Assembly (NCBI GenBank): GCA_029261135.1
Contig: JAJDBX010000074.1
Location: forward strand, 92,235-156,234
Direction of reading: 5' to 3'
Origin: Nitrospirota bacterium
Lineage (GTDB): Bacteria > Nitrospirota > Nitrospiria > SBBL01 > JAADHI01
Length of the DNA: 64,000 bases
Part shown: piece by piece, positions 1-64,000 of the stretch
How the letters are laid out: each line of letters starts with the position of its first letter
How positions within the stretch are numbered: position 1 is the stretch's first letter
The notes under the pieces: model-generated
What the model was told of the DNA's origin: nothing
Databases searched by the model: none
Seen by the model: the letters and a program-made list of their open reading frames with translations, nothing else
Program-made: the position numbers and the translations under genes

Positions 1-812
1 TCAACATTAAAAGAGGCCATCGTGCTGCCATAAATGACCGCTTGTCGGATCGCGGCATCATCCATTTCACCACATTTTGCGAGATAGCCCATGAACCCAC
101 CGGCAAAGGAGTCTCCCGCTCCGGTTGGATCAAACACCGATTCAAGTGGAAAAGCTGGCGCTGAAAACATCGTTTCCTCATTAAACATTAAAGCCCCATA
201 TTCGCCCTGCTTGACGACCAAAATTTTTGGACCAAAAGACATGATCTTTCTCGCCGCTTTGACAAGATTGACTTCATTGGCTAACTCACGTGCTTCACCA
301 TCATTAATGAGCAAAATATCGACAGAGGCCAAGGTCTTAATCAACTCTCCCAACTTTCCTTCGATCCAAAAATTCATTGTATCGCAAGCAACAAGTCTTG
401 GACTTTTGACCTGCCTTAAGACATCAAGCTGTAATACCGGATCAATATTTGCTAAAAAAACAACTGGTGCATCACGATAGGACTCGGGAAGGTTTGGATG
501 GAATGTTTCAAAGACGTTGAGTTCCGTTTCAAGTGTTTTCGCTTCATTGAGTTGATAACTGTACTCTCCCTTCCAGCGGAAGGTTCGACCGGCACTTCGC
601 TCTAGCCCATCGATATTAATGCCACGTTCTTTTAAAAACGTCAGGTGGGCTTCAGGGAAATCATCCCCCACAACAGCGACCAAACTCACATCGGTAAAAT
701 AACTGGCTGCGGTTGAAAAATAGGTTGCTGACCCGCCCAAGACTTCTTCAACTTCACCGAAAGGGGTTTTTACAGAATCAAAGGCAACCGAACCCACAAC
801 CAATAAACTCAT
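1..812 (-). CDS. PfkB-family carbohydrate/nucleoside kinase; C-terminal end lies beyond the window
   Basis: Not in the ORF track because there is no stop inside the window. My reverse translation from the ATG at 812-810 gives MSLLVVGSVAFDSVKTPFGEVEEVLGGSATYF. Near the window edge it gives VFDPTGAGDSFAGGFMGYLA, the PfkB DxTGAGD signature. Confidence 0.8.
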   Translation of the reverse strand, partial: MSLLVVGSVAFDSVKTPFGEVEEVLGGSATYFSTAASYFTDVSLVAVVGDDFPEAHLTFLKERGINIDGLERSAGRTFRWKGEYSYQLNEAKTLETELNVFETFHPNLPESYRDAPVVFLANIDPVLQLDVLRQVKSPRLVACDTMNFWIEGKLGELIKTLASVDILLINDGEARELANEVNLVKAARKIMSFGPKILVVKQGEYGALMFNEETMFSAPAFPLESVFDPTGAGDSFAGGFMGYLAKCGEMDDAAIRQAVIYGSTMASFNV

Positions 813-858
813 TTTTCCTCCATATCCTAATTGAGCGTCTTTAAATAACTGAGCAAAC

Positions 859-1626
859 CTAACACCCTTTCACTGGCGGGCTTGAAGGATTTGCGATTTC
901 CGACATCGCTCGATCCATCTCAGCGACCAGATTTCGAGTGAGCGCCGTGAAAAGATCTTCAACTCTCACACGTTCTAGTTTACCAGGTTCCAAACTTTGC
1001 GCATGGCTAATACCCTTCCAAACAATTTTTCCACAGCGCGCATCCCAAACTTCTCCTCTAAGCACGATGTCTTTCTCTACCGCGTAGGAAATAGGAGACG
1101 GCCCTGAAGAAAAAACATGGACCTTCCCGGCAACACCATCTTCCCCATACTGCAGCCTTTTTGTATGAGTGTGTTTCTCATTTTTGGGCACCTGGGCGAT
1201 AAAGAAATAACGTACGCCTTCGATGACACGCCACTCTCTTAAAGCTTCTTGATCTATGACGCGCCGTTCTTGATACTCCTTCAATAGTTGATTGAGGGTC
1301 TTAAAGCGACCCGAATTTCTGGCGCGTTGAATCACATCCTTTCGAGGGACAATCCGCGCAGAAGGAAATTTGGCGCGTAAACCCTGAAACAATTCGAAAG
1401 CCGCATTCTGTCGGAGTCCATCCGGCCCCCCTTTCAAAACACCCAGAATGGCCATTCCCTCTTCATTCACCGTTTCATTGGAAAAACTAGAACGATAAAG
1501 TGTTGTCTTCACATTTTCTGTGATTGGCGGGAAAGGTTGTCTGAAAGCTTCTTCTGAAGGTACGGTAAAGTATGTCGCACAACCCGATAAGAAAACAAAA
1601 AGTATCATAAAATATTGTCTTTTCAT
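859..1626 (-). CDS. putative lipoprotein, unknown function
   Basis: 255-aa ORF. The N-terminus MKRQYFMILFVFLSGCATY is a signal peptide plus lipobox. The ATG overlaps the mtnP stop (1623-1626). Confidence 0.6.
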   Translation of the reverse strand: MKRQYFMILFVFLSGCATYFTVPSEEAFRQPFPPITENVKTTLYRSSFSNETVNEEGMAILGVLKGGPDGLRQNAAFELFQGLRAKFPSARIVPRKDVIQRARNSGRFKTLNQLLKEYQERRVIDQEALREWRVIEGVRYFFIAQVPKNEKHTHTKRLQYGEDGVAGKVHVFSSGPSPISYAVEKDIVLRGEVWDARCGKIVWKGISHAQSLEPGKLERVRVEDLFTALTRNLVAEMDRAMSEIANPSSPPVKGC

Positions 1627-2492
1627 GAGATATATGCCCCGATCAAAGGTTTCAATTTTTGTTTCAGGTCTTTAGAAATGGCTGTGGCAGGCGTCACAAT
1701 CGCGTTTTTAAGTGCGGCAGAACAAGTACAAGCACGGTCTCCATCTACTTTTTGGACAACGGATTGGAGCAATCTTTTTGAAAAAGTGACGTTCGCACTT
1801 AAAACCTCAAGAATCATTTCAACCGTCACAGGCTCCTCCGAGATATGCCAGCAGTCATAGTCTGTCGAAAGGGCAATCGTGACATAACAGATCTCTGCTT
1901 CACGTGCGAGCTTGGCTTCAGTGGCATTGGTCATCCCAATGACAGACACCCCCCAAGTCCGGTGAATTCCTGATTCACCACGGGTCGAAAATTGAGGCCC
2001 CTCCATACAGAGATAACATCCCCCACGATGCACCATCCCCCCGATCTCTTCAGTCATATTAGCAACTGTTTCCATCATTTCCAGGCAAACAGGATTGGCC
2101 ATACTCACATGCGCCACAAGCCCTTCACCAAAAAAAGTACTCTTCCGTCCCTTCGTCAGATCATAAAATTGGTCTGGGATCACAATATGACCGGGTTCAA
2201 TTTCCTCCTTCATACTGCCGACTGCGCTAACAGAGAGAATGCGCTGTACCCCCAATTTTTTCATCGCAAAAATGTTTGCACGGTAGTTAATCTCAGAAGG
2301 CAAAATCGTATGGTTTTGGCCGTGTCGGGATAAAAATGCCACAGGAACCCCTTCGAGTTTTCCTAAAATAAAATCCCCGGAAGGTAAACCGAAGGGCGTT
2401 TCAATAGAGACAGCCTCAGGTGCTTTGAGTGCCTCCATTTGATAAAGCCCGCTTCCTCCGATAATCCCAATTCTCGCCTTTTGCATATTCAA
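1623..2492 (-). CDS. mtnP: S-methyl-5'-thioadenosine phosphorylase
   Basis: 289 aa. Contains RIGIIGGSGLY, HGQNHTILPSEINYRANI and VIGMTNATEAKLAREAEICY, blocks typical of the MTAP/PNP family. Confidence 0.85.
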   Translation of the reverse strand: MNMQKARIGIIGGSGLYQMEALKAPEAVSIETPFGLPSGDFILGKLEGVPVAFLSRHGQNHTILPSEINYRANIFAMKKLGVQRILSVSAVGSMKEEIEPGHIVIPDQFYDLTKGRKSTFFGEGLVAHVSMANPVCLEMMETVANMTEEIGGMVHRGGCYLCMEGPQFSTRGESGIHRTWGVSVIGMTNATEAKLAREAEICYVTIALSTDYDCWHISEEPVTVEMILEVLSANVTFSKRLLQSVVQKVDGDRACTCSAALKNAIVTPATAISKDLKQKLKPLIGAYIS

Positions 2493-2555
2493 CTTTACTC
2501 CGTTTTTTCTTTCCCGTAGATGGAACGAGATCCTTGCGCAGATAATCAGACGGGA

Positions 2556-3518
2556 TTATATCACACTCAATTCTTTCTTCAAGCGCATTATCCGGTCTGC
2601 ACATTGCTCCGTAGACTCCTCTTCGTCCAGGTCAATCCAGTGAATATTCGGGTCTGAACGAAACCAAGTCATCTGGCGTTTTGAAAAACGTCGTGTATCA
2701 CGCTTTAAGATTGCAATGGCCTCGTCAAGACCCTGCTCTCCCATGAGATGAGGAATCATCTGTCGATATCCCAAGCCACGCATCGCAGGAAGATCGACCG
2801 TGAACCCGGAGGCCAAAAGCCCTTCGACTTCTTCTACAAGGCCCGATTTGATGTAGTACTCCACACGCGTGTTGATCCGCTGATAAAGATCATCCCGATC
2901 CCGTCTTAAGCCAATGATCGTGTGGGCCGTCTTCGCACTCACCTTCATTTCAGCGTCTTCGGAATGGATTTCCGAAAGAAGTCTCCCAGTAAGATGCTTG
3001 ACTTCAAGCGCTCGAATAATCTTTTGTAAATCTTTGGTGTGGATCTTTTCAGCTAAAATAGGATCTACTGTAAGCAGATCACGGTGGAGTCTGCCTTCTC
3101 CTTCTGATTTTTCCCGTTCCCTTAAGCTCTCACGATATTCCCAATCTGCCGGAGGCCCTTCCCAAAGACCGTACAAGAGGGCTTTAATATAAAGGCCGCT
3201 TCCGCCTTCAATCAGAATATTGTTCCCTGTTTGCTCTAAGCGGCCAATCACTCTTTCTGCTGCCCTTTTGTAGGATCCGGCAGAATAAAATTGATCCGGC
3301 GGAATCAAGTCGATGAGGTGACGCTTGACGCGTTTTCTTGCATCGAGACTCGGCTTCCCTGTCCCGATTTCTAACTTTTGGTAAATCTGCCTTGAGTCGG
3401 CAATAATGATATCGGTCTGAAATTGCGCTGCTAAGATCTCTGCCACTGCGCTTTTACCCACAGCAGTCGGACCAACAAGAATCAGCCAGGGTTTCACAGG
3501 GCGTATTTCATCTTCCAT
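2556..3518 (-). CDS. miaA: tRNA dimethylallyltransferase
   Basis: 320 aa. P-loop GPTAVGKSAVA and IIADSRQIYQKLEIGTGKP. Lies directly downstream of mutL, as in the classical mutL-miaA arrangement. Confidence 0.9.
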   Translation of the reverse strand: MEDEIRPVKPWLILVGPTAVGKSAVAEILAAQFQTDIIIADSRQIYQKLEIGTGKPSLDARKRVKRHLIDLIPPDQFYSAGSYKRAAERVIGRLEQTGNNILIEGGSGLYIKALLYGLWEGPPADWEYRESLREREKSEGEGRLHRDLLTVDPILAEKIHTKDLQKIIRALEVKHLTGRLLSEIHSEDAEMKVSAKTAHTIIGLRRDRDDLYQRINTRVEYYIKSGLVEEVEGLLASGFTVDLPAMRGLGYRQMIPHLMGEQGLDEAIAILKRDTRRFSKRQMTWFRSDPNIHWIDLDEEESTEQCADRIMRLKKELSVI

Positions 3519-3543
3519 TCACCGCTCCAGAAAAAACATAGGC

Positions 3544-5403
3544 TCATTTTCTTCGGAAGAGTTTTTCGAGTTCTAATAAAGAATAGCGAATGACAATAGG
3601 ACGTCCATGCGGACAGGTCGGCGGGGTCTTTCGTTCATAATACTTTTGAAGCAGCGCTGTAATCTCAGGGAATGACAGGCTTTGATGCGCCCGAACAGCA
3701 CCGTGACAAGCCATTGAGGCCAAGACGGTACGAATGGATTGATCGATTTTTCCGCTTACGCCAAGATCAATCAAATCGTCTGTGACTTCATTAAGAAAAG
3801 AGTCAATATTCATTTTTGAAATTAAGACCGGGAGTTCCCGAACCAAAAAGGTCGTCTCTCCAAAAGGTTCGATCCGGCATCCAATGGCTTCAAATTGATC
3901 AATATTTTCTTTCAATACTGCACTTTGAGCCAAACTCAGATCAATCTGTTGGGGGATGAGCAAGGCTTGAATCTCAAGTTGATCCCCTTGAGCCACATCG
4001 GTGTTTTCCCACGCGGAAAGCAGTTCTTCATAAATCACCCGTTCGTGGGCCGTATGTTGATCCACAATCGCCAAATCGCCATTAATTTCAGCCAAAAGAA
4101 AAGTGCCATACACTTGCGCCAAAGGCCGAATCAAGGGGATCTCTGTTTCCATCGTGGCATTCAAAACCTTCGCTTTAAAAAGAGAGGAAGGTAGAAATGA
4201 GGGGTCGCGCTCATTTCTACTTCGCTCACGATAGTGACTTCTTTCTTCCTTGAAAATACCGAAATGACCCTCCGGTTTCGATGCATCGGGCCAGCCAAGC
4301 CCTGGGGAGGCCGACGAAGGGGTCTCCCCAGGAAGGGGAGAGAAAGCAGGGCTGCCGTTTTCGTCTTCAAGTTGATGGTTTTCCTCTTGCTGTAAAAGAC
4401 CGATTCCAGCAGAGGAAAGGGTATCTCGGATCGCGTTTCGAATTACTTGATGCACTTGAGACCTGTTTTGAAAACGGACTTCCCGTTTTGCGGGATGGAC
4501 ATTCACATCCACCCCGTTGGGATCAACACTTAGAAAAAGAATAAAAAAAGGCTCCTCTCCCTTCATAAGATAACTCTTGTAGGCTTCATAAACCGCATGC
4601 GTTAAGAGCGCACTCTTGATCGGGCGAAGATTTACAAAAAGGTATTGATCTTTTTTGAAGTTTCGCTTCAAAGGGGGCCGCGAAAAAATAGCATGAAGCG
4701 AAAGTCCTTCCTGTATTTGAAAAGACTCGACTCTCTCCATTGCCCCTGAAATCACCTTCTCGCCTAAAAGCTGAAATGCGCGGGCTTTAAACGAATCACA
4801 GGCAGGCACATCAAAAATAGATCGTGCACCATGCCTTAAACGAAAATGGATTTCAGGGTGAGCGAGTGCCAAATGAAAAAGGGTACGGTTGATGTGTCCC
4901 ATTTCAGTCTGTTGTGACTTTAAAAACTTTTTTCTTGCTGGAACATTATAAAAAAGATCCTTGATTTCAAAAGTCGAACCACTGGGACAACCCACCTTTT
5001 TGACAGACTGAACCGACCCCCCTTCTATTGAGATTTCAATCCCCTCGGATTCCTTCGATGTTCTCGTCACCAAAGACACCTTTGAAACCGAAGCAATACT
5101 AGGCAATGCTTCTCCACGAAAACCCAGTGTTGTGATGGCATCCAGATCCGGCGCTTCATAAATTTTACTGGTGGCGTGACGCTGAAAAGCAAGCGAGGCT
5201 TCTTCATGGGACATGCCTTCTCCATCATCGCTCACTTGAATTAAACGACTTCCACCTTCTAAAATCGAAACAAAGATGCGGCGGCTCTTGGCATCAATGG
5301 CATTCTCAACCAGCTCCTTCACCACAGAAGCGGGACGCTCCACCACCTCGCCCGCGGCGATCTGATTTGATAACGCGACTGAGAGGATTTTAATTTTGCT
5401 CAT
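3544..5403 (-). CDS. mutL: DNA mismatch repair protein MutL
   Basis: 619 aa. N-terminal GHKL motifs IAAGEVVERPASVVKELVENAIDA and DDGEGM. C-terminal part ends in CPHGRP. Confidence 0.9.
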   Translation of the reverse strand: MSKIKILSVALSNQIAAGEVVERPASVVKELVENAIDAKSRRIFVSILEGGSRLIQVSDDGEGMSHEEASLAFQRHATSKIYEAPDLDAITTLGFRGEALPSIASVSKVSLVTRTSKESEGIEISIEGGSVQSVKKVGCPSGSTFEIKDLFYNVPARKKFLKSQQTEMGHINRTLFHLALAHPEIHFRLRHGARSIFDVPACDSFKARAFQLLGEKVISGAMERVESFQIQEGLSLHAIFSRPPLKRNFKKDQYLFVNLRPIKSALLTHAVYEAYKSYLMKGEEPFFILFLSVDPNGVDVNVHPAKREVRFQNRSQVHQVIRNAIRDTLSSAGIGLLQQEENHQLEDENGSPAFSPLPGETPSSASPGLGWPDASKPEGHFGIFKEERSHYRERSRNERDPSFLPSSLFKAKVLNATMETEIPLIRPLAQVYGTFLLAEINGDLAIVDQHTAHERVIYEELLSAWENTDVAQGDQLEIQALLIPQQIDLSLAQSAVLKENIDQFEAIGCRIEPFGETTFLVRELPVLISKMNIDSFLNEVTDDLIDLGVSGKIDQSIRTVLASMACHGAVRAHQSLSFPEITALLQKYYERKTPPTCPHGRPIVIRYSLLELEKLFRRK

Positions 5404-5486
5404 ACAGGATCTTCGCTCACTTTAGGCAGTATTTTAGTCGCTCTTCACGGAGAATACGAGAACAAAAGACAAGAAATTGGGATAAC

Positions 5487-6329
5487 TTACGGGGTTGATA
5501 AGCTTAGGCTATTCAATGCGTCTCTGGCGAGGGCAGCCTCATTAGAATTTGGAAATTGGTTGATGACTTTTTCTAAGAAAAATCTCCCCTCTTTCGGCTT
5601 CTTGAGTTCAAGATAAGAAAACCCCATTTTCAACAAAGATTTAGAAACCTTTTCACTTGCAGGGTAGTGATCAACAACTCTTTTAAAAAAGACAACCGCT
5701 AAGGCGTAAGACGCTTTCGCATAATGACTTTCACCTTGCCAATAAACCGCTTGTGGAACGAGCCGATTACTCGAGTATTGTTTGATAAATGCATCAAAGG
5801 CCAAAATAGCGACACCGTAGTTTCCCTTGACGTAGTCATTATAGGCCAAATTAAAAGCATCGCGCGGTCCGAAGAATTTTTTTTCAGAACCCCCCAAAGA
5901 CAAAGGTGTTTTCTCTTTGGAGGCTTTCTTCCCTGTTTCAAGGACCGATATCCGCTGAGCGAGCGCGTCTAATCGACTCATTAATTCTTTTGTACGAAAG
6001 GACTCTGTTTCAAGTTGGGTTTCAAGCTTTGATAGCTGATGCTGAGATTCGCTCACCTGCCCAGAAAATTCCCGGACATCCACTTCAATGACGCCCAGTT
6101 GAGCGACCAAATCAGCTGAGAGTGCCCGTTGATTTTTTACGATAAGAGAAGGCATGTTCTGATCTCTTTCAAGATTTTCGATCCTCCTTTGGAGTTGGAG
6201 CTGATGGTTTCTCAGCCGTAGGCTAGTGTCTTCAATATCCACCATACTCGACTGAAGGGCACAGCCTGAAACCAAAAGGGAGAACAGCAGTCCCTTCAAA
6301 ATAAAGGCATGAACCTTCGGTTTACGCAC
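5487..6329 (-). CDS. cpoB: Tol-Pal system protein CpoB/YbgF (coiled coil plus TPR)
   Basis: 280 aa. Signal/lipobox LLVSGCA, an N-terminal heptad-rich region and a C-terminal TPR-like block (AFNLAYNDYVKGNYGVAILAFDAFIKQY...). It is the last gene of the Tol-Pal cluster. Confidence 0.8.
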   Translation of the reverse strand: MRKPKVHAFILKGLLFSLLVSGCALQSSMVDIEDTSLRLRNHQLQLQRRIENLERDQNMPSLIVKNQRALSADLVAQLGVIEVDVREFSGQVSESQHQLSKLETQLETESFRTKELMSRLDALAQRISVLETGKKASKEKTPLSLGGSEKKFFGPRDAFNLAYNDYVKGNYGVAILAFDAFIKQYSSNRLVPQAVYWQGESHYAKASYALAVVFFKRVVDHYPASEKVSKSLLKMGFSYLELKKPKEGRFFLEKVINQFPNSNEAALARDALNSLSLSTP

Positions 6330-6344
6330 AAGACCCTCTCAACT

Positions 6345-6968
6345 CTAAGGTTTCGTGATGAAATGGACACGCCGATTCTGCTTCCAGCAGCTTTCGACAG
6401 CTTCTCGGCAAAAGGGTTTCTCTTCTCCAAAACTGGTGGTTTGAATACGATCCTCTTCTACCCCTAAGGCGGCTAAAAATCGTCGAACCGTTTGTGCCCG
6501 ACGCGCACCTAAGGCAAGGTTATACTCATTACTCCCCCGTGAATCGGTATGCCCTTCAATCTGGATCTTCGTGTTGGGGTGAAGGATCAACTTTCTTGCA
6601 TTTTCTTGAAGCACCTCTTTTGAGCCTTTTCGCAAAGTCGCTCGGTCATAATCAAAATAGACATCAAACAAATCTTTCACGGATTCAAGCGTGTTAGATC
6701 CCAAACCTGTCTCAGAAAGGGAACCCCTTTCGACCGGCTCTTCTTCCATTCGACCCGAACCATCAGTCAATCCCAGCGGTTCTTCGCGTACTTCACCAGA
6801 ATCGATGCTCAGGGTATTTCCATCATCCAGTGATTGACTTTCCTGTACATCACTCAGGCCTGCCGAACCGCTTACAGGAAGCGCTTTTTTTGAACAGCTG
6901 GCTTGGAACAATACAAACATTGCAAGAACTGCAATGGCTATCCTTCGTTTATTCATCATCACAATCAC
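6345..6968 (-). CDS. pal: peptidoglycan-associated lipoprotein Pal (OmpA_C domain)
   Basis: 207 aa. Lipobox FQASCS. C-terminal VYFDYDRATL...IQIEGHTDSRGSNEYNLALGARRA is the OmpA/Pal peptidoglycan-binding motif. Confidence 0.85.
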   Translation of the reverse strand: MIVMMNKRRIAIAVLAMFVLFQASCSKKALPVSGSAGLSDVQESQSLDDGNTLSIDSGEVREEPLGLTDGSGRMEEEPVERGSLSETGLGSNTLESVKDLFDVYFDYDRATLRKGSKEVLQENARKLILHPNTKIQIEGHTDSRGSNEYNLALGARRAQTVRRFLAALGVEEDRIQTTSFGEEKPFCREAVESCWKQNRRVHFITKP

Positions 6969-7036
6969 CTCCTTAGATCGTATTATGTAGTTTTATTTAT
7001 GTATAGATGGACTCACTGGCGCAATGAAAGACATTT

Positions 7037-7957
7037 TCACTGAGCCTTCGGGTCCTCTGAGGGTTTTCCTGCCTCAAGACGCTTTATCCGCTTATTTGTT
7101 GTTTTCAGCAAACTCTGTTGTTTATCGACTTGAGAGGTGAGTGTATTCCCAAGCATCTCAAGTGACTGCCGCTGGACATCAATCGCCTCAGTTAAGTCAC
7201 TCAAACGCTTATTCAGCCCCTGAACGTCAATTTGCTCACCCAATTTTTTGACCTGCCACTCGAGATCATCCAGACGGCTTGCAAGTCCGTTGACTGCAGG
7301 GAGCACTTTTTCAACCAACTGAGAGACTTGATCAGAAACCGCTTGAACTGTTTTTTGTTGATCAATTTCCGATTGCTTCAAGCGCGTATTTTCTGCTTGA
7401 ACCCTGTCAATCTGCTTCTGAAGCATTTTGCTCTTCGTGCCATGTTCTAAAAGCTCTTTTCTAAGTAATTCTAATTCTTTCAGGGTAAAGAGATTAATCC
7501 GTGAGACCGCTTCTTTATTCCGATTGGCTTCCTCGTCGATTCTTCCGTGAATTAATCGGCGTTGAATTTCTATTTCGGAAAACCGTTCATCAATATCTGC
7601 GGCTTTTTGTTTGGATTGGATCGCGGCCTGCCCCAAACCTTCATTGGCTTTACCAATACGACCCACGTTCATACGAATCGAGGAAATCTCATCCGCGTGT
7701 TCTTTACGAAGATCAAAAATCGCAACCCGATGATCCGCTTTCATTTTCCGTATATCGCGACGGATCACCATGATGGGATCTTCTTTTTCTGGATCACCAA
7801 TCCGCTTCAGCTCAAGGGTATATCCACAACTCACCATCAGCATCATGGTCGCAAATAAAAAAAGGGAGAGTTGTCGCTTCAAATTGAAGTGATCGGCTTG
7901 AATTCTCAAATATCCAAACTCTGGGCGATGAGAGAAATGGTCATCCCCCGCGATCAC
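7037..7957 (-). CDS. coiled-coil lipoprotein inserted in the Tol-Pal cluster, unknown function
   Basis: 306-aa ORF. A GTG at 7957 overlaps the upstream stop (GTGA). An internal TTG at 7882 would give MKRQLSLFLFATMMLMVSCGYT, a clean lipoprotein signal. The rest is long Q/E/K/L-rich heptad sequence. Confidence 0.55.
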   Translation of the reverse strand: MIAGDDHFSHRPEFGYLRIQADHFNLKRQLSLFLFATMMLMVSCGYTLELKRIGDPEKEDPIMVIRRDIRKMKADHRVAIFDLRKEHADEISSIRMNVGRIGKANEGLGQAAIQSKQKAADIDERFSEIEIQRRLIHGRIDEEANRNKEAVSRINLFTLKELELLRKELLEHGTKSKMLQKQIDRVQAENTRLKQSEIDQQKTVQAVSDQVSQLVEKVLPAVNGLASRLDDLEWQVKKLGEQIDVQGLNKRLSDLTEAIDVQRQSLEMLGNTLTSQVDKQQSLLKTTNKRIKRLEAGKPSEDPKAQ

Positions 7958-8598
7958 TTAACAATAAAATGCGCACGGCGGTTCTTCTGAAAGCAAGGCT
8001 CAACTTGTTCACTACAGATATTCTTTTCTTCACCAAAGCTGATGAATGAAATCCGTGAAGGTGAAACACCCAGGTTGGCCAGATACCGCTTGGTCGACCG
8101 CGCACGTCTTTCCCCTAGTGCCAGGTTGTATTCACTTGTTCCCCGTGCATCACCATGACCTTCAATTTGAATTTTGGCCCTTGAATTCGCCACGAGCCAT
8201 CGTGCATTTTCTGTTAAAATATCCTTTGCGTCACTACGGATTTTCCACGCATCAAAATCAAAATAGACATTTTTAGAAAATGAAGTGGCCCCAGGCGTAG
8301 TCATGCCCGATCCACTTCCAGACGAAGCCATGTTATTGCCGGATTTTGAAATTCCGCTTCCACCAGAGGACGCCATATCTTCACTCCGGCCACTAGAACC
8401 CATTTTACGATCAGAACCATCCTGTGGCGAGGCACTGTCCGAGGCAGCACTTTGTGATGAAGATTGTCCTCCTTGTGCAAGCCCCTCAGATCCTGCTACT
8501 GGAGATACCTTCTTCGCACACCCGATGACGGTCAATGATGAAACAATCACGACCAGTGAAGCAAAGGCCGTTTTAAAATGTGAACTCCGATTAAGCAT
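7954..8598 (-). CDS. second OmpA/Pal-like lipoprotein
   Basis: 214 aa. Lipobox LTVIGCA, an S/G-rich linker, then VYFDFDAWKI...IQIEGHGDARGTSEYNLALGERRA. Confidence 0.8.
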   Translation of the reverse strand: MLNRSSHFKTAFASLVVIVSSLTVIGCAKKVSPVAGSEGLAQGGQSSSQSAASDSASPQDGSDRKMGSSGRSEDMASSGGSGISKSGNNMASSGSGSGMTTPGATSFSKNVYFDFDAWKIRSDAKDILTENARWLVANSRAKIQIEGHGDARGTSEYNLALGERRARSTKRYLANLGVSPSRISFISFGEEKNICSEQVEPCFQKNRRAHFIVK

Positions 8599-8799
8599 TT
8601 GTTTATTCCTCCCCTGATTATTGCTCTATTTATTTCAATGTAGCTAAAAATCTTCACGCGACAACAAACTCTCAAAAAGTAGTATACTCGATCATAAAAT
8701 GGAACCAGACATTTTCGCTGATCATTCTGACAAAAACAAGCACCCGAATCAAGGCGGACAGCTTATTTTTTGATTAATATTCGATTTTTACCTTTTTTT

Positions 8800-10125
8800 T
8801 TAACGAAGAGACCATGACGGGCTGGTATTGTTTGCAGGGTTTGATGTTAATTTACGCATATGGGTTCCATCCAAGTGAATCGAAAAAATCTGACTTTTCC
8901 CCAATCGGTTTGATGAAAAAACCAACTCTCTCCCATTTTGAGCCCACGATGGAGATTCGTCGTCCCAGCGCCCACTTTCAGTAATCGCAATCGATTGTGT
9001 CCCATCGGCACGGTCCGCACAAATCTTCAGTCGCCGGTCTTTATTGCGACAGGCATAGGCAATCCAATCACCTTTGGGCGACCATGTTGGAGATGTATTA
9101 TAGCTCCCATCAAAAGTCAAGCGGTTCACATTTGCACCGTCCACATCCATAATATAAATCTGAGGCCCTCCGCCACGGTCGGATGTAAATGCAATTTGCT
9201 TCCCTGTCGGAGACCATGTCGGAGAAAGATCATCTGCTGAATTGAATGTCAGTCGCTTGAGCCCGGTTCCGTCTCCATGCACTAGGTAAATCTCCGCATT
9301 CCCATCTTTGGTCGTCGCAAAGGCAAGTCGATCTCCGGCAGGAGACCAGGAAGCAGAGAAATTCAAACCGGGATACGACGCAATTTCATTTTTTGATCCT
9401 GTTTTTAAATCAAGAATATAGAGATTCGGGTTACCATTTCGATAAGAGGTATATGATATTTTTTCTCTGTCCGGAGACCACCTCGGAGAAATGGCAATAC
9501 TATTGTCTCTGGTAAAACGAAATTTATTTGCGCCGTCATAATCCATAATATAGACTTCTTTTTTTCCTGAAAGGTCTGAGATATATGTAATTTTTGTCTG
9601 AGCAACTCCTTTTTCTCCCGTAAAATGAAGCGCTAATTTATCAGAAAAACGATGGGCCAAATGACGCAGCTTATTCATTCCACCAAAAATTTTAACCCCA
9701 ACAACCTGATCCCCATTCGCCGTCTCATAGGCATAACTTTCAAGCATCCAGCCATTTTCTTGGGATTCAAGCTTCGCCCAAAGAATCGCCTGTACTCCTG
9801 CTTTTAAAGCCTTCGTTTTCATCGCCATACTCGGGGTTTCGTTGGAATCTACCGACAAACCGATGTCCCTCGTTTCAATGAGCTCAAAAAAATGAGAACG
9901 CTTCAGGTCAGAACGAAGTACATTTTCTACGATCGAAACTTCTTCTTTATTCTCAGGGGTGCTTTGGAAGGGCATAATCATGACAGGAATTTTGCTAAAA
10001 CCCCTACGTTGCATTTTCATAAATACTTCGGCTTCATCCTGTTCGGCTGCATTGATGTCTGCACTATTGATGACTGCACCGGCCAATAAAACAAATATAA
10101 ACATAAAACCCCGTCTTCGGAACAA
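8800..10125 (-). CDS. tolB: Tol-Pal system beta-propeller protein TolB
   Basis: 441 aa. Signal peptide, then repeated PxWSPDG-type blades (PRWSPDREKISY, ASWSPAGDRLAF, PTWSPTGKQIAF, PTWSPKGDWIAY). Confidence 0.9.
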   Translation of the reverse strand: MFRRRGFMFIFVLLAGAVINSADINAAEQDEAEVFMKMQRRGFSKIPVMIMPFQSTPENKEEVSIVENVLRSDLKRSHFFELIETRDIGLSVDSNETPSMAMKTKALKAGVQAILWAKLESQENGWMLESYAYETANGDQVVGVKIFGGMNKLRHLAHRFSDKLALHFTGEKGVAQTKITYISDLSGKKEVYIMDYDGANKFRFTRDNSIAISPRWSPDREKISYTSYRNGNPNLYILDLKTGSKNEIASYPGLNFSASWSPAGDRLAFATTKDGNAEIYLVHGDGTGLKRLTFNSADDLSPTWSPTGKQIAFTSDRGGGPQIYIMDVDGANVNRLTFDGSYNTSPTWSPKGDWIAYACRNKDRRLKICADRADGTQSIAITESGRWDDESPSWAQNGRELVFSSNRLGKSQIFSIHLDGTHMRKLTSNPANNTSPSWSLR

Positions 10126-10127
10126 AT

Positions 10128-11171
10128 CTACATCTCCTCCGTCACAACAAAATTCATATAAACCGTGAGCATTCCACCACCATAAGCCTTTGGAAGCGGA
10201 GGAAGCGGGTGTGCGGCATAAACGGCGCGCATGGCTGATTGATCAAAAAAGTGATTGCCTGAGCTTTCTTCAATCGAGACCGAGGATTTATCAATACTGC
10301 CGTCTTTCTTCACAACAAAACGAATCACCAGCTTATCCCCACTAGAAGCCACAGGGGGAGGCGCCCACTGCCATCGAATTTTCTGATCGACCTTCTGTAA
10401 ATAATTGGGGAAGAAAAAAGATGTGCCGCCACTTAAAACGCCAACACCTTTAATCCCAGGAGAGACGCTGGCTTTCATCGAATGGGTGCTACCTTCCGAA
10501 TCAGAAGAACCCGATAAGGGAGCCTTCTCTTCCCCTGAATCCACTTTCGATGGGGATTGTTCTAACGAATCTTTCGATTGCGGATTTTGCACAGCTTGTT
10601 GTGGTTCTGTTGCTTTTCCAGGTAAAGGGCTTGAGACAAGCGAGTGCTTTTGAATATCAATTTTGGCTGTCCTCGTTTTCTTAACAGAACCCTTCTTTGG
10701 CTTTGTGATGGATTTTGATTCTGGAACTGCCAGCATTTTTTTCTGTTTTTTCCACCACTCTTGAAGCCGCTCAGGATCATCTTCTTCTTTAGGCATTGCC
10801 TTAACTGAAGTTCTCGGCGCTCGAGTGACAGAGGGTAGTTTTATCGTTTTAGCGGAAGTCGGTTTTTTAAGCGAGGCAAGCGTTTTGGCCCGTTTTGACT
10901 TTGAAGTGGAAGGCAGCGATTTCACTTTAGATCGGCTTATTTTTTTTGACGCAGTACCACTCTCCCCCAAACTCGACACTCTTGATTCCGGTATAATGAG
11001 GGTGACTTGAAATCCTTGGAAAGATCTGGGCTGTGAAGCAAAAAAGACCTGATTAACGACCATGAAGAGAAATAAAAAAACGTGCAGTAAGACAGAGAAA
11101 CCCATCATCCTCGACAGCCCTTGATGACGGCGTTCAAATAAAGGTCCCCAGGCTGCACGCAAAACACTCAC
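10128..11171 (-). CDS. TolA/TonB-family energy-transducer protein
   Basis: 347 aa. One N-terminal TM segment (FSVLLHVFLFLFMVV), a long K/S/P-rich linker and a C-terminal TonB_C-like block (YLQKVDQKIRWQW...GDKLVIRFVVKKDGSI). Sits between tolR and tolB. Confidence 0.65.
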   Translation of the reverse strand: MSVLRAAWGPLFERRHQGLSRMMGFSVLLHVFLFLFMVVNQVFFASQPRSFQGFQVTLIIPESRVSSLGESGTASKKISRSKVKSLPSTSKSKRAKTLASLKKPTSAKTIKLPSVTRAPRTSVKAMPKEEDDPERLQEWWKKQKKMLAVPESKSITKPKKGSVKKTRTAKIDIQKHSLVSSPLPGKATEPQQAVQNPQSKDSLEQSPSKVDSGEEKAPLSGSSDSEGSTHSMKASVSPGIKGVGVLSGGTSFFFPNYLQKVDQKIRWQWAPPPVASSGDKLVIRFVVKKDGSIDKSSVSIEESSGNHFFDQSAMRAVYAAHPLPPLPKAYGGGMLTVYMNFVVTEEM

Positions 11172-11351
11172 CGTTTCTTCCCCTTACATTAAAGGAATGA
11201 TCATATTAACAATCACCCAATACTTTATCAGTTTACCACGTTCATCCGCAGTTTCTATGCCTCTGACGGGTTAAAGCATTGATGTGTTTTATGAGGCAAG
11301 AGACGAGAACTAACGAACAATCATAGAAGGGGTTTCACTCGAGAAAATCAA

Positions 11352-11765
11352 TTACAACTTTTTTTTAGGCGCCGGTTCTGTGACAATCCCCAGCTTTACA
11401 ATCCCCGCCCGTTTTATCAAATCCATCACATGAACCACAGTCCCATAAGGCACATCACGATCTGCTCGCAGATAGAGCGAAACCTCTGGAGAATCTCCTT
11501 TTAAAATACGAAGACGTTCCTCCAAACGGGCCAAACCAATTTCTTCTTTATCGAGATAAACGGCTTGATCTTTACCTACAGTTAAGACTTTTCTTTCGGT
11601 GGGCTTAATACTGTTTGTCGTTGCCTTTGGCAGTTTGATATCCATGCCACGATAGAGAAGCGGTGCCGTAATCATAAAAACGATCAATAAAACCAACATC
11701 ACATCAACAAGAGGAATAATGTTGATCTCAGACATCATTTCACGATGTTTTCCAGAAGACATCAT
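11352..11765 (-). CDS. tolR: TolR/ExbD-family protein
   Basis: 137 aa. SEINIIPLVDVMLVLLIVFMITAP is the ExbD/TolR TM motif. Confidence 0.85.
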   Translation of the reverse strand: MMSSGKHREMMSEINIIPLVDVMLVLLIVFMITAPLLYRGMDIKLPKATTNSIKPTERKVLTVGKDQAVYLDKEEIGLARLEERLRILKGDSPEVSLYLRADRDVPYGTVVHVMDLIKRAGIVKLGIVTEPAPKKKL

Positions 11766-11784
11766 TTTATAACAAGCTCACCCA

Positions 11785-12498
11785 TTACTCAGAAGATTCA
11801 AGAATCAATTTTTCCTCAACCAAGGAGACAACCTCTGAAGAAAAGACTTCAAGCTGTGTATGCATTTTTCGAATACGGCTGATGTATAAATTATAAGCGA
11901 TTGCCGCAGGAATCGCCACAAAAAGGCCGGCGGCCGTATTCACCAGCGCCTCTGCCACACCTGGCGCAACAACGGCAATATTCGCAGAACCTTGACGTCC
12001 AATTTCCTGAAAAGAACCCATGATGCCCCAAACAGTCCCGAAGAGGCCGACAAATGGCGCGGTATTTCCTATCGTGGCCAGAAGATGGAGGTAGCGTTCC
12101 TGGTAGGTAATTTCATCTTGAAGCGCGCCCTGAAGTGTCCGCTCGACAACAGACAAGCGCATGGCGTTTGCGCCAGCATCCTGAATACTTTTCTGAGAAA
12201 CTTTCCCTCTAAAAAGTAATGCGTCAAATTTTGGAAGCACTGCATCAAGGATGACGGCCAAAGAACCCCTGTTACGCTTAAGCACCTTAGATGAGATATC
12301 TTCTAAATCATCCGCCTTTGAAAATAAAATCAAGAACCGACGATTTTCAGCATCGACCTTCCGAAAGGACACCCATTTGTTGAAAATGATGGCCCAAGAA
12401 GAAATCGAGCCGAAGAGCAGTGTAAAAAGCACGAGCTTCGCGACAATGCCGGCAGCAAGAAATGAATCAATGATGGAGGAATCTATCGAAGCATCCAA
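11785..12498 (-). CDS. tolQ: TolQ/ExbB-family proton channel
   Basis: 237 aa with a TTG start. The MotA/TolQ/ExbB block is [24 protein letters not shown]. Confidence 0.85.
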
Positions 12499-12574
12499 AT
12501 GGTTGTATCTCTTTTTACCTAAATATCTCTAAAGTAATCTTAAAAGTGATGAAAAAGTCAGAATCAAAAAAAAT

Positions 12575-12651
<77 letters not shown>

Positions 12652-12685
12652 GCAAACTTTATTATCGAAAATACTCTCCCACCAC

Positions 12686-12761
12686 TGGTAGGCGGAACAG
12701 GGCTCGAACCTGTGACCCTCGGCTTGTAAGGCCGACGCTCTCCCAACTGAGCTACCCGCCC
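12686..12761 (-). tRNA. tRNA-Val (TAC)
   Basis: The reverse complement GGGCGGGTAGCTCAGTTGGGAGAGCGTCGGCCTTACAAGCCGAGGGTCACAGGTTCGAGCCCTGTTCCGCCTACCA folds as a cloverleaf. Anticodon is TAC, and CCA is encoded. Confidence 0.9.
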
Positions 12762-12823
12762 GTCAATTGCTTGAAAAGCAATATATCGACGTGTACAATA
12801 CTACCTACTTCTGGGTTTGTCAA

Positions 12824-13930
12824 TTGCGAAACGTTCTTTTTTCCTCTGTAATATTAGTGTTTTACCTTGTCGGATGCGCTCAAATACCGCTTCCGCTGAC
12901 CACACCGGCACACAAAAAAAAACCGCCCCGATTTATTAATTTTGAAACCGGGGCCAATATCAAAAGTCTCGCATTTGAAGGACGATTTCTCTGGCTAGGA
13001 CTCTCTACCGGGATTATTCGCTATGACACGCACACCCAAGACCAGTATGAGATCCATACAAACCGTTCAAGCAAGGGTCTGCTCGCGAGAGGAATTTACA
13101 AGATTGCCATCGATCAACAAGGTACCAAATGGATCGGCACTTATGGAGGCGGACTCTCTCAGTTTGACGGAAAACAATGGCAAATTTTTACGCCTTATGG
13201 TGCAGGAAAAACAAGCTACGATGCATCTTGGACCATTTACCCGGCAGGATCTGGTCTGGGGGATCTTTGGGTCTACGACATCCTTTTTGACAGTGACAAT
13301 ACGGCCTGGATTGCAACCTGGAAAGGCGTCAGCCACTATGATGGCAAATCGTTTAAAACTTATACCGTTGAAGCCGGACTGCTCAACAAATGGGTTTACG
13401 CCATAGCAAAAGACCTTGATGGAATTTTATGGTTTGGAACTGAAGGAGGTCTAAACAGCTTTGATGGCCAAAATTGGGCCGGTTACACCCATGAAGATGG
13501 ATTAGGCGCGAAAATTGAACTTACTGCCAACGATGCGGGCACAGATACAGGGCACCACCGGCGTCATCAAAAAGAAAACCGCATGGGCAATCCCAATTAT
13601 GTTCTCGACATCGCCATTGATCACAATAATATCAAATGGATCGGCACCTGGGGCGCAGGGCTTTCAAGGTTCGACGGAAAACAATGGAAAACGTTCACTG
13701 CAGGAAACGGAACGATTGGGGGAAACTTTGTTCACGCGCTTGAAATTGATTCAGAAGGAACACTTTGGGCCGGCACGGATCAAGGGGTCAGCCGATTTGA
13801 CGGAAAACAATGGACAACCTACACCACACAGGACGGATTATTGGATAACAACGTCTTTTCCATCGCATTTGGCCCGACCGGAAATAAATGGTTTGGCACC
13901 TGGAGCGGACTCAGTAAGATGGTTGATTAA
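12824..13930 (+). CDS. lipoprotein with Reg_prop-type (two-component regulator propeller) beta-propeller repeats
   Basis: The ORF track starts at 12767, only 5 nt after tRNA-Val. An in-frame TTG at 12824 gives MRNVLFSSVILVFYLVGCAQ, a lipoprotein signal. The body has repeated W(I/F)GT.GGL..FDG(K/Q).W blocks. Confidence 0.7.
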   Translation: MRNVLFSSVILVFYLVGCAQIPLPLTTPAHKKKPPRFINFETGANIKSLAFEGRFLWLGLSTGIIRYDTHTQDQYEIHTNRSSKGLLARGIYKIAIDQQGTKWIGTYGGGLSQFDGKQWQIFTPYGAGKTSYDASWTIYPAGSGLGDLWVYDILFDSDNTAWIATWKGVSHYDGKSFKTYTVEAGLLNKWVYAIAKDLDGILWFGTEGGLNSFDGQNWAGYTHEDGLGAKIELTANDAGTDTGHHRRHQKENRMGNPNYVLDIAIDHNNIKWIGTWGAGLSRFDGKQWKTFTAGNGTIGGNFVHALEIDSEGTLWAGTDQGVSRFDGKQWTTYTTQDGLLDNNVFSIAFGPTGNKWFGTWSGLSKMVD

Positions 13931-14201
13931 TTGACCCAAAAAAAATCTGCTTCACCTCTTTACTAAAATACGGAGTAAAGCGTGTTCAAAATTCAGCACT
14001 CAGTTTGTCACAAATAACATATTTCTTGTCAACCCAGTGGGATGACCGCTGATTCTATTTTTTCATAACAATGTTTTCAAAACCGTTTCATCTCGAATAC
14101 CCCCAAAACCCTGCAACCCACACTAAAAATTCGTACAATTTATGACCTCTTAACCTCAGTCAGCAAGGTGAGCGAATTGATCCTCTTTATGGTAAGCTTT
14201 C

Positions 14202-14231
14202 TTGACAGATATCCTTGAAAACAGTTATATT
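14202..14231 (+). promoter_or_regulatory. candidate sigma70-type promoter of moaD-moaE
   Basis: TTGACA (14202-14207), an 18-nt spacer, then TATATT (14226-14231). This lies 30 nt upstream of the moaD ATG, which has a GGGAGGAG Shine-Dalgarno (SD) sequence. Confidence 0.4.
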
Positions 14232-14260
14232 TTTGATCGAATTTAGGGAGGAGTCTTCAT

Positions 14261-14509
14261 ATGGTAAAAGTCAGGTTCTTTGCAGTACTTAAAAGTCTTG
14301 TTGGAAAAGAAGAGGTTTCGCTTGATGTCGAGGAAGGGACAACCTTAGCTCAGTTGCTTGAAAAGCTCAAAATGGATCTTCCCCCCTTAGACGATATCTT
14401 ACAAAAGGGAGGGGTCTTGATTTCAGTCAACCAAGAAGTAGTTGATAGAGAAGCGCCAATTCAAGATGGAGACGAAATCGCTTTCCTGCCTCCATTCGCA
14501 GGTGGATAA
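14261..14509 (+). CDS. moaD: molybdopterin synthase sulfur-carrier subunit MoaD
   Basis: 82 aa, ubiquitin-like size, C-terminal ...FLPPFAGG (Gly-Gly end). Immediately upstream of moaE. Confidence 0.8.
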   Translation: MVKVRFFAVLKSLVGKEEVSLDVEEGTTLAQLLEKLKMDLPPLDDILQKGGVLISVNQEVVDREAPIQDGDEIAFLPPFAGG

Positions 14510-14550
14510 CCCACTTTTCCAACCATATCATTTACTGAAAGGGTATAAAA

Positions 14551-14979
14551 ATGGATCAAGATCGTATTCGGGTTCAGACAGAAGATTTCAGTACTGAAGA
14601 AGAAACAGACAAAATTAAGGCATGCTCAAAAAGAATTGGCGGCATCGTAAATTTTCTGGGAACCGCACGTGATTTCTCAAAGGGTCAGGAGATCAATCAT
14701 ATGTTCTTTGATCACTATCCAGGAATGGCTGAAAAACGTCTTGCCGAGATTAGAGAGCACGCCTTAAAAGATTATGACATCATCGAAGTCACCATCATCC
14801 ACCGGGTCGGTGAAATTGCAATTGGAGACAATATCGTCTTGATTATTGTCGGCGCTGAACACCGGAAAGATGCATTTCGCGCCTGTTCATGGTGCATTGA
14901 TGAACTGAAACGGATCACGCCCATTTGGAAAAAGGAAACCACCCCTGAAGGCATTGTTTGGGTCGAAGAACACCCTTAA
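14551..14979 (+). CDS. moaE: molybdopterin synthase catalytic subunit MoaE
   Basis: 142 aa. Contains GGIVNFLGTAR, IIHRVGEIAIGDNIVLIIVGAEHRKDAF and ITPIWKKE. Confidence 0.85.
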   Translation: MDQDRIRVQTEDFSTEEETDKIKACSKRIGGIVNFLGTARDFSKGQEINHMFFDHYPGMAEKRLAEIREHALKDYDIIEVTIIHRVGEIAIGDNIVLIIVGAEHRKDAFRACSWCIDELKRITPIWKKETTPEGIVWVEEHP

Positions 14980-15097
14980 ATCAATCTACTCCTGCTAGAG
15001 CGGATATATCTCAAAAAAATTTATGCGGGCACCAACCCTAAAAAAATACTGAATTACAGTTTTTTAGAACCATGGGGAAAGCAATCCCCTTAGTGGC

Positions 15098-16006
15098 TTA
15101 GTGGCTGATCGTTATAAATTTTTTGACCCGTTTTTTCCAAAGAAACTGTTTGAGGGGCTTAATTGCCGCATGCGCAGCTTCCTCCCCTTTTTGGATGGCT
15201 TCTTCAAAGCGCCAAAAATCAGACCAGTGGATGCCTGAAATAGCAGGGGTAATTGAAAAATCAACCCCATTTAATTGCCGATTGGATAATATGCAGCGTG
15301 TAATCTCATTGGCTCGGAGCACCACATCCAGTCCGCTATCAAAAACTTCCGCCGTTTCTGCATCTTCTGAGATATTGACCGCAATGACAACATCAATCCC
15401 TTGATCCTGTAAAGGAGAAACGGGAACCTGGTTGACCCATCCACCATCAATAAGCTGATGGCCATTAATATGAATTGGGGGGAGTACACCGGGAATGGCA
15501 CAACTCGCGGCCACGGCTTTTCGAACAGATCCTTCAGTGAGCAGAACCTCTTCTCCACTGGTTAAGTCTGTTGCGACCGCAACAAAAGGGATCACACAGT
15601 CTTCTATGTCCTTATCCTCCAAAAGAAGACCCATTTGGGATAAAAAAACTTTTTCAGAAATGAAAGAGGTGCGCTGTAAAGAAATCCCCCAAAAGATACC
15701 TTTTTGTAGATAGGTTTTTAAATTGGTCATGAAGGATTTTGTTTTTTTCTCTTCATAATGCCGCTTGATGAAGAAAATCTTTGTCCGGCGAAAGTCTTCA
15801 CTTTTTAAAAAAGCAAGAACACGTTCTTTCAGTTGATCAATCTTTGGATTTTGCGCATACATCGCACCTACGATCGAACCGAAACTGGTCCCCGAAATCA
15901 TGTGAAGTGGGATGCCTTCCGATTCAAGCACCTTCAGAACACCGATGTGTGCAAGTCCTCTGGCACCGCCTCCCCCCAACGCCAATCCAACTTTTAATGA
16001 TGTCAT
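15098..16006 (-). CDS. patatin-like phospholipase
   Basis: 302 aa. Oxyanion GGGGARG, nucleophile elbow GTSFGS and a catalytic DGG (LIDGGWVNQVP). Confidence 0.85.
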   Translation of the reverse strand: MTSLKVGLALGGGGARGLAHIGVLKVLESEGIPLHMISGTSFGSIVGAMYAQNPKIDQLKERVLAFLKSEDFRRTKIFFIKRHYEEKKTKSFMTNLKTYLQKGIFWGISLQRTSFISEKVFLSQMGLLLEDKDIEDCVIPFVAVATDLTSGEEVLLTEGSVRKAVAASCAIPGVLPPIHINGHQLIDGGWVNQVPVSPLQDQGIDVVIAVNISEDAETAEVFDSGLDVVLRANEITRCILSNRQLNGVDFSITPAISGIHWSDFWRFEEAIQKGEEAAHAAIKPLKQFLWKKRVKKFITISH

Positions 16007-16221
16007 TCAGAAACAGCCTTCTCCTGTTTTTTTTCTTTCTTTGAAACAAGGGATGCCGTTTTTTTAACCAACAGATTTTTCTTTCGTTCTATTCTTTTTA
16101 AGCGTTTTTTTAAGCCCCGGATCGCAATTAAATCGACCTCTTTTCCATGGGCTTCACCCACTTTTAATTTTAAATCTTTGATTTGTGCCTCAAGCTCTTT
16201 AAGCGCCACGTTTCCTCCCAT
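16003..16221 (-). CDS. small lysine-rich coiled-coil protein, unknown function
   Basis: 72-aa ORF. Its stop overlaps the patatin ATG (16003-16006). No family recognised. Confidence 0.35.
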   Translation of the reverse strand: MGGNVALKELEAQIKDLKLKVGEAHGKEVDLIAIRGLKKRLKRIERKKNLLVKKTASLVSKKEKKQEKAVSE

Positions 16222-16250
16222 TTGTTTAATTTTTGCAGTGTCTGTGAATA

Positions 16251-17168
16251 TTATAATTCTTTAAAGTATGCAACAGTGTTTTCCAAACCTTCTCTGAGCA
16301 ATACGGTCGGTTCCCATTCGGCATCCTTATAAATTTTCTTGGTATTGAGACAACTTCTTTTCTGCTCTCCCATTTTCTCAGGACCGTGAATTTCTTTTAA
16401 ATCAGAGGCCGTAATCTCAAGTAAATGTTTATAAAGCTGGTTTACAGTGGTCTCAATCCCGGTTCCGACATTAAATGTATCATTGGCCTTCATATTAATA
16501 ACCGCCATGTTCGCTTCGACCACATCTTTGACATAGACGTAATCTCTTGTCTGCATCCCATTCCCATTAATCGTCGCTTGCTCACCTTTGAGTAATTTTT
16601 CGGCGAAAATTGCCACAACACCCGCCTCACCGTGAGGATCTTGGCGTGGCCCATACACATTCCCGTATCGAAGGGTCGCACACTCCAATCCACAGATTTT
16701 TTGATAATAATAAAGATAGTGTTCACCGGACAACTTACTGATGCCATATGGAGAGAGGGGATGTGTAGAATGATCCTCTGAGGCCGGAAATGTGACCTGT
16801 TCTCCATAAATCGCGCCTCCTGAAGAGGCAAAAACAATGCGTCTTGTGCCATTTTTTACGGCACATTCAACCAGGTTGATGAGTCCGAGTATGTTACTCT
16901 TGGCATCAAAAGCGGGATCATCGACTGATTTTCGGACATCCATTTGCGCGGCGTGGTGGCTGATAATTTCAGGTCTTTCTTTCTGGATAATCCGGTGTAA
17001 ACGACTACTCTGAATATCGACTTTATAAAAAATGGCCTCTTTATTCAGATTTTTCTTTTTTCCTGTTGAAAGGTCATCCACAACAACAACGTCATGGCCT
17101 TCTTCAATGAAACGGTCAACAAGGTGAGATCCAATAAAACCCGCGCCTCCGGTTACCATCACCTTCAT
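16251..17168 (-). CDS. NAD-dependent epimerase/dehydratase (UDP-glucose 4-epimerase-like)
   Basis: 305 aa. Rossmann motif VTGGAGFIGSHL and an SDR catalytic YxxxK (SPYGISK). Confidence 0.8.
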   Translation of the reverse strand: MKVMVTGGAGFIGSHLVDRFIEEGHDVVVVDDLSTGKKKNLNKEAIFYKVDIQSSRLHRIIQKERPEIISHHAAQMDVRKSVDDPAFDAKSNILGLINLVECAVKNGTRRIVFASSGGAIYGEQVTFPASEDHSTHPLSPYGISKLSGEHYLYYYQKICGLECATLRYGNVYGPRQDPHGEAGVVAIFAEKLLKGEQATINGNGMQTRDYVYVKDVVEANMAVINMKANDTFNVGTGIETTVNQLYKHLLEITASDLKEIHGPEKMGEQKRSCLNTKKIYKDAEWEPTVLLREGLENTVAYFKEL

Positions 17169-17229
17169 TACATTCTCCTCCTATGTCCCACAATAACCTG
17201 AAAATATCCCGTTTTTCTCAAAATAGTTC

Positions 17230-18030
17230 TCATGAAGGTTCCAAGATCTGCTCTGTTTCCGGTTGAGATCGCAAGTTCTTAAAATACACAAGAAATTCAA
17301 TATTCCCTTTTTGGCCTTCAATCGGGGAAGGGATTGAACCCAATATTTGAAGCCCCCAAAGTACTCCCATTCCACAGATGCGGGTAACAACCGCTTGGCG
17401 ATTTTCAGGGTTTCGGACAATACCGCCTTTCCCGACTTGGCCTTTTCCCACTTCAAATTGAGGTTTAATCAGGGCGATCAATGCCCCTCCCTTTTTGATC
17501 CAGGGCAACACGGCAGGAATGACTTTTTCAAGTGATATAAATGAAACATCAATCGTCACCAGGTCAACCTGTTCCGGGATCAAATCCTCTGAAATGGCAC
17601 GAATATTTTGACGTTCTATTACAACAACACGCTGATCTTGGCGTAGGGGCCAGGCAAGTTGCCCATAACCCACATCAACAGCATAAACCCGGGCGGCACC
17701 ACGTTTTAATAGACAATCAGTGAAACCACCCGTGGAGGCACCCACGTCCATGACAACAAAATCAGTCACATTTAAGCTAAAAACGGATAAGGCCTCTTCC
17801 AACTTAAGACCACCACGACTCACAAAAGGATGAGAAGTTCCGATCAGTTCAATCTCGGCATCAGCTTTAACCAATGACCCTGCTTTATCAACCTTGTTTC
17901 CGTTGACAATCACGCCACCGCTCAAAATCAAAGCCTTGGCACGTTCTCGACTTTCAGAGAGTCCTCGAAGAAAAATAAGTCGGTCTAAACGGTCTTTCGG
18001 TATTTTTTCATTCGTTTGGGATGGCCTCAA
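17230..18030 (-). CDS. tlyA: TlyA-family rRNA 2'-O-methyltransferase
   Basis: 266 aa. N-terminal S4-like RLDRLIFLRGLSESRERAKALI, then an FtsJ-type SAM motif VMDVGASTGGFTDCLL. Sits next to dxs-ispA-xseB. Confidence 0.8.
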   Translation of the reverse strand: MRPSQTNEKIPKDRLDRLIFLRGLSESRERAKALILSGGVIVNGNKVDKAGSLVKADAEIELIGTSHPFVSRGGLKLEEALSVFSLNVTDFVVMDVGASTGGFTDCLLKRGAARVYAVDVGYGQLAWPLRQDQRVVVIERQNIRAISEDLIPEQVDLVTIDVSFISLEKVIPAVLPWIKKGGALIALIKPQFEVGKGQVGKGGIVRNPENRQAVVTRICGMGVLWGLQILGSIPSPIEGQKGNIEFLVYFKNLRSQPETEQILEPS

Positions 18031-18062
18031 AAATATAACGTCACAATAAGGGACTGAGATTA

Positions 18063-20030
18063 TTAAACAATCTTAACACGCGTTGGTTTCGCCACGATCG
18101 TCTTTGACAGAAGGCGTTTGCTTTCGGATGAGGGTTCTGCAAATCGAGTGACAAATTGAGCAATTCCTGCGGCGTCGAGCCCAAAATCTTGTCTTAAACG
18201 CTTTTGAGACCCATGCTCAATAAATACATCAGGCAAGCCCAATCGGCGAACCAAAACAGAAGGAATATTTCCCGAATTTTGCTCTTCTTCCAATATCGAA
18301 ATCACCGATTCTCCGAAGCCTCCGGATAAAGCATGCTCCTCCAAAGTGACTATTTTTTTACAGTGCTTAGCGATTGAGACCAAGAGTTTTCGATCAATCG
18401 GCTTGGCAAAACGGGCATTCACAACCCCTGCGGCCAATCCCTTTTCTTTCAATGCCAAGGCAGCTGCCTGTGCGGGGTAAACCATATGCCCAATGGCAAT
18501 CATGGCCACGTCCCATTTTTTCTCTAGATCCCCCATAACAATTTCACCCTGACCGATTGGAAGTGTTTTCAACTCTTGATCGAGAGAAACGCCAATACCC
18601 GCTCCTCTTGGGTAGCGGATGGCCACAGGTTGATTGAGCTGAAGCGCTGTCGCCAACATAAGCTGAAGTTCATTTTCATCTTTGGGCGACATGAGAATCA
18701 TATTCGGGATGCCTTTTAAATAGGCGATATCAAAGACACCTGCGTGTGTGGCCCCATCTTCACCCACGAGCCCGGCCCGGTCCAAGCAAAAAACTACTGG
18801 CAGCTTCTGCAAAGCGACATCGTGAACAATCTGGTCAAAACCACGTTGTAAAAAAGTAGAATAGATAGCCACCACCGGACGAAGTCCATCCGCAGCCATT
18901 CCAGCGGCCATCGTAACGGCATGTTGCTCGGATATCCCTACATCATAAAAACGCTCTGGAAATACCTCAGCAAATTTATTTAACCCTGTTCCTGCTGGCA
19001 TCGCTGCTGTGATCGCGACAATATTTTTGTCTTTTTTGGCCAATTGGATCAAGCTTTTTGAAAAAACAGCGGTATAGGCTGGAGGGTTCTTTCCTGATTT
19101 TTTCTTGGCCTGACCGGTAGAAAGATCAAAAGCAGGTGTGCCATGATATGAAGCAGGATCGGCCTCGGCTGGGGCATATCCTTTTCCTTTTTTGGTCACA
19201 ACATGGAGTAAGATGGGGCCATTAAGGTTTTTTATATTATCAAAAGTGGTCAGCAAGTGATCAATTCGGTGCCCATCGATGGGTCCAAAATACTGAAAAC
19301 CCAGTTCCTCAAAAAGAAGCCCTGGCACGATCATGCCTTTGACAGACTCTTCTGCCCGTAAGGCAACCTTCAGCACAGAATCACCAATTTTGGGGATATT
19401 TTTCAGGAGTGTGGCCGTTTCGTTCCTCACTTTTGTATACAGTCGTCCGCTTAGAATCCTATTTAAATAAGCGGAAAAAGCGCCGACATTTTCAGAAATC
19501 GACATATCATTGTCGTTTAAAATCACAATGAGATTACGTTTGAGCGCCCCTGCATGATTCAAGGCCTCATAGGCCATGCCCGCCGTCATTGAGCCATCTC
19601 CAATGATGGCTATAACATGGTGCTTCTCTTTTTTTTGATCTCGCGCCTCAACCATACCGAGTGCAGCAGAAATGGATGTGCCTGCATGTCCCGCCCCAAA
19701 AGTATCGTAGGGGCTTTCACTGCGAGAAAGGAAACCGCTGATCCCTCCATGCTGGCGTAAGGTCGAAAAGACATCTCTTCGACCCGTTAAAATCTTATGA
19801 GGATAGGCCTGATGCCCCGTATCCCAGACCAATCTATCTCGGGGCGCATCAAAACAGGTATGTAATGCAATGGTCAATTCAACGGTTCCTAGGCTTGCAC
19901 CCAGATGCCCACCTTTTTCAGACACCGTTTTGAGAATAAACTCACGAATTTCTTCAGCCAAACCGGGAAGAGTTTTACGGGGAATTTTTTTTAAATCTCC
20001 GGGTGAATTAATCTGTTCTAGTAAAGACAT
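18063..20030 (-). CDS. dxs: 1-deoxy-D-xylulose-5-phosphate synthase
   Basis: 655 aa. Contains GGHLGASLGTVELTIALH, the TPP motif GDGSMTAGMAYEALN and a transketolase-like C-terminus. Confidence 0.95.
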   Translation of the reverse strand: MSLLEQINSPGDLKKIPRKTLPGLAEEIREFILKTVSEKGGHLGASLGTVELTIALHTCFDAPRDRLVWDTGHQAYPHKILTGRRDVFSTLRQHGGISGFLSRSESPYDTFGAGHAGTSISAALGMVEARDQKKEKHHVIAIIGDGSMTAGMAYEALNHAGALKRNLIVILNDNDMSISENVGAFSAYLNRILSGRLYTKVRNETATLLKNIPKIGDSVLKVALRAEESVKGMIVPGLLFEELGFQYFGPIDGHRIDHLLTTFDNIKNLNGPILLHVVTKKGKGYAPAEADPASYHGTPAFDLSTGQAKKKSGKNPPAYTAVFSKSLIQLAKKDKNIVAITAAMPAGTGLNKFAEVFPERFYDVGISEQHAVTMAAGMAADGLRPVVAIYSTFLQRGFDQIVHDVALQKLPVVFCLDRAGLVGEDGATHAGVFDIAYLKGIPNMILMSPKDENELQLMLATALQLNQPVAIRYPRGAGIGVSLDQELKTLPIGQGEIVMGDLEKKWDVAMIAIGHMVYPAQAAALALKEKGLAAGVVNARFAKPIDRKLLVSIAKHCKKIVTLEEHALSGGFGESVISILEEEQNSGNIPSVLVRRLGLPDVFIEHGSQKRLRQDFGLDAAGIAQFVTRFAEPSSESKRLLSKTIVAKPTRVKIV

Positions 20031-20044
20031 CCTACTCCTTCTGG

Positions 20045-20947
20045 TTACTTCTCCCGGTCAATGATAAACAGCGCAATCTGACGAATGGGATCTGCTTCTG
20101 GCCCAAACGATTTAATTTCTGTCAAAGCTTCCTCAACCAAAACAATCGCTTCTTTCTTTGCACGTGAAACACCCATCAGCGCCGGGTAAGTGCATCTTCC
20201 TTTGGATTCATCCTGGCCGACAGGTTTTCCCAGTTTCTTTTCTTCTCCTTCGACATCAAGGACATCATCGGCAATTTGAAACGCCAAGCCGATTTTTTCT
20301 CCAAAACAAGTGAGCTGAGAGCGTTTTTTGGGTCCTGCCCCACCTAGGATACCACCAATGCGAACAGATGCTCGAATCAATACGCCTGTTTTGTGGGTAT
20401 GAATTCGTTTTAGTTTCTCAAGGGTCAGATCTTCCTTGCCTTGTGCCTCAATGTCATTGAGTTGTCCGCCCACCATACCTGTACTTCCTGAAGCCGATCC
20501 CAATTCCAACATGACCCGGAGTATTTTTTTAGGTGAGATAGTACTTGCAAGGCCTTTTTCTGCCATCATCGTAAAGGCCGCCGTTAAAAGGGCATCCCCT
20601 ACGAGGATCGCGGTACTTTCCCCAAACATTTTATGATTGGTTAATTTACCTCGGCGGTAGGCATCATCATCCATCGCGGGCAGGTCATCATGCACCAAAG
20701 AGTAGGTATGAATGAGTTCGATAGCCGATGCAAAGGGAAGTGCAAGCACACTTCTTCCACCGACAGCCTCGCAAGAAGCGATGCAGAGTATAGGACGAAT
20801 CCGCTTCCCACCGGCAAAAAGCGAATAACGCATGGCCTCATGAAGCAGGGGAGGATCACTTTTTGGGCCGGGAAGATAGGAATGCAAAAGCCGGTCTACT
20901 TCTAAGCGACGTTCAGATAAATAGGTAAGCAAGCCTGCATTATCCAT
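20045..20947 (-). CDS. ispA: farnesyl/geranyl diphosphate synthase
   Basis: 300 aa. First DDxxD is LVHDDLPAMDDDAYRRGK; second is FQIADDVLD. Confidence 0.9.
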   Translation of the reverse strand: MDNAGLLTYLSERRLEVDRLLHSYLPGPKSDPPLLHEAMRYSLFAGGKRIRPILCIASCEAVGGRSVLALPFASAIELIHTYSLVHDDLPAMDDDAYRRGKLTNHKMFGESTAILVGDALLTAAFTMMAEKGLASTISPKKILRVMLELGSASGSTGMVGGQLNDIEAQGKEDLTLEKLKRIHTHKTGVLIRASVRIGGILGGAGPKKRSQLTCFGEKIGLAFQIADDVLDVEGEEKKLGKPVGQDESKGRCTYPALMGVSRAKKEAIVLVEEALTEIKSFGPEADPIRQIALFIIDREK

Positions 20948-21200
20948 GGGAAGGTTCCCGATCCGAAACTTTTGCGCTCTTGGGATTAAAGGGGCGTGTC
21001 AGTTTTTTAGCACCCTTCTCTTCGATCAAGATTTCCACCTTCTTTTCCGCTTCCGACAGGGTCTTCATGCAGATTTTTGACAGATGAACCCCCTCTTCAA
21101 ATACTTTTAAAGCTTTTTCGAGTGGAAGATCCCCTTTTTCTAGGGATTCGACAGTCTCTTCTAAGCGTGAGAGCGCTTTCTCAAATTTTAATTGTGGCAC
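20940..21200 (-). CDS. xseB: exodeoxyribonuclease VII small subunit
   Basis: 86 aa. Contains FEKALSRLEETVESLEKGDLPLEKALKVFEEG. The xseB-ispA-dxs order is conserved. Confidence 0.85.
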   Translation of the reverse strand: MPQLKFEKALSRLEETVESLEKGDLPLEKALKVFEEGVHLSKICMKTLSEAEKKVEILIEEKGAKKLTRPFNPKSAKVSDREPSHG

Positions 21201-21283
21201 AAAAACTCCTGAAGAAAAGTGGTTTCTTCCTGTTCAATCATTATACAAAAGACTACCCGCAGGTCAAGATCTAAGTCTGATGA

Positions 21284-22087
21284 TTACCTTTTTAAACCCT
21301 GTTTAAGTGCACGTTCCGTAAAATCATGTTCTTGAAGACCAATATTGACTTCGAGATCGCTAACTTCAAAAATAGTCCGATGACCATTTTGAAAATTCTT
21401 GACCTGTGTCTGCTTCCAAACACTCAAACTCCGAACCTCTTGCCAATCTATCGTCTGCCGTTTCAGTAATTTCTGATCAAGACCGTAATAATCAATCTTT
21501 AGAATGGTCCAGTCCTCTTTTGAAACCCAGGACACTTTTTTGCTATAGATCGTTTCCTTCTCTTTAGGGCTACTTTGGACAAAGTAGCACATCACACCGC
21601 GATAGCCTTCTTCCCCTAAGGACACATGCTCATCCTCATCTAAACGCCGTTGTCCCATATCTCCAAAGGTCAAGTCAGATCCAAGGAAAGCATCATTCAG
21701 GTCTTGGCCTGAAATACGTCGTACCATGCGGAGCGCTGGAAGATATAACCAAAGGTCATCTGCTTCACCTTCCTTGGCATAATCCCAAATCAAAAAAGAA
21801 ACCCCCCGTGAATCTTCTGGAAACTCGGTAATCAAGAGCATTTTACTGTCGATTCCGCCTTCACCCCGATAGTTCTTCCAATAGCGAGAGGCCACAATCC
21901 GTTTCATTGCACCGCCCCGCTCAATGAGTTTGAGCGTCACAGTATTCTTCTGATCTTGGATTTGGAACGCATGGGCACGAGATTTTTGGATAATTTCTGC
22001 ACCCGATAAGGGCGCTTCTTGAGCGAAGCCCACCGTACTTTGCGTGAAGAGGAATCCGAACATAAAAATCGTGTATTTTATATTCAT
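21284..22087 (-). CDS. LolA-like outer-membrane lipoprotein-sorting family protein
   Basis: 267 aa with a signal peptide. The size and the TVTLKLIERGG...WLYLPALRMVRRISG pattern resemble the LolA_like family often found beside MMPL exporters. Confidence 0.5.
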   Translation of the reverse strand: MNIKYTIFMFGFLFTQSTVGFAQEAPLSGAEIIQKSRAHAFQIQDQKNTVTLKLIERGGAMKRIVASRYWKNYRGEGGIDSKMLLITEFPEDSRGVSFLIWDYAKEGEADDLWLYLPALRMVRRISGQDLNDAFLGSDLTFGDMGQRRLDEDEHVSLGEEGYRGVMCYFVQSSPKEKETIYSKKVSWVSKEDWTILKIDYYGLDQKLLKRQTIDWQEVRSLSVWKQTQVKNFQNGHRTIFEVSDLEVNIGLQEHDFTERALKQGLKR

Positions 22088-22195
22088 CTGACGTAAGCCT
22101 TACCATCAAAGAAAATAGCAAGATAACAGTCGGCGTTGACAGGCGCGGGATTTGCGTATGTCAACGCGTGCAACTTGTAGCCAGCCAACAATGGG

Positions 22196-22663
22196 TTAGG
22201 TGAGCGATTTGGACATTTCATGTCGAGTGTATCGAAATCCCAATTCTTCGTAGAAAGCCAAGGCACTCCGGTTCTCAGACCAAATATTGAATTCGACTTG
22301 CTTCAGTCCACGGTTGCTCGCCCAACCTTCGATATTCGCCATGAGTTTACGAGCCAGTCCTTGTCCTCGGCTATTCTTGGTAACGCAAATTTCTCGAACG
22401 AAAGCGACGGGCATCGGTATCGCCTGGCCTCCCTCATGTTTTCTTTCAGCGAGCCAAGCAGCGCCAAGTATGAGACCGTTTTCTTCGATAACAAGCAACT
22501 CTTGTTTCGGATCTTCGAGTATTTTTAGGAACTCTGTTCTGGGTAGATAGATTTCGACCTCTTTTATCAGTTCCGGTTCAAGTTTGACATGATATTTGTT
22601 TAACTCAATCCAAAGATTCTCTATGTTAGAGTAGTCACTCGGTAATGCTTGGCGTACTTGCAT
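22196..22663 (-). CDS. GNAT-family N-acetyltransferase
   Basis: 155 aa. Acetyl-CoA motif A is VTKNSRGQGLARKLM. Confidence 0.8.
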   Translation of the reverse strand: MQVRQALPSDYSNIENLWIELNKYHVKLEPELIKEVEIYLPRTEFLKILEDPKQELLVIEENGLILGAAWLAERKHEGGQAIPMPVAFVREICVTKNSRGQGLARKLMANIEGWASNRGLKQVEFNIWSENRSALAFYEELGFRYTRHEMSKSLT

Positions 22664-22735
22664 AGATTGCCTGACAGTTGTCTCCCCCAGAGTTCTAGCA
22701 ATAAATATCCTGGTAAGAAAAAAGTAAAGTTGATC

Positions 22736-23818
22736 TTATTTCTTGGGCTTTTCCCCCATCAAAACGACAAAAGGACTCGGTTCTGAAAGTTTGACTGTTT
22801 TGACCTTTTTAAATCCCGCTTTTGTCATCCATTCTGAAACCTCTTTTTCAGAATAAGCTGCTCCGCCCGGCGTATGAATGAGTTGATTCACCCCAATCAA
22901 AGCAGAAAGCGCCGGGCCGGTTTTTTGGCGATTCAGCATCTGATCCTGCACCAAGACCATGCCACCCGGATCGAGTGCATTTAATGATTTTTTGAGTATC
23001 TTAGCCACCACCTGCGGTGATTCCTGATTAAACATTGATGAAAGCAAAACGGCGTCATAGCCTTTCCCAAAGGAGCTATCGCTTAAATAATTTCCGGGAC
23101 GACAAGTAATGCGCTTTTCCAATCCAAAAGAGGTCACGATTTCCGTTGTAATTTCGAGCGTCTGCGGAAGATCGAGCACGGTCGCCGATAAACCTTTGTT
23201 CTTCATGCAAAACTTCATATCAAAGGTGCCTGGGCCACCGGCAATATCCAGCAGGTGTTTTCTGCCTGAAAAATCAATATCTCGCGCTAAAATATCACCC
23301 TGAGCCAAAGCCCGATAATGCATGCCATAGATATAATTTTTCAGGGCTTCTTTCCCTTGGTCATGCGGTTTCCCCACAACGGGTTTCCCTTTGACCACGG
23401 CATCTTCTAAATCACCCCAGGCGCTGTACCAACTGTCGAACATCGAAACAATGCCCCCTTGAAACTTTTTGCTGTCTTTCACCAAAAAGGTCTTTGAAAG
23501 CGGGGTATTGCGATACTTACCTCCTGTTTGATTCAACAAGCCTAAGGAGGTTGCGGCAACCAATAGAATCTCTAAACCACGTTTGTTCGCCTTGCAGCGT
23601 GTTGCCAGTTGAGCCACGGTTAATGGGCCATCTTTCAAACGCGTAAAAACATCCAGCCGGACTGCCGTGTGCAAGACTTTCGACTGCCAATAAGAAGAGG
23701 CAATCTGCATTACCTTCATGGGATCAAGTCCGCCTCCAGATGCTGATTTTGGTGTGACTTTTTTCACCGATGTCGTCTTTTTTACGACCTGTTTTGTTTT
23801 GCTCTTCATTTTTTTCAT
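22736..23818 (-). CDS. class I SAM-dependent O-methyltransferase (dimerisation domain plus Methyltransf_2-like)
   Basis: 360 aa. K-rich N-terminal tail, a wHTH-like dimerisation segment and the SAM motif LLDIAGGPGTF. Confidence 0.7.
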   Translation of the reverse strand: MKKMKSKTKQVVKKTTSVKKVTPKSASGGGLDPMKVMQIASSYWQSKVLHTAVRLDVFTRLKDGPLTVAQLATRCKANKRGLEILLVAATSLGLLNQTGGKYRNTPLSKTFLVKDSKKFQGGIVSMFDSWYSAWGDLEDAVVKGKPVVGKPHDQGKEALKNYIYGMHYRALAQGDILARDIDFSGRKHLLDIAGGPGTFDMKFCMKNKGLSATVLDLPQTLEITTEIVTSFGLEKRITCRPGNYLSDSSFGKGYDAVLLSSMFNQESPQVVAKILKKSLNALDPGGMVLVQDQMLNRQKTGPALSALIGVNQLIHTPGGAAYSEKEVSEWMTKAGFKKVKTVKLSEPSPFVVLMGEKPKK

Positions 23819-24468
23819 TAGGTCTCCCCTTTATTAGTCCTTGGAATAAAAGAAAAGGCATGTAGATTGGGCCATAGATCTGTATATTCGATTTTGGTCA
23901 TCGAAGCATGTCCGATGACCAAACGTTTGAAGTTGTGTAAGGGCATTTCAAGTGCGTCCGAAACGATCATCCGAATGGCACCCGCATGGGTCACGACCAG
24001 AAAAGTCTGCTCTGGATGACACGTAACGAGTTCGGCCACCGTTTGATTGACCCGTTTTGAAAATTGACTTAAGGATTCCCCTCCAGAAGGGGCAAAGTGA
24101 AGCATATCTTTTCGCCATGCACGCCATTCTTCCGGATATTTTTTTTTAATTTCATCCGTAGTCAAGCCGCCCCAGGATCCAAACCGCCACTCCTGAAGAC
24201 CCTCAACCGTCTCATGTTTTAAGCCGAGACTTTCAGTCGCGATCTTCGCAGTCTCTTGTGTTCTTCGGGATGGGCTCACATAAACCGCTTGAATAGGCCT
24301 CGTATTGTTTTCAAAATATCTTGGCCACACATGGGCTTGTTTCAGTCCCGATGTATTCAAAGCAGGGTCTTCAATGGCATCGTCATAATAACGATTTTTG
24401 GGGTAATCAGTTTGACCATGACGCAGAAAAAGCACTGTCGTAGATTTTCTCTCAGAATCACCATGCAT
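23818..24468 (-). CDS. histidine phosphatase family protein (phosphoglycerate-mutase-like)
   Basis: 216 aa. RHG motif LFLRHGQTDY and a later VVTHAGAIR. Confidence 0.8.
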   Translation of the reverse strand: MHGDSERKSTTVLFLRHGQTDYPKNRYYDDAIEDPALNTSGLKQAHVWPRYFENNTRPIQAVYVSPSRRTQETAKIATESLGLKHETVEGLQEWRFGSWGGLTTDEIKKKYPEEWRAWRKDMLHFAPSGGESLSQFSKRVNQTVAELVTCHPEQTFLVVTHAGAIRMIVSDALEMPLHNFKRLVIGHASMTKIEYTDLWPNLHAFSFIPRTNKGET

Positions 24469-24472
24469 GGGC

Positions 24473-25234
24473 TTATTCCGCCTTTTGAAAAGTCATCACT
24501 GCAAAAAAAACAGAGAGCCCTGCAAAAAAGAACAGGATACCCATACTTGTCCAAAAGGATTGAACAAAAACACCCTCATAACAGGCTCGAACCGCCTCGA
24601 CACCATAAGTCACTGGGTTAAACCGGCTCGCAACCTGCATCCATTTTGGCATAAAATCTGCCGGAACAAGGGCCGGTGAAAAGAAAAGCAAAGGGAGCGT
24701 CAGCATGTTTCCGATGACGACCAATGGCTCTTCTTCCTTTAAAAACATCGCCAAGGCATTCGAAATAGCTGAAAAACCGACGGCTAAAAGGAGGATAATG
24801 ACCCAGACCCAAAAAAGCCCTTGTCCCCTGGGAAGGCCTGCACCAATCAAGGCTGCGACAATAACCAGCATAAAAACTTGAATCACAACGGTAAAGCCAT
24901 TATGCAGCAAACGGCTGAACACAATGGAAGAGCGGATAATCGGGGCGACCAAGAGTTTTTCCATCACGCCATGCCGCAAGTCCCGAAGCAAACTCACCCC
25001 GGACCAGGATGCACCGAATAGTACGGTCATGATAATGACCCCGGGAGTTAAAAATTGCACATAGTCCTTGGTCGGGAATTTGGGCAGCATCGACAGACCT
25101 TTAAAAAGTTGACCATAAATAAGAAGCCAGATCAGAGGTTGGATTAATCCAAAAAACGTCCACATGGGCATGCGCCATGTGAGTTTTAAATATTTAAGGA
25201 AAAGATAATATGTATCAGAAAAAAAGTTGAGCAT
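24473..25234 (-). CDS. ABC-2 type transporter permease
   Basis: 253 aa with about 6 hydrophobic segments. Lies immediately downstream of the ABC ATPase. Confidence 0.75.
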   Translation of the reverse strand: MLNFFSDTYYLFLKYLKLTWRMPMWTFFGLIQPLIWLLIYGQLFKGLSMLPKFPTKDYVQFLTPGVIIMTVLFGASWSGVSLLRDLRHGVMEKLLVAPIIRSSIVFSRLLHNGFTVVIQVFMLVIVAALIGAGLPRGQGLFWVWVIILLLAVGFSAISNALAMFLKEEEPLVVIGNMLTLPLLFFSPALVPADFMPKWMQVASRFNPVTYGVEAVRACYEGVFVQSFWTSMGILFFFAGLSVFFAVMTFQKAE

Positions 25235-25251
25235 CAGCAGGGTTACTCGCT

Positions 25252-26571
25252 TTAATTTTTACCAGAAGGTTTGTCTTTTTGCCCGTCCGCTTTGGAAGTT
25301 TCATCCGATTCTGGCCATTTTTGATCAGATCCTTTTTCATCAGAGGCAGCCCACTCTGTGTTGGCCTGATCCCCCCATTTTTTCCAAGGCTGATCTTCAT
25401 TGTCTGGAGACTGGATTGAGTTGGCTGAGGCATCTTCAGTCTGAACGGCCTTGCTTTTTTGTTCATCAGATCCAGTGCTGTCTTCTTGCCCAGCCCACTT
25501 TTTCCAATCCTCACCGTTACCGCCGCCCCCTTCCCAATCACTTCCCGATTCAGATTCGGAGGTATCGCCTTTCTTTTTCCACTTTTGCGCCCATTTATTA
25601 TTGCCCCATTCGTCCTCAGCCGTTTCGCCCGCAAGCAACCAGTTTTTACCTGTATATTTTAGATAAACATCATCAAATGTCGGTCGCGCAAGAAGAACTG
25701 ATTTTGCGGAAAGACCAAGCTCCGTCAGCCACTGGATCACTTTTGAAAGATATTCCTGACCCTTCTCCAAATAAAGCCGAATTTCTTCTCCATGTTGAAT
25801 GACTTCTTTAAACCACTCTTTTTCACGAAAAGTTGAAAGCATCTTGTTGTCAATTGCCACAGTAAGCTTCAGGTGAATCGCATCATGCCCGAGACTGTCT
25901 TTTAATTCATCCGGAGTCCCGATCACGCGGATGCGTCCACTATCAAGTATGCCTACACGGTCTGCCAATTGATCCACTTCTTCAAGGTGGTGCGTCGTGA
26001 GAAAAAGCGTCATGCCTTCTTCTTTATTCAAGCGCCTCAGATAGGCCCATAAATCCGAGCGGCTTTTTGGATCTAACCCGGTTGTGGGTTCATCAAGGAT
26101 GAGGAGCTTGGGCTCATGAATCAAGGCCGTGACAATATCGAGCCGACGCTTCAAGCCCCCGGATAAAGAACCCACCCATTGTCCACCGCGGCCCTGCATA
26201 TCAAAAAGTTGGAGCAGGGTCTCGATTCGTTCTTCTATCTTTTTTTTGGGGAGATGATACAGGCGGCCCTGAAGCATCATATTTTCTGACACGGTCAGCG
26301 CCGGATCGACCCCGCTCTGCTGGCCGATATACCCGAAGGACATTCTTACGCCAAGTGGATCATCCGTGACATTGTAACCTGCAACAGTGACTTCCCCCAT
26401 CGTGGGCTGAAGCAGGGTCGTTAAAATTTTAATCGTGGTTGTTTTGCCCGCACCGTTTGGGCCAAGAAAACCAAAGACCTCTCCCTGACTGACATTGAAG
26501 GAGATGTCATCAATTGCACGAATACCGCTACCTGGATCAAATTCTTTTATCAGATGATCGATTTGGATCAT
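25252..26571 (-). CDS. ABC transporter ATP-binding protein (DrrA-like) with a long acidic W-rich C-terminal tail
   Basis: 439 aa. Walker [10 protein letters not shown], signature LSGGLKRRL and Walker [13 protein letters not shown]. The last ~120 aa are low-complexity with repeated WKKW-type motifs. Confidence 0.85.
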
Positions 26572-27071
26572 GGAAGAGGCTCAGGACGCGTATAGATTCC
26601 CGATTTTCCACCACTTTTTTTAAGCAAGCCGATCTTGCCAAAGCTAATGCCTTTATCGATGGCTTTGCACATATCGTAGATGGTCAATGCAGCCACACTC
26701 ACTGCAGTCACCGCTTCCATCTCGACACCCGTTTGACCTGATGTTTTGGCTGTACCCCTAATTTCAATAGCTGCGATATTGTTCTCATCAGGGGGGATCA
26801 CATTAAAATGAATATCAACACTTGTAATCAAGAGAGGGTGGCACATCGGAATCAAGTTCGGGGTACTTTTTGCACCCATGATCCCTGCAACTTGTGCAAC
26901 AGCCAAGACATCCCCTTTTGCAATCTGGCCATCCTCGATTCTTTTCAGTGTCTCCGGTTTCATGTAAACGGTTCCCGTTGCGGTTGCTTCCCTGTGGGTG
27001 TCCTTTTTAGCCGAAACATCCACCATCCTCGCCCGGCCTTCTACATTAAAATGTGTTAGTTCATCAGACAT
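26568..27071 (-). CDS. moaC: cyclic pyranopterin monophosphate synthase MoaC
   Basis: 167 aa. Contains [28 protein letters not shown] and TGVEMEA. Confidence 0.9.
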
Positions 27072-27196
27072 GCTTTCCCTCCAAATTTTGCAGAAAAGCT
27101 TATCATAGGGGCTCAGAAAGTGTCAACGGAGTGGGGTCTGATTGAGAATGGAGATATTCAGTCTTTGCAGCGATGAGACGGGAAACAGGACCATCA

Positions 27197-27248
27197 TTCT
27201 GAAAAGGCGATAAACCCGGCAGGACAGGAGTCCTGCCGGGTTTATCGC
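27197..27248 (-). terminator. intrinsic terminator downstream of the DUF481 gene
   Basis: Perfect 19-bp inverted repeat GCGATAAACCCGGCAGGAC / GTCCTGCCGGGTTTATCGC (27207-27225 and 27230-27248) with a 4-nt loop. On the minus strand it is followed by CUUUUC. Confidence 0.6.
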
Positions 27249-27258
27249 TATGGAAGGC

Positions 27259-28017
27259 CTAGAAATTAACCAGCAAAGACACGCCAAGGATCGTGTCAGT
27301 CTTTTTATTGAGTCTTGCTCCGACAGGTTCGTTATCGTACTTGACCTCGTAACTTGATTTGAGTGAAAAGTTTTGACTCAAAACGGTCACCAAGGCTGAA
27401 ACAGAATTTACATTGTAGTTGTCACCATTATCAAGATCGTGAAGATATTCGACAGCCTGTGAAAATCTGTTGATTTCTGTAAAATGAAATTCATATGCAA
27501 CAAAAGCACGCCCCCTGAGATAATCACTGTCTGTATTGTTGGTGTATTCTTCAGTCACATAGTCCAAACCGGCTTCTGTGACCAGGAAATGTTTTGGCCC
27601 AGCATATATTTTATAACCCACAACAGGCCCTACAGAATATATTGCATCAATCCCGGCAAACTTGTCCTTCAACCAACCCGCAATAACACCCGCATAGAGA
27701 CGTTCGGAGATAAGATAATCGCCACGAAGTTCTGAAGCATAACGCTCTGCAGACTTCACGCCCTCACTTTTACTACTCAGAACAGATGCCTTCCAGCTTC
27801 CTTCAACATTTTCACTGAATTTATATTTTAATAGATTTCTCGCAGAAAAGGTCGAGACATTGGTATTCCCGCCGGTATTCACGGATGAAAGCTCCCCCTC
27901 ATCATTCCATTTCTTTTCCGCTGCATCAACGGTAACCACCGCCAGCATTAACAATAAGAAAAACAGGGGGATCACCTTTTGTCTCTTCATATTTCCTCCA
28001 CTTCCATGTTGAACCAT
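27259..28017 (-). CDS. DUF481-like outer-membrane beta-barrel protein
   Basis: 252 aa with a signal peptide, alternating beta-strand pattern and a terminal ...LGVSLLVNF aromatic end typical of OM barrels. Confidence 0.55.
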   Translation of the reverse strand: MVQHGSGGNMKRQKVIPLFFLLLMLAVVTVDAAEKKWNDEGELSSVNTGGNTNVSTFSARNLLKYKFSENVEGSWKASVLSSKSEGVKSAERYASELRGDYLISERLYAGVIAGWLKDKFAGIDAIYSVGPVVGYKIYAGPKHFLVTEAGLDYVTEEYTNNTDSDYLRGRAFVAYEFHFTEINRFSQAVEYLHDLDNGDNYNVNSVSALVTVLSQNFSLKSSYEVKYDNEPVGARLNKKTDTILGVSLLVNF

Positions 28018-28316
28018 TCCGTCTCATATTTCGAGCAGAGCTATTTATACAATGGCGAATATCTGGGATCAAGGGCCTAAAAAGAAATCTATTATCAATG
28101 AAAAGCGGCATCTTTATTTTCTTGAAGATGTCTCTTTTTTGATTCTCCTCTCTCTATGTTGACTGTATGCTTCTTCGCTATGCAACACGCTGCTGGTTTG
28201 TCCTTAAGCTCCATCTTTATCCTTTAGAAATCCGGTTCATTCGGATCTAAATACTTTACTGGCCCCTTCTTGGCTTGATTTTTTTTTGATTTTCGGTAGA
28301 CTGTCATCTGCCTCTT

Positions 28317-30860
28317 ATGAAAACCTTTGTCGAAAAAATCGTACGTTTTCCTTATCTTGTTATTTTTTCCATCCTTCTGATTACCGGTTTTTTCCTTTCT
28401 CAATTTTTTAACATTGAGATGAAATTTGACCCGAAGGCAATCCTCCCTCAAGACGACCCTTATGTTCAGTTAAACAATAGAATCGAAGAAACCTTTGGGG
28501 GGGCCCGAGTCATCGTGATCGGCATTCACAATAAAAATGGTGATATTTTCAACAAAAAAACACTGACTAAAATCAAAGAAATCAACGAAGCCGTCAAAGA
28601 AATTCCTGGAATTAAAGAAGAAAATGTCATCAGTCTTGCCGATCGAAAGATCAAGTATGTGCTGGGGAGAGAAGGGGAAATCGATATTACGCAACTGATG
28701 CCTGAAGTACCATCAGATGCAAAGGGTTTGGCCGCGCTAAAAAAACGACTTTTTTCAAACGACCTTTTCCTGGACGGTCTCGTTTCAAGAGACGGTTCTG
28801 CGGCAGCGATTGTGCTCGATTTTTCAAATAATGTACCTAAGGAAAGCTATACGGATTCTGATTTACCGGAAGGCGCATTTGATGACTTTTCTCCAACTGA
28901 CGATGGGCAGAGCAGTGTCGAAGCAGACTCGGAGAAATCGCAAAACCCATCCGATGCTGAGATGGCTTCATCCGAAGATGAAATGGACTGGAAAAAGTGG
29001 CAGAATGCCCTAGCCAATTCCCATTGCGAACCCTGGCAAGTGAGCCTTCCTGGAGAAGCGCTACGGGATTCTTACATCCTTTGCCAAATCCAAGATATTA
29101 TTGGAACGCACATGGACGACGAACATGCCTTCTATCTCGGCGGCTTGCCCGTTGTACTCACCTATTTTGAAGCAGATGCCTTTCAGATGCTGACCGTCCT
29201 TTTCCCCATTTCAGTACTCATAATCGGTATTTTACATTATCTCGCATTTAAAACTTGGCAAGGCCTGGTCATTCCCTTGGTGACCTCCATTTTGGCTGTC
29301 ATTTGGGCCATGGGCATCATGGGACTGACCCGGACCCCGCTCGACCCCTGGAATGCCATGACGCCAATATTAATTCTTGCCATTGCTGCGGGTCACTCTG
29401 TCCAGATTTTAAAAAGGTATTACGAAGAATATGAAAAATTAGGGGACAACAAAGCAGCTGTAATTGAATCGACATCAAAAGTCGGGCTGGCCATGATCAC
29501 CGCCGGATTAATCGCATCAGCAAGTTTTGCATCCTTAATCACCTTTCAACTCAAAACCTTCCAAGCCTTTGGACTGTTCACCGCCTTTGGTATATTAAGT
29601 GCCCTTTTTTTAGAGCTTACCTTCATACCGGCGCTCCGCTCTGTCTTAAAGCCTTCATTAAAGAAAAAAATAAAACAAAGGCGTCCGGACATACTGGATC
29701 GATTTTTAAGCCGCCTCGCCCATGCCATCAATGGAAATGGCAGGAAGAAAATTTTGATTGGCGGCCTTCTCTTTTTCGTGATCTCTATATTTGGAGCGTC
29801 GCTCTTGAAAGTCAGTAATAGTAATCGCTCTCAATTTTTTGATTCGACCACCCTACGCCAAGATGAGAAGGTCTTAAATGAAAAATTTGGCGGCACATCC
29901 ACCTTCTATATCATGTTAGAGGAGACAAGGCTTGGGGGTTTAAAAGAACCCGCCGTTGTTTCTGCCATCGACAAACTTCAACGGAGATTGGAGGAGGTGC
30001 AGGCCGTCGGGAAAACCGAATCCTATGTCGATTATGTGAAAGTCATGAACCAGAATATTAACGGCGGGAATCCTAGTTTTCTTCGGGTGCCGGATAAAAA
30101 AGATGAAATCTCACAATATCTTTTTCTGTATTCGATTTCTGGAAATCCTGCAGACTTTGCCCGCCTGATGCGACCGCAACAAGATCAAGCCGTGGTTTGG
30201 GTCTTCATGAGATCCGATGATACGCGCTTGGCAGAAGAACTGATTGGGATTGTAGACGAAGCCAAAAACACTGATTTTAATCAGCTTGGCATCAACATCG
30301 GTGTTGCCGGAAGCACCCCGGTTGTGCTTGCGCTCAATAAAGAAATGGTGCGAGGAAAAGCACAGAATATGCTTCAAATTACCGCAATTACTTTTTTGAT
30401 GACCTCATTTTTTAGACGTTCCTTCCTGGGCGGGCTCTTTGTCATTATTCCTCTGGCGCTTTCAGTGTTAATCAATTTTGGTGTGATGGGCTTGACGGGA
30501 ATTCCTTTAGGCATCGGGACAGCCGCAATCTCTGCTATGGCCGTGGGGATTGGGGCAGATTACGAAATTTACCTCATCTTTCGGTTACGAGAGGAAGTTC
30601 AAAAAGGTGGCAACCTCGACGAAGCGGTGCGTACCACACTACTCACCTCTGGCAAGGCCATCATCTTTGTTGCGCTCGCAGTCTCATGCGGCTACGGCTT
30701 ACTTGCCTTCACGGGCTATTATCTTCACATGGAAGGTATTCTGGTGCCACTCGCCATGCTCACCAGTTGTCTGGGCGCTTTGGCCATCCTTCCGAGTCTC
30801 GTGCTTGTCTTTAGACCTAAATTTGTTTTTGGAAATATCGAGAAAAATCGCATGGCTTAA
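28317..30860 (+). CDS. MMPL/RND-superfamily exporter
   Basis: 847 aa. Two 6-TM bundles, each preceded by a large soluble loop. The sterol-sensing/MMPL-like block is ILILAIAAGHSVQILKRY. Confidence 0.8.
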   Translation: MKTFVEKIVRFPYLVIFSILLITGFFLSQFFNIEMKFDPKAILPQDDPYVQLNNRIEETFGGARVIVIGIHNKNGDIFNKKTLTKIKEINEAVKEIPGIKEENVISLADRKIKYVLGREGEIDITQLMPEVPSDAKGLAALKKRLFSNDLFLDGLVSRDGSAAAIVLDFSNNVPKESYTDSDLPEGAFDDFSPTDDGQSSVEADSEKSQNPSDAEMASSEDEMDWKKWQNALANSHCEPWQVSLPGEALRDSYILCQIQDIIGTHMDDEHAFYLGGLPVVLTYFEADAFQMLTVLFPISVLIIGILHYLAFKTWQGLVIPLVTSILAVIWAMGIMGLTRTPLDPWNAMTPILILAIAAGHSVQILKRYYEEYEKLGDNKAAVIESTSKVGLAMITAGLIASASFASLITFQLKTFQAFGLFTAFGILSALFLELTFIPALRSVLKPSLKKKIKQRRPDILDRFLSRLAHAINGNGRKKILIGGLLFFVISIFGASLLKVSNSNRSQFFDSTTLRQDEKVLNEKFGGTSTFYIMLEETRLGGLKEPAVVSAIDKLQRRLEEVQAVGKTESYVDYVKVMNQNINGGNPSFLRVPDKKDEISQYLFLYSISGNPADFARLMRPQQDQAVVWVFMRSDDTRLAEELIGIVDEAKNTDFNQLGINIGVAGSTPVVLALNKEMVRGKAQNMLQITAITFLMTSFFRRSFLGGLFVIIPLALSVLINFGVMGLTGIPLGIGTAAISAMAVGIGADYEIYLIFRLREEVQKGGNLDEAVRTTLLTSGKAIIFVALAVSCGYGLLAFTGYYLHMEGILVPLAMLTSCLGALAILPSLVLVFRPKFVFGNIEKNRMA

Positions 30861-30873
30861 GTTTCTTCAGATA

Positions 30874-31908
30874 TTGGATACCCTGTTGGATAAGAAAAAT
30901 CTCAACGAGAAAATTAATGCCCTCATCGAATCGGTTGCGCCGGGCACTGCGCACGCGGAAGCCATTCGTGAGATTATGCTGACGGCACTTCGTCTTTCGG
31001 ACGACTATATGACGAAGAGTGATGCCCATGTGATGCATACCGCTTTAAAAGAAATCCGCTACGGGGTTAAATTTTTTTCAGCATACAAAAATGTTCGCAA
31101 GGTCAGTGTTTTCGGCTCTGCGCGCACGCAGCCCAGCGAAGAAGTTTACCAGTATTCCTCTGAATTTTCACAACAGATCGCTTCAAAGGGATTTATGGTC
31201 ATTACCGGCGCGGGCGATGGCATTATGCGCGCAGCACAAGAGGGTGCAGGGCGTGAAAAAAGTTTTGGCATCAACATTCTGCTTCCCTTCGAGCAGTCGG
31301 CCAATGAGTTTATTCAAGATGATCCGAAATTAATGACCTTTAATTTCTTCTTTACACGAAAACTTTTTTTTGTAAAAGAGGCCGATGCCATCGCCCTTTT
31401 TCCAGGGGGATTTGGAACACATGATGAAGGATACGAGTCGCTAACGCTACTACAGACCGGAAAAACAGATCCAATGCCGATTGTATTTGTCGATGTGCCG
31501 GGGAGCAGCTATTGGGAATCGTGGCTTGACTATATTAACGATGAGCTTGTCGAACGTGGACTCATTTCACCGGATGATCTCAATCTCTTTAAGGTCACGC
31601 ATGACATCGAACTCGCAGCAGATGAAATTTCAGATTTTTATCGGAATTATCATTCAAGCTGTTATGTCGATGGGAAACTGATCCTTCGGGTGAAGGATCC
31701 CATAACACATCTGCACCTCGAACAACTCAATGACCACTTTTCAGATATTGTCGTCACAGGCCAAATTGAAACAAGTGAACCATCGCCCAAAGAGACTGAA
31801 GCCCTTTCTCCATCAACACTTTATCGTATTCGCTTTCATTTTAACCAAAAGAATTTTGGACGCCTTCGCAAAATGATCGACATGATTAATCAGTTAGATG
31901 AGAGATAA
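30874..31908 (+). CDS. LOG-family (TIGR00730-type) nucleotide-binding protein
   Basis: The track ORF starts at 30550, inside the RND gene in another frame. The first plausible start after the RND stop is an in-frame TTG at 30874. Motifs are VSVFGSAR, ITGAGDGIMRAAQEGA and FPGGFGTHDE. Confidence 0.7.
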   Translation: MDTLLDKKNLNEKINALIESVAPGTAHAEAIREIMLTALRLSDDYMTKSDAHVMHTALKEIRYGVKFFSAYKNVRKVSVFGSARTQPSEEVYQYSSEFSQQIASKGFMVITGAGDGIMRAAQEGAGREKSFGINILLPFEQSANEFIQDDPKLMTFNFFFTRKLFFVKEADAIALFPGGFGTHDEGYESLTLLQTGKTDPMPIVFVDVPGSSYWESWLDYINDELVERGLISPDDLNLFKVTHDIELAADEISDFYRNYHSSCYVDGKLILRVKDPITHLHLEQLNDHFSDIVVTGQIETSEPSPKETEALSPSTLYRIRFHFNQKNFGRLRKMIDMINQLDER

Positions 31909-31959
31909 GCCCTCTAAAACATTATTTAACTTACTAACTCACCACAAAATGGAAGATCA

Positions 31960-32892
31960 ATGAAAAACAGCGTGACCGTCTTTACTCCTGCTTCCGTCGG
32001 CAACATCGGTCCCGGATTTGACGTACTCGGGATGGCGCTTTCCGGCATGGGAGACACCCTACGCGCTGATCGCCATCCAGACCCTGGCGTGATCATCAAA
32101 ACAATTACGGGAGATCAGGGGCAGCTACCCAAAGAAGCGAAAGAAAACACAGCAGGCATTGCCGCGCAAGCGGTCTTGGCCCACCTCAAGATTAAAGAGG
32201 GTGTGAGTCTCTCTTTGCATAAAGAAATTCCCGGTACGGGATTAGGTAGCAGCGCTTCCAGCGCCGTTGCAGGGGCTTATGCCACCAATCTTTTATTTGG
32301 GAAACCCTTATCAAAAGCTGAATTAATCCCGTTTGCGGCTATTGCTGAAGAGAAAGTTAGTGGCGGACTTTTTTTGGATAACGTCGGGCCCTCACTCATG
32401 GGGGGCGTCACCTGGAATAACCCTAAGACAAAAGAAGTCGTTTCACTGGGCTATATTGAAGCGGCCGTCATCATTACAGCCACGCCGGATTTTCGCGTGC
32501 TCACAAAAGATGCGCGAAGTGCATTGCCTAAATCAGTTCCAATGTCTGATTTTATTTCTAATATCGCAAACACGGCCATGATATCATGGGCCGTTGCCAA
32601 ACAAGACGTGCTGCGATTCGGGCAGTCCATTCAAGACTGTATGGCCGAACCGGCGCGAGCGCCCCTCATCAAAGGCTTTGATGAGGTTAAAAAAACGGCG
32701 CTCGCAACAGGGGCATTGGGATGCTCCATTTCCGGTGCGGGTTCTACCGTCTTTGCTGTTTCGGATGATAAGGCTCTTGGAGAAAAAATTGGCTCAGCAA
32801 TGAAAGCGTGTTTTTTAGACCATGGGGTGCATGCAGAAATCCGTGTGACCACAATGGATCCAGCGGGAGCGCGGGAAATACTCCCGGCCTGA
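31960..32892 (+). CDS. thrB: homoserine kinase
   Basis: 310 aa. Contains PASVGNIGPGFDVLG and the GHMP motif GTGLGSSASSAVA. Confidence 0.9.
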   Translation: MKNSVTVFTPASVGNIGPGFDVLGMALSGMGDTLRADRHPDPGVIIKTITGDQGQLPKEAKENTAGIAAQAVLAHLKIKEGVSLSLHKEIPGTGLGSSASSAVAGAYATNLLFGKPLSKAELIPFAAIAEEKVSGGLFLDNVGPSLMGGVTWNNPKTKEVVSLGYIEAAVIITATPDFRVLTKDARSALPKSVPMSDFISNIANTAMISWAVAKQDVLRFGQSIQDCMAEPARAPLIKGFDEVKKTALATGALGCSISGAGSTVFAVSDDKALGEKIGSAMKACFLDHGVHAEIRVTTMDPAGAREILPA

Positions 32893-32973
32893 AATGAATT
32901 AAAAAGTGACGTCTCATTTAAGGTCTAAATCACAAACACATTTCTTGGCCCTCACTGATTAAGGAGTTATCGA

Positions 32974-33945
32974 ATGGAATTGGGCACCACACTCACACGG
33001 TTTTTAATTGAACAGCAACGTAAATCGGGGGCTTCCGGTGATTTCACAGGACTCCTCTCAGAAATTGCGACGGCGGGCAAAATTATTTCACGCGAAGTCA
33101 ATAAAGCAGGACTCATTGATCTTCTAGGTTACAAAGGGAAGAAAAACGTTCATGGGGAGGATGTTCAAAAACTCGATGATTTTGCCAACGAAGTCTTTAT
33201 CAATACCTTGTCTCACACAGGACATCTGATCGGCATGGCCTCAGAGGAAATGGAAGGCATTTATCAAATTCCGGAAAATAGCCAAAAGGGGAAATACGTC
33301 TTCCTCATGGATCCGCTGGATGGTTCTTCTAATATCGATGTCAACATCAGTGTCGGCTCCATATTTTCAATTTATCGCAGGAAAAGTACAGGAAAACAGG
33401 CGACGATGGAAGATTTCCTTCAACCGGGGCGCAATCAAGTCTGTGCGGGTTACCTGATCTATGGATCCAGCACGATGCTGGTTTACACGACGGGCCAGGG
33501 GGTTCACGGCTTCACACTGGATCCCAGTATCGGCGTTTTTCTTTTATCCCACGAAATGATTACCACACCTTCGCGTGGTAAGATCTACAGCATTAATGAA
33601 GCTTACGATACGATATGGACTGAAAATATTGGCGCCTACATTGACCAAGCTAAAAAAGAGAAAAAAACCGCGCGCTACCTCGGGTCACTGGTTGCAGACT
33701 TTCATCGCAACCTGCTCAAAGGTGGTATTTTCCTTTATCCGGCTGATCAAAAAAACCCCGAAGGAAAACTTCGCCTGCTTTATGAAGCCGCCCCACTCGC
33801 CTTCGTTGTAGAACAGGCAGCAGGTCGAGCAAGCACGGGCCATGCACCGTTGCTTGATATAAAACCAAAAGAAATCCATCAACGGATCCCGCTGATCATT
33901 GGTAGTGCGGAAGATGTTACCCAAGCAGAAAAATGTTGTTCGTAA
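32974..33945 (+). CDS. fbp: class 1 fructose-1,6-bisphosphatase
   Basis: 323 aa. Contains LTRFLIEQQR, DPLDGSSNIDVNISVGSIFSIY and GKLRLLYEAAPLAF. Confidence 0.9.
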   Translation: MELGTTLTRFLIEQQRKSGASGDFTGLLSEIATAGKIISREVNKAGLIDLLGYKGKKNVHGEDVQKLDDFANEVFINTLSHTGHLIGMASEEMEGIYQIPENSQKGKYVFLMDPLDGSSNIDVNISVGSIFSIYRRKSTGKQATMEDFLQPGRNQVCAGYLIYGSSTMLVYTTGQGVHGFTLDPSIGVFLLSHEMITTPSRGKIYSINEAYDTIWTENIGAYIDQAKKEKKTARYLGSLVADFHRNLLKGGIFLYPADQKNPEGKLRLLYEAAPLAFVVEQAAGRASTGHAPLLDIKPKEIHQRIPLIIGSAEDVTQAEKCCS

Positions 33946-34012
33946 ATTGACAAGCTATTGAAAATGTTTTATCTTTTTGGCTTCTTCTGTAAGGCCATCC
34001 ACGAAAATTTAT

Positions 34013-34088
34013 GGGGCTGTAGCTCAATTGGGAGAGCGCCTGGTTCGCAATCAGGAGGTAGGGGGTTCAATCCCCCCCAGCTCCACCA
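34013..34088 (+). tRNA. tRNA-Ala (CGC)
   Basis: GGGGCTGTAGCTCAATTGGGAGAGCGCCTGGTTCGCAATCAGGAGGTAGGGGGTTCAATCCCCCCCAGCTCCACCA. G3:U70 identity pair, anticodon loop TT-CGC-AA, CCA encoded. Confidence 0.9.
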
Positions 34089-34226
34089 GTAAGGTCGGGG
34101 GGTTCTGATGTGCTTCTCTATTTCTAGTAAAACATTCCTACTACAAATACAACCCGAACATGAAACACCCGATTGATCCTGAGAAAGAATCGGAAAAAGT
34201 CCGGTTGATTTTAGACCGTTAGAGGC

Positions 34227-34391
34227 ACCCCCCTTCTCTTTAAATACTCTTTTTGTAGCATACATCTTCTTGTCGGCCAGACCGATGAGTCCCTCGGGAT
34301 CAACATAAACCTGCGGCCCAGTCTCAACAATGCCAATACTCAAGGTTAAGTCTTTCAGACCTTGCTTAATTTCATTATTGAGACGTGACAA
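34227..34391 (-). pseudogene. C-terminal remnant of a GGDEF (diguanylate cyclase) domain
   Basis: The first ~55 codons of track ORF 33969..34391 read ...LTLSIGIVETGPQVYVDPEGLIGLADKKMYATKRVFKEKGG, the last strands and helix of a GGDEF domain. The frame is closed by TAG three codons upstream, and the rest of the ORF runs antisense through tRNA-Ala. Confidence 0.55.
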
Positions 34392-34438
34392 GTAATATTC
34401 CTAGGCCTGTTCTTTACAGAAATTTGACAAAATAATGA

Positions 34439-34661
34439 GAACTCGTCACCACCATCAAGATAAACATGCAGATTGACTTGGTTATTTTAGATATCCTAAT
34501 GCCTCGAATGAATCGCCTAGAAATGCTCCCGGCGGTCAAGAAGAAGTTAAAAAAACACCACTTGACTATGCTTGGTTTAACTGCAGAAGAGAGCCCTCCC
34601 TATCATTAAACCCTTTGATCCTCACAAACTCATTTCCGCTATTCTGTGTCTAACTGGCTGA
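34439..34661 (+). pseudogene. frameshifted remnant of a response-regulator receiver (REC) domain
   Basis: My translation gives ELVTTIKINMQIDLVILDILMPRMNRLEMLPAVKKKLKKHHLTMLGLTAEE, then TAA at 34607. In the +1 frame it continues KPFDPHKLISAILCLTG*. There is no start codon, and the phospho-acceptor N-terminal part is missing. Confidence 0.6.
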
Positions 34662-34866
34662 TTTCGCTTTCATCAAAGAGGAAAAAAGCAAGGCCCCTTC
34701 TTCATTTTATACCTTGTACGTCCCTCCTAAAACCTTCGAGACAATATCCAGATTTAATGAGACCGCCCATTTTGGCTGAGGATGGTTCAAGATTCACTGA
34801 AAATCCGCACTTTGATTAAAGCGTGTCCTTCCTTTAAAATAGTCCCCGAATGAGAAAAGAATAGCG

Positions 34867-36318
34867 ATGACAATGATCATGACGACAGCGATTATTACCT
34901 TCATTATTGGAATCGTCTTTGGGGGGCTTTTTATTCGGCTCCTTTTAAAATATCGGTTAGATGAGGCGAGCCATCAATGGCGTTCTGATTATGAACAAAA
35001 TATCGCGGTTTTGAATGAACGACTTGAGACAAAAAATCAAGGCATTCTGGTAACAACTCAAGAAATCAGTGCCTTAAAAAGTGAAAACACCTCATTTCAA
35101 ACAGCCATCACCGCGCTTAAAATTGAACGTTCCTCACTTGAAACCACCCTTCTAAAAGAACAAAAAGCGGCTGATGAAAAGCTCGCCATTCTGGACAAAG
35201 CCAAAACAAACCTTTCAGATGCCTTTAAGGCGCTTTCTGCTGAAGCCTTAAAGAGTAACAATCAAATGTTTCTTGAAGTAGCCAAATCCACGTTTGAAAA
35301 ACTTCGGGGCGAGGCTGACAGCGATCTATTAAAACGACAGGTTGCCATTGATCAACTGGTCAAGCCCGTTCACGAGGGTTTGAATAAATTTGACATAAAG
35401 ATTCAATCCTTGGAAAAAGCACGTATCGGCGCTTATGAAGGCCTCAACCAGCAAGTCAAAAGTCTGATCGACAGCCAACAGCAACTTCGCTCTGAAACAA
35501 GCAACTTGGTCAATGCCTTGCGAACACCACAGGCCCGAGGAAGATGGGGCGAAATTCAGCTCAAACGTGTTGTCGAAATGGCCGGCATGCTGAATCACTG
35601 CGATTTCAAAGAACAGCCTGTTGTTTCAGCAGAAGAATCACGTCTTCGGCCTGACCTCATCGTGAACCTTCCCGGAGGAAAAACGCTGGTCGTGGATGCC
35701 AAGGTTCCACTATCATCTTACCTGGAAAGTATGGAATCCAAAGACGACCTCATCACGCAAACAAAACTGAAAGATCATGCCCGGCGTATCCGGGAACATA
35801 TCACCGAACTCAGTAGAAAATCTTATTGGGAACAGTTTCAACCCTCGCCTGAATTTGTGGTGCTCTTCCTTCCTGGAGAATCTTTTTTCAGCGCTGCACT
35901 GCAAGAAGACCCTTCCCTCATCGAACAAGGTGTGGATCAGAAAGTGATCATTGCGACACCCACCACCCTGATTGCCTTGCTCAAAGCCGTCGCTTATGGA
36001 TGGAAGCAGGAAAACCTTGCAGAAAATGCCAAAAAAATTGGAGAACTGGGGAAAGAACTCTATAAACGTATTTTTGATATGAGCAAACATTTTCGGAATC
36101 TTGGCAGCAATCTCCAAAAATCAGTGGAAAGCTACAACAAATCAATTGGTACGCTCGAATCCCGGGTCTTGGTCAGCGCAAGACGATTTCAAGAACTCAA
36201 TATTGCCAACCCAGATGAAGAAATTCCTCCTCTTTCCTCGATCGATATTGTCACACGGCATTTTCAAGCGCCAGAGATGATCGATCGAAACGAAAAAAAC
36301 AAAGAAAATACGCTTTAA
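34867..36318 (+). CDS. rmuC: DNA recombination protein RmuC
   Basis: 483 aa. N-terminal TM segment, a long coiled coil, then the RmuC nuclease-like block GRWGEIQLKRVVEMAGM...PDLIVNLPGGKTLVVDAKVPL. Confidence 0.85.
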   Translation: MTMIMTTAIITFIIGIVFGGLFIRLLLKYRLDEASHQWRSDYEQNIAVLNERLETKNQGILVTTQEISALKSENTSFQTAITALKIERSSLETTLLKEQKAADEKLAILDKAKTNLSDAFKALSAEALKSNNQMFLEVAKSTFEKLRGEADSDLLKRQVAIDQLVKPVHEGLNKFDIKIQSLEKARIGAYEGLNQQVKSLIDSQQQLRSETSNLVNALRTPQARGRWGEIQLKRVVEMAGMLNHCDFKEQPVVSAEESRLRPDLIVNLPGGKTLVVDAKVPLSSYLESMESKDDLITQTKLKDHARRIREHITELSRKSYWEQFQPSPEFVVLFLPGESFFSAALQEDPSLIEQGVDQKVIIATPTTLIALLKAVAYGWKQENLAENAKKIGELGKELYKRIFDMSKHFRNLGSNLQKSVESYNKSIGTLESRVLVSARRFQELNIANPDEEIPPLSSIDIVTRHFQAPEMIDRNEKNKENTL

Positions 36319-36593
36319 AACCACACAAAGTAGGCCCCGGTTTTATCTCGTTCTCAAATTTCCATCAAGAACGAGAATACACAACATCCATTCCGAAAAT
36401 TATCTGATAAACTTAGATAGGCGAAGACGGATTCTCGGTCTAAAAAAGATTTTATGGCTCAAGTTTTGGAGAGACTCTGTCGATACACAAGTAATGGTGT
36501 CATAAATAAAACAAGCCGATGCAACATAGCACATCTTTATATAAAGGATTATCAACACCGATGGGCAGATAGAGTTAAAGGGAGAAAAAATCC

Positions 36594-38909
36594 ATGAAAA
36601 TAATTCAAAACATGAAGATCAAGCATAAGCTATTGATGTGTAGCCTCGTATTCTTGGTTCCACTCACCCTCGTTATTACTTTGATCGTCAAAGAAATGAA
36701 TATGTCCATCGATTTTGTCCAAAATGAAATCTATGGGATGGAATACCTCAAGTCCCTTAGAGGACTGGTAGAGGATCTGCCACAGCATCGTGGCATGGTA
36801 AATGCTTCTTTAAGTGGGAATCCCTCTTTCAAGAAAAAAATATCGGGTAAAGCATCGGATATTAATGAAAATATTGATCGTATTGATGCCCTTGATCAAC
36901 GACTGGGGCATATACTCGGAACGACGGATACCTGGAACCGCTTCACAGAGGAATGGGATGATTTAAATAATGATACACAGAGTCTCTCTCCCGAAAGAAT
37001 TTTTTTACGGCATACAAATCTCATTAAAACACTCCTAACTTCAATGGCTATGATCAGTGACCATTCAAACCTCACACGTGATTCCGCGGTTGAGCATACA
37101 TATCTAATTGATGCTGTCATTCTTAAAGTTCCACCCATCACGGAACAAGTGAGTCGTTTGCAGGGTCTGGGGGTAGGGATCTCATCACGACAAGAGATCA
37201 CTGAGAAAGACAAGATCGAACTGCTTCTTCTGAGTGGCAGCATAGCGACATTGTCAGAGCGTCTTTCATCTGGCATCGCGATGGGGCTTAATAATGAGTC
37301 AATTCAATCGATCAAAAAGACAGCAGAGAAAGCACTCAAAAAGACACAGGTTTTCCAGGATATTTTTGAGACAATGATCACCAATAAGGGGTCAATTGCT
37401 AATATTAATCCTACTGAATACTTTGCAGCCGGTACAGCTGTGAACAATGCCTTCTTTTCCCTATACGATATCGCATTTCCAGCCTTAAATCATCTTTTAG
37501 AAACACGAATTGAGGGTCTTAAATCTGAAAGAACTTGGGCGATGATCGGAATATTCATCGTATTATCTGTCGGACTTTTTCTGGGTGTTTACAGTATACG
37601 GGCCATCAACAACCCGCTCACAGAAATAACCGAGGCCGTCAATAAAGTTGCACAGGGTGATTTTTCCGTTGAATTTGACACAGAAAGCGAAGACGAAATG
37701 GGACTCTTGTCCAAAGGACTTTCAGACATGATTGCCCACCTCAAAGAGGGAGAAGAACACCAGCCCGACGAGGACAAATTTACAGCTATGGTAGAAAAGA
37801 CGAGTACCAACTTTTTATTTTTAGGTCTGGATCATAAACTGAATTATATGAACGGGGCCTCAAGAAAAACCTTTCAGACCATTGCGCATCTTCTTTCGAG
37901 TCCTCCGGATAAAATGCTCGGAAAATCCATCAATAATTTTTACAAGGTACCGACAGAAATTTCACAAATACTGGATAAACCAAAGTACCTGCCCTACCAT
38001 GACCAGATCAGATTTGGCGATGAAGCCGTGGAGATCACTGCCACCCCCATTCATGATCATCTGAATAATCGGATGGGGACGATGATTGTATGGGGTCTGA
38101 TTGCAAATGTCGGACAAACAAATAGCTCACTGAAAGAAACGACAGAATCTATTGCTTCAGCCTCAGAACGATTGGCGGCAGCAACGAAGGAGATGCAGTT
38201 GAACGCCGAAACATCGACCCAGCAGGCCGAAAGTGCAGCCGAAGTCGGTGAACACACCAGCCATAATGTCGAATCTGTTGCTGCGGCTGCAGAAGAAATG
38301 TCCGTGACCATCAAAGAGATCGCCAGCAATATTCATACAGCAAGCCGGATCACAACACAAGCCGTGACCATGGCAGAGTCGATGAACGAGACCATCTCCA
38401 AACTGGATGCATCCAATAGTGAAATTGATAATGTGGTGAAGGTCATCAGCATGATCGCAGGACAGACCAACCTCCTGGCCTTAAATGCAACAATAGAGGC
38501 GGCACGCGCTGGAGATGCAGGGAAAGGTTTTGCCGTCGTGGCCAACGAAGTCAAAGAACTGGCAAAAGGAACTTCAAAAGCAACGGATGAGATTCGGCAG
38601 CAGATTAGTTCGATTCAATCCAACACAAAAGACGCCATTGACTCTATTGAAAAGATTTCGGATATTATCAAAGAGAACAATTCGATTACCACAACCATCG
38701 CAAGTGCAGTCGAGGAACAATCGATGACCACGAATGAAATCAGCTTAAATATCGCCGAAACAGCCAAAGAGACTAAAGAGGTCGTCAAGAATCTTCAAGA
38801 AATTATCTCCTCCGCCAAAAATACAGCGGCCAGCGCGGGCAGCATCGGAGAGGCCTCTGAAGAGTTGTCAAGGACAGCCAATGAACTTTCCAATTTAGCC
38901 AACGAATAA
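36594..38909 (+). CDS. methyl-accepting chemotaxis protein (NIT-like sensor, HAMP, PAS-like, MA domain)
   Basis: 771 aa. The periplasmic region has [15 protein letters not shown], a NIT/PilJ-like pattern. HAMP is [15 protein letters not shown]. The signalling-domain core is [34 protein letters not shown]. Confidence 0.85.
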
Positions 38910-38985
38910 AACCAAGTGTCGCATTTTTCTCCTCTGATTTTGGTATGCTATACAAGCGCATCTAAAATCGCTACAATCCCTCTTT

Positions 38986-40725
38986 GTGATGAAGACAGCA
39001 GACGAGCTACGAAACACCCTCCATCAAATCGATGGCCAAGGATACAAAGCCTACAAAAAGATCAAAGGGGCTTATACCTTTTCTGACTTTTCCCTCTTCA
39101 TCGACTATGTTCAGGGCGATCCCTTTGCCACACCGAGCCGTTTTCGTCTACATGTTGCCCAAACGGTTGCCCAATTCCCGGAAAGCCTGTGTCAAAATAA
39201 AACCCGACGCATTGCGCTTGCTGACTATTTAACACGCCAATTCCACCTGCAAGCCAGAAAAAAATCAAAAAATCTCGGGATTGGAAAAAGCGGACTCATT
39301 GAAATTGACCGTCCGAGACAGGCGGTATTGGAACGAACGGCTGCGACCATTCATGACGATTATCTCGAAATCCGATTTTTCCTGGGTCTTCCTGCCCGAG
39401 GACGAACGATACTGGGGCAACAAGCCATTGAAATGATTCATGATGCCCTGCCCGCTTTGGTCGAGAAAGCGCTTAAATTTAAAAACCTTGATGCCCCTGC
39501 CGTGCAGGAATTTGTCGAGACCATTGAAGATGCAGAAGTCATTCGTGCGCAACTGAAAGCGCATGCACTGGTCAGCTTTGTCGCAAATGGCGCTATTTTA
39601 CCGAGAAAAAGCGGCATCAATCCGCATCCACTGAAGAACAGCCCTATTTCTTTTCAAACGCCATCCGCTTTTGAAGTGACATTGGAGCGACCCAATGCAG
39701 GGAAAATTACCGGCATGGGCATTCCTCTCGGCGTCACACTCATTGTCGGCGGCGGCTATCATGGGAAATCGACGCTATTAAGAGCCATTGAATTCGGCAT
39801 CTACAACCATCCCCCCGGAGATGGTCGAGAATTTGTGGTCACAGATCTTGATGCCGTAAAGATCCGATCAGAGGACGGGAGAGCGGTCTCCGGGGTGGAT
39901 ATCTCACCCTTTATCAATAACCTCCCTCAGAAGCAAGCGACGCAAGTCTTTTCAACAGAAAACGCAAGTGGCAGTACCTCTCAAGCCGCCAATATTGTTG
40001 AAGCGCTTGAAGTCAAACCTACGCTGTTATTGATTGATGAAGACACAGCGGCTACGAACTTTATGATCCGTGATTATCGGATGCAGGAATTAATTACAAA
40101 AGAACAAGAACCCATTACCCCATTTATCGACAAGGTACGCCAACTCTACATAGCCCATCAGATCTCAACGATTCTGGTCATCGGTGGCAGCGGGGATTAT
40201 TTTGAAACGGCGGATCATGTGATCGCGATGGAAAATTTCAAGCCCTACGATGCGACACAAGCGGCAAAAGACATCGCAGAAAAATATCCCTCAGAACGCA
40301 CACCAGAAGGTGGAGGTCGCTTTGGGGCCATTGGGCAAAGAGTGCCTTTAGCAGAAAGTCTAAACCCAAAAACAGCCACACGAGAGGTATACTTAAAAAC
40401 ACACGACATTGAAACTATCGCTTTTGGTGATGAAACCATCGACCTTTCCGGGATTGAACAACTTGTCGAAAAAAGCCAGGCGCGCGCAATCGGACATGCG
40501 CTCCTGTATGCCAAAAGCCAGCTGATTGACGGAAAACGGACCGTATCTGAAATCACCGATCTGCTGATGGAAGAGATCGAAAAGAAAGGTCTCGACGCAC
40601 TCACCGGCACGCTTTATGGAGATCTGGCGTATTTTCGGCGATTTGAGTGGATTGCCGCTTTAAATCGCCTGCGAACACTGAGGGTTCAAACAATTAGGGC
40701 CGACCAAAACCGGAGTGATCCATGA
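38986..40725 (+). CDS. ABC_ATPase-family (PF09818-like) predicted ATPase
   Basis: 579 aa. Contains LHQIDGQGYKAYKKIKG...FIDYVQGDPFATPSRFRL, P-loop GGGYHGKST and Walker B LLLIDEDTAATN. Confidence 0.7.
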   Translation: MMKTADELRNTLHQIDGQGYKAYKKIKGAYTFSDFSLFIDYVQGDPFATPSRFRLHVAQTVAQFPESLCQNKTRRIALADYLTRQFHLQARKKSKNLGIGKSGLIEIDRPRQAVLERTAATIHDDYLEIRFFLGLPARGRTILGQQAIEMIHDALPALVEKALKFKNLDAPAVQEFVETIEDAEVIRAQLKAHALVSFVANGAILPRKSGINPHPLKNSPISFQTPSAFEVTLERPNAGKITGMGIPLGVTLIVGGGYHGKSTLLRAIEFGIYNHPPGDGREFVVTDLDAVKIRSEDGRAVSGVDISPFINNLPQKQATQVFSTENASGSTSQAANIVEALEVKPTLLLIDEDTAATNFMIRDYRMQELITKEQEPITPFIDKVRQLYIAHQISTILVIGGSGDYFETADHVIAMENFKPYDATQAAKDIAEKYPSERTPEGGGRFGAIGQRVPLAESLNPKTATREVYLKTHDIETIAFGDETIDLSGIEQLVEKSQARAIGHALLYAKSQLIDGKRTVSEITDLLMEEIEKKGLDALTGTLYGDLAYFRRFEWIAALNRLRTLRVQTIRADQNRSDP

Positions 40726-41981
40726 TCCCAAGTTTAAGTCACTGGTTCACCCAGCAAGACATCAATGCCGCGCTCGCAACATTATTGGCGAGAGGCATTG
40801 CAATCGTTGTTGTCGTATTTCTCAGTTTTCTGGCAAACTTTCTTGCCAAACGGATGTTGCTTTCCGGCGTCTCCTACCTCATCTCCCGTACAAAAACGGA
40901 GTGGGATGATGCCTTACTGAAACACCAGTTTTTCGACCACCTTGCGCATTTCACGCCTGCCATCGTCATTACCCTTTTGGCCCCAATGGCACTTGAGGGT
41001 TATCCAAAGGCCATCCTCATTACAACAAATGCACTGAACATTTATATCATTATCATTGGCGTGCTTGCGATCGATGCTCTTTTAAACGCCGTTTCAACGG
41101 TCTACCAAACATTTGAAGTCTCAAAAGACATTCCCATCAAAGCCTTCATGCAAGCCTTGAAAATCATCATCTATTTCCTGGCGTTTATATTTATAATTTC
41201 AGCCCTGCTCAACAAAAGCCCACTCTACTTCTTAAGTGGTCTTGGCGCACTCACAGCGATTTTCATGTTGATCTTCAAAGACGCTATCCTTGGATTTGTT
41301 GCAGGCATCCAACTCACCGCAAACAAAATGGTGATCCCCGGCGATTGGATTGAAATGCCAAACTACGGTGCAGACGGCGCCGTGCTTGAAGTTTCCCTCA
41401 CCACGGTTAAAATCCAAAATTGGGACAAAACCATCACAACAATTCCTACTTATGCACTCATCAGTGAATCGTTTAAAAACTGGCAGGGCATGACGGAGTC
41501 GGGTGGGCGGCGCATTAAAAGGGCGATTCACATCGACATGAATACCATCCGATTTTGCACGGATGAAATAATCGAAAAATTCGCGAAGATTCGGCCGATT
41601 TCAGGCTATATCGAAACAAAAAAGAAGGAACTAACCCTATACAATACCGAACACGGATTAGATGATTCCAGTATTGTCAATCGTCGTCAGCTCACCAATA
41701 TTGGCACCTTCCGGGCTTATGTCCTGGCCTATCTCAAAAATCATCCCCAAATTCACAAAGACATGACCTTTCTCGTTCGTCAACTCGCCCCGACTGAGCA
41801 TGGATTGCCGATAGAAATTTATGTCTTTTGCAGTGACACGGATTGGGCGAATTACGAGGCCATTCAGGCGGATATCTTTGATCATTTGTTTGCGGCCCTG
41901 CCTGAATTCGAACTTAAGGTCTTTCAAAACCCGACAGGAAACGATTTCAGCGTTTTGGCTGAAAATCATGCAAATCGTTGA
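40722..41981 (+). CDS. MscS-family mechanosensitive channel
   Basis: 419 aa. N-terminal TM helices, then the MscS beta-domain pattern PGDWIEMPNYGADGAVLEVSLTTVKIQNWDKTITTIPT. Confidence 0.8.
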   Translation: MIPSLSHWFTQQDINAALATLLARGIAIVVVVFLSFLANFLAKRMLLSGVSYLISRTKTEWDDALLKHQFFDHLAHFTPAIVITLLAPMALEGYPKAILITTNALNIYIIIIGVLAIDALLNAVSTVYQTFEVSKDIPIKAFMQALKIIIYFLAFIFIISALLNKSPLYFLSGLGALTAIFMLIFKDAILGFVAGIQLTANKMVIPGDWIEMPNYGADGAVLEVSLTTVKIQNWDKTITTIPTYALISESFKNWQGMTESGGRRIKRAIHIDMNTIRFCTDEIIEKFAKIRPISGYIETKKKELTLYNTEHGLDDSSIVNRRQLTNIGTFRAYVLAYLKNHPQIHKDMTFLVRQLAPTEHGLPIEIYVFCSDTDWANYEAIQADIFDHLFAALPEFELKVFQNPTGNDFSVLAENHANR

Positions 41982-42026
41982 CAGGCTTTATAAGATCATA
42001 TAAAATCCGCTTCACCTTTCTAGAAC

Positions 42027-42098
42027 GCGGGAATAGCTCAGTGGTAGAGCATCGCCTTGCCAAGGCGGAGGTCGCGGGTTCAAATCCCGTTTCCCGCT
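42027..42098 (+). tRNA. tRNA-Gly (GCC)
   Basis: GCGGGAATAGCTCAGTGGTAGAGCATCGCCTTGCCAAGGCGGAGGTCGCGGGTTCAAATCCCGTTTCCCGCT. Anticodon loop CT-GCC-AA. CCA is not encoded. Confidence 0.9.
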
Positions 42099-42126
42099 CT
42101 AATAAATCAATAACTTACAACTTTTT

Positions 42127-43260
42127 TTAGGTTTTTCTATTTTCTGAGTGCAACCACGGTGCAACGGTAGCCTCAGAAGGAGGCGTTGCATCGTCTGCAA
42201 TTGCTTCGACGGCATCTCGTAAGTAACCAGGTGCGAGGTGGGCATATCGGAGGGTCATCCTCAAATTTGAATGACGTAATAGTAGTTGAGCCGCTTCAAT
42301 TCCTTTTCCTGCCATTACAATTCTTGATGCATAATCGTGACGTAGATCATGATATTTAAGATCCTCAATGCCTGTTTCTTTTAATATCTTTCTCCAGGCT
42401 CTTCCAATATTTGCGCCATCAAGAGCTGTCTTGCTTTCAGACAAAAGCACAAATTTTCCTTCACGGGGTAATTTCCAAAGCATATCTTGAACAACCCTAT
42501 TGATCGGAATAAATTTGACCCTGTCATCTGGTTTCTTTGCTTTTCCGTTATAGATTCTTAACTGGTTCAGCGATAAGTCAACGTCAGACCAGAGAAGGTT
42601 TCGGACTTCCCCTTTTCTTAACCCTGATTCACGAGCAAGAAGGCAAGCCGGATAAAGCCAAGAGGGGCCTTGCTTGGCAGCATCTTTGATCTTTATCCAT
42701 TCATCTCCGACAAGGTAACGCACACGTGGAGGAGCATCATCAAGGCTATCTAAATCGGTTGTAGGGTTTGAAGTAGTCATTCCCCATTTTATGGCTTTAT
42801 AAAAAGCAGACTTGATTACCGTTATTTCTCGTTTTACTGTTGAAGGTTGTACGGTCTTGAGTCGGACGGAGATATAATCATCAATAGTTCCCATGCCTAT
42901 TTGATTAAGTGGTTTGTCACTAATAATCTCCAAAAATTGATTTAAAACCTGGTACTCTCTTTTTCCTTGCTTTGCCAGCCGATAACCGTGACGATTCATA
43001 AACACTTCCACCAGTTTGCTCAACCGGGGTGATTTTTGCGGTTGTGGGGTCTGCACCTCCTTTATTTTTCTGTGGAGGATCTCTGAGATCATGGTCTTGG
43101 TGTGAGTTGCTAGCGAGCCGATGGTACCTCGATATCGTTTTCCTCCGCGTTGTGCGGGATATTGGAAATGGTAAGCCCACAAAAGCCCCTTATCTCTCTT
43201 GGCTTGGCTGACCCTGACGGTCACACCCAGTATCTTCAGACTAAATGGCTGTTTTCTCAT
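42127..43260 (-). CDS. tyrosine-type site-specific recombinase (integrase)
   Basis: The track ORF extends to 43341. The ATG at 43260 (MRKQPFSLKILG) has a GGAGG 8 nt upstream and overlaps the upstream stop (ATGA). The catalytic C-terminus is LARESGLRKGE, HDLRHDYASR and LRYAHL. Confidence 0.85.
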   Translation of the reverse strand: MRKQPFSLKILGVTVRVSQAKRDKGLLWAYHFQYPAQRGGKRYRGTIGSLATHTKTMISEILHRKIKEVQTPQPQKSPRLSKLVEVFMNRHGYRLAKQGKREYQVLNQFLEIISDKPLNQIGMGTIDDYISVRLKTVQPSTVKREITVIKSAFYKAIKWGMTTSNPTTDLDSLDDAPPRVRYLVGDEWIKIKDAAKQGPSWLYPACLLARESGLRKGEVRNLLWSDVDLSLNQLRIYNGKAKKPDDRVKFIPINRVVQDMLWKLPREGKFVLLSESKTALDGANIGRAWRKILKETGIEDLKYHDLRHDYASRIVMAGKGIEAAQLLLRHSNLRMTLRYAHLAPGYLRDAVEAIADDATPPSEATVAPWLHSENRKT

Positions 43261-43418
43261 TCTATTTCCTCCACTCTTACTTTTGATATCTTGAGCTGAT
43301 GACCTTCTATTTTGAGTGATACGAAATCGCCGGAATCCCATTTCAATTGATTGATAAGTTCTGGGGGAATAGTGACAACAAGGGTGCCTGAAACAGTGCG
43401 AAGTTTTCTTATGATCAT
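43257..43418 (-). CDS. AbrB/MazE/SpoVT-type DNA-binding protein (53 aa)
   Basis: Below the ORF-track size cut-off. My translation gives MIIRKLRTVSGTLVVTIPPELINQLKWDSGDFVSLKIEGHQLKISKVRVEEIE*, a looped-hinge-helix pattern. Its TGA overlaps the integrase ATG. Confidence 0.6.
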   Translation of the reverse strand: MIIRKLRTVSGTLVVTIPPELINQLKWDSGDFVSLKIEGHQLKISKVRVEEIE

Positions 43419-43505
43419 TTTTTTACCCGAATGGTTTTGAGGTGAATTCTCTTCTTTGTATTCATAAGAAGCATATGAATCATATACATGTCAGCCAAGA
43501 AAGAA

Positions 43506-43718
43506 TCAACATTTTTTTTGCCTCATATGATTTGAAATGTATGCACATATATCGCTTGGTCGGTAACGGACGGCTCGGCCCATCTTAACGGATGGAATAT
43601 CTCCTTTTGCTGTTTTTGCTTTAATGGTGGTCTCTTTCAGAGATAATACCTCTGCCACTTCTGACCGTTTCATCAGAGTGGATCTCTTAAACAGACTTTC
43701 CATTAGTAGATCTTTCAT
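43506..43718 (-). CDS. excisionase/AlpA-like helix-turn-helix protein
   Basis: Internal start MKDLLMESLF... at 43718 overlaps the methyltransferase stop (ATGA). The HTH pattern is MKRSEVAEVLSLKETTIKAKTAKGDIPSVKMGRAVRYRPSDICAYI. Confidence 0.6.
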   Translation of the reverse strand: MKDLLMESLFKRSTLMKRSEVAEVLSLKETTIKAKTAKGDIPSVKMGRAVRYRPSDICAYISNHMRQKKC

Positions 43719-44902
43719 GATTTCTTCGTTTCCTCGAACTTGTCTTTTTGTTTTAATCTTGCCCTTATTATTTTCACATATTCGAGGTCTTTCTCTATGA
43801 GAATGCAATCTCTTCCGGTTCTTTTACAGGCAACCCCCGTTGTTCCACTTCCTCCAAACGGGTCAAGCACAATACCGCCTGTTGGGGTTTTGGTGAGTTT
43901 ACAGAGGTATTCCATGAGCTTGACCGGTTTTACAGTTGGATGATGATTATGATGATTGGCCGTTCCTGACCCGTAGGAGACACTCTCTTTGCCGGTTTTT
44001 GTTTTACGCACCAGTGTTGTTATTTTTTCCTCATATCCCATATTTCTTTCTGTTTTGCTCGCCTTTGCACAATAAAAGAATCTTGAAGCACCACCCCTAC
44101 TCACCTCACTTTGTTGATCTAATATTTTTGCCGCTTCTTCGTCTAAGATGATGTTGGAAGGGAAGCGGCCCAAGCTCTGTGGATATCCCTTCCCTTTTTT
44201 TCTTTGAGCAACTATCGGGACATCACTCTTTTTGTATTCCCCCTGTGTCTGATCTTTTTCTCTTGTATCTATCCTCCCCCCGTCAATATTCAATCCGGCT
44301 ACCCCATGTTTTAAAGCATTTTGGGCGTATGTTCCTTCATTTGATTTTACGGCGACGATGATCGGTTCATATGCGGGTTTCAGACCGTGAGACTTCCACC
44401 CGTTCCAATGTTGGGCTTGAGGGGATGCCGGAGCGGTGATATCAAATCCTTTTTTCCTTGATTGAGTGCTACCCACTCCACCCTTACCGACCCCCATAGT
44501 CTTTCTTTCCACTCCCGCCATTTTATCCAACTGTTTGCTAATATCTGTCGCTTTGGGGAACCCAGATCCGTAGAGCCACATGATGCAGTCTTTGAGAATC
44601 CAACCGGACTCTTCAATATGTAGTGCCATTTTGTGTTGTGTTCTTGAACCGGCAAAACACAGCAGTGTCGTACCCGGTTTTGCGACGCGCAGCATCTCTT
44701 TAAATATCTCAACGCTTGGAACATCGTAATCCCATTTTTTGCCCATAAACGAGAGGCCATAGGGCGGATCAGTAATGATCGTATCAATCGAGTTTCCCTT
44801 CATCTTCCGCATGACTTCCAGACAGTCGCCGCGGGTGACTGTTATGTGTGTTTTATGGATGCTTTGGAGTTTTTTGATTTTTCTTTTCATGTTCTGTTTC
44901 AT
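43715..44902 (-). CDS. DNA methyltransferase, N6-adenine/N4-cytosine (beta-class, PF01555-like)
   Basis: 395 aa. Catalytic motif IITDPPYG comes first, then the SAM motif VLDPFGGSGTTGVA near the C-terminus. Confidence 0.85.
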   Translation of the reverse strand: MKQNMKRKIKKLQSIHKTHITVTRGDCLEVMRKMKGNSIDTIITDPPYGLSFMGKKWDYDVPSVEIFKEMLRVAKPGTTLLCFAGSRTQHKMALHIEESGWILKDCIMWLYGSGFPKATDISKQLDKMAGVERKTMGVGKGGVGSTQSRKKGFDITAPASPQAQHWNGWKSHGLKPAYEPIIVAVKSNEGTYAQNALKHGVAGLNIDGGRIDTREKDQTQGEYKKSDVPIVAQRKKGKGYPQSLGRFPSNIILDEEAAKILDQQSEVSRGGASRFFYCAKASKTERNMGYEEKITTLVRKTKTGKESVSYGSGTANHHNHHPTVKPVKLMEYLCKLTKTPTGGIVLDPFGGSGTTGVACKRTGRDCILIEKDLEYVKIIRARLKQKDKFEETKKS

Positions 44903-44924
44903 GTTGGATGAATCTTGTAAGGGA

Positions 44925-46076
44925 TCATGTATGCCTTCGTATTTTTTTCATTATTTCCTGAACCACGTTTACCGTTACCGCATTCCCTAAAGCCTTATAC
45001 CTCCGTGAGTCACTGACTCCTTTCGTCCACCCGTCCGGGAATCCTTGCAATCGTTCGCATTCGGTCGGTGTGAGCCGTCGGATTTTGGGCGGTTCACCGA
45101 CAAAATGGACATCGGTCGTGTTGTGGTGTTCCGCTATCACGGTTGGCGCGATAAACGGCTGCCTCATACCTCCCTGCATTGTGTTGAGCGTCGGGCTGAT
45201 TCCGCTTGCCCCATATACTCTGTTGTTTGAATGCTTCGGATGATTCATTTGCGCGACCCCAGAATGAGGTCGTCCACACAGCCTCCGCCTCTTTTCAAGG
45301 CGCTCATCACTTCTTTCTTCCGGTGAAATTTTGCTCTGAACCCGTTGCCGTTGCGTTTGTTTCTCCTGTTGTATTCCATCAGCTTTTTCACTCTGGCTTT
45401 GGAGAGGAAATACTTGGGGTCTGGGTGTTCCTCTAAGATGTCCGACAATGAACACCCGCTCCCTGTTTTGGGGGACGCCGAAATTCTTGCTGTTAAGCAC
45501 CTGCCACCCGAGGTCATACCGAAGTTCATCAAGCGTGGAGATGATTGTGTAGAATGTGGCCCCTTGGTCGTGAGATAGAAGCCCTTTGACGTTTTCAAGC
45601 AGTAAAAGGCGTGGTTGTTTTTCCCTGATAATCCGAGCGATTTCAAAAAACATTGTGCCTCTTGTGTCCGCAAATCCCGCCCTTTTTCCGGCAATGGAAA
45701 ATGATTGACAAGGAAATCCTCCGACCAAGAGATCAAAGTCCGGTAATTCTTTTGCGTTGATTTTTGTGATATCGCCATAGTTTTTGTGTGTGAAGTGCCG
45801 TTCATAGATTTGGATTGCGTATGGGTCGATTTCTGAGTAGCCAATACAAGTGAGTCCGTGTGAACAGATGTCAAAGCATTCGCTACATTGTCTTTTCGTA
45901 TTTCCAATTCCTTGTAACCTTTGTTTCGTGTTCTTAATGCACAGCTCTTCATCTGCTTGCTCAATACCGAGTTCAAAACCACCGATGCCGGAAAACAACG
46001 AGAGGTATTTCATCCCTTGCGAATTGGAGGCGTGGTGATTGCGCTCATAGGCGGTTTTTGGGTTATGACGAGTCAT
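44925..46076 (-). CDS. DNA (cytosine-5)-methyltransferase
   Basis: 383 aa. Motif I LFSGIGGFELG, IV GGFPCQSFSIAGKR, VI ENVKGLLS, VIII QNRERVFIVG, IX RRLTPTECERLQGFPDGW and X GNAVTVNV. The variable region looks abnormal (see findings). Confidence 0.8.
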   Translation of the reverse strand: MTRHNPKTAYERNHHASNSQGMKYLSLFSGIGGFELGIEQADEELCIKNTKQRLQGIGNTKRQCSECFDICSHGLTCIGYSEIDPYAIQIYERHFTHKNYGDITKINAKELPDFDLLVGGFPCQSFSIAGKRAGFADTRGTMFFEIARIIREKQPRLLLLENVKGLLSHDQGATFYTIISTLDELRYDLGWQVLNSKNFGVPQNRERVFIVGHLRGTPRPQVFPLQSQSEKADGIQQEKQTQRQRVQSKISPEERSDERLEKRRRLCGRPHSGVAQMNHPKHSNNRVYGASGISPTLNTMQGGMRQPFIAPTVIAEHHNTTDVHFVGEPPKIRRLTPTECERLQGFPDGWTKGVSDSRRYKALGNAVTVNVVQEIMKKIRRHT

Positions 46077-46110
46077 ATAATTTCACTCAGAAACAACAGA
46101 ACGTATTGAT

Positions 46111-49071
46111 TTATCGAATGAAACGGCAGAAATCATAGACCAGCCCCACGGAGACTTTTTGTCTCTCATTTTCTGGGATTTCCTGCTCAATTCGGTCTTG
46201 AATTTCAGTCATTTTCTTTTCTTCTGTCGTGAGCGTGATGACTCGGTGATATCCTGCGTTGAGGCATTTGATAATATTTTGAAGTTCTTGATTAGCTGAT
46301 GTCGTAACAGAAATTTCAACGGCAATTCGCTTACCCTGCTTTTCTATGCCAAGGTCTACCGACTCGCGTCTGCCGGGAATTTGCTCTTCAATAGTCGCTT
46401 TGAAGCCGTTGCTTTCGGCCTGTACATTAAGCACTGACTGCCAGTACCGGTGAAGTTGTCCGCCTTTTCCGCTTAGCGAAACATGTTGCTGAGGAAGGGC
46501 ATCAAAACCCTTTTTGGTGAGGAATAAATACTTGGCTACCCGTGAACCGATTCCGAGGTGGGTTTCCACCTCGGTGAGTAATCCGTTCTCTTTGAGTTTT
46601 CTTTTGAGTCGGTCGCCCATGTAGGCGCTCAAGCTCTGTGCTTTGTACAGCTTTGTCACGGATAAAGTTGGGTTGTTGAATACACATTCTAGAAATGTTT
46701 TTTCCTGGACCAAAAGTGTTTCTATGGATTGGGTTTTCTTTTTTTTAGTGTTTGTGCCAGAGGCGATAGCCGATGTACTGAGCGCCCGTTCTACTTCTTC
46801 CAGTGGTCGGCAGAAATTCTTTCTGGAATGTTTGATGATTTCATCTTTGTAAGATTTCTGCCGGTGTCTCATCTTATGAAGGGACGCGTTGAAAGAATCA
46901 GTTGCCCGTTCCATGCGGATGATGGCCTGTCCGACCGGTAAGTCTTGAAGGTCTTGTGCGGTAAATTGTCCGAGTTGTTTTTGAAGGTAAAGCGCGTCAT
47001 TGACACCGCACCGCAACACAATCAGTGTCCCGATATTTCCCAACAGAGCTGCTGAGATGTCTCTATGGAGATATTCGGTCATCTGTGTCGCCACCACCAG
47101 TGCTACGCGGTATTTTCTGGCTTCAGAAACCAAGCTCGTAATGTTTGCGACATTTGAGCGGGAACCGGCAAAATTTTGGAACTCATCCACGATAAGAGTG
47201 TAGAGTTTTCTTTTGGCTCTGGGGATGGAAGCGCGTGCCATTGTTGCGATCTGAAATTTCGACAAAAGGAAGGAACCGAGCAAAAAAGCTGCGTCTTCAC
47301 CCAAAGCACCCTTGCTGACGTTGGCAATAACTATTTTCCCAGAATTGATCATCTCAAAAAAATCGAGCTTATTTTTCTGAGCAATGATATTTCTCACAAT
47401 GGGATTGTCCACGAATTTTGAGAGCTTATTAATAATCGGATCAATCGCGCCTTTGGGGAGCGCAGAGAATCGGGTCTCCCAAAATGCTCTGATGTCGGGA
47501 TCATCTACCGTTGCAATCACATTCTGTCGATAGTTCGGGTTTAAGAGAAGTCGGGGTATATCTCGAAGAGTTTTCTCGCCGTCCGAATACAACAGCGTAT
47601 TGGTGCAAGATCTCAAAATCCACTCCATCCTTGGCCCCCATCCATCGGCAAAGAACTTTTCAAACGACACGAGCACGTCCGAGCACAACATCTCTTTTTC
47701 CCGCTGGTCTGAGGCATCCAAAATGTTAAAGGCCGGTGGGAAAGAACGATCCGTGAAATTGCAATAGATGGTGTCAGCAAGCCGGTGTTGTGGAATGAGA
47801 GATAAAAATTCTTCTGCGGCATCTCCATTGGGGTCAATGAAGGCGCATCCGTAGCCATTATTTATGATGTTCAAGAAATGAGAAAGAGCGGTGGTCTTGC
47901 CTGTTCCGGTGCCACCAAAGAGGGCGACGTGGCGGGTCAGCCATTCCTCAGAGATTCCGACTTCGGTTTCCACGCCTCTGTGCTGGTTTGTACCTAAAAT
48001 GACCAGACTGTTTTTTGTCGCACGTTTTGGTGCCGGTGCGGAATGCCGCGCGGTTTCGACTTTTTTGGTTAGCGCATCAGCTCCGGGGATATGGGCGAGT
48101 GCAGAAAGCTCCCCGGCGTTTAAGAGCATCCCCGTGGAGCGGTTTGTTCGGGAACGTATGCTTGAAGATGGGTAGGTTTTTTTGAGTGGTATAAACCCAT
48201 TTTCACTTTCATACAGAGTAAAAAAACTCTCCAGTCTGTCTAAGATTGTGTTGGTGGAACCGAAAAGCCGAAGGGAGACTGCAAAGAATGGCTTACTTAC
48301 TTTATGTTCTGCGATTTTTGGAAGATCGGCTATGTCATAGAAAGGAGAACGAGAATTATCAAACTCGTCGCGGGATGCCAGTGCTATGTTATTTTTCCAA
48401 TTCTCTTTCACCGGTGTGAAGAGCACCTGCATTCCTCCACATGCTCCTGTCGGTACACTTTCCAGCGCTCCAATCAGAGAGCGGAAAGGGTCTGTTTTGA
48501 ATTCCGATGTAATGGGAAAGAAATGGGAAGTTTTGAGGCGGTAGCACCTGACAACAAATGGTGAAATAATTTGTGCTTCTTTTAAAAGGTCGGTTGCTGG
48601 ATATACTTCCGATTGCGGAAAATGAGTGAGAGTTTGAGAGATTGCCCCATGCACGTCTTTTACGGGAACTGACAATTGAAACGATATAGTCTCTCTAAAT
48701 GCGATGACCTCAAAGCTCCATATACCTCGCATGGAGAGGGACGCAAGCCACTGCCCCGAGAGATAGGAAGAACCCTTTTCTTCAGAGCTTGGACAAATCC
48801 TTAATGTCTGGAAGGATTGGAAAGTGGCTTTTTCAATAGAAGGTTTCTTTTCAGATTTGTCAAAAAGAAAGTCAAAGAAATGTGGGTGCTTTACCTCATA
48901 GGTAAAGGCAGAAAAAGGAGGCTCAAGCGCTATGGCATAGGGGTAGATGATGGTTCCTCCTTCTCCCCGTTCCATTTCATAAACAACCTTTTGTCGTTGT
49001 TGTTCAAACATATTCATAGCGTTTTCCGTTAAATTAGGATTGTGGTATCGCATCTGGGGCAGACCATCCAT
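46111..49071 (-). CDS. large TraD/VirD4/TrwB-type P-loop ATPase fused to wHTH-like and nuclease-like C-terminal domains
   Basis: 986 aa. Walker A FGGTGTGKTT, Walker B LYTLIVDEFQNF and RKYRVALVVATQ. The ~380-aa N-terminal region carries no motif I recognise. The C-terminus has LKRKLKENGLLTEVETHLGIGSRVAKYLFLTKKG and an E..D..ExS core (IEEQ...ESVDLGIEK...RIAVEISV). Confidence 0.7.
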   Translation of the reverse strand: MDGLPQMRYHNPNLTENAMNMFEQQRQKVVYEMERGEGGTIIYPYAIALEPPFSAFTYEVKHPHFFDFLFDKSEKKPSIEKATFQSFQTLRICPSSEEKGSSYLSGQWLASLSMRGIWSFEVIAFRETISFQLSVPVKDVHGAISQTLTHFPQSEVYPATDLLKEAQIISPFVVRCYRLKTSHFFPITSEFKTDPFRSLIGALESVPTGACGGMQVLFTPVKENWKNNIALASRDEFDNSRSPFYDIADLPKIAEHKVSKPFFAVSLRLFGSTNTILDRLESFFTLYESENGFIPLKKTYPSSSIRSRTNRSTGMLLNAGELSALAHIPGADALTKKVETARHSAPAPKRATKNSLVILGTNQHRGVETEVGISEEWLTRHVALFGGTGTGKTTALSHFLNIINNGYGCAFIDPNGDAAEEFLSLIPQHRLADTIYCNFTDRSFPPAFNILDASDQREKEMLCSDVLVSFEKFFADGWGPRMEWILRSCTNTLLYSDGEKTLRDIPRLLLNPNYRQNVIATVDDPDIRAFWETRFSALPKGAIDPIINKLSKFVDNPIVRNIIAQKNKLDFFEMINSGKIVIANVSKGALGEDAAFLLGSFLLSKFQIATMARASIPRAKRKLYTLIVDEFQNFAGSRSNVANITSLVSEARKYRVALVVATQMTEYLHRDISAALLGNIGTLIVLRCGVNDALYLQKQLGQFTAQDLQDLPVGQAIIRMERATDSFNASLHKMRHRQKSYKDEIIKHSRKNFCRPLEEVERALSTSAIASGTNTKKKKTQSIETLLVQEKTFLECVFNNPTLSVTKLYKAQSLSAYMGDRLKRKLKENGLLTEVETHLGIGSRVAKYLFLTKKGFDALPQQHVSLSGKGGQLHRYWQSVLNVQAESNGFKATIEEQIPGRRESVDLGIEKQGKRIAVEISVTTSANQELQNIIKCLNAGYHRVITLTTEEKKMTEIQDRIEQEIPENERQKVSVGLVYDFCRFIR

Positions 49072-49442
49072 GAGAATATCTTTCCGCAGTTACTACAGGG
49101 GCTGAAGGCGTGTTTCTCGTAATGCGGATTTATCCCGCATGAACATCTATAACGGCTCCTTAGATTCAAAACAAAACCGCACCCGAGACAATACGCGTCG
49201 GAGATGATTAGCTCTTGTAACCAACGCGAAACAGGTATCAGTCGAAAGGTTAGTACATGGAGAACGAAAAGAAATACCACCGCCTCGGCAAGTTGGTTGT
49301 CCTTGATTCGATTAGCTTCAGATGTCCAGACTATGCAGGTAATGAGAATTGCAAGATGGTAAAAAAAAGTGATGATACGCCGCGCTCCCCGTACACTGAA
49401 TATTTGAGGACTGTAACGAGTGGGTTGTTTTTGATATCTCAT
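49029..49442 (-). CDS. membrane protein with two TM helices and a C-terminal double zinc ribbon
   Basis: 137 aa with a GGAGG SD. Hydrophobic segments are IITFFYHLAILITCIVW and AVVFLFVLHVLTF. The C-terminus is CLGCG...CSCG...CSNCG...CPRC. Confidence 0.6.
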   Translation of the reverse strand: MRYQKQPTRYSPQIFSVRGARRIITFFYHLAILITCIVWTSEANRIKDNQLAEAVVFLFVLHVLTFRLIPVSRWLQELIISDAYCLGCGFVLNLRSRYRCSCGINPHYEKHAFSPCSNCGKIFSWMVCPRCDTTILI

Positions 49443-49443
49443 G

Positions 49444-49635
49444 CTAACGCCTCCATCTCATGCGTGGTCTTTGAGTCCTACCGCCACCTGATTTTTGACG
49501 AGTTCTTCCCCAAAGCAATAGAGCCAATCTCTTCACGGAAAAAACCATTGTCCTGTATGCAAGAGGACTCATTTTTTTCAAAACCGTAAGCGGGATGAAC
49601 AAAAAGACAAGCGCTGCTATACAAGTAACTAACAT
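49444..49635 (-). CDS. small single-pass membrane protein with an Arg-rich tail
   Basis: 63 aa. An AGGAGG lies 7 nt upstream of the ATG, inside the NYN gene end. N-terminal TM is MLVTCIAALVFLFIPLTVL. The stop lies 1 nt before the next ATG. Confidence 0.55.
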   Translation of the reverse strand: MLVTCIAALVFLFIPLTVLKKMSPLAYRTMVFSVKRLALLLWGRTRQKSGGGRTQRPRMRWRR

Positions 49636-50225
49636 CGGATTGCCTCCTTAATAGGTCGGAGGCAGTCAAGACCGATTTCAATGTTTGCAGTGATATGTGG
49701 TGAGGTTTTTGCGTTGAGCCGATACGCTGTTGAACCGGCAAGAGACAAGGTCGCAACCTTGCTTTGTGGCCTGATTCGTAAAATTGCTTCTGCGGTATCA
49801 GAAACGAGGTCTCCATCGCCACTTGCAAGAACAACCACGTCATAGTGGGATGAAATTGTGAGCGCTCCTGCGATGAAGCAGAATAGGTTATCGGCATTGC
49901 TTTTCCGCTCAGTGCCTTTATGGGTCTGTACTGTCTGTATGACTTTTGCGTGGGCCGTCCATCCGAGCTTTGAGAACTGTTCGCATCGTGCCGTTTCACG
50001 GGGCGGGTGAGCGAATATAAGGTAGCGAAATGCAGAACCCGTCGCCATGTCAATGGTCTGTCCTAAGCGTTCCCAGGAAATAGAGAAACCGAGATCTCGT
50101 GCTCCCGCATCAATGTTCTGAGCGTCTGAGATCACCAGCACATACTTGTCTCGTATGATTTCCAATGAGCCTGTTTCTTTTGCTATTTCTACGTTTTGCA
50201 TCCGATATTTTGTTTTGTAATTCAT
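49629..50225 (-). CDS. NYN-domain (LabA/DUF88-like, PIN-related) predicted ribonuclease
   Basis: 198 aa. Contains KYVLVISDAQNIDAG and NADNLFCFIAGALTISSHYDVVVLASGDGDLVSDTAEAI, the NYN acidic pattern. Confidence 0.7.
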   Translation of the reverse strand: MNYKTKYRMQNVEIAKETGSLEIIRDKYVLVISDAQNIDAGARDLGFSISWERLGQTIDMATGSAFRYLIFAHPPRETARCEQFSKLGWTAHAKVIQTVQTHKGTERKSNADNLFCFIAGALTISSHYDVVVLASGDGDLVSDTAEAILRIRPQSKVATLSLAGSTAYRLNAKTSPHITANIEIGLDCLRPIKEAIRC

Positions 50226-50268
50226 TGTTGTTCCTTTCTTTTCTTTGTTCTGTGAGGATTTATATAAA

Positions 50269-50298
50269 GGGAGAAGGGTTCTTTCGTTCCCTTCTCCC
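50269..50298 (-). terminator. hairpin plus U-tract between the vWA and NYN genes (terminator or attenuator)
   Basis: GGGAGAAGGG (50269-50278) and CCCTTCTCCC (50289-50298) form a perfect 10-bp stem with a 10-nt loop. The minus-strand transcript continues UUUAUAUAAAU. Confidence 0.45.
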
Positions 50299-50307
50299 TT
50301 CCAGCAT

Positions 50308-50949
50308 TCAACTGAACATCTTCTGTTTCATGAGAAGAAGATGGAGGATGGCTTCCTCAACGACCTGAACCTTGGTTTTATTTCCCATTGCCCATCCCAT
50401 TGAGGCAGAGAGGTCAATTACAAGCACGGTGGTTTCGGAGCGATGATGGAAACCGTTTGAGTTCCCGTTAGAGGAGAAGTGGGTAAGTGTATTGGTGAGT
50501 TCGCGGAGAGATTTTACCGGAACGAACTTGCCTCTATGTGTGGAAGCTGAAATTTTGCGGAGAGTTGATTCATCGAAGCTGTTCCCAAACCCGATGGTAT
50601 TGATATTAATATGGGATTTGTAAGCACGCTGAACCATAGGCCAAATTCCGCCAGGATTGACATTTGCTTCCCCATCTGAAAGAAGCCAGATCCTCCGCAA
50701 GATTCCACGTGGTGTTTTTTTGCACATCTCAATTCCAACGCGGAGTCCATCGGCGATATTTGTGCGACCCTTAACGTGTTTGTGGAGCCGTTGAGAACGT
50801 TCTTGCAGCCAATGCGCATGAGGCTCGGCAGGAAGAGCGATTTGAAATCCTTCTTCATTGAATCCAACGATGCTAATACGATCCGGTGCATGTACAACGT
50901 ACCGATGGTGTTGATTTGTTTTTTTGTTTTTAAATTTCAATCCAAACAT
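50308..50949 (-). CDS. von Willebrand factor A (vWA/MIDAS) domain protein with apparently permuted element order
   Basis: The track ORF runs to 51234. The ATG at 50949 (MFGLKF) has AAAGGAG 7 nt upstream. The middle of the domain is GRTNIADGLRVG, RRIWLLSDGEANV and ININTIGFG. The DxSxS start motif TTVLVIDLSASMG...KTKVQVVEEAILHLL lies at the extreme C-terminus. Confidence 0.7.
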   Translation of the reverse strand: MFGLKFKNKKTNQHHRYVVHAPDRISIVGFNEEGFQIALPAEPHAHWLQERSQRLHKHVKGRTNIADGLRVGIEMCKKTPRGILRRIWLLSDGEANVNPGGIWPMVQRAYKSHININTIGFGNSFDESTLRKISASTHRGKFVPVKSLRELTNTLTHFSSNGNSNGFHHRSETTVLVIDLSASMGWAMGNKTKVQVVEEAILHLLLMKQKMFS

Positions 50950-50968
50950 GATGTTCTCCTTTTTTGTG

Positions 50969-51011
50969 GAGTGAAGCAGAAACGGGCAGAAACCCCGTCT
51001 CTGCTTCACTC
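50969..51011 (-). promoter_or_regulatory. 18-bp RNA hairpin in the 71-nt spacer between the 88-aa gene and the vWA gene
   Basis: GAGTGAAGCAGAAACGGG (50969-50986) pairs with CCCGTCTCTGCTTCACTC (50994-51011) around a 7-nt loop. The single mismatch becomes a G-U pair only in the minus-strand transcript. No U-tract follows. Confidence 0.45.
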
Positions 51012-51020
51012 GGGAAATTG

Positions 51021-51287
51021 TTAATGATTGGTTCGAACGCCCCGCCACAGCTGAAATGGTCGTCTGTTTTGCCCGACGATCATCCCTTGACGGATGTTGC
51101 AGGCCCCGTGCGGACATGCGTAAATGAAGAGAAAGCCATACCTCTGGTGAGGTACCGTCCCAATGTGCATCATCCGACACGGGAGCAGGTGCTTCATCCC
51201 GTTGTTGCAGAGGAGGGAAAGGCTTTCCATCCACCTTGGTTTATTTATGTTTCTTTGGTACCCATTTTGTTTTTTGAATAGAGCCAT
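51021..51287 (-). CDS. small basic Cys/His-containing protein, unknown function
   Basis: 88 aa. Near-ideal SD AAAGGAGGTAATC-ATG. C27, C37, C58 and C63 plus several His residues. First gene of the minus-strand operon. Confidence 0.5.
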   Translation of the reverse strand: MALFKKQNGYQRNINKPRWMESLSLLCNNGMKHLLPCRMMHIGTVPHQRYGFLFIYACPHGACNIRQGMIVGQNRRPFQLWRGVRTNH

Positions 51288-51448
51288 GATTACCTCCTTT
51301 TTGGTTTTCAGATGATCTCGTTATCATCTTGTCCGAGCATAATCTGGTTCGTCTTATATTCTCAATTTGAATAAATTCATCTAAAATAATATCCATATGA
51401 AGGATTACTTTTAGAAAAAAATCCTGAGAAAGATATAAGAAGAAAATG

Positions 51449-51476
51449 TTTCAGGTGGAAATATTTCCACCTGAAA
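51449..51476. promoter_or_regulatory. perfect 28-bp palindrome in a divergent intergenic region (candidate operator)
   Basis: TTTCAGGTGGAAAT|ATTTCCACCTGAAA is a 14+14 palindrome with no spacer. It lies 80 nt upstream of the ECF S-component ATG and 162 nt upstream of the 88-aa gene ATG. Confidence 0.45.
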
Positions 51477-51555
51477 TGGTTCCAATTGCTCACCCGGGTA
51501 TTTGTTTTGTAAAGTAAGTTAAAAGGATTGCTGAGATATATTTCACATAGGAGGA

Positions 51556-52146
51556 ATGATCATGAAAAGTAACAAGAAAATGTCAACCGCTGTCGTTGTA
51601 TTGATCCCGATTGCGGTGGGGATTAACCTGATTGGGGGAGTTATCGTCAATGCCTTAAAATTGCCAATCTTTCTGGACTCAATCGGCACTCTCATTGTAG
51701 GGATACTTGCTGGACCGTGGATAGGGGCACTTACGGGAATATTGTTTAACTTTGCTGGCGCGGTGATTATTGACCCGGTCTGGGCGTGGTACGCACCGAC
51801 TTCAGCCGTGCTTGGATTTTTAGGCGGATTTTTGGCGTCAAAAGGATTTTTCAAACGAAAATTATATATAGTTGCGCTTGGCGGCGTGTTGGCAGCGGTG
51901 CTTGCAACCATAGTTTCCGCGCCGATTTCGGTGTATGTTTTTGGCGGTGTGGCAGCTCAGGGGCAAGGAGTTATTACAACGTTTCTTGTGGGCATAGGAA
52001 AAAACCTCATGGAAGCGGTTCTGACCGCAGGCATAGTTTCCAACTTGGCGGATAAGGTTATTGTTTACGCGCTGGTCGGAGCACTTTTTGCCAATATTCC
52101 CAAACGTTTCGTTTCTCTTTTTCCTTATGCTAAGAAAACACTTTAG
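51556..52146 (+). CDS. ECF transporter S (substrate-capture) component, substrate unknown
   Basis: 196 aa with a GGAGG SD. About 6 G/A/V/I-rich TM helices. First in an S-T-A-A' gene order. Confidence 0.65.
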   Translation: MIMKSNKKMSTAVVVLIPIAVGINLIGGVIVNALKLPIFLDSIGTLIVGILAGPWIGALTGILFNFAGAVIIDPVWAWYAPTSAVLGFLGGFLASKGFFKRKLYIVALGGVLAAVLATIVSAPISVYVFGGVAAQGQGVITTFLVGIGKNLMEAVLTAGIVSNLADKVIVYALVGALFANIPKRFVSLFPYAKKTL

Positions 52147-52163
52147 TGAGGATAGGGTAACAA

Positions 52164-52940
52164 ATGCAAAAAGGGTTTTATCAAAAAAAGGAAGGTATGC
52201 TGCACAAAATTCATCCGTTTACCAAAGCGGCTGTGGTTTTGTGGCTTGTTTTTACTTCTTTGCTTGTTGATCATCCTGTTTTTTCTATTGCCCTGTTTCT
52301 TGTATTTCTCCTTCCGTTAAGTGTTTTCTCTCGTATTGGTGGACTGCTTCTTAAATATTCTTTTGCTGTTACCATCCCTTTCTTTTTACTCCTTACGGTG
52401 CTGAACGGGTTTTTGTATCGTGGTGATGTGATATTGGAAGTCGGAAATTGGGTGCTGACTGAAGAAGGAGTTTTCGTTTCCCTTCGAATAGCGTCACGCA
52501 TCCTTATCTTCATCTCTGCCTTCCTACTCTACCTTATGAGTACTTCCGTATCTGCGCAGACTCAGGCAATTTTAGAAAAGGGGTTTTCACCAAAAATTGC
52601 CTACGTCCTGTCTGCAATTATTCTTTTTCTCCCCCTCATGCAGGAGAAAGTGGATATGATTTTGATAGCTCAACGGTCGCGCGGGGCAAAAATGGAAGGA
52701 ACGATATTAGAAAAATTGAAAGTCCTACCTTCTATTTTCACCCCTTTACTCCTCCAGTCCTTACTTGAGGTTGGAGAAAGGACGTTTGCGCTTGAAGTGA
52801 GGGGGTTTGACCGCGCGGAACCTCGTACCTTTATTTCAGACCTCAAAGACAGTGCCTTCCAACATTTACTCAGAACATTCTTGATATTTCTTGTTATTGT
52901 GGAGATAGGGTTATGGCTTTTCTTTCGATTCAAAACTTAA
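52164..52940 (+). CDS. ECF transporter transmembrane T component (EcfT/CbiQ family)
   Basis: 258 aa, polytopic. Conserved C-terminal AQRSRG...ALEVRGF coupling-helix motifs. Confidence 0.75.
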   Translation: MQKGFYQKKEGMLHKIHPFTKAAVVLWLVFTSLLVDHPVFSIALFLVFLLPLSVFSRIGGLLLKYSFAVTIPFFLLLTVLNGFLYRGDVILEVGNWVLTEEGVFVSLRIASRILIFISAFLLYLMSTSVSAQTQAILEKGFSPKIAYVLSAIILFLPLMQEKVDMILIAQRSRGAKMEGTILEKLKVLPSIFTPLLLQSLLEVGERTFALEVRGFDRAEPRTFISDLKDSAFQHLLRTFLIFLVIVEIGLWLFFRFKT

Positions 52941-53755
52941 GCTACAGCTACCAGGACGGGTCATGTGCCTTGAGAAATATTGATATGGCTTTAGAAAAAG
53001 GAAAGTTTTATCTGCTAACCGGACCAACAGGTGCGGGAAAAACCACGTTGTGTTTAGTGCTTTCTGGCATCATCCCTCATATTCTTTCGGGCGAAATGGA
53101 AGGCGAACTTCGTCTTGATTCACTTGGGTCATTCTCTCAACGCTTACCCTCTGAATTGATGGGGCATATCGGAATAGTTTTTGATAAGCCCATTACTCAA
53201 TTGTCGGGAATTGAAGAAACGGTGTTTGAGGAGATTGCGTTTGGTTTGGAAAATCTCGGTGTGCCTCAAAAACAGATGCACGAACGTATCGAATCAATAC
53301 TCACCGACTTACGTTTGCAATCACTTAAAGAGCGCTCCCCGTTTTCTTTATCAGGAGGCGAACAACAGAAAGTGGCGATTGCATCAATTCTCGTTATGAA
53401 CCCAAAAGTGCTTATCTTGGATGAGCCGATATCACAATTAGATCCTCGCGGAAGAAGAGAGATTCTACACCTTTTGGGAACACTGAAAGAAAGAGGAGTA
53501 ACCATTCTTTGCGTGGAACACAAAATTGAAGAGGTCAGTGAATATGCCGACTATGTTTTTGTAATGGATAAAGGACAAGTCATTCTTGAGGGAGTCCCAC
53601 AAGAAGTGTTTGCAAGTGATGTTTTAGATGAATATCAAATCGGGACATCCATATATACCAAAGTCGCAAAAGAAGCGGTGAAAAGCGGTATCGTCCCACT
53701 CGGAGATTCCTATCCTGTTACTTTTAATGAAGCAAAAATATGGTTTGCGAGATAG
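52913..53755 (+). CDS. ECF transporter ATPase (EcfA)
   Basis: 280 aa. Walker A GPTGAGKTT, signature LSGGEQQKVAIA and Walker B LILDEP. Confidence 0.85.
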   Translation: MAFLSIQNLSYSYQDGSCALRNIDMALEKGKFYLLTGPTGAGKTTLCLVLSGIIPHILSGEMEGELRLDSLGSFSQRLPSELMGHIGIVFDKPITQLSGIEETVFEEIAFGLENLGVPQKQMHERIESILTDLRLQSLKERSPFSLSGGEQQKVAIASILVMNPKVLILDEPISQLDPRGRREILHLLGTLKERGVTILCVEHKIEEVSEYADYVFVMDKGQVILEGVPQEVFASDVLDEYQIGTSIYTKVAKEAVKSGIVPLGDSYPVTFNEAKIWFAR

Positions 53756-54564
53756 GTATGGACATAGATATCAAAGATCTGTGGTTTTCATATGACCAAA
53801 GTCGGAATGTACTCAGCAATATCAATGTTCACATACGCAGAGGAGAAAAAGTAGCCATTATGGGAGAAAATGGCGCGGGAAAAACGACTCTGGTAAAGCA
53901 CCTCAACGGCATTTTGAAACCCAAAAAGGGAAGCATCATGATTGGGGATGTGGATGCCATATCATCCAGAGTTTCCATATTGAGCAGGCAGGTAGGGTTT
54001 GCCTTTCAGAACCCCGATTCTCAGCTTTTTGAAAAGTCCGTTTGGGCGGAATTGATATTTGGTCCTCGAAACATCGGCATGGATAAAAAAAAGATCCAAA
54101 GTATTGCCATGGAAATTCTTGACCTGCTTGAATTGAAAGACCAGAAAAACTTCCACCCTCATGATCTAGGGTTGCCTCAAAGGAAACTTCTTTCCATCGG
54201 ATCAGTATTGACTATGGATACGCCCATTGTTGTCTTGGATGAACCAACATTAGGGCAGGATTATCAAGGGAAGCAAGTTGTTTCCCACTTGATTAGGTGG
54301 CTTGAAAAGAAAAACAAAACCATTATTTCCATATCGCATGATATTGATTTCTGTTGTGATTACTTTAATCGTTTCCTCATTATGACGGCAGGTGAGATTG
54401 TTTTTGATGGAAATACAGAGAATTTATTACGCGAAGAAGATCTCCTGACCAAGGCTCATTTATCACTTCCTCACTTAACTCGCCTTAGTAATGCTCTTTG
54501 TTTCAATAAACCTGTTGCGAACATGCAGGCTTTTCTGGTAAATTTCCTGAAAATCAAGAATTAA
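53740..54564 (+). CDS. ECF transporter ATPase (EcfA')
   Basis: 274 aa. Walker A GENGAGKTT and Walker B VVLDEPTLGQD. An alternative ATG at 53758 (MDIDIK) lies 2 nt after the upstream stop. Confidence 0.85.
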   Translation: MVCEIGMDIDIKDLWFSYDQSRNVLSNINVHIRRGEKVAIMGENGAGKTTLVKHLNGILKPKKGSIMIGDVDAISSRVSILSRQVGFAFQNPDSQLFEKSVWAELIFGPRNIGMDKKKIQSIAMEILDLLELKDQKNFHPHDLGLPQRKLLSIGSVLTMDTPIVVLDEPTLGQDYQGKQVVSHLIRWLEKKNKTIISISHDIDFCCDYFNRFLIMTAGEIVFDGNTENLLREEDLLTKAHLSLPHLTRLSNALCFNKPVANMQAFLVNFLKIKN

Positions 54565-54652
54565 CTAATCTAAATCTCTACCTCTTCGTAATATTTTTCC
54601 CATCTCAATCTCCCTATTCTGAGCAGTTTCATATAAACGTGAGGATTTTTAT

Positions 54653-55216
54653 ATGGATAAACTTGTCGATCTTTTATACGAAATAGGGATACTTAAAAGA
54701 GTAAAGCGAAGCGGTTGGTGGATCGCGGGTGTGAAAGATCCCGAAACCGTGGCTGAACATTCATTTCGGGCAACAATTATCGGATATATGTTGGCAATGT
54801 TGGAAGGTATAGATTCTAACAAAGTTGTCAAAATGTGCCTCTTGCATGATATTGAGGAAAGCCGTCTTACTGATATTAACAAAATCACATCCGAATATAT
54901 TGACAAAAAACAGATGAAACAGGAGGCTATATATGACCAGGTTTCTGGTCTCCCTTCTCCTATAAAAGAAGAGTTTCTCAATCTGGTTGAGGAGTTTACC
55001 GAACAAAAGACTTCCGAAGCACAACTTGCCAGAGACGCTGATTTACTTGAATGCGCTATCCAGGCAAAGGAATATATCGAGTCAGGACATGAAAGTGCAC
55101 GGGACTGGATTGTAAATATCCGGGGCCTTCTGAAAAATGAAGTATCAAAAAATATGTTAAAAACCATTGAAGAGACCTCTTCTCAGCAGTGGTGGCAAGG
55201 ACTGAAAAAATTGTAG
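54653..55216 (+). CDS. HD_3-family phosphohydrolase (YfbR-like 5'-deoxynucleotidase family)
   Basis: 187 aa. Contains KRSGWWIAGVKDPETVAEHSFRA, LLHDIEESRLTDI and ARDADLLE. Confidence 0.75.
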   Translation: MDKLVDLLYEIGILKRVKRSGWWIAGVKDPETVAEHSFRATIIGYMLAMLEGIDSNKVVKMCLLHDIEESRLTDINKITSEYIDKKQMKQEAIYDQVSGLPSPIKEEFLNLVEEFTEQKTSEAQLARDADLLECAIQAKEYIESGHESARDWIVNIRGLLKNEVSKNMLKTIEETSSQQWWQGLKKL

Positions 55217-55224
55217 GAATCTTT

Positions 55225-56517
55225 ATGGTGGATACGGTTGTAAGCAAGCATGATAGGGAGGTTATCGATGCATTTTTGAGAAAGTGCTTTCCTGTGCTGT
55301 ATGACAAACTCAGGAATTCATTCGAATACCTTGAATTTAAACAAGGTGATCCACCAATATTATCATCAGGAAAGGAAAGCGATGGTAGCTTATACATTGT
55401 CTTTAAAGGACCGGTAGAGGTAAGGACTGACAAGCTTCATGTCCCTCTACATTGTGGCAATATTTTTGGGGAATTTGAAGAAATAGGAGAGCTGTATGAG
55501 GCTGATGTTATTGCGGGAAATAGCCAAAAAGATCCTGATATTGATTTTTTTCTTGAGTGGAATATACCTGAACTTGGAATAGGGAAAAGTAACAATGTCA
55601 TTGTAATAAAGGCAAGCCCGGATGTAATAAAAAAAATAAAAGAAGACATAATTTTCTGGCGGGAACTTTGTAAATTAAAAAGTCAAAAGATCAAACGCAT
55701 TCAATGGCATTATTTTATTCTTAGAGAGTCTGAAATAAAGGACAAATTAAAGAGCTTAATCAAATATTCCTCCGATTTAGGCGATCATGCTACAGGTATT
55801 ACAGATTGTGGTGATGGATGGAAGTTGGGCATTGGTATAAAAATATTGGCAAAATTTATAGGTGCAAAACACAAAAAAAGAACAGAAAAAATTATAGAAG
55901 ACGAATGGAAAGGTAAAATAGAGAATAGCTCAATTTTTATTCCGAAGGAAGCGATGAATCCTGTACCGGAAGGTTCAGTTATTTTGTCAGGTTCCTATTC
56001 TAGTAATCCATCAGTTTTTTTAAACGTACAACTTACAACACACAAAAATATTAATGCTGATGAAGACAAAATAACTTTTAAAACGCCAAAAATGAATAAA
56101 GATGGCTTTAAAGACCTTAACTGGTATCCAGAAGATATAGTCGCTATCTTTCCAAATGGTGGGTCAGGCTATAAGCCTATTGAATATAAAGGTAAGTGCA
56201 GTTACCTGAAAATACCGAAACATAGGAACGAAATCAGAGAACTTCTCCTGGCAAAAATTGGCATTTCTGGAGAAGTGATATTTTTATATCCCTGCCTTAA
56301 TGATGAGACAAGTTTGTCTGAATACAAGTGTGTAAAGGGCAGTCTTATTGATGAAGCAGAAGTTGAAAGTATGGCAGAGAATAAAAAAAAGAAGACAAAA
56401 AATATTTTCTCCTGGTTTGGAATATCAATAAAAACTTCATCTCAGCACTTTGCCTTTATTAATTTAATGAATGTCGATTATGTCATTTGCGATCAGAAAT
56501 TGTATCGAGCAAGGTAA
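55225..56517 (+). CDS. hypothetical protein with a possible N-terminal cNMP-binding-like barrel
   Basis: The track ORF starts at 55189, inside the HD gene. An ATG at 55225 lies 8 nt after the HD stop. LYIVFKGPVEVRTD...CGNIFGEFEE...ADVIAG weakly resembles a cyclic-nucleotide-binding fold. The rest is unrecognised, and the DNA is very AT-rich. Confidence 0.4.
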   Translation: MVDTVVSKHDREVIDAFLRKCFPVLYDKLRNSFEYLEFKQGDPPILSSGKESDGSLYIVFKGPVEVRTDKLHVPLHCGNIFGEFEEIGELYEADVIAGNSQKDPDIDFFLEWNIPELGIGKSNNVIVIKASPDVIKKIKEDIIFWRELCKLKSQKIKRIQWHYFILRESEIKDKLKSLIKYSSDLGDHATGITDCGDGWKLGIGIKILAKFIGAKHKKRTEKIIEDEWKGKIENSSIFIPKEAMNPVPEGSVILSGSYSSNPSVFLNVQLTTHKNINADEDKITFKTPKMNKDGFKDLNWYPEDIVAIFPNGGSGYKPIEYKGKCSYLKIPKHRNEIRELLLAKIGISGEVIFLYPCLNDETSLSEYKCVKGSLIDEAEVESMAENKKKKTKNIFSWFGISIKTSSQHFAFINLMNVDYVICDQKLYRAR

Positions 56518-56605
56518 GAAATTGAGTTTTTATATTAAAGTTTAAGGATTGATTCATATTCCCATTTCTCAATTAAGAAGACCATTGTCATTATTTAGTT
56601 ATAGT

Positions 56606-56645
56606 GCGAATAAAAAAGGGAGAAGATCAATCTTCTCCCTTTCAA
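56606..56645. terminator. bidirectional intrinsic terminator between convergent genes
   Basis: GGGAGAAGA (56618-56626) and TCTTCTCCC (56631-56639) flank a 4-nt loop. A-run upstream and T-run downstream, so the minus transcript ends UUUUUUAUU. Confidence 0.6.
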
Positions 56646-56664
56646 ATACAAGTAATGGTTTAGT

Positions 56665-57141
56665 TTAGTGTTTCTTTGATTCCGGCTTTGCTTCAAGACA
56701 AATTCTGTGAATATAGGGGACTGTCCTCATATCTATTACATCCTCAGGTTCTCCGTATTTTCTCAAAAAACGTTCGAGTAAAAGTAATCCACCACCACAG
56801 TTTGGTTTGATGATAACGCCATCCCTTCTTAAGCATTTCCTTTTTGTTGTTCTCTCATTAAACTCAATGAGATGATATTTCCCATCCCTCTTACTATCAC
56901 GTTCACCCAAGTATTCACTCTGTTTGAAGGCTAAAATATCAGATGCAAGACGGATACAATCTTTACATTGAGTCAAATGCCGCATCTCTCTTCTGTTAAG
57001 GTGTCGTCTGGATTTGTCATAGAGTATATCCACGATTTCCTCCGGGGAAAGATGAATTCTTACGATTGAGCTGAGAAATTCCTGGCTTTTAAATATTTCT
57101 TTGACATTCTCTTTCGAAAACATATTTTCATCAATAATCAT
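56665..57141 (-). CDS. hypothetical protein with an Hx3Cx2C (zinc anti-sigma-like) motif
   Basis: 158 aa with a GGAGAGG SD. Contains RHLTQCKDC, which fits Hx3Cx2C. No adjacent sigma factor. Confidence 0.4.
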   Translation of the reverse strand: MIIDENMFSKENVKEIFKSQEFLSSIVRIHLSPEEIVDILYDKSRRHLNRREMRHLTQCKDCIRLASDILAFKQSEYLGERDSKRDGKYHLIEFNERTTKRKCLRRDGVIIKPNCGGGLLLLERFLRKYGEPEDVIDMRTVPYIHRICLEAKPESKKH

Positions 57142-57287
57142 GGCACCTCTCCTTGTTAAGGGTTACATCTTCCCAAAAGCTCATTCTTTCGAGAAAATAG
57201 CCCTCAACAAAGAGGCGGTGAGAACATCATGTTTTTGTGAAAGTGCTTGAAGTTTTTTCAGCAAATCCCCTGAATAAATACTCCTAT

Positions 57288-57316
57288 ATAGTATATTAAA
57301 TATCGTATTTTGTCAA
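57288..57316 (-). promoter_or_regulatory. candidate sigma70-type promoter for the 158-aa gene
   Basis: On the minus strand: TTGACA (57316-57311), a 17-nt spacer, then TACTAT (57293-57288). Confidence 0.35.
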
Positions 57317-57332
57317 GTGTGAGTAGGGACAA

Positions 57333-58505
57333 TCATCCAGGTAATGTATCTGCACTGAAGGGTTCTGAGGGCATCCCGTCGATCATTAATTTTAGGTATA
57401 TCCGGTAATTAGGGAGCCGTATGAGGTCTCCGGCTGAAAAAGTCGGGTAGAATTCTTTTTCCAACACTTCCGCATCAGAAAGACCGAGCCGAAACGAAAT
57501 AATCGTTCCGGCATTACCCAAGATCGCATCTCGAATCTGAGGGTCAAGTTGTGAGAGATATTGATGTGCCAATACCATCCCTACCCTGTATTTACGCAGT
57601 TCCGAAAGCATGTTTGCCAGACTGAGCGTTGTGAAACTTTGGAACTCATCCAGGTAGATAAAAAAGTCACGACGGCTCTCTTCCGGCACCTCTGCCCGTT
57701 TGAAGGCGGCAAGACCCAAGCTGGTCACGAGTAGTGATCCGAGAAGGGTTGTCGCATCTTCTCCAATTTTTCCCTTGGATAAATTGACGAGCAATATCTT
57801 TCCTTCATCCATGATCTTTCTCAGATCAAACGAGCTTTTAGGTTGTGACAGGATGCCCGAAAGACGCGGGTTTGCTAGAAACGCCCCTACCTTGTTTTGT
57901 ATTGGCGCGATGGCCTCTTGCCGGAAGCGAGCCGTGTAGCTTTCAAATTCTCGCATCCAGAACCCCCTTACTTGCGGATTACTTACCCTTGCGGCCACAT
58001 TTTTTCTGTAGGCGGCATCTTCCAAAAGTCTCAAGATATCTGACAAGGTCGCTTGGGGCTGTTCAAGCAAAGCCAGAAGCGCATTTCTTAAAATATGTTC
58101 CAGACGCGGCCCCCAAAAATCGGGCCAGAGTTTTTTGAAGGTCTCCAGAAGCCCGGAAGCCGCCAGCGCTATTCGTTCAGGGGGTACACGTTCAAGAGGG
58201 TTAAAAAAGAGCTGTTGTGTGTTATTTGGAATATCAAAATGGATCAGATCCTTTTTCCGATGATCGGGCAGGGTCGTCATGACCTTCTCAATAAGATCCC
58301 CGTGAGGATCAAGGAGCGCAAATCCATTTCCTGATTCAAGATCACGTCGCATCATAGTTTCCATTAAAGTCGATTTTCCTGTGCCTGTTTTTCCAATGAT
58401 GTAGGTATGAGAGTGTCTGTCTATGTGTTTAATCCCAAAAAGCTTTTTCTCTGTGCGGAAGTTTGTCTTGGCAAAATATGTTACAGGGTTGTCGGATCGT
58501 GGCAT
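57333..58505 (-). CDS. stand-alone TraD/VirD4/TrwB-type P-loop ATPase (paralog of the 986-aa protein core)
   Basis: 390 aa. Walker A GKTGTGKST, Walker B FFIYLDEFQSF and RKYRVGMVLAHQ. Colinear with residues ~385-760 of the 986-aa protein (DPxGD, WGPRxExILR, GKIxxxNxSKG, GED). No TM segment. Confidence 0.7.
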   Translation of the reverse strand: MPRSDNPVTYFAKTNFRTEKKLFGIKHIDRHSHTYIIGKTGTGKSTLMETMMRRDLESGNGFALLDPHGDLIEKVMTTLPDHRKKDLIHFDIPNNTQQLFFNPLERVPPERIALAASGLLETFKKLWPDFWGPRLEHILRNALLALLEQPQATLSDILRLLEDAAYRKNVAARVSNPQVRGFWMREFESYTARFRQEAIAPIQNKVGAFLANPRLSGILSQPKSSFDLRKIMDEGKILLVNLSKGKIGEDATTLLGSLLVTSLGLAAFKRAEVPEESRRDFFIYLDEFQSFTTLSLANMLSELRKYRVGMVLAHQYLSQLDPQIRDAILGNAGTIISFRLGLSDAEVLEKEFYPTFSAGDLIRLPNYRIYLKLMIDGMPSEPFSADTLPG

Positions 58506-58652
58506 TTCTTCATGATGAAGGCTTTAGCCTCATGTTCAAAGAACGGTAAGTTGTCCTATAGCCATAGAACCCCTTCCTTTCTGTTTCCACCTGTTCACAT
58601 AAAGTAGACATGTTCTTTAAAAAAACATGAATCCCATAAAAGGAGATCTGCG

Positions 58653-59495
58653 ATGGCACAGCAAGAACTTGAAAGAAAAAAGGACAGAGTTGGAACTCAA
58701 CTCCTGATCATTTCCAAGGTTGGAAATGGGTTCCGGGTTTATTCCCCGGAATCTCCGGGGCAGTCATATATTGTGGGTTGCGGTCATAAAGGGCCGACCT
58801 GCACTTGTCCCGATTTTCAAACCCGCAATGGCGATCCGAAACAGCGATGTAGTCATATCATCGCCGTAAGAGAGCAAGTGGGGGAGTTAGAAGACATCTT
58901 TCCTCAAACGCAAGCGGAGCACCAAACCGGTGAGCAGGTGCAACAAGCCGACTCAACGGTTGCGCATCAGGGAACACAGATGCACATCAAACGAAGCGTC
59001 AGTCCGGATGGACGGATCGACTCGTTTTCGGTTTCCTTTTCCTGTGGCGTGGACATGAAGACAGTGAACGAGCTTGTCATTCATGCCACAAAGATGCTTC
59101 AGATCCAGTCTGTGATTGTCGGAAGCTTCTTGCAGAAAAAAACCAAGGAGAATGGTCAAACGACAACCAAGCCGCAAGAAACAAACGGTGTAGTACCAGC
59201 CAAAATGCTCACCATCGGCGGAATGCCGGGGAAATGGGGACAGATGCTTTTTATTAACGTGAAAGTAGATGGAATTGGCAAAGTCTTAAAGCTCTTCGGG
59301 AGCGTGAAGCAACTTGAAGGCCATTTGAGAGACTCCAACTTTCCACACCTGGCTCCGACGAGCATCAGAGAGGGAACTCGTTTAAATCACCCCTGCCGGG
59401 TCACGACCAAACCGAGCAGTGATGGAAAGTATCTGAATATCATCAAGGTCTTTCCGCTTGAACAACAAAATGGACAGGGGAGGAACGGATCATGA
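58653..59495 (+). CDS. SWIM zinc-finger protein
   Basis: 280 aa with an AGGAG SD. CTCPDFQTRNGDPKQRCSHIIAV fits the CxCxnCxH SWIM signature. The C-terminal ~170 aa are unrecognised. Confidence 0.6.
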   Translation: MAQQELERKKDRVGTQLLIISKVGNGFRVYSPESPGQSYIVGCGHKGPTCTCPDFQTRNGDPKQRCSHIIAVREQVGELEDIFPQTQAEHQTGEQVQQADSTVAHQGTQMHIKRSVSPDGRIDSFSVSFSCGVDMKTVNELVIHATKMLQIQSVIVGSFLQKKTKENGQTTTKPQETNGVVPAKMLTIGGMPGKWGQMLFINVKVDGIGKVLKLFGSVKQLEGHLRDSNFPHLAPTSIREGTRLNHPCRVTTKPSSDGKYLNIIKVFPLEQQNGQGRNGS

Positions 59496-60307
59496 GCGAA
59501 GTCATTACGGAGGAAAGTAAAGAACGGGCGGCAATAAAAAAAAGCCCCCATTACTCATACTCCAGTACGAATAAGTATCTCCTCTGCCCAGAGCAGTACC
59601 GCCTCTATTACATTGAACAACTGAGACCCAAGATTCAATCTGCCAATTTGGTCTTTGGAAAGGTCATACATCGGGTCTTGGAGCATCTCGTCATCACAGG
59701 GATAGATCCGGTGAAGTTCTTTGTGGGTGAGTGGGATAAGCTCAAAGAGGTTCCTTTGCGATACAGCAAAAAGGAGTCATGGGAAAAGCTCAGTGGTATT
59801 GGAGAAGGACTTCTTCGGAAGTTTCAAGAAGAGGCACTTCCCAAGTTAGGGAAGGTTGAGGCGACGGAAAAGCCGTTTGAGTTCAAGGTCACTGGTTTGC
59901 CCCTCCCGTTTATCGGGTTTATGGATCTCATTGCTGAGATCGAAAACAAAAGGACGGTAGTTGACTACAAGACCTCTGCTTCGTCATATGGATACTATGA
60001 GGTGGCTCTCTCAGACCAACTCACCGCCTACCAGCTTGCAGAGCCGGATGTGGAACAGGCGGCATTTTGTGTCTTGGTCAAAACAAAGACACCCAAGATC
60101 GAGTGGCATTTCAGCAGGAGGGAGCCAGAAGCACTGATTGCGTATATCGAAAAGCTTGAGTTTGTTTCTGCGCAGATAGAGGCCGGGAATTTCTACAAGC
60201 GGCCTGGCATGTGGTGCAGTTATTGTGACTACCTAATGGTCTGCATGGGAAACAAGAAAAAAGTACAAGAGACATTGGTGCAGATTAGTCCCAATACCTC
60301 TTCATAG
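59492..60307 (+). CDS. PD-(D/E)xK nuclease of the Cas4/RecB-exonuclease type
   Basis: 271 aa. The ATG overlaps the SWIM gene stop (ATGA). Contains GFMDLIAEIENKRTVVDYKTS (D...DxK), an N-terminal Cys (YLLCPEQY) and a C-terminal CSYCDYLMVC, the Cas4-like Fe-S cysteine pattern. Confidence 0.65.
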   Translation: MSEVITEESKERAAIKKSPHYSYSSTNKYLLCPEQYRLYYIEQLRPKIQSANLVFGKVIHRVLEHLVITGIDPVKFFVGEWDKLKEVPLRYSKKESWEKLSGIGEGLLRKFQEEALPKLGKVEATEKPFEFKVTGLPLPFIGFMDLIAEIENKRTVVDYKTSASSYGYYEVALSDQLTAYQLAEPDVEQAAFCVLVKTKTPKIEWHFSRREPEALIAYIEKLEFVSAQIEAGNFYKRPGMWCSYCDYLMVCMGNKKKVQETLVQISPNTSS

Positions 60308-60314
60308 AAAAACG

Positions 60315-60346
60315 AAGAGTCGGAATATATCCGGCTCTTTTTCTTT
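60315..60346 (+). terminator. intrinsic terminator after the Cas4-like gene
   Basis: AAGAGTCGG (60315-60323) pairs with CCGGCTCTT (60331-60339), with one G-U pair and a 7-nt loop. It is followed by TTTTCTTT. Confidence 0.6.
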
Positions 60347-60500
60347 GCACTACAGGTTTTCTCGACATCTAACATATTGATTTTTATAAGTTTCCTTTGC
60401 AAAGGTTTTGATATAGGAAAAAGGAACCTTTAAACGACAAAAGAAAGAAAAATCCTATCCCCCTGTCAAAAGGGAACCTTCTCTGTAAAATATAAACTGT

Positions 60501-62933
60501 TTAAAGGTTAATTTTATTTAAGCTGTGCGAAAAAACTTCATTTTTCGATTTCTCTAGCAGAATATCTTTTAAACCCTCCCAGTATTCTTTTATAACAGAA
60601 CGGGAAATTTCTGAGAGAATTTCATAGGCAAGCGCTGATTCAAATTTTAACCACTTTTCGCTCATTATTATCTGAGTTCTTGATGAATTTAGATCCAAAT
60701 CCATCGTGCCACAAATATCGACAATCAAAAGAATGGGTAATGGCCAGACCAAACTCACTTGGTTTTTTTGCATAGACCATGATTCAGGGAACAAGCTTGA
60801 AGGGACTTCAATGCCATGTAGGGAAATTCGAGATTTAGAGTGTACAAGGCGGCTGGAAGAATCTGATGAATCAATCCCGCCATCCTCATCAATAGTGATT
60901 GATGTTGTATCTAAACTAATTTCTTTTCCACTTAATCTAATTGCTTTCTCAAGATCATAGTTTTCATCGTCAATGGTAACGGATTTTTTCGTCATAGAAA
61001 TTTGACCTGTAGGGATTCCATGGCTTTCTAAAACAGCTACAACGGCAGAGCCAACGAATCCGACATCAGGATTATTTAACTCAACAGAAAACTCTCGGAT
61101 ATTATCATGTTCATCCCATGAATAATTTTTCAACGATGATGCTTTCAATTCCTTAAAGCTATTTTCGTCTCTAGTTTTCTTCTTAGACTTGCTTTCAATA
61201 GAAATCTTGAATGAAGGATTTGGGACGACATTTTCAACCGACTGAATGAATTGCTCTTCATCCATTTTCTTCCAAGGGTTTTGCTGCACTCTCAAAAAGA
61301 GTTTTGTCGTAGTTCCAGGTGTTTTCCTTTGGCCGGGCTTTATCCAAAAGATACTTTCTTGACCTTCTATGGTCAGGTTCAGTGGATCACTTGACTCATG
61401 AGGTTCATAAACCTTTCGTGTATCGACATCCACCGTGTCAGCAACCATGAAGCATGACAGAATACCAATGCCAAATCTTGACGTTGGCGTAAACTTTGCC
61501 TTAGATTGTGATTTTAGATCATAGAAAGCAGAAGATTTATAAAACGATGATCCAACTTTCGAGTAATAATTATCGATAACGTGTTGATCCATTCCAATCC
61601 CGTTATCCTCAACTTCAAGTATATCCTCATTATCAACAGTGTAATATTTAACTTTAATTTCGGGATCGTAGGAATTCCCCCAGCTCATCTCCATAGCTTT
61701 TCGTAATAAACAGGCATCAATGGAATTCTGTAACAATTCCCGTAACGCAACCTCTGGATCACCATATAATTTTGTACCCATTAGTAAGTCAATAACCTGA
61801 TTTTTACTTAAGTTAAATTGCGTCTCTCTGTACAAAAATTCTGGCTTTCCACCTATCATTTTCTTTGTTTCGATTTTTGAACGATTAACTTTGAAAGGAA
61901 TTTTAATCGTCAAATTGCGGTTAGAATTCTTATTATATTCATTTAGAGTCGAAAAGATGTTATTGCAGGCGCTTAGTTCCTGATCGATAACATCACAAAA
62001 TGCGTTTATGGATGATTGAATTGCAGGATGCGAGCACTTTGCATGAAATTGAATAAGGTTAGGACTGATAGTCCAAGCTTCAACAGATCTATGTTTATTC
62101 CATTCTTGAATAGATATAGGATGCCTTACAAAAAGGTGTGAGAATAGAATAGAGGGGGTTCGTTTGGCATCAAAATCAAGGAGATCAGCTAATCGTAGTA
62201 TAGCTGCGACCATTGGCAAGCATGCGAATGTATCAGGCCCACAAAGATAATTTTGGTCTAATTCAAGTACCTTCAGTGCATCTTCGTTATGACTAAAACA
62301 GATGCTGGCGAATTCAACTGTAAGGTCGGCATCCCTGTAACAAATTTTATTAACCCAGTCTCTCTGTATTACTTCACGCGCTCGGTCTGCATGAGTAATT
62401 CTAATGTAGTCAGAGATAAGATAATTCTTTGCCAATTCTGTTGCGCTGGCATTACCTTGCTGAATATAAGAGTTAATTTGATCTATTTGATCTGGTCGGG
62501 CAGCAGAAAACCGCTGAAATAGTTCAAACTCTTTTTCTTCGCGCTCATTTGTAAATTCAGGTTCTGTATCAAAATATTTTTTCCAAGCCTGAACGTCTGC
62601 TTCATCAGGTGCCATTCCTATGTCATGGAAAAAAGCGCTTAGAATAAGAAGCATAAGTTCAGGAACAGAAAGTTCTTCAATCTGCTCAGGGGATAGCAGC
62701 CGTTCCATTAACGCCAATACACGGAACAGGTGGTCACCATCATGAAGTGTAAACTCCCCCATATGCTTCAGGATAGTTTTTGTCCTTTGGAATGCATAGA
62801 AGGTCGCATCATTTATAAGCGTTAGCACGTGGCTCCCCGCAGGATCATTGTCACATTTCTCTTTTAATACGATAAATATATAGCTTTTTGCTAAGCGCGT
62901 CTGTGTTTCAGCATGCCAGTCGTCGTAAAGCAT
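60501..62933 (-). CDS. HD-domain phosphohydrolase fused to an Hsp90/GHKL-type ATPase
   Basis: 810 aa. The N-terminal HD is GDHLFRVLALMERLL...SAFFHDIGMAPDE. The C-terminal Bergerat fold is ALRELLQNSIDA, EVEDNGIGMD and SRFGIGILSCFMVADTVDVDTR, which resembles HtpG's FGVGFYSAF.VAD block. Confidence 0.7.
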   Translation of the reverse strand: MLYDDWHAETQTRLAKSYIFIVLKEKCDNDPAGSHVLTLINDATFYAFQRTKTILKHMGEFTLHDGDHLFRVLALMERLLSPEQIEELSVPELMLLILSAFFHDIGMAPDEADVQAWKKYFDTEPEFTNEREEKEFELFQRFSAARPDQIDQINSYIQQGNASATELAKNYLISDYIRITHADRAREVIQRDWVNKICYRDADLTVEFASICFSHNEDALKVLELDQNYLCGPDTFACLPMVAAILRLADLLDFDAKRTPSILFSHLFVRHPISIQEWNKHRSVEAWTISPNLIQFHAKCSHPAIQSSINAFCDVIDQELSACNNIFSTLNEYNKNSNRNLTIKIPFKVNRSKIETKKMIGGKPEFLYRETQFNLSKNQVIDLLMGTKLYGDPEVALRELLQNSIDACLLRKAMEMSWGNSYDPEIKVKYYTVDNEDILEVEDNGIGMDQHVIDNYYSKVGSSFYKSSAFYDLKSQSKAKFTPTSRFGIGILSCFMVADTVDVDTRKVYEPHESSDPLNLTIEGQESIFWIKPGQRKTPGTTTKLFLRVQQNPWKKMDEEQFIQSVENVVPNPSFKISIESKSKKKTRDENSFKELKASSLKNYSWDEHDNIREFSVELNNPDVGFVGSAVVAVLESHGIPTGQISMTKKSVTIDDENYDLEKAIRLSGKEISLDTTSITIDEDGGIDSSDSSSRLVHSKSRISLHGIEVPSSLFPESWSMQKNQVSLVWPLPILLIVDICGTMDLDLNSSRTQIIMSEKWLKFESALAYEILSEISRSVIKEYWEGLKDILLEKSKNEVFSHSLNKINL

Positions 62934-62951
62934 TTTATTACTCCTATATTT

Positions 62952-64000
62952 TTACCTCTGACTTAGCGTCCGATACCATTTTCTCTGAGGTGGGTTCTGC
63001 GTATCATCATATTTAAAACACTCAACCAGATCATCGATGGATTGAAGCACACCAAGGAGAACATGGGCAGTGATAGGTGTCCCGCTTCCAGTTTCATAAT
63101 GACTTACATAATTTGCGATGATTGCAGGTGCGTGTCGATTACTAAAGTCCGTCTGTTGTTTCCCATCCAAGACAAGGCTATTAGCCTGAAGATGAAGGTT
63201 CAGAGTGTTTTTGATTGCGTCTAAAGCATTCCCTACGGTTCTATTGTCGCTCTTAATGGCATAGTCAGGTGGCACAAGTATTTTTACCTTGGAAATGATC
63301 TGCGATAACTGAAACTCAAGATATTGCCGTACTAAAGGCGCACCAACATCTATTTGTCCTGAAGATAGGTGGCCGTGTGCTAATGTCCTCAGGCGGAGTG
63401 CGTTTTGCTGATTGGCATACACCCTTCCAGTTGGCGCTGCTCCTTGAAGCTTTTGATGATACCAACCCGGCTCGCCATTAATTCGATCAAAATATTTTTC
63501 TAAAAGGGAGTCGTGGCTCAATACGATGAATTGCAGACCATCAGCATTGGTAGGGCATTGCAGTTTTGTTCTTAGTAATTCCATCAGAGCAAATTGATGG
63601 CCACCGTCAAAACTTGAAGTTATATCGTCAAGGATAACAAAGCGTGCTGAACCTGTTTGTGTTGCTGCAGCCGCAAGAAAGATTGAGGCAGCAACGGCAT
63701 TACGATAGCTTTCAGAAAGAACCGCCCTAGCGGAAATGCCATTTTCACCATAAAAATTTTCAAGATTGAGGTCAACATTTTCACTATTTGCGGCTCGAAC
63801 AAGTTGAGGCTTCATGTCAATGCCACCTCGCATTAGGTCTGTAAATATAGCCTGATAATCAGTCTGTATCTGCGCAATTCTCTGCGCGGACAATGCTCTT
63901 TCAGCTGACCCGACGGCTAACGAAGCACTTGTTATAAAGCTGCGCCAGCGTTCTCGCCAAGCATGATGCACTGATAATTTAGCCAACACTTTTTTGGCTG
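62952..64000 (-). CDS. ABC/SMC-like ATPase, C-terminal half only (N-terminus beyond the window)
   Basis: The frame stays open to the window edge (...AKKVLAKLSV). Signature-like LSESYRNAVAASIFLAAA, Walker B/D-loop ARFVILDDITSSFD and H-loop-like VLSHD. A ~180-aa C-terminal domain follows with RQYLE ... NYVSHYE. Confidence 0.6.
   Translation of the reverse strand, partial: AKKVLAKLSVHHAWRERWRSFITSASLAVGSAERALSAQRIAQIQTDYQAIFTDLMRGGIDMKPQLVRAANSENVDLNLENFYGENGISARAVLSESYRNAVAASIFLAAAATQTGSARFVILDDITSSFDGGHQFALMELLRTKLQCPTNADGLQFIVLSHDSLLEKYFDRINGEPGWYHQKLQGAAPTGRVYANQQNALRLRTLAHGHLSSGQIDVGAPLVRQYLEFQLSQIISKVKILVPPDYAIKSDNRTVGNALDAIKNTLNLHLQANSLVLDGKQQTDFSNRHAPAIIANYVSHYETGSGTPITAHVLLGVLQSIDDLVECFKYDDTQNPPQRKWYRTLSQR

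Follow-up and report, generated by a model that had tools for sequence, protein, structure and literature searches.

A strain-variable island beside tRNA-Gly in a Nitrospirota genome combines a VirB4/VirD4-type ATPase module, orphan methyltransferases and a vWA-NYN trio

The stretch of DNA analysed here (the window; 64,000 nt of Nitrospirota contig JAJDBX010000074.1) contains at 43715-51287 eight co-directional open reading frames, all on the minus strand, which make up most of an island of about 9.4 kb (about 42.1-51.5 kb) that varies between strains and adjoins a tRNA-Gly gene (Table 1). A preliminary description of this region had spoken of a nine-gene operon; a ninth gene is reached only if xis is added, and with xis, the MazE-like gene and the integrase gene the co-directional genes number eleven. 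Its strand assignment, coordinates, spacings, both hairpins and most of its domain calls were reproduced. The 88-aa gene and the vWA gene are separated by 71 nt that contain a hairpin, and the vWA and NYN genes by 82 nt in which a 13-bp stem is followed by UUUAUAUAAAU (z -4.4). The NYN stop codon overlaps the start of the 63-aa gene (ATGTTAG, with AAGGAGG upstream), whose own stop lies 1 nt before the ATG of the 137-aa gene; gaps of 34 nt and 22 nt precede the two methyltransferase genes, and an ATGA overlap leads into xis. The reported overlap of the 137-aa gene with the ATPase ORF holds for the annotated start codon, but alignment to homologues favours a start at M19/M21, which leaves an 11-nt gap.

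Table 1 Features of the island and its edges in window coordinates
Feature	Position	Strand	Basis
tRNA-Gly(GCC), island's left junction	42027..42099	+	ARAGORN; Rfam
Tyrosine integrase	42127..43341	-	Pfam Phage_integrase, Int_N
MazE/AbrB-type DNA-binding protein, 53 aa	43257..43418	-	Pfam MazE_antitoxin; phrog_661
xis, 70 aa, excisionase-type HTH_17	43506..43718	-	HTH_17; TIGR01764
N6/N4 DNA methyltransferase	43715..44902	-	Pfam N6_N4_Mtase; PADLOC MTase_II
C5 cytosine DNA methyltransferase	44925..46076	-	Pfam DNA_methylase; TIGR00675
986-aa ATPase ORF	46111-49071	-	Pfam, PDB profile search, Foldseek
ATPase residues 872-985, PD-(D/E)xK-fold nuclease domain	46117..46458	-	AF2; Foldseek; invariant residues
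ATPase residues 781-857, MarR-type winged helix	46501..46731	-	Model; Foldseek; phrog_11046
ATPase residues 351-735, VirD4/HerA-type P-loop motor	46867..48021	-	Walker A GGTGTGKT, Walker B VDEFQN
ATPase residues 55-350, DUF8128, VirB4-type N-terminal domain	48022..48909	-	PF26449 on homologues; Foldseek
137-aa protein, 2 TM + 8-Cys zinc-ribbon region	49029..49442	-	TM scan; tblastn homologues
63-aa protein, N-terminal TM helix, basic tail	49444..49635	-	TM scan; positional counterparts
NYN (PIN-like) ribonuclease	49629..50225	-	Pfam NYN; 95 homologues
Hairpin + U-rich tract, between vWA and NYN	50267..50300	-	Folding of gap
Permuted vWA protein, 213 aa	50308..50949	-	Pfam VWA; swapped HSPs; complete MIDAS
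Hairpin, 18-bp stem, between Cys/His gene and vWA	50969..51011	-	dG -35.9, z -7.3
88-aa Cys/His protein, trio's first gene	51021..51287	-	Strong AAGGAGGT Shine-Dalgarno; homologues upstream of vWA/NYN
Perfect palindrome, 28 bp, distal island edge	51449..51476		Unique in window

The tRNA-Gly gene was detected by both ARAGORN and Rfam (74.6 bits) and is abutted by the integrase gene. Logan contigs from two other samples match the left flank at 99.99-100% identity and end inside the tRNA gene, at 42051 and 42056. The island proteins are absent from the other assemblies that carry this flank: six of six were found in a single NCBI contig only, and all eleven left-flank host proteins occur in Logan assemblies as well. 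A direct repeat of the 3' part of the tRNA gene was sought up to 64 kb and none was found, so the right boundary of the island is not proven. The integrase (Phage_integrase, 3e-21; Int_N, 8e-8) is 30% identical to the one that follows an ATPase homologue in the related locus L166, and its true start is probably internal, since the ORF overlaps the next gene. The 53-aa product of that gene reaches 30.1 bits for MazE_antitoxin (cutoff 24.7), and no toxin partner for it was seen at the locus. The xis product matches HTH_17 (1.7e-8) and the TIGR01764 excisionase family (6e-7).

In the 986-aa ATPase a VirB4-type N-terminal domain is followed by a VirD4/HerA-type P-loop motor, then by a winged helix and finally by a PD-(D/E)xK nuclease fold. 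For the AF2 model of the N-terminal domain (pLDDT 82.5), the top 14 Foldseek matches in the PDB were all R388 TrwK/VirB4 (E 2.5e-6 to 9e-4, probability 1.0), with later matches at E>1e-2; as Foldseek reports no alignment coordinates, placing the match in the N-terminal domain of VirB4 rests on a query that left out the P-loop region. VirB4/TrwK structures being the only ones matched by the first 300 residues, the earlier label "TraD-like" is imprecise, and it is not quite right that the window lacks a VirB4. TrwB is the closest match of the P-loop domain, both in Pfam (TrwB_AAD_bind at 43.6 bits, cutoff 20.5, with DUF87 also matched) and in the PDB profile search, where TrwB came first (4.5e-8), followed by HerA, DotL and DptH; it also matches PADLOC mad8 (1.4e-19), and its invariant residues were seen in the family alignment. 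The same ATPase clade is also used in defence, as MAD8 and as DptH of the Dnd restriction system.

The predicted winged helix matches MarR, SlyA and PadR in Foldseek and the phrog_11046 regulator (2e-4). The nuclease-like end named in the preliminary description is borne out by the AF2 model of the tail (pLDDT 88.7), which in Foldseek matches the PD-(D/E)xK folds of Bax1, AF1548, Can2 nuclease, EcoT38I and R2 RLE; H874, D906 and E919 are invariant among 59 family members, and weak matches to CoiA_nuc, AHJR-like and PDDEXK_9 profiles were obtained. The modelled fold suggests that the tail may act as a nuclease. MOBC relaxases likewise belong to the PD-(D/E)xK superfamily (PMC12857230). In relatives of the tail (P0134, P0145, P0144 and P0136) a C-terminal excisionase-type HTH_17 domain is fused, and in more distant members of the ATPase family (P0015; L009/L013-type loci) the DUF8128 domain itself carries directly fused TM helices. 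At 57333-58505 the window has a second, paralogous T4CP-like ATPase, whose low-GC island also contains Cas4-like, HD-CE/HATPase and LmuB-like genes.

Both small proteins encoded upstream of the ATPase had been described as membrane zinc ribbons, which fits the 137-aa protein (helices at 23-41 and 51-69, eight cysteines in the C-terminal region) but not the 63-aa protein, which has a TM helix and no zinc ribbon. By tblastn, a homologue of the 137-aa protein is encoded directly upstream of the ATPase in L001, L002/3, L164/5, L167 and L168 (E 1e-11 to 1e-35). Counterparts of the 63-aa protein, of 59-68 aa, occupy the same position in L001, L002, L164 and L168; those of L001, L002 and L164 are single-TM proteins in the TM scan, and that of L164 shows weak similarity to it (7e-5). 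Both membrane genes are present in every locus with readable upstream DNA (the 137-aa homologue in five further loci, the TM gene in four), and the order in these close relatives is constant: a single-TM protein of about 60 aa, a TM and Zn-ribbon protein of 115-137 aa, then the ATPase. The three genes form a conserved triple. By the criteria used for VirB3 in PMC12857230, the 137-aa protein resembles VirB3 in size, topology and position, its two-TM gene abutting or overlapping that of the ATPase in the manner of virB3 and virB4 (PMC12857230).

The C5 methyltransferase covers profile positions 1-323 of 324 of DNA_methylase (1.2e-88; TIGR00675, 4e-93), and the N6/N4 enzyme is of the beta class with a large insert (N6_N4_Mtase, 4.6e-33; PADLOC MTase_II, 6e-42). 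As had been proposed, no restriction endonuclease partner for either was found at the locus, and both are orphan methyltransferases.

The Cys/His, vWA and NYN genes constitute an independent trio. In the 88-aa protein C27, H33, C58 and C63 are invariant, and in L169 (5e-19), L172 and L171 its homologues are encoded ahead of vWA/NYN. The vWA protein (Pfam VWA, 2e-9; the exact protein is present in a public collection) is circularly permuted, as the preliminary description had recognised: it gives two swapped HSPs with the normally ordered vWA of L167, profile positions 1-34 fall at its C-terminus, and the permuted order is kept in L169 and L172 at 52-58% identity. Its MIDAS is complete, with a C-terminal DLSAS, the T of GRTN and the D of SDGE. 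The NYN assignment also stands, although the Pfam score lies below the cutoff (1e-4, 23.3 bits against 24.2): 95 homologues were found at 33-57% identity, PF01936 is annotated on homologues, and D34, N37, N110, D112 and G136-D137-G138 are invariant. In the three contexts inspected outside ATPase loci, trio proteins that are 39%, 52-58% and 43-52% identical, with the same permuted vWA, occur beside RT-Cas1/Cas2 (L169/170), beside type III RAMP/Cas6/Cas2 genes (L171) and in a type I R-M and kinase-NACHT island of a Planctomycetia genome (L172). The Cys/His-vWA junction of L169 and L172 likewise holds a GC-rich hairpin, and the vWA-NYN junction of L169 has a long predicted hairpin that is no better folded than shuffles (z -1.9). 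These neighbourhoods point to a defence role, and the trio is probably an RNA-targeting immune or abortive module.

The preliminary description had treated all these genes as one system, in which the neighbours should be conserved with the ATPase. Among the eight distinct close ATPase loci inspected, vWA occurs in three, NYN in two and methyltransferases in two; outside the window, L167 is the only one to have all of them together with the ATPase, and L164/5 has just vWA. Such neighbours do not travel with the ATPase as a conserved set, so the single-system reading fails, and the locus is a composite of three separable modules: the ATPase-nuclease with its membrane partners, the two methyltransferases, and the trio. 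The modules may still be functionally linked, given the NYN/63-aa overlap and the independent combination of NYN, vWA, methyltransferases and ATPase in L167. The ATPase gene usually has a recombinase gene beside it, directly downstream in L002/3 and L166 (tyrosine), in L004 (serine) and in the window; Replic_Relax and DnaG-like primases are found in L001, L164 and L167, and ArdA in L166. PADLOC named no system at the locus, in agreement with the earlier failure to match a named one. MADS was considered and rejected, as it requires MAD6, MAD7 and MAD8, of which the locus has no more than a MAD8-like P-loop.

Of the two hypotheses offered earlier, a DNA transfer or uptake apparatus appears to fit the ATPase sub-module better than a modification-dependent defence system, and it is in this part that the earlier interpretation is retained. 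That hypothesis pictured a cytoplasmic translocase with small membrane partners, likened to Ced and TraB, and methyltransferases that protect the element. The VirB4-type fold, the VirB3-like gene and the winged helix agree with this apparatus, but a VirB6-like polytopic channel, a pilin, a canonical relaxase and a replication gene were looked for in the island and none was found. The host is diderm, as TolB is present, and in such a cell transfer by the island on its own is difficult to envisage. Our preferred reading, to which we give about an even chance, is an integrated composite island with a transfer-type backbone that carries the methyltransferases and the trio as cargo, its modules merely happening to share one direction of transcription. 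The best NCBIfam match, to CedD, the closeness of the motor to TrwB, the recombinase and primase genes near related ATPases and the excisionase-type HTH fused to relatives of the tail also speak for such a backbone. The backbone would comprise the integrase, the MazE/AbrB-like regulator, the excisionase and a three-gene DNA-translocation unit, most likely a minimal DNA-transfer module, made of the 63-aa single-TM protein, the 137-aa protein as a VirB3-like membrane anchor and the 986-aa hexameric-motor ATPase. After excision of the element by Int/Xis, the membrane-anchored motor would bind it through the winged helix, in the manner of FtsK-gamma and Streptomyces TraB, the PD-(D/E)xK domain would nick or cut the DNA, as in MOBC relaxases, and the DNA would be pumped out by the motor alone or by way of a type IV channel that a helper supplies. 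The methyltransferases may pre-methylate element or host DNA against restriction, and the trio, otherwise found in CRISPR and R-M islands, may act on RNA.

The strongest rival, which we consider unlikely, holds that the triple is defence or entry-exclusion cargo, a membrane-anchored motor-nuclease that captures incoming foreign DNA at the inner membrane and cuts it, and that integrative elements merely ferry it. The mad8 and DptH matches, the conserved acidic residues of the nuclease fold, the co-located methyltransferases and trio known from defence islands, and the setting of the paralogous ATPase are consistent with such a role. The triple, however, is constant beside varied recombinases whereas it is the recognisable defence genes that vary, excisionase-type HTH domains are fused to relatives of the tail, outside T4SS and Ced transfer machines no VirB4-type N-terminal domain is known so far, and no self/non-self marker gene accompanies the triple consistently, methyltransferases being found in two of the eight loci.

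A Ced-like import or competence-type device, in which the VirB4-like motor pulls DNA in instead of exporting the element, is improbable. The best NCBIfam match of the ATPase is CedD, a VirB4-like DNA-import ATPase essential for this process in Saccharolobus, but the match covers only about 80 residues around Walker A (43 bits against a cutoff of 600). In Patescibacteria the wider DUF8128 family is near-core, with DprA and TopA recurrent in the fetched flanks, and it sits among housekeeping genes and not in mobile elements, a setting that also counts against the transfer-type reading; the close subfamily, in contrast, is rare (about 12 close relatives among 5.8 billion proteins) and confined to small recombinase-bearing islands, and neither a CedA/VirB6-like channel nor a pilin is present.

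Slightly more improbable still is the first of the earlier hypotheses, that the eight or nine genes form one defence system in which methyltransferases mark self, the ATPase-nuclease restricts, and vWA and NYN serve as sensor and effector. The co-directional, tightly spaced and overlapping genes, weak matches to MAD1, MAD2 and MAD8, and L167, which repeats NYN, a small Zn protein, vWA, N6/N4 and C5 methyltransferases, a TM protein and the ATPase, speak for it. It is weakened by the absence of methyltransferases from six of the eight loci and of vWA and NYN from most, by the trio occurring elsewhere without the ATPase, by the lack of MAD6 and MAD7, by the fused excisionase-type HTH and by the stable hairpins that separate the trio genes; moreover, the vWA and NYN of L167 belong to different lineages, unpermuted or distant (30% and 23% identity).

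A defective provirus with the ATPase as its packaging motor is very improbable in spite of a phrog_5156 match (1.4e-63), a weak large-terminase PHROG match and distant homologues in Bacillus jumbo and SPO1-like phages and 19 IMG/VR contigs, since capsid, portal, tail and lysis genes are absent from the island, 2.9 million viral contigs held no relatives of the NYN trio, and L176, the one IMG/VR relative of full length, is located next to a prophage and not inside it.

The locus is an integrative island whose motor is an atypical member of the VirB4 lineage, and it carries a second, undescribed group of genes. The minus-strand gene set of the preliminary description was reproduced by the ORF table, which holds eight genes where nine had been counted; xis, a MazE/AbrB-like gene and the integrase extend the same strand to the tRNA gene. 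All quoted spacings could be read directly from the DNA, as could the two overlaps (ATGTTAG, ATGA) and the Shine-Dalgarno sequences, and the two intergenic hairpins are far more stable than their shuffled controls (z -7.3 and -4.4). Both methyltransferases, the vWA domain and the TrwB/HerA-type P-loop were backed by Pfam, NCBIfam and PADLOC, with the NYN call marginal here, and none of these resources gave a restriction endonuclease or a named defence system, in line with what had been claimed. A longer vWA ORF reaching 51234 was rejected, since the 213-aa product is an exact public protein entry. As annotated, the integrase gene runs at its 5' end into the 53-aa gene, so the integrase start probably lies further in; a toxin partner of this MazE/AbrB-type gene was not recognised. 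The palindrome is located between the distal promoter region of the island and an ECF transporter operon; its candidate roles are operator, bidirectional terminator and recombination-related site.

Genes and sites of the island, with the ATPase paralogue of the neighbouring low-GC island (window positions)
Feature	Position	Strand	Basis or remark
tRNA-Gly(GCC)	42027-42099		
Tyrosine integrase	42127-43341	minus	adjoins tRNA gene
53-aa MazE/AbrB-type gene	43257-43418	minus	between xis and int
xis	43506-43718	minus	
N6/N4 MTase	43715-44902	minus	ORF table, Pfam/NCBIfam/PADLOC
C5 MTase	44925-46076	minus	ORF table, Pfam/NCBIfam/PADLOC
986-aa ATPase	46111-49071	minus	ORF table
137-aa protein	49029-49442	minus	ORF table
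63-aa protein	49444-49635	minus	ORF table
NYN	49629-50225	minus	ORF table
vWA, 213 aa	50308-50949	minus	ORF table; exact entry in public protein collection
88-aa Cys/His protein	51021-51287	minus	ORF table
28-bp perfect palindrome TTTCAGGTGGAAAT/ATTTCCACCTGAAA	51449-51476		only copy in window
390-aa ATPase-only paralogue of the 986-aa protein	57333-58505	minus	

A recombinase gene beside a tRNA gene and variable presence among assemblies, two marks of a tRNA-integrated island, were both found. All six island proteins tested were present solely in one NCBI contig, and all 11 left-flank proteins were also present in Logan assemblies. Two Logan contigs, 99.99-100% identical to the left flank, end at 42051 and 42056, within the tRNA gene, and the ECF transporter genes to the right of the island (51562 onward) are again present in a Logan assembly, which places the island at about 42.1-51.5 kb. 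Where the right edge was expected, no repeat of at least 8 nt that could represent attL/attR was detected; the longest word in common had 7 nt. The 3' part of the tRNA was not found again up to 64 kb, either as an 18-mer with at most three mismatches or as a blastn-short match, so that we infer the right boundary. A 17/18 match at 59781-59798 was discarded as an att site because it corresponds to the 5' part of the tRNA and lies inside a coding gene, probably by chance. The sole Logan contig at the right boundary (L175) begins inside the ECF-S gene and is uninformative, terminal overlaps indicating circularity were not found in the short contigs carrying relatives, and the tRNA was the only Rfam match in the window. 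From the presence of TolB, the host is taken as diderm.

The large ATPase had been labelled TraD-like. Its residues 55-350, which form the DUF8128 domain (model pLDDT 82.5), were searched with Foldseek against the PDB, and the top 14 matches were all R388 TrwK/VirB4 structures (E 2.5e-6 to 9e-4, prob 1.0), followed by unrelated proteins at E>1e-2. The Foldseek output holds no alignment coordinates for this region; as the P-loop region was outside the query, the VirB4 similarity concerns the non-motor part. The motor matched TrwB_AAD_bind in Pfam (43.6 bits vs cutoff 20.5), and TrwB ranked first in a PDB profile search with the ATPase. The protein failed the curated VirB4 model TIGR00929 VirB4_CagE (23 bits vs cutoff 643), had no Pfam match to CagE_TrbE_VirB, AAA_10 or FtsK_SpoIIIE, and showed no N-terminal TM helix in a TM scan. 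The C-terminal 207 residues (model pLDDT 88.7) comprise a MarR-type winged helix and then an alpha-beta-beta-beta-alpha-beta domain, for which Foldseek returned the PD-(D/E)xK nucleases Bax1, AF1548, the Can2 nuclease domain, EcoT38I and the R2 restriction-like endonuclease. With VirB4 matches in residues 55-350 and a winged helix and nuclease fold after the motor, the TraD-like label was abandoned; the protein is better described as a VirB4-fold N-terminal domain followed by a VirD4/HerA-like motor, a winged helix and a nuclease.

Residues H874, D906 and E919 are invariant in 59/59 members of the tail family, which argues for a predicted active nuclease. With only the winged-helix/nuclease tail as query, a full scan yielded 1,870 representative proteins, 649 of them at E<=1e-10, in which the tail is placed at the end of ATPases of about 950-1120 aa, at the end of T4CP-like ATPases of 560-820 aa without DUF8128, or in stand-alone proteins; this number of relatives in several architectures indicates that the activity of the tail is widespread. 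Several tail relatives add a C-terminal HTH_17 excisionase-type domain, tying the tail to excision and the handling of element DNA. One relative of the ATPase, P0013, has a fused Nudix domain, which recalls Pif of pSAM2. Close relatives of the whole ATPase are few, about a dozen among 5.8 billion proteins, with 35-45% identity and full lengths of 956-1199 aa. ATPase relatives carry PF26449 (DUF8128) and TrwB_AAD_bind/DUF87, and in distant family members TM helices are fused straight onto the DUF8128 domain, like VirB3-VirB4 fusions.

To learn what travels with the ATPase, eight distinct close loci (labelled with L-numbers, as are all other genomic loci with relatives) were inspected. A homologue of the 137-aa two-TM zinc-ribbon protein is encoded directly upstream of the ATPase in L001, L002/3, L164/5, L167 and L168 (E 1e-11 to 1e-35; tblastn, blastp), another two-TM protein occupies its place in L004, and L166 is cut at the ATPase, with the upstream genes outside the data. 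A word-index search with the 137-aa protein matched only the protein itself. A 59-68-aa gene precedes the 137-aa homologue in L001, L002, L164 and L168, and the copies of L001, L002 and L164 were scored as single-TM proteins, as is the 63-aa protein of the window; no polytopic VirB6-like protein is conserved across the close loci. Downstream of or near the ATPase there is a tyrosine recombinase in L002/3, L166 and the window, a large serine recombinase in L004, Replic_Relax in L001 and L167, DnaG-like primases in L164 and L167, and ArdA in L166, which also carries HTH_17. Of the remaining island genes, vWA was found in 3/8 loci, NYN in 2/8 and methyltransferases in 2/8, and, as detailed below, the Cys/His, vWA and NYN genes live without the ATPase, so the claim that nine genes form one system was not upheld. 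In L164/L165, four DnaJ-domain proteins, several with TM helices, are encoded around the vWA gene (2833-9321 of L164), an unusual combination beside the genes for the ATPase and its two small membrane proteins (hereafter, the triple).

The 88-aa Cys/His protein, the circularly permuted vWA protein and the NYN protein form a trio of their own. A search with the NYN protein gave 95 relatives at 33-57% identity in Planctomycetia, Acidobacteria and others, and three independent trio contexts were inspected (L169/170, L171, L172). In L169/170 the order is Cys/His protein, 213-aa vWA and NYN, directly beside RT-Cas1 and Cas2, with identities of 39% to the 88-aa protein (E 5e-19), 58% for vWA in the same permuted order, and 52% for NYN. 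In L171, a Cys/His protein, a vWA remnant and NYN are encoded beside type III RAMP, Cas6 and Cas2 genes. In L172, a Planctomycetia chromosome, Cys/His, vWA and then NYN lie beside a type I R-M system, and in this context only the trio is interrupted before NYN by a kinase-NACHT gene and an ECF sigma gene. The ATPase is absent from all three contexts. A stable hairpin is also present 3' of the Cys/His gene in L169 and L172.

C27, H33, C58 and C63 are invariant in the Cys/His family. D34, D112 and D137 of NYN are invariant in 34/34 sequences, so that the acidic site is kept; the window copy scores 23.3 bits vs a Pfam cutoff of 24.2, and many homologues are annotated as PF01936. All MIDAS residues (DxSxS, T, D) can be recognised in the vWA sequence, with beta1-DxSxS-alpha1 at the C-terminus, a circular permutation supported by Pfam coordinates and by HSPs in swapped order when aligned with the L167 vWA, in which the order is normal. 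Mn-dependent ssRNase activity is described for a CRISPR-associated NYN (bioRxiv 10.1101/2024.04.08.588522); the trio NYN, a putative RNase, has an intact acidic site and is encoded beside CRISPR loci. Proteins with vWA domains recur in CRISPR-linked and conflict systems (PMC10910872; PMC7159879); the vWA of the trio differs from these in its circular permutation and its pairing with a small C-H-C-C protein, and the partners known from vWA-MoxR-VMAP/TerY-P systems (MoxR ATPase, VMAP, kinase, PP2C) are absent from the island. PADLOC matched none of the three genes, and the trio is not described in papers cataloguing CRISPR-linked vWA or NYN genes (PMC10910872, PMC7159879, bioRxiv 10.1101/2024.04.08.588522). 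In PLSDB plasmids there were no NYN matches and only weak, generic vWA matches. The trio fits a portable immune module. It is outside PADLOC, has about 95 relatives and adjoins genes of CRISPR adaptation and of type III systems, and may plausibly be a new module with an accessory or defence role.

Sigma-70/ECF sigma-factor genes adjoin the trio in L169 (2336-4473) and L172 (9233-9805), and an RtcR-type sigma-54 activator is encoded upstream of it in L169/L170, which hints at dedicated transcriptional control. Directly 3' of NYN, L171 (1557-2105) and L172 (10644-11159) share a conserved TM protein of about 170-180 aa with a weak LemA-like match; it is not in the window, where the 63-aa gene holds that position.

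Both methyltransferases match the MTase_II and orphan-MTase models of PADLOC, no REase model matches any island protein, and the ATPase-nuclease occurs without methyltransferases in six of the eight loci. Self-protection of a mobile element would fit the two enzymes. Taken together, the best-supported reading is that the island is a composite of separable modules, whose constant part, or backbone, is int/xis together with the VirB3-like/VirB4-like triple. The preliminary description proved largely correct as an observation; the interpretation of nine genes as a single system is not supported, and its proposal of an apparatus for transfer or uptake of double-stranded DNA is the best fit for the ATPase sub-module.

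The comparison with type IV secretion centres on the VirB3-VirB4 pair. VirB3 proteins are small two-TM proteins encoded beside, often overlapping, virB4, and some type IV systems carry two VirB3-like genes (PMC12857230). By its predicted features the 137-aa protein (TM helices 23-41 and 51-69) fits the description of VirB3 (TrwM), 10-15 kDa with two TM helices and a gene beside or overlapping virB4, since it is encoded directly before the ATPase, possibly with an overlap, in the diagnostic virB3-virB4 arrangement; it differs in its zinc ribbon, which makes it slightly larger than the VirB3 range, and did not match the VirB3 Pfam profile at E<=0.1. The ATPase itself matches only VirB4 (TrwK) structures in its N-terminal fold and its P-loop motor belongs to the VirB4/VirD4/HerA clade, whereas the motor sequence is nearer to TrwB/VirD4 and there is an extra C-terminal winged helix and nuclease. 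It shares the TrwB-type nucleotide-binding domain of the coupling proteins VirD4/TraD/TrwB, but has no TM anchor of its own. The island encodes no VirB6, VirB8, VirB2, VirB1, pilin or relaxase, and no relaxase family match was obtained. Neither did any other T4SS family turn up in the island or prove conserved among the related loci.

Other transfer systems share part of this design. Streptomyces TraB recognises a cis site and moves double-stranded DNA alone, with help from the small Spd proteins of the membrane (PMC12857230). The island resembles TraB/pSAM2-type elements in being small and tRNA-associated with int and xis, in small membrane proteins encoded alongside (PMC12857230), and, by analogy, in having one large motor of hexameric type with a winged helix behind it, which could recognise a cis site; it differs in its motor, which does not belong to the FtsK/SpoIIIE type, in its nuclease domain, in its diderm host and in the lack of a RepSA-type replication gene in the window. 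MOBC relaxases belong to the PD-(D/E)xK superfamily (PMC12857230), a fold shared by the modelled ATPase tail, and the pairing of a restriction-endonuclease-fold protein with a T4CP-type ATPase for processing and delivering DNA in pAD1 TraX and CloDF13 MobC/MobB offers a possible analogy, although in the island both activities would be fused in one polypeptide and nicking is putative. Archaeal CedB and CedD are VirB4-like ATPases with N-terminal domains that are structural homologues of those of VirB4, and CedD is a DNA-import ATPase (bioRxiv 10.1101/2024.09.27.615246). CedD is the top NCBIfam match of the island ATPase, yet a local one far below the cutoff; Ced/Ted systems are alike in working with small membrane proteins and without a relaxase (bioRxiv 10.1101/2024.09.27.615246), but Ced is chromosomal, imports DNA and depends on CedA, which is VirB6-like, and on the pilin CedA1, both missing from the island.

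In a transfer role, the mechanism needing the fewest assumptions would be that the winged helix recognises element DNA at the membrane-anchored triple, the PD-(D/E)xK domain cuts it, and the motor pumps it via the channel of a helper or alone. Many small genomic islands are thought to hitch on helper elements. The recurrent motor, with its VirB4-type domain, winged helix, nuclease, VirB3-like anchor and varied recombinases, is a testable candidate for small-island transfer, and, if this role is true, the VirB4 lineage extends past canonical bacterial secretion systems, in parallel to archaeal Ced. For annotation, the lesson is that tight co-directional packing within an island does not equal one system.

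The main rival to this transfer reading is that the triple itself is a defence or exclusion device. The motor is related to MAD8 of MADS (mad8, 1.4e-19, 68.8 bits, PADLOC) and to DptH of Dnd (1.2e-4, PDB profile search), and methyltransferases adjoin the ATPase as in those systems. In addition, an ATPase-only paralogue, 37% identical to residues 381-712 of the 986-aa protein (E 2e-68) and with the same mad8 match, is encoded next door, among the conflict-type genes of a low-GC island; its relatives (52-56% identical) are widespread, and at some loci they form a pair with a divergent Cas4-like nuclease. MAD8, however, is ATPase-only, with about 314 profile positions, and lacks both the tail and a VirB4-type N-terminal domain, and the dnd/ssp modification genes are absent from the island. 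MADS as such was rejected: MAD6, MAD7 and MAD8 are all mandatory (bioRxiv 10.1101/2023.03.30.534895), MAD6 and MAD7 are absent, and only mad8 and the generic mad2 methyltransferase were matched by PADLOC.

Some functional coupling between the modules may also exist, since the NYN stop overlaps the start of the 63-aa gene and L167 independently combines NYN, vWA, methyltransferases and ATPase. A bolder proposal, which we consider unlikely, is that the triple is a self-sufficient, undescribed minimal DNA-export machine and that the trio represents a new immune module, directed at RNA, in CRISPR/R-M neighbourhoods. Islands of about 10 kb would then move without a full type IV secretion system, by a site-reading winged helix and a restriction-fold nickase fused to a VirB4-fold motor, so that coupling protein, VirB4 and relaxase would all reside in one chain. 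The island was rejected as a provirus, as 2.9 million viral contigs contained no trio relatives.

The second, low-GC (35-39%) island extends over 54653-63989. Its conflict-type genes encode a YfbR-like HD protein, 442-aa and 158-aa unknown proteins, the T4CP-like ATPase-only protein, a SWIM-like 280-aa protein, a Cas4-like PDDEXK_1 nuclease, an 810-aa HD-CE and HATPase_c protein, and, up to the edge of the window, a 345-aa LmuB/SMC-like protein. Proteins 52-56% identical to the ATPase-only paralogue are encoded at many of the retrieved loci, one of them being the second ATPase of L166, and its relative adjoins a PDDEXK_1 gene again in L133 and L139, which suggests a separate recurrent pair of ATPase and Cas4-like nuclease.

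Patescibacteria/CPR genomes are rich in ATPases of the wider DUF8128 family (loci L005-L163, for example L008, L012, L013 and L025). The genes that recur in the flanks, mostly at Patescibacteria loci, are housekeeping genes (SecDF, TopA, FtsW, MraY, DprA, MurG, PBP2), and a consistent small TM partner was not found among them, which rules out the wider family as a T4SS context or as a guide to the close subfamily. At some of its loci the DUF8128 ATPase is split into a TM-DUF8128 protein and an ATPase-only protein. In the reduced Patescibacteria/CPR, the DUF8128 gene looks like a near-core, VirB4-like gene.

Follow-up and report, generated by a model that had tools for sequence, protein, structure and literature searches.

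A coupling-protein-like ATPase with a DUF8128 N-domain and a nuclease-fold tail, probably part of an integrated element in a Nitrospirota bacterium

In a 64,000-nucleotide stretch of DNA from a Nitrospirota bacterium (the window, analysed as a whole), a large P-loop ATPase with a nuclease-like C-terminus is encoded next to two DNA methyltransferases. Is this protein an ATP-dependent restriction component, as the earlier note proposed from the architecture, or does it serve the mobile DNA in which its gene appears to lie? The reading frame at 46111-49071 is uninterrupted on the minus strand, and the plus-strand translation there is riddled with stops. The 986-aa ORF reported in the earlier note is real, and each motif quoted from it was found in the translation: Walker A FGGTGTGKTT (residues 385-394), IDPNGD (412-417), Walker B DEFQNF (629-634), RKYRVALVVATQ (652-663), MLLNAGELSALAHIPG (315-330), and IEEQ, SVDLGI and AVEISV within the C-terminus. 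By sequence comparison it is not a chance ORF, because full-length homologues of its product exist at 41-45% identity and a profile search matched 25,573 cluster representatives at E ≤ 1e-3 and 6,853 at E ≤ 1e-30. The true start is probably M19 at 49017, giving a protein of 968 aa, since the family profile alignment begins at residue 19 and M19 lies 12 nt past the stop of the upstream ORF, which M1 would overlap by 43 nt. The gene, its domains and the two genes directly upstream are as follows.

46111..49071, minus strand: whole ORF, 986 aa from the first ATG; DUF8128 N-domain, type IV coupling protein (T4CP)-type ATPase, winged helix and PD-(D/E)xK-fold unit, in that order
48016..49017, minus strand: N-domain, residues 19-352; Pfam DUF8128, fold matching TrwK/VirB4
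46837..48015, minus strand: P-loop ATPase core, residues about 353-745; PF10412 and PF01935
47893-47916, minus strand: Walker A, G386-T393, in the ATPase core
47182-47187, minus strand: Walker B, D629-E630, in the ATPase core
46519..46710, minus strand: winged helix-turn-helix, residues about 788-851; three helices and a two-strand wing in the AF2 model
46114..46470, minus strand: PD-(D/E)xK-fold unit, residues 868-986; AF2 topology alpha-beta-beta-beta-alpha-beta
49029..49442, minus strand: 137-aa partner protein with two hydrophobic helices and a C-terminal double zinc ribbon (CxxC...CxC...CxxC...CxxC)
49444..49635, minus strand: 63-aa single-TM protein with a C-terminal SGGGRxxRP motif

The coupling-protein-type core claimed in the earlier note was borne out by PF10412 (TrwB_AAD_bind; 2.3e-11, 43.6 bits, above the cut-off of 20.5), and PF01935 matched the same region. 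G386, K392, T393, D629, E630, R652 and Q663 were invariant, and to judge from its sequence the core is an intact P-loop ATPase of the VirD4/TrwB/HerA type. Matches to Pfam FtsK_SpoIIIE were weak or marginal, the TrwB and TraG/D families scoring higher. The core had weak PDB sequence matches to HerA, TrwB and DotL, and the best PDB sequence matches of the family profile were HerA chains (8xau, 8wiv, 8j4u), at least one of them deposited as anti-phage-associated. In PADLOC the core matched mad8 (1.4e-19) and HerA models; no model covered the whole protein, the matches being limited to P-loop segments or the bare core. The ATPase also matched PHROG 5156 (1.4e-63) and, weakly, terminase-family PHROGs.

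The N-domain of about 380 aa, described as unknown in the earlier note, belongs to Pfam DUF8128 (PF26449, precomputed annotation on the 100% identical database protein P0001 and on homologues). Structure prediction gave a confident AF2 model (pLDDT 90.6, pTM 0.89), of which the best 8 Foldseek matches in PDB were all TrwK/VirB4 of the R388 type IV secretion system (T4SS), with E values of 1.4e-5 to 2e-3, prob 0.99-1.0 and TMq 0.42-0.45. After these 8 chains the next-best matches fell to prob about 0.2, and no P-loop ATPase other than TrwK/VirB4 was matched in this search. On the strength of the model, the N-domain fold most likely corresponds to the N-terminal domain of TrwK/VirB4, the part docking on small membrane proteins. 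At fold level the N-domain is thus a known T4SS domain (best E 1.4e-5), an outcome that the earlier note had itself named as refuting its proposal. The VirB4 sequence signature was absent (TIGR00929, 23 bits versus a cut-off of 643), and none of 23 family members matched PF03135, even at E ≤ 10. The N-domain fold was also seen in gp156 and gp155 of Bacillus phage G (BFVD matches).

In agreement with the earlier note, which had seen no hydrophobic segment, a Kyte-Doolittle scan (19-residue window) found no TM-grade segment in the ATPase protein; the single borderline stretch (residues 672-690, score 1.71) is part of the ATPase core. VirB4 has its membrane anchor in VirB3 (PMC12102498). We compared the window locus (WIN) with related homologue loci (L001-L175 and others): a two-TM zinc-ribbon gene immediately preceded the ATPase gene in each of the seven contexts with upstream DNA (WIN, L001, L002, L005, L009, L174 and L175), and small single-TM proteins similar to the 63-aa protein held the same position in L001, L002 and L005 besides the window, hence in at least four contexts. 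By analogy, the anchor that the ATPase lacks is probably provided in trans by the two membrane proteins encoded upstream. The homologue on an Embleya plasmid, assigned to DUF8128 by hhalign (prob 94%, E 1.2e-7), has an N-terminal TM helix of its own. In L174, a 59-aa ORF is a possible fifth case of the small single-TM protein.

The C-terminus was modelled at pLDDT 91.4 as a winged helix and a PD-(D/E)xK fold, as the earlier note had supposed. Foldseek matched the winged helix to many MarR proteins, MarR sequence matches being weak, and the nuclease-fold unit to the Bax1 nuclease (1.8e-4), AF1548 (5.5e-4, rmsd 3.3 Å over 119 columns), EcoT38I and Cdn1/Can2. Conserved in this unit are H874, Q878, E895, D906, E919 (of E-x-S), E929, N932 and K935; E895, D906 and E919 were present in 140 of 140 relatives, and H874 (139), E929 (137) and K935 (130) were near-invariant among the same 140. 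In this core, called degenerate in the earlier note, the canonical Lys of (D/E)xK is Ser in the window protein (Ser, Ala or Phe at the +2 position after E919 among relatives), but the active site is not simply degenerate, given the three invariant acidic residues and the near-invariant H874, E929 and K935. E929 and an alternative Lys, K935, about 93-98% conserved, sit on the next helix. Because the canonical Lys is replaced, nuclease activity of the modelled unit is not assured. Three full-length relatives weakly matched PF06054 (CoiA nuclease-like domain), presumably through the nuclease-fold unit. No Pfam match of the C-terminal module to Replic_Relax (PF13814) was found at E ≤ 10, hhalign values were not significant (E 0.09-0.4), and the Replic_Relax HMM matched 0 of 194 collected proteins. 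In one variant, P0023, the C-terminal module is fused to an excisionase HTH_17 domain.

The surroundings of the gene resemble an integrated element, with the following further features.

42027..42099, plus strand: tRNA-Gly (GCC), found by ARAGORN
42127..43341, minus strand: tyrosine integrase, PF00589 at 3.3e-21; abuts the tRNA-Gly
43506..43808, minus strand: excisionase-type HTH_17 ORF, PF12728 at 3.1e-8; real start probably internal
43715..44902, minus strand: N4/N6 DNA methyltransferase, PF01555 at 4.6e-33
44925..46076, minus strand: C5 cytosine DNA methyltransferase, PF00145 at 1.2e-88
49629..50225, minus strand: NYN-like protein, 198 aa, PF01936 at 1e-4 (23.3 bits, below the cut-off of 24.2)
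50308..51234, minus strand: VWA-domain protein, PF00092 at 2.3e-9; real start probably internal
57333..58505, minus strand: second, core-only T4CP-like ATPase, 390 aa, without N-domain or tail; PF10412, PF12696 and PF02534

The tRNA-Gly is the likely integration site, and the element probably spans about 42.1 kb to beyond 58.5 kb; a second att copy was sought and not found, so both its limits and its mobility are putative. The core-only ATPase, 37% identical to the core of the large one, probably belongs to the same element. Its orthologues (47-56% identity) lie 7-10 kb from the large ATPase in L091, L071, L005 and L009, and it was present in five of the nine contexts with DNA. The cargo between the two ATPases varies: CBASS in L071, ArdA in L091 and an ECF transporter in the window. 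A recombinase was found nearby in the window, L002/3, L091 (after an HTH_17 gene), the contig of P0006 and L071 (a serine recombinase). In L091 the ATPase, HTH_17 and integrase genes follow in direct succession, its integrase being 31% identical to that of the window. DnaG-type primase genes were found in L005 and L175, a Replic_Relax (MOB_C relaxase) gene in L001 and L175, and a tubulin/TubZ-like gene together with an integrase adjacent to the L002 homologue. L005/L006 and L175 have VWA genes too (the window copy is 30% identical to that of L175), and L175 also has a NYN gene. Across 10 distinct contexts, the recurrent neighbours were small membrane proteins, excisionase/integrase, the second T4CP-like ATPase, primase, MOB_C relaxase and ArdA. 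The 64-kb window lacks T4SS channel genes and any recognisable relaxase, so transfer of the element is putative; neither an oriT candidate nor a clt-like repeat array was found. Defence-type genes (HD-CE/HATPase and Cas4-like) are present at 59-64 kb of the window.

More distant homologues (22-28% identity) on a B. subtilis plasmid and an Embleya plasmid lie within T4SS clusters (TcpD/TcpE, VirB4-like ATPase, PrgI, NlpC/P60), the gene immediately downstream encoding a replication-relaxation protein (MOB_C relaxase); in the Embleya cluster true VirB4 proteins stand alongside the DUF8128 protein. T4CP genes commonly adjoin relaxase genes (PMC12857230), and Replic_Relax, an HTH plus PD-(D/E)xK family, has been equated with the MOB_C relaxases (PMC3424549, PMC5357655, PMC12857230). 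Homologues are also present in Bacillus phages G, SPO1 and SP-10, including lytic SPO1-type phages, and in Patescibacteria as conserved chromosomal genes beside SecDF and far from virB4 (PMC12102498); the latter appear to be the VirD4-type T4CP homologues reported in that study. Because of these phage and Patescibacterial homologues, the family is not tied to conjugation.

We propose, at a probability of about 0.5, that the gene belongs to the backbone of an integrated mobile element and encodes a DNA-translocating, coupling-protein-like ATPase. As TrwB, FtsK and HerA suggest, the core would form a hexameric DNA-pumping ring. The N-domain would dock on the small membrane proteins as VirB4 does on VirB3, the anchor being provided in trans, whereas classical coupling proteins carry it in cis. 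The winged helix might recognise element DNA and the nuclease unit nick or cut it, yielding the translocation substrate; in the distant plasmid homologues the nicking role would fall to the HTH plus PD-(D/E)xK MOB_C relaxase of the very next gene. The tail need not be the relaxase, because L001 and L175 carry a separate Replic_Relax gene. The element could use a channel that a co-resident conjugative element provides, or export its DNA in a TraB-like minimal way. The methyltransferases would be cargo inserted between the ATPase and xis-int genes, plausibly shielding element DNA from restriction. A bolder version, which we consider unlikely, is that the three-gene module (single-TM peptide, two-TM zinc-ribbon protein and DUF8128-ATPase-winged helix-nuclease) is a self-contained minimal DNA-export machine, in which a motor anchored in trans cuts its own element with a relaxase-like tail and moves it from cell to cell without a dedicated T4SS. 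If true, such modules would mark out a new class of integrative elements, found in Chloroflexota and other poorly cultured phyla, and the chromosomal copies of Patescibacteria would represent an exapted derivative without the tail.

Alternatively, the module could be methylation-independent defence cargo, a membrane-tethered HerA/FtsK-like translocase-nuclease that intercepts phage or plasmid DNA as it enters at the membrane, comparable to the HerA-nuclease pairs of defence. The HerA and mad8 matches in PADLOC and the HerA chains heading the PDB matches fit this idea, as do the joining of a translocase to a conserved nuclease unit, the membrane partners, the relatives in phages and the islands shared with other defence genes (CBASS in L071; the genes at 59-64 kb in the window). 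However, the module co-varies with xis/int, primase, MOB_C relaxase and the second ATPase while cargo and recombinase class differ, which is backbone behaviour. In addition, the tail of one variant is fused to an excisionase domain, distant homologues fill the coupling-protein slot of T4SS clusters, and no PADLOC model spans the protein. Defence is therefore a doubtful explanation, though not a far-fetched one.

Rather improbable is an FtsK-like motor for maintenance of the element (segregation, dimer resolution or replication-coupled processing of its excised form), and not for transfer, whose winged helix would read element-specific sites and whose nuclease would resolve intermediates. A winged helix C-terminal to the ATPase is also the layout of FtsK-gamma and of Streptomyces TraB. 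The tubulin/TubZ-like gene and integrase at L002, the primase genes in L005 and L175 and the conserved chromosomal homologues of Patescibacteria also suit such a role. On the other hand, TrwB and TraG/D families outscore the weak FtsK_SpoIIIE matches, the plasmid homologues lie within conjugation clusters beside relaxase genes, and segregation of a small element needs no membrane tether.

The restriction component expected in the earlier note would be a motor that tracks DNA and a nuclease that cuts it when unmodified, with the flanking methyltransferases as cognate modification enzymes. The two methyltransferases are indeed present directly after the ATPase gene: ATPase, C5 and N4/N6 genes run in the same direction, 34 and 22 nt apart, without a terminator detected between them, and may be co-transcribed. 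An N6/N4 and C5 pair also adjoins the module in L175, the nuclease-fold residues are strongly conserved, and the core matches mad8 of the methylation-associated MADS system. However, methyltransferases lie beside the module in just two of the 10 distinct contexts (window and L175), in another order and on the other side in L175, and no restriction subunit could be retained in the absence of its modification enzyme. Because they are absent from the other eight contexts, and the conserved neighbours are small membrane-protein and mobile-element genes, the restriction reading is not supported; we interpret the two methyltransferases as cargo or anti-restriction genes, not as cognate partners. The direct succession of ATPase and xis-int in L091 makes them look inserted in the window. 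The motor is of FtsK/HerA/VirD4 type, not SF2 or McrB-type, and the conserved membrane partners would be left unexplained. MADS is an eight-gene operon, mad1-mad8 (bioRxiv 10.1101/2023.03.30.534895); mad8 is matched only by the ATPase core, the window neighbours match neither mad1 nor any of mad3-mad7, and the other MADS genes do not adjoin it. A restriction function is very improbable.

A role of the ATPase in genome packaging or injection for a cryptic virus-like element is extremely improbable: the PHROG 5156 and weak terminase-family matches, the homologues in phages G, SPO1 and SP-10 and the N-domain fold in phage G gp155/gp156 point that way, but the terminase matches are at P-loop level only, the phage homologues themselves have no known function, and no capsid, portal, tail or lysis genes were present in the window island or any related locus examined.

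As a coupling-protein-like ATPase of a mobile element, the protein can be compared with several known systems. With the type IV coupling proteins (VirD4/TraG/TraD; archetype TrwB of R388) it shares the P-loop core (PF10412, with PF12696 and PF02534 in relatives and the local paralogue), and distant homologues that share its N-domain stand in the place of the T4CP beside a relaxase gene in Gram-positive T4SS clusters. In contrast, the window protein has a 330-aa DUF8128 domain in place of the N-terminal membrane helix and adds the winged helix and nuclease-fold unit; the relaxase/T4SS linkage is absent from the window and present for the plasmid homologues at 22-28% identity. The N-domain fold match is specific to VirB4 (TrwK), and small membrane-protein genes immediately precede the ATPase as virB3 precedes virB4. 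The window protein is also soluble and presumably anchored in trans, but its partners are zinc-ribbon proteins unrelated to VirB3, and it lacks a VirB4 sequence signature.

Like the MOB_C relaxases/Replic_Relax (PF13814; pAD1 TraX, CloDF13 MobC), the tail has an HTH followed by a PD-(D/E)xK fold (PMC3424549). The plasmid gene order, ATPase then relaxase, is the order of the fused domains in the window protein, and both have a conserved first-helix His, acidic residues on strands and a Lys on the following helix. The tail lacks significant sequence or profile similarity to these relaxases, and some related elements have a separate Replic_Relax. With Streptomyces TraB and FtsK the window protein shares a core of the hexameric-translocase superfamily and a C-terminal winged helix, which could read element-specific repeats, and its gene belongs to a small integrative element lacking a T4SS. 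Unlike the window protein, TraB and FtsK carry membrane helices of their own and are without a nuclease domain; the FtsK_SpoIIIE match of the window protein is marginal, and no clt-like array was found. HerA-nuclease pairs (HerA-NurA in repair; HerA-DUF4297 and Sir2-HerA in defence) and mad8 of MADS likewise combine a HerA/FtsK-superfamily ATPase with a nuclease. In the window protein no HAS-barrel signature was detected, the nuclease unit is fused and not separate, and the module has membrane partners and a linkage to the mobile-element backbone. The protein is a variant of known coupling-type ATPases, and its DUF8128 N-domain is already a Pfam family.

The large ATPase is encoded by a single open frame on the minus strand (46111-49071), giving 986 aa when counted from the first ATG; the plus strand across this interval contains many stops. 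All motifs read in the protein by the earlier note were recovered: FGGTGTGKTT at residues 385-394, IDPNGD at 412-417, DEFQNF at 629-634, RKYRVALVVATQ at 652-663 and MLLNAGELSALAHIPG at 315-330, with IEEQ, SVDLGI and AVEISV close to the C-terminus. A Kyte-Doolittle scan confirmed the absence of a membrane-grade helix, the sole borderline hydrophobic stretch being located within the ATPase core. Since the alignment to the family profile begins at residue 19, and M19 lies 12 nt past the stop of the upstream ORF while M1 gives a 43-nt overlap with it, the true product is probably a protein of 968 aa starting at M19. Full-length homologues showed 41-45% identity. Searched against 1.84 billion cluster representatives, the family profile had 25,573 matches with E ≤ 1e-3, of which 6,853 remained at E ≤ 1e-30; the family is thus real and very large.

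In Pfam, the core of the protein matched TrwB_AAD_bind (2.3e-11, over the cut-off) and DUF87. The NCBIfam models for CedD, HerA, VirB4 and TraD were also matched, all sub-threshold, and PADLOC returned HerA and mad8 (1.4e-19, core only). PHROG 5156, of unknown function, matched residues 255-779 (1.4e-63), and the best sequence matches among solved structures were HerA, TrwB and DotL, all weak. Among close homologues, no variation was seen in either Walker motif or in the Arg/Gln downstream of them. Based on these matches and the invariant motifs, the core by sequence belongs, intact, to the FtsK/HerA/VirD4 superfamily with the coupling-protein branch nearest, as had been proposed. Membership of a MADS system was tested and rejected.

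The N-terminal domain, previously described as unknown, is annotated as PF26449 (DUF8128) on a database protein 100% identical to the large ATPase (P0001) and on its relatives; a literature search found no paper mentioning this Pfam family. An AF2 model of residues 19-352 (23 sequences; pLDDT 90.6, pTM 0.89) gave 8 significant Foldseek matches in the PDB, all of them TrwK/VirB4 chains of the R388 type IV secretion system (best match E 1.4e-5, prob 1.0, TMq 0.45); beyond TrwK/VirB4, prob dropped to ~0.2. Because other P-loop ATPases were not matched, we infer that the target region is the N-terminal domain specific to VirB4. No VirB4 signal was found in this domain at the sequence level. At the level of fold, the match makes it a known type IV secretion domain, an outcome that the earlier note had set against its own view of the protein as a restriction component. 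The same fold is present in gp156 and gp155 of Bacillus phage G and in phages JL and Slash. Stand-alone DUF8128 proteins exist (396-511 aa); the 442-aa ORF at 55189-56517 in the window was tested as such a protein and ruled out.

The C-terminal end, residues 775-986, was modelled separately, as the earlier note had proposed for both ends (17 sequences; pLDDT 91.4), and the model contained two units.

Residues ~788-851 of the large ATPase: winged helix, three helices and a two-strand wing
Residues ~868-986 of the large ATPase: PD-(D/E)xK-fold unit, alpha-beta-beta-beta-alpha-beta

Foldseek matched this tail to the Bax1 nuclease (1.8e-4), AF1548 (5.5e-4; rmsd 3.3 Å over 119 columns), EcoT38I and the Cdn1/Can2 nucleases, and matched the winged helix to many MarR-type regulators. 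The fold call made from the sequence was thus correct. Conservation in the nuclease unit was counted in 140 extracted family members: E895, D906 and E919 were conserved in all 140, H874 in 139, E929 in 137, K935 in 130 (with Arg in 6 more), Q878 in 126 and N932 in 124. The Lys position of the (D/E)xK motif is a Ser in the majority of members, with a Lys kept on the next helix; a migrated Lys is known in some PD-(D/E)xK families. On this conservation the putative active site is under strong constraint, and the label "degenerate" therefore undersells it. The nuclease unit occurs in almost every one of the 150 representatives with the best scores (length ~1000 aa), and it is missing from Patescibacterial homologues. 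Variants of the architecture were also seen. Homologue P0023 has an HTH_17 excisionase domain joined to its C-terminal module, and the 1199-aa forms (P0009; locus L005, 10001-13600) have an extra C-terminal extension with a sigma-70-region-4-like HTH. A 1159-aa Patescibacterial form (P0013; locus L092) has a NUDIX domain and adjoins groES/groEL.

The minus strand of the window encodes, in this order, VWA, NYN-like, 63-aa peptide, zinc-ribbon protein, large ATPase, C5 methyltransferase, N4/N6 methyltransferase, HTH_17 and tyrosine integrase. The two methyltransferase genes come after the ATPase gene, with successive gaps of 34 nt and 22 nt.

49444-49635, minus strand: small peptide of 63 aa upstream of the large ATPase; one helix and an SGGGRxxRP end
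49029-49442, minus strand: zinc-ribbon protein of 137 aa immediately upstream of the large ATPase; two hydrophobic helices, with a double zinc ribbon at the C-terminus
43506-43808, minus strand: previously unannotated excisionase-type ORF (HTH_17, 3.1e-8), a short way upstream of the integrase; it shares sequence with the end of the N4/N6 methyltransferase ORF
Next after the tyrosine integrase, plus strand: tRNA-Gly
57333-58505, minus strand: core-only coupling-protein-like ATPase of 390 aa (PF10412, PF12696, PF02534), lacking N-domain, tail and transmembrane segment

A zinc-ribbon homologue (30-46% identity) was located directly upstream of the ATPase in 7 of 7 distinct contexts with upstream DNA (the window and loci L001, L002, L005, L009, L174 and L175). 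Counterparts of the 63-aa peptide were found in L001, L002, L005 and possibly L174. Neither small protein gave a convincing family match in Pfam or PHROG. In type IV secretion systems, the small protein VirB3 keeps VirB4 at the membrane and its gene precedes virB4 (PMC12102498). Read most simply, and by analogy, the two small membrane proteins would supply in trans the anchor that the large ATPase lacks. A homologue on an Embleya plasmid, in which residues 115-369 correspond to DUF8128 (hhalign prob 94%), has an N-terminal helix of its own.

The surroundings of the ATPase gene were compared in related loci.

L091: ATPase, then directly HTH_17 and integrase; ArdA and a core-only coupling-protein-like ATPase further on
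L002/L003: ATPase, then directly integrase, then a tubulin-like gene
Contig of homologue P0006: ATPase, then an HTH gene and integrase
L071, 2323-7018 (soil MAG): SMODS cyclase and TIR-STING effector (a CBASS pair) and a large serine recombinase, between the large and core-only ATPases
L005: upstream of the ATPase, a core-only ATPase, a DnaG-type primase, DnaJ-domain genes and VWA
L175: upstream of the ATPase, Replic_Relax (PF13814), primase, NYN, VWA and a pair of N6/N4 and C5 methyltransferases
L001: Replic_Relax gene 7 kb upstream of the ATPase

The core-only ATPase of the window shares 37% identity with the core of the large one. Orthologues sharing 47-56% identity with it were located in L091, L071, L005 and L009, at 7-10 kb from the large ATPase, and the two genes are therefore probably part of one element. 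Between the two ATPase genes, the cargo changes from element to element and so does the class of the recombinase, a pattern typical of mobile-element backbone genes. A second copy of the 3' end of tRNA-Gly, which would mark another att site, was sought by find_repeats, with 20-23-mers allowing 3 mismatches and with exact k-mers as short as 10 nt, and none was found. Promoter and terminator scans gave no excess over shuffled expectation, and a search for a clt-like or oriT-like repeat array found none.

In the interval 51556-57141, between both ATPases of the window, the opposite strand encodes an HD_3 protein and, as an operon, the S, T and two A components of an ECF transporter. After them comes a stretch of low GC (33-37%) whose ORFs of 442 and 158 aa are without family match; the interval is possibly element cargo. 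A perfect 28-bp palindrome (TTTCAGGTGGAAAT/ATTTCCACCTGAAA) at 51449-51476, intergenic between the VWA gene and the ECF operon, is a candidate terminator or operator. Past the second ATPase, a defence-like cluster (59492-63989) encodes a PDDEXK_1/Cas4-like nuclease of 271 aa, an 810-aa HD-CE and HATPase_c protein and, ending near the window edge, an ORF that includes an AAA_13/LmuB-like segment. In L005/L006 and L009, several DnaJ-domain proteins are grouped with VWA genes beside the module; in the window, the equivalent place is taken by the VWA and NYN-like genes.

A tblastn search of plasmids with the family gave 161 records, with Streptomyces, Bacillus, haloarchaea and Sulfolobus represented. 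The homologue on B. subtilis plasmid NRS6116_2 has 913 aa and no transmembrane segment; a replication-relaxation gene comes immediately after it, and then TcpD/TcpE-family genes and a large ATP-binding protein. The order on the Embleya plasmid is PrgI-family protein, VirB4-like ATPase, homologue, replication-relaxation gene and NlpC/P60. On both plasmids the homologue holds the coupling-protein position; coupling-protein genes are typically found beside relaxase genes (PMC12857230). Replic_Relax is a PD-(D/E)xK family, mostly fused to an HTH (PMC3424549), and represents the MOB_C relaxase class (PMC5357655; PMC12857230). The plasmid gene order, ATPase followed by HTH plus PD-(D/E)xK, is thus the domain order within the large ATPase, which suggests a fused relaxase-like tail. 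However, Pfam (E ≤ 10), hhalign comparisons using 1, 3 or 4 sequences and the 140-sequence nuclease-unit alignment gave no significant relation of the tail to Replic_Relax/MOB_C. As L001 and L175 moreover carry a separate Replic_Relax gene, we treat the likeness as an analogy.

In the genome collection, at least 577 stretches of the family were confirmed, overwhelmingly Patescibacterial among the matches listed. A metagenome scan with the full-length alignment likewise gave Patescibacterial relatives among the matches listed and did not enlarge the close subfamily. In Patescibacteria (L009-L088, e.g. L014 and L042) the gene is a conserved chromosomal gene without nuclease tail, often split into two ORFs (~430-aa DUF8128 and 530-600-aa ATPase). 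It is preceded by a sigma-70-region-4/HARE-HTH protein in 50 of 88 loci and by SecD/SecF in 34 of 88, with SecA, RecJ-like and AlaRS-like genes nearby. These relatives presumably correspond to the 5,713 VirD4-type coupling-protein homologues reported in Patescibacteria (PMC12102498), most of them distant from virB4 and perhaps exapted. Phage homologues include phage G gp156 and SPO1 gp27.4. Given these chromosomal and phage homologues, the family is not restricted to conjugation.

Taken as a whole, we give a probability of about 0.5 to the following reading. The large ATPase would be a coupling-type DNA translocase with a backbone function in an integrative element, its VirB4-like N-domain tethered in trans by the two small membrane proteins. 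The winged-helix and nuclease tail would recognise and process the element's own DNA, and the two methyltransferases would be cargo placed between the ATPase and the excisionase and integrase genes. A membrane-proximal defence module acting independently of methylation is unlikely, and we rate an FtsK-like motor for element maintenance as slightly less probable again. The earlier note had proposed a restriction subunit coupled to the adjoining methyltransferases. Of 10 distinct contexts, only 2 had methyltransferases beside the module, and the side differed between the two. Those of the window look inserted, since in L091 the ATPase passes directly to HTH_17 and integrase; this proposal is now improbable. 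The anatomy given there was largely right, but the functional inference was unsupported: a motor-nuclease fusion with a methyltransferase neighbour is insufficient ground for calling a restriction system. A virus-like packaging ATPase is very improbable.

The coupling-protein-type core, the VirB4-like N-domain (a catalogued DUF), the winged helix and the PD-(D/E)xK fold are each of a known kind. Their combination, with a zinc-ribbon membrane partner and in integrative elements without a channel, appears undescribed in the searchable literature. Should the tail process DNA of its own element, a single polypeptide would recognise, cut and pump DNA in elements without a secretion channel. This would bear on the movement of small integrative elements in phyla without conjugation studies, and on the role of thousands of orphan coupling-protein genes in Patescibacteria. 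Coupling proteins are by definition membrane-anchored receptors that feed DNA bound by a relaxase into the type IV secretion channel. In contrast, the branch of the large ATPase, with thousands of mostly metagenomic sequence clusters, has swapped the anchor for a VirB4-fold domain and retains dedicated small membrane partners, and one sub-branch has fused a conserved nuclease-fold tail.

Follow-up and report, generated by a model that had tools for sequence, protein, structure and literature searches.

Integrative elements can donate DNA without a type IV secretion system (T4SS). In Thermus, ICETh1 does so through the HerA-like TdtA and nucleases, with the ATPase pushing DNA out, and the element, which also encodes an integrase and a PF01555 methylase, is located at a tRNA (PMC5365140). 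TraB/FtsK-type conjugation of double-stranded DNA in Streptomyces likewise relies on a pumping ATPase that moves the element without a T4SS (PMC5365140). MOBC relaxases, in turn, are restriction-endonuclease-like (PMC6499999).

Here we analyse a 64,000-nucleotide stretch of a Nitrospirota genome (the window), in which an island with one end at a tRNA-Gly encodes two related ATPases, a small one (A) and a 986-aa one (B). A lies beside divergently transcribed genes for a SWIM zinc-finger protein and a Cas4-like nuclease (Table 1). With a probability of roughly 0.45, we propose that these three genes are half of a conserved DNA-handling backbone, in a widespread and uncharacterised family of integrative elements that carry defence and other cargo, and that this backbone serves T4SS-independent DNA processing and translocation. 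The backbone would consist of two paralogous TrwB/TraD-like ATPases, the soluble core A and the multidomain B, and of one or two small membrane proteins whose genes immediately precede that of B. To this, one sublineage would add the divergent operon for a putative ssDNA-binding protein with SWIM and OB-fold domains and a Cas4/RecB-type exonuclease.

Table 1. Coordinates of island features in the window.
Feature	Position	Strand	Basis
tRNA-Gly, island end	42027-42099	+	ARAGORN
Tyrosine integrase abutting tRNA-Gly	42127-43341	-	Pfam
N6/N4 (PF01555) and C5 DNA methyltransferases, beyond integrase, next to B	43715-46076	-	Pfam
B, 986-aa paralog: DUF8128 N-domain, TrwB-like ATPase, wHTH, C-terminal PD-(D/E)xK-like fold	46111-49071	-	
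p137, 2-TM protein with 8-Cys zinc ribbon, immediately 5' of B, with which it overlaps	49029-49442	-	TM prediction
p63, 1-TM mini-protein with SGGG/Arg-rich tail, upstream of p137	49444-49635	-	TM prediction
Variable cargo between B and A: NYN, VWA, ECF transporter (4 genes), HD_3, orphan 442-aa, orphan 158-aa	49629-57141		Pfam
158-aa orphan with Hx3Cx2C string, outside the conserved module	56665-57141	-	
A, soluble TrwB/TraD-like P-loop ATPase, 390 aa	57333-58505	-	Pfam, PHROG and PDB matches
Divergent spacer, putative control region, 147 nt	58506-58652		AAAGAAC motif and inverted pair
SWIM zinc finger and predicted OB-fold (SSB-like) protein, 280 aa	58653-59495	+	Invariant residues, AF2, Foldseek
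RecB/Cas4-type PD-(D/E)xK nuclease with four-Cys cluster, 271 aa	59492-60307	+	PDDEXK_1, 5e-26
Terminator-like hairpin, 11-bp stem and T run, 3' of SWIM-nuclease operon	60314-60340	+	Consensus scan, pattern match

The four open reading frames of the initial annotation (158 and 390 aa on the minus strand, 280 and 271 aa on the plus strand) were confirmed at their coordinates. A passes the Pfam TrwB_AAD_bind cutoff (45.8 bits vs 20.5, 5e-12), matches phrog_5156 (1e-50) and finds TrwB as its best PDB sequence match (3.7e-7). Its Walker A motif, GKTGTGKST, occupies residues 38-46, its Walker B motif is D286-E287, and TM prediction detected no transmembrane segment. Conservation of residues 1-47 shows that the public gene call for A, 343 aa with a start 3' of the Walker A motif, is too short. 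All curated conjugation models scanned with A missed widely (e.g. 44 bits against a cutoff of 250). The protein has more than 8000 database relatives, and fused relatives in Patescibacteria adjoin housekeeping genes without obvious mobile elements, which counts against the backbone reading.

The 147-nt spacer, the ATGA overlap of the SWIM and nuclease genes (59492-59495, read directly), the SWIM signature and the four-Cys nuclease, all noted in the initial annotation, are present. All of 35 homologs of the SWIM protein retain C50, C52, C66 and H68 (SWIM CxC...CxH) and the KRSVSPDGRIDS block; the window's protein has no Pfam match, and its ortholog in locus L001 passes Pfam SWIM (22.2 vs 19.6). 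Foldseek searches with its AF2 model (pLDDT 78) returned weak matches, namely PrgE of pCF10, the baculovirus SSB LEF-3 and uS12 in the PDB (E about 1e-2, probability 0.98-1.0) and phage DUF669/SSB proteins in BFVD (1e-4). As judged from this model, the C-terminal domain is a predicted OB-fold of SSB-like type. The nuclease matches the exonuclease family phrog_69 (3e-20), and C32, C242, C245, C251, H60, E126, D145, K160, Q176 and Y180 are conserved across its family. Cas models other than Cas4 matched none of the eight scanned proteins, and the remaining island genes yielded no cas gene family. In the spacer, AAAGAAC is invariant in an alignment of five loci, and an inverted pair (repeat I3) is formed by TTCAAAGAAC (58535-58544) and GTTCTTTAAA (58612-58621). 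An AGGAG ribosome-binding site precedes the SWIM start.

The large paralog B carries the N-domain (DUF8128 by precomputed annotation), ATPase core, wHTH and nuclease-like part that had been ascribed to it. Its Walker A motif is GGTGTGKTT, and in the AF2 model (pLDDT 85) the C-terminal part has an alpha-beta-beta-beta-alpha-beta nuclease-like fold. Foldseek aligned the model with TrwK/VirB4 over about 850 columns (4e-16), and also with HerA and TrwB (TM 0.64). Homologs of p137 occupy the equivalent place in L170 and L176, with every Cys kept, homologs of p63 lie upstream of B in L169, L170, L172 and L176, and the complete p63-p137-B order is conserved in L170 and L176.

A, the SWIM protein and the Cas4-like nuclease are a real, conserved syntenic trio that recurs in many uncultured bacteria: the SWIM and nuclease genes stand in this order, divergent from A, in about 21 A-anchored loci and in both of two SWIM-anchored look-ups. 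Nearly all related loci are metagenome bins, so that element boundaries and host links are uncertain. Among the 53 loci whose flanks reach 8 kb or more on each side, 50 contain a mobile-element marker (serine recombinase in 30, tyrosine integrase in 13), and in 11 loci a serine recombinase lies less than 400 bp from A. Recurrent neighbours comprise recombinases, ArdC, RadC, ParB_N, Replic_Relax, RPA, orphan N6/N4 methylases and defence cargo. T4SS gene families were absent from the Pfam-annotated related loci (L001-L004, L169-L172, L175-L177) and from a random sample of 148 neighbours at 64 loci. The loci examined held no VirB6/8/9/10, pilin or canonical relaxase families, and no relaxase, oriT or pore component was identified. 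The trio is therefore syntenic in other genomes, and A, with no membrane anchor, no T4SS locus around it and scores far below the conjugation models, stands apart from bona fide coupling proteins of T4SSs. Between L001 and L004, whose B proteins are 93% identical, the nuclease, SWIM protein, A, a 173-aa protein and B stay constant and the flanks and one insertion differ. Beside the nuclease, in the same place, these two closely related loci carry peptidoglycan hydrolases of different families (M23 in L001, SLT in L004), known from these two loci only.

The initial annotation described A as colinear with the ATPase core of the 986-aa protein, and BLASTP agrees, with 38% identity over 316 aa (E=4e-64) in an alignment that includes DPxGD, WGPRxExILR, GKIxxxNxSKGxxGED, DEFQxF and RKYRV. 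Its further proposal, in which the trio would be the same machinery in split or alternative form, is not supported. Relatives normally encode A and B together, and a tree of the ATPase domain separates them, placing the A of the window in an A clade and the 986-aa protein in a B-type one, which indicates partners and not substitutes. The paralogy of A and B is old, and the two lineages are usually found together on one strand: A comes first, then a small membrane protein, then B, and cargo is often inserted between A and B. This order, in which the small proteins are predicted TM proteins, recurs in Acidobacteriota, Proteobacteria, Bacteroidota and Gemmatimonadota; it was found in 10 of 23 loci with A at least 60% identical and at least 6 kb downstream, and in 17 of the 53 full-flank loci. 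More than half of the A-bearing loci have no B within 6-10 kb, and the SWIM and nuclease genes are confined to the subclade with A at least about 60% identical, suggesting that the machine is modular and that A may act alone or with host factors.

In the window, A, 8.3 kb of cargo and then p63, p137 and the 986-aa gene follow one another on one strand. The cargo is of mixed composition (GC3 0.30 to 0.47), none of its genes is conserved next to A elsewhere, and insertions occupy the same place between A and B in L004, L005, L036, L105, L175 and L176. The 158-aa orphan does contain the Hx3Cx2C string (RHLTQCKDC) that was first taken for a zinc anti-sigma signature, and that functional reading is not borne out. 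The protein has no Pfam, NCBIfam, PHROG or PADLOC match, retrieved only itself and one odd repeat protein from 1.84 billion representatives, and is not homologous to the 173-aa protein holding that position in relatives. A second copy of the tRNA 3' end is absent from the 64-kb window; thus the far island end was not found and may lie beyond position 64000.

Two independent elements may have been stacked at the tRNA-Gly, one of integrase, methyltransferases, the 986-aa protein, p137 and p63 and the other of A, SWIM protein and nuclease, with ATPases that are functionally unrelated in this genome. Composition is patchy, and the A half closely resembles L002 (A 81%, SWIM protein 61%, nuclease 73% identical), whereas the window's B is only about 31% identical to the B of L002, so the two halves come from different sublineages. 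More broadly, B is 29-32% identical to the B partners of loci related to the A half and 41-45% identical to another clade; in L169 and L170 the B of that clade has no A in the surrounding 8-10 kb. We nevertheless regard stacking as quite improbable: the window contains only one integrase and no internal att repeat was found, A and B share a strand in canonical order, and a single backbone is favoured by recurrence of the same layout in L175 (A, cargo, small TM protein(s), B) and in L176, where A lies 9 kb upstream of p63-p137-B on the same strand with cargo between. The backbone of the window is intact in layout and mosaic in origin. The earlier suggestion of a second element nested in the island is half borne out, in that the halves differ in ancestry, whereas the layout speaks for a single backbone.

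The main rival to a translocating backbone is a system of defence against phages or plasmids that the island carries as cargo. In it, one or both ATPases would load onto incoming DNA or translocate along it, ssDNA or intermediates of replication would be sensed by the SWIM/OB protein, and the invader would be degraded by the Cas4-like nuclease together with the nuclease domain of B. The islands are rich in defence genes, with PycTM, RES, Fic, patatin, Multi_ubiq-ThiF, SMODS and AAA_15 in related loci and HD-CE/HATPase and an LmuB-like ATPase in the window. B is adjoined by two DNA methyltransferases, known systems use HerA-type hexamers as scaffolds for nuclease or Sir2 effectors (PDB 8j4u, 8sub and 7es4 matched), and PADLOC returned HerA, Cas4 and the MADS profile mad8 (2.5e-19 for A, 1.4e-19 for B). 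However, the mad8 profile was built from HHpred/PDB alignments and so models P-loop ATPases generically; the other seven mad genes do not occur as a set, with only a weak mad3 match on an unrelated neighbour, and PADLOC system models match the SWIM protein, the 158-aa protein and B by nothing beyond generic ATPase matches. A is unusually conserved (67-81% in the best 120 relatives, up to 61-67% in other phyla, e.g. Acidobacteriota and Verrucomicrobia) and is the constant element amid varying neighbours, often abutting the recombinase directly. The recurrent ArdC, ParB, Replic_Relax and RPA are transfer- or plasmid-type, and membrane-protein partners of B are unexpected in a cytoplasmic nuclease system, leaving defence somewhat unlikely. 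As a separate observation that counts against the backbone reading, defence genes surround the module, and sets combining an ATPase with a nuclease typify defence systems. Replication, recombination or maintenance of the excised element without any export role is also unlikely; here the exonuclease and SSB-like protein would be a lambda-Red/RecET-like pair and the ATPases a replicative helicase or an FtsK-like segregation or resolution motor. An exonuclease beside an OB/DUF669-like SSB does resemble phage recombination modules, the ATPase of B and the wHTH that follows it are reminiscent of the FtsK motor and its gamma domain, and some loci have replication genes close by (RPA immediately 5' of A in L129, a DnaG-like primase 3' of A in L176). 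Distant relatives reside on non-mobilizable plasmids and in SPO1-like Bacillus phages. Yet 2.9 million viral contigs gave only 4 matches, the exonuclease was found to have no single-strand annealing protein next to it, the TrwB/TraD/VirB4-like fold is that of a pumping ATPase not known as a replicative helicase, and the dedicated TM partners, with the cell-wall hydrolase of two loci, point to the envelope.

If the backbone does translocate DNA, the element would be excised by the serine or tyrosine recombinase, and the nuclease with its ssDNA-binding partner would nick or resect the element DNA. Hexameric ATPases would then translocate it, with B tethered to the membrane through the small TM proteins and recognising DNA by its wHTH. 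The DNA would exit without a canonical T4SS, either directly or through another, borrowed pore.

The trio and B together look like neither a classical conjugation coupling protein nor a part of CRISPR. A shares the P-loop and all-alpha domain core with TrwB/TraD/VirD4 but has no N-terminal TM anchor, and B resembles VirB4/TrwK but carries an extra wHTH and nuclease-like domain. The small membrane protein directly 5' of B recalls VirB3, which precedes VirB4; A and B, about 40% identical, are much more alike than VirD4 and VirB4. The nuclease conserves the RecB motifs (E, D, D/ExK, QxxxY) and four-Cys cluster of Cas4/AddB/RecB enzymes but falls below Cas4 model cutoffs (equivalog 31.9 vs 65). 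Phage exonuclease-SSB modules offer matching exonuclease PHROGs and an OB/SSB-like partner; unlike them, the operon has no annealing protein, and its partner has an N-terminal SWIM finger, a feature that we know of in no SSB. MOBC relaxases may provide, by analogy, a precedent for a PD-(D/E)xK enzyme as the DNA processor of a transfer module. As in Streptomyces TraB, a single-family ATPase is followed by a wHTH DNA-recognition domain in B; TraB/FtsK proteins differ in having their own N-terminal membrane domain and in belonging to the FtsK branch, and Pfam FtsK_SpoIIIE scores are insignificant here. ICETh1 (TdtA, NurA nuclease, restriction enzyme, N4/N6 methylase) shares the tRNA 3' end, a site-specific recombinase, an FtsK/HerA-superfamily ATPase, nucleases and the lack of a T4SS, and the window's order of tRNA-Gly, integrase, PF01555 methylase, C5 methylase and B is similar. 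TdtA is HerA-type with a HAS barrel and works beside NurA, whereas the window has two TrwB-like ATPases and PD-(D/E)xK nucleases; ICETh1 may serve, by analogy, as a precedent for a putative T4SS-free transfer of this island.

The small TrwB/TraD-like ATPase of 390 residues (A) and its 986-aa paralog (B) are the constant backbone of probable integrating elements and do not behave like cargo. Relatives were collected by scanning species-representative genomes and metagenomes with A, which returned 160 loci, nearly all of them metagenome bins, that were processed by ORF calling, clustering and profile extension of the clusters. The loci come from Acidobacteriota, Alpha- and Gammaproteobacteria, Bacteroidota, Verrucomicrobia, Gemmatimonadota, Planctomycetota and Patescibacteria. 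Mobile-element markers, one or more per locus, occur in 50 of the 53 related loci that extend 8 kb or more in each direction, with a large serine recombinase in 30 of these and a tyrosine integrase in 13, and a recombinase of either class is found in 37/54 related loci. Recurrent neighbours include ArdC, RadC, ParB_N, Replic_Relax, the replication initiator RPA, HTH regulators and orphan N6/N4 methylases. Two loci whose B proteins are 93% identical (L001 and L004) have in common the nuclease, the SWIM protein, A, a 173-aa protein and B, and everything around these genes differs. Both have a peptidoglycan hydrolase gene next to the nuclease, M23 in L001 and SLT in L004. Defence or toxin genes make up most of the variable part (RES, Fic, PycTM, patatin, ubiquitin-like ThiF systems and SMODS).

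Coordinates of the features discussed, in the window unless another locus is named
Feature	Position (nt)	Strand	Description
B	46111-49071	-	986-aa ATPase
p63 and p137 ORFs	49029-49635	-	unannotated; just upstream of B, overlapping its start
NYN-domain and VWA-domain proteins	49629-51234	-	between the B operon and the ECF transporter
ECF transporter and HD_3 protein	51556-55216	+	complete transporter (S, T and two A components); YfbR-like 5'-deoxynucleotidase
442-aa ORF	55189-56517	+	no match in Pfam, NCBIfam, PHROGs or PADLOC; lowest GC3 of the region, 0.30
A	57333-58505	-	390-aa ATPase
Inverted pair, first arm	58535-58544		TTCAAAGAAC
Inverted pair, second arm	58612-58621		GTTCTTTAAA
SWIM protein	58653-59495	+	280 aa
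Nuclease	59492-60307	+	271 aa, Cas4/RecB-type
HD-CE protein, then ABC/SMC-like fragment	60501-63989	-	810-aa HD-CE + HSP90/GHKL-type HATPase protein; fragment runs past the window end
ComM-like fragment, L001	19016-19570		Mg_chelatase/Mg_chelatase_C, one element end
ComM-like fragment, L002	17770-18201		Mg_chelatase/Mg_chelatase_C, one element end

The identity of A as a relative of the coupling proteins is supported by a TrwB_AAD_bind match over residues 30-321 (45.8 bits, cutoff 20.5), by TrwB as its top PDB match and best solved relative, and by a P-loop NTPase core with the inserted all-alpha domain that is a feature of coupling proteins. The Walker A motif (G38-T46) and D286-E287 are invariant among homologs. 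A hydropathy scan of the 390 residues gives no TM segment, so that the N-terminal anchor of coupling proteins is absent, and all curated NCBIfam conjugation models missed A, the best being conju_CD1115 at 44.3 bits against a cutoff of 250, with SXT_TraD at 26.5 bits against 366 and TraD_Ftype at 22.5 bits against 521. The public gene call for A (P0001, 343 aa) begins at Met48, past the Walker A motif. Because residues 1-47, which are hydrophilic, are conserved in homologs, the 390-aa start is correct and the public call is too short. The family is large, with at least 8000 scored database proteins, every one at E <= 0.001; the best 120 of these at least 8000 relatives (clusters) are 67-81% identical to A and about 390-456 aa long. 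The best annotated relative, at 45% identity, is carried by a Sulfitobacter plasmid; a serine recombinase is encoded about 1.3 kb away, and the protein's sole name is 'type IV secretion system DNA-binding domain-containing protein'. Current database labels for the module consist of this name or DUF8128, and nothing more.

The model of B (pLDDT 85) has TrwK/VirB4 of R388 as its top Foldseek match (about 850 columns, E 4e-16, rmsd about 15 A), followed by HerA and TrwB, and the NCBIfam VirB4_CagE model scores 23 bits on B against a cutoff of 643. The ATPase is followed by a winged helix at residues 783-855 (phrog_11046), and in the model the last 115 residues have an alpha-beta-beta-beta-alpha-beta topology, from which the C-terminus can be read as consistent with a PD-(D/E)xK domain. 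Directly upstream are two small membrane proteins: p63, with one predicted TM segment and an SGGG/Arg-rich tail, and p137, with two predicted TM segments and an eight-Cys zinc ribbon. Their homologs occupy the same position in two related loci (L170 and L176).

The initial annotation had described the ATPase cores of A and B as colinear, and this is borne out by an alignment at 38% identity over 316 residues (E=4e-64) that includes every block it had named; its coordinates for four ORFs also hold. It had further suggested that the trio of A, SWIM protein and nuclease is a split or alternative version of the machinery fused in B, which is contradicted by the separate clades of A and B and by their adjacency in relatives. 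In a neighbour-joining tree of ATPase domains (191 sequences, 398 columns), one clade holds all small A proteins, that of the window included, together with fused forms from Patescibacteria. B-type domains fall elsewhere, with the window's B in an eight-member clade that is sister to 19 partner-B proteins. In relatives, A and B are usually same-strand neighbours with a small predicted membrane protein between them. B follows downstream on the same strand in 10 of the 23 loci that have A at least 60% identical and at least 6 kb of downstream sequence, and a large paralog occurs anywhere in the locus in 17 of the 53 loci that extend 8 kb or more each way. Judging by sequence, A and B are old paralogs working side by side.

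The window keeps this canonical order and strand, with A and B 8.3 kb apart and the gap filled by the NYN and VWA genes, the four-gene ECF transporter, the HD_3 protein and two orphans. None of these genes recurs beside A in related loci, and insertions at exactly this position are found in six of them (L004, L005, L036, L105, L175 and L176); the A-B gap behaves as a cargo hotspot. L176 mirrors the window, with A, about 9 kb of cargo including a VWA gene, and then p68, p123 and B. The notion of a 'solo' 986-aa clade unrelated to A is softened by this locus, whose A precedes B by 9 kb in the same orientation. Other loci with NYN genes close to the module are L001 and L175, and the cargo gap of L177 likewise contains a VWA gene. 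The segment with the ECF transporter and HD_3 protein could be either cargo or a host segment. Compared with L002, the window is 81% identical in A, 61% in the SWIM protein and 73% in the nuclease. Its B reaches only 29-32% identity with the B proteins of L002's group, which are 48-64% identical among themselves, and 41-45% with a clade of 956-969-aa proteins. Given that A, the SWIM protein and the nuclease are close to L002 but B is distant, the window is one backbone in layout with a mosaic origin.

The partners of A largely agree with their first description. The ATGA overlap and the 147-nt divergent spacer are present in the sequence, and the CxC…CxH signature of the proposed SWIM zinc finger is invariant in 35 homologs. 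Pfam SWIM scores 22.2 bits (cutoff 19.6) on the L001 ortholog and PF04434 is found in many homologs, whereas the window's own protein has no Pfam match at E<=0.01. Its AlphaFold model (pLDDT 78 overall, >90 in residues 181-268) shows a beta domain carrying the zinc finger at the N-terminus and a confident barrel at the C-terminus; a very conserved beta-hairpin and helix of the protein read KRSVSPDGRIDS. Foldseek matches the barrel, at modest E-values throughout, to PrgE of pCF10, LEF-3 of baculovirus and uS12 (E about 1e-2, probability up to 1.0) and to phage DUF669/SSB proteins (1e-4 to 3e-2). The predicted barrel may therefore resemble OB-fold ssDNA binders. The 271-aa protein had been proposed as a Cas4/RecB-type PD-(D/E)xK nuclease with four cysteines, and a PDDEXK_1 match at 5e-26 agrees with this. 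The RecB-type E/D/DxK/QxxxY residues and the C…CxxCx5C pattern are conserved in the family, with C32, C242, C245, C251, E126, D145, K160, Q176 and Y180 kept in 26-29 of 30 members. The Cas4 equivalog TIGR00372 scores 31.9 bits, below its cutoff of 65, and no other Cas model was matched by the proteins scanned; the sub-cutoff score and the lack of cas context among them speak against a CRISPR Cas4 identity. The AAAGAAC core of the inverted pair in the spacer is invariant in four related spacers (L001, L002, L004 and L175), and the pair may be an operator or a processing site.

The 158-aa protein downstream of A had been likened to zinc anti-sigma factors. The Hx3Cx2C string is present, but the protein is an orphan and not a positional homolog: it has no match in Pfam, NCBIfam, PHROG or PADLOC and no homolog family, it bears no relation to the 173-aa membrane protein encoded after A in related loci, and Pfam scans of the genes between 42.1 and 64 kb in the island gave no sigma-factor family. 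Its only relative, P0264, is a 599-aa protein built from about ten 60-aa repeats that are nearly the same and that each align with residues 23-69 at 31% identity; it may be a translated tandem DNA repeat.

Four gene orders are repeated among the relatives. For the SWIM protein and nuclease in distant loci, single-sequence tblastn and phmmer searches were too insensitive, and cluster-seeded profiles added few. One layout has the nuclease and SWIM genes divergent from A, which is followed by a small protein and a B of about 1000-1185 aa (L001-L004, L099, L105, L175 and others). Another lacks the SWIM pair and consists of A, the small protein and B; a serine recombinase is often encoded directly divergent from A, and in 11 loci it lies <400 bp from A. 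In the third, the nuclease and a 124-aa protein are divergent from A, which is followed by a two-TM protein. The fourth is that of Patescibacteria, where longer fused relatives sit beside housekeeping genes. In these loci (L043-L084, for example L052 and L061), the relatives share 48-51% identity with A and form part of 600-970-aa fusion proteins, one of which includes a treble-clef zinc finger. They adjoin a second TrwB-like ATPase amid MnmA, a class II aminoacyl-tRNA synthetase and SecDF; no recombinase was seen near them. Look-ups anchored on distant SWIM homologs instead of A show A divergent from SWIM and PDDEXK_1 genes in 2/2 cases, so the trio is syntenic in other genomes. A neither lies in T4SS loci nor groups with their coupling proteins, and no T4SS family was found in the annotated contexts, in the Patescibacteria loci or among 148 random neighbours from 64 loci; Replic_Relax is found in only about 11 loci.

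At the island border, a tyrosine integrase adjoins tRNA-Gly at 42.1 kb; two DNA methyltransferase genes and then B come next. In L001 and L002, a large serine recombinase stands at the opposite end from the ComM-like fragments, which suggests that these elements integrated into comM. The ABC/SMC-like fragment at the far end of the window matches AAA_13 and, weakly, LmuB and PDC-S06. Together with the HD-CE gene it has low GC3 (0.34-0.36), and the two are probably a separate conflict system carried as cargo. A virus or satellite origin is unlikely, as an IMG/VR search with A gave only 4 relatives and the Bacillus phage matches to A are all distant (26-28% identity).

Our best reading, to which we assign a probability of about 0.45, is that A and B process and move element DNA. 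The DNA substrate would be prepared by the nuclease with its putative OB-fold partner and pumped by the two ring ATPases; the small TM partners of B would keep it at the membrane, and its winged helix would read the DNA. Precedents exist for transfer without a T4SS. Thermus ICETh1, which is located at a tRNA and carries an integrase and a PF01555 methylase, does so by means of the HerA-like TdtA and nucleases (PMC5365140). In Streptomyces, dsDNA transfer relies on one pumping ATPase, TraB (PMC5365140, introduction), and the MOBC relaxases indicate that enzymes of the restriction-endonuclease fold can act as transfer nucleases (PMC6499999). A bolder version, tentative and somewhat unlikely, is that A, B and the small membrane partners form a previously unrecognised minimal, T4SS-independent DNA-export apparatus, fed in one lineage by the SWIM/OB protein and Cas4-like nuclease as a non-HUH 'relaxosome', which moves defence-laden islands between distant phyla, Patescibacteria included. 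If true, this would be a new mechanistic class of conjugation-like transfer.

We consider it unlikely that the module is itself a defence system, which would then be a new two-ATPase, two-nuclease type; the PADLOC 'mad8' matches lend this no support because that profile derives from generic ATPase alignments based on PDB entries. A replication, recombination or segregation module is a distinctly unlikely reading. A mutual exclusion between Replic_Relax and the trio nuclease was also considered and rejected, since the counts (1/13/7/32) are no different from chance expectation. The last alternative is a structural one, in which two unrelated elements are stacked in the window. The initial annotation had raised a second, nested element, and the differing ancestry of the two halves fits that idea, but the canonical layout repeated in L176 does not. 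The stack retains some probability because exact, 3-mismatch and blastn-short searches of the window gave neither an attR nor a second copy of the tRNA-Gly 3' end, and we regard it as quite improbable.

Many genomic islands, including those that carry defence genes, have no known transfer route, and the module of A and B could be one such route. A transfer engine of this kind would explain how islands spread without T4SS genes and would offer a marker gene with which to search for them; whether it serves transfer or defence, the gene set is well defined and open to experimental test. Full-text literature searches (DUF8128, Pfam names, SWIM/TraD/Cas4, coupling-protein, serine recombinase and IME terms) found no description of the module. 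Its domains are all of known kinds; it is their arrangement that appears uncharacterised, with a pair of TrwB-like paralogs and their dedicated TM mini-proteins encoded in integrative elements that lack a T4SS. The SWIM/OB protein and Cas4-like nuclease appear to be an optional addition to this set.

Among known systems, MADS is an eight-gene mad1-mad8 operon that includes a methylase, a kinase and a specificity subunit, and membership is excluded by the finding of only generic mad8 matches and a weak mad3 match on a different gene. The conjugative coupling proteins (VirD4/TraD/TrwB) share their core fold with A, but A is without the TM anchor and the accompanying T4SS genes. The predicted TM mini-proteins upstream of B may be counterparts of the VirB3-like small protein that precedes VirB4-type ATPases. 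The region may be an ICE/IME-like island: its integrase lies beside a tRNA gene, and most of the related loci carry recombinases.
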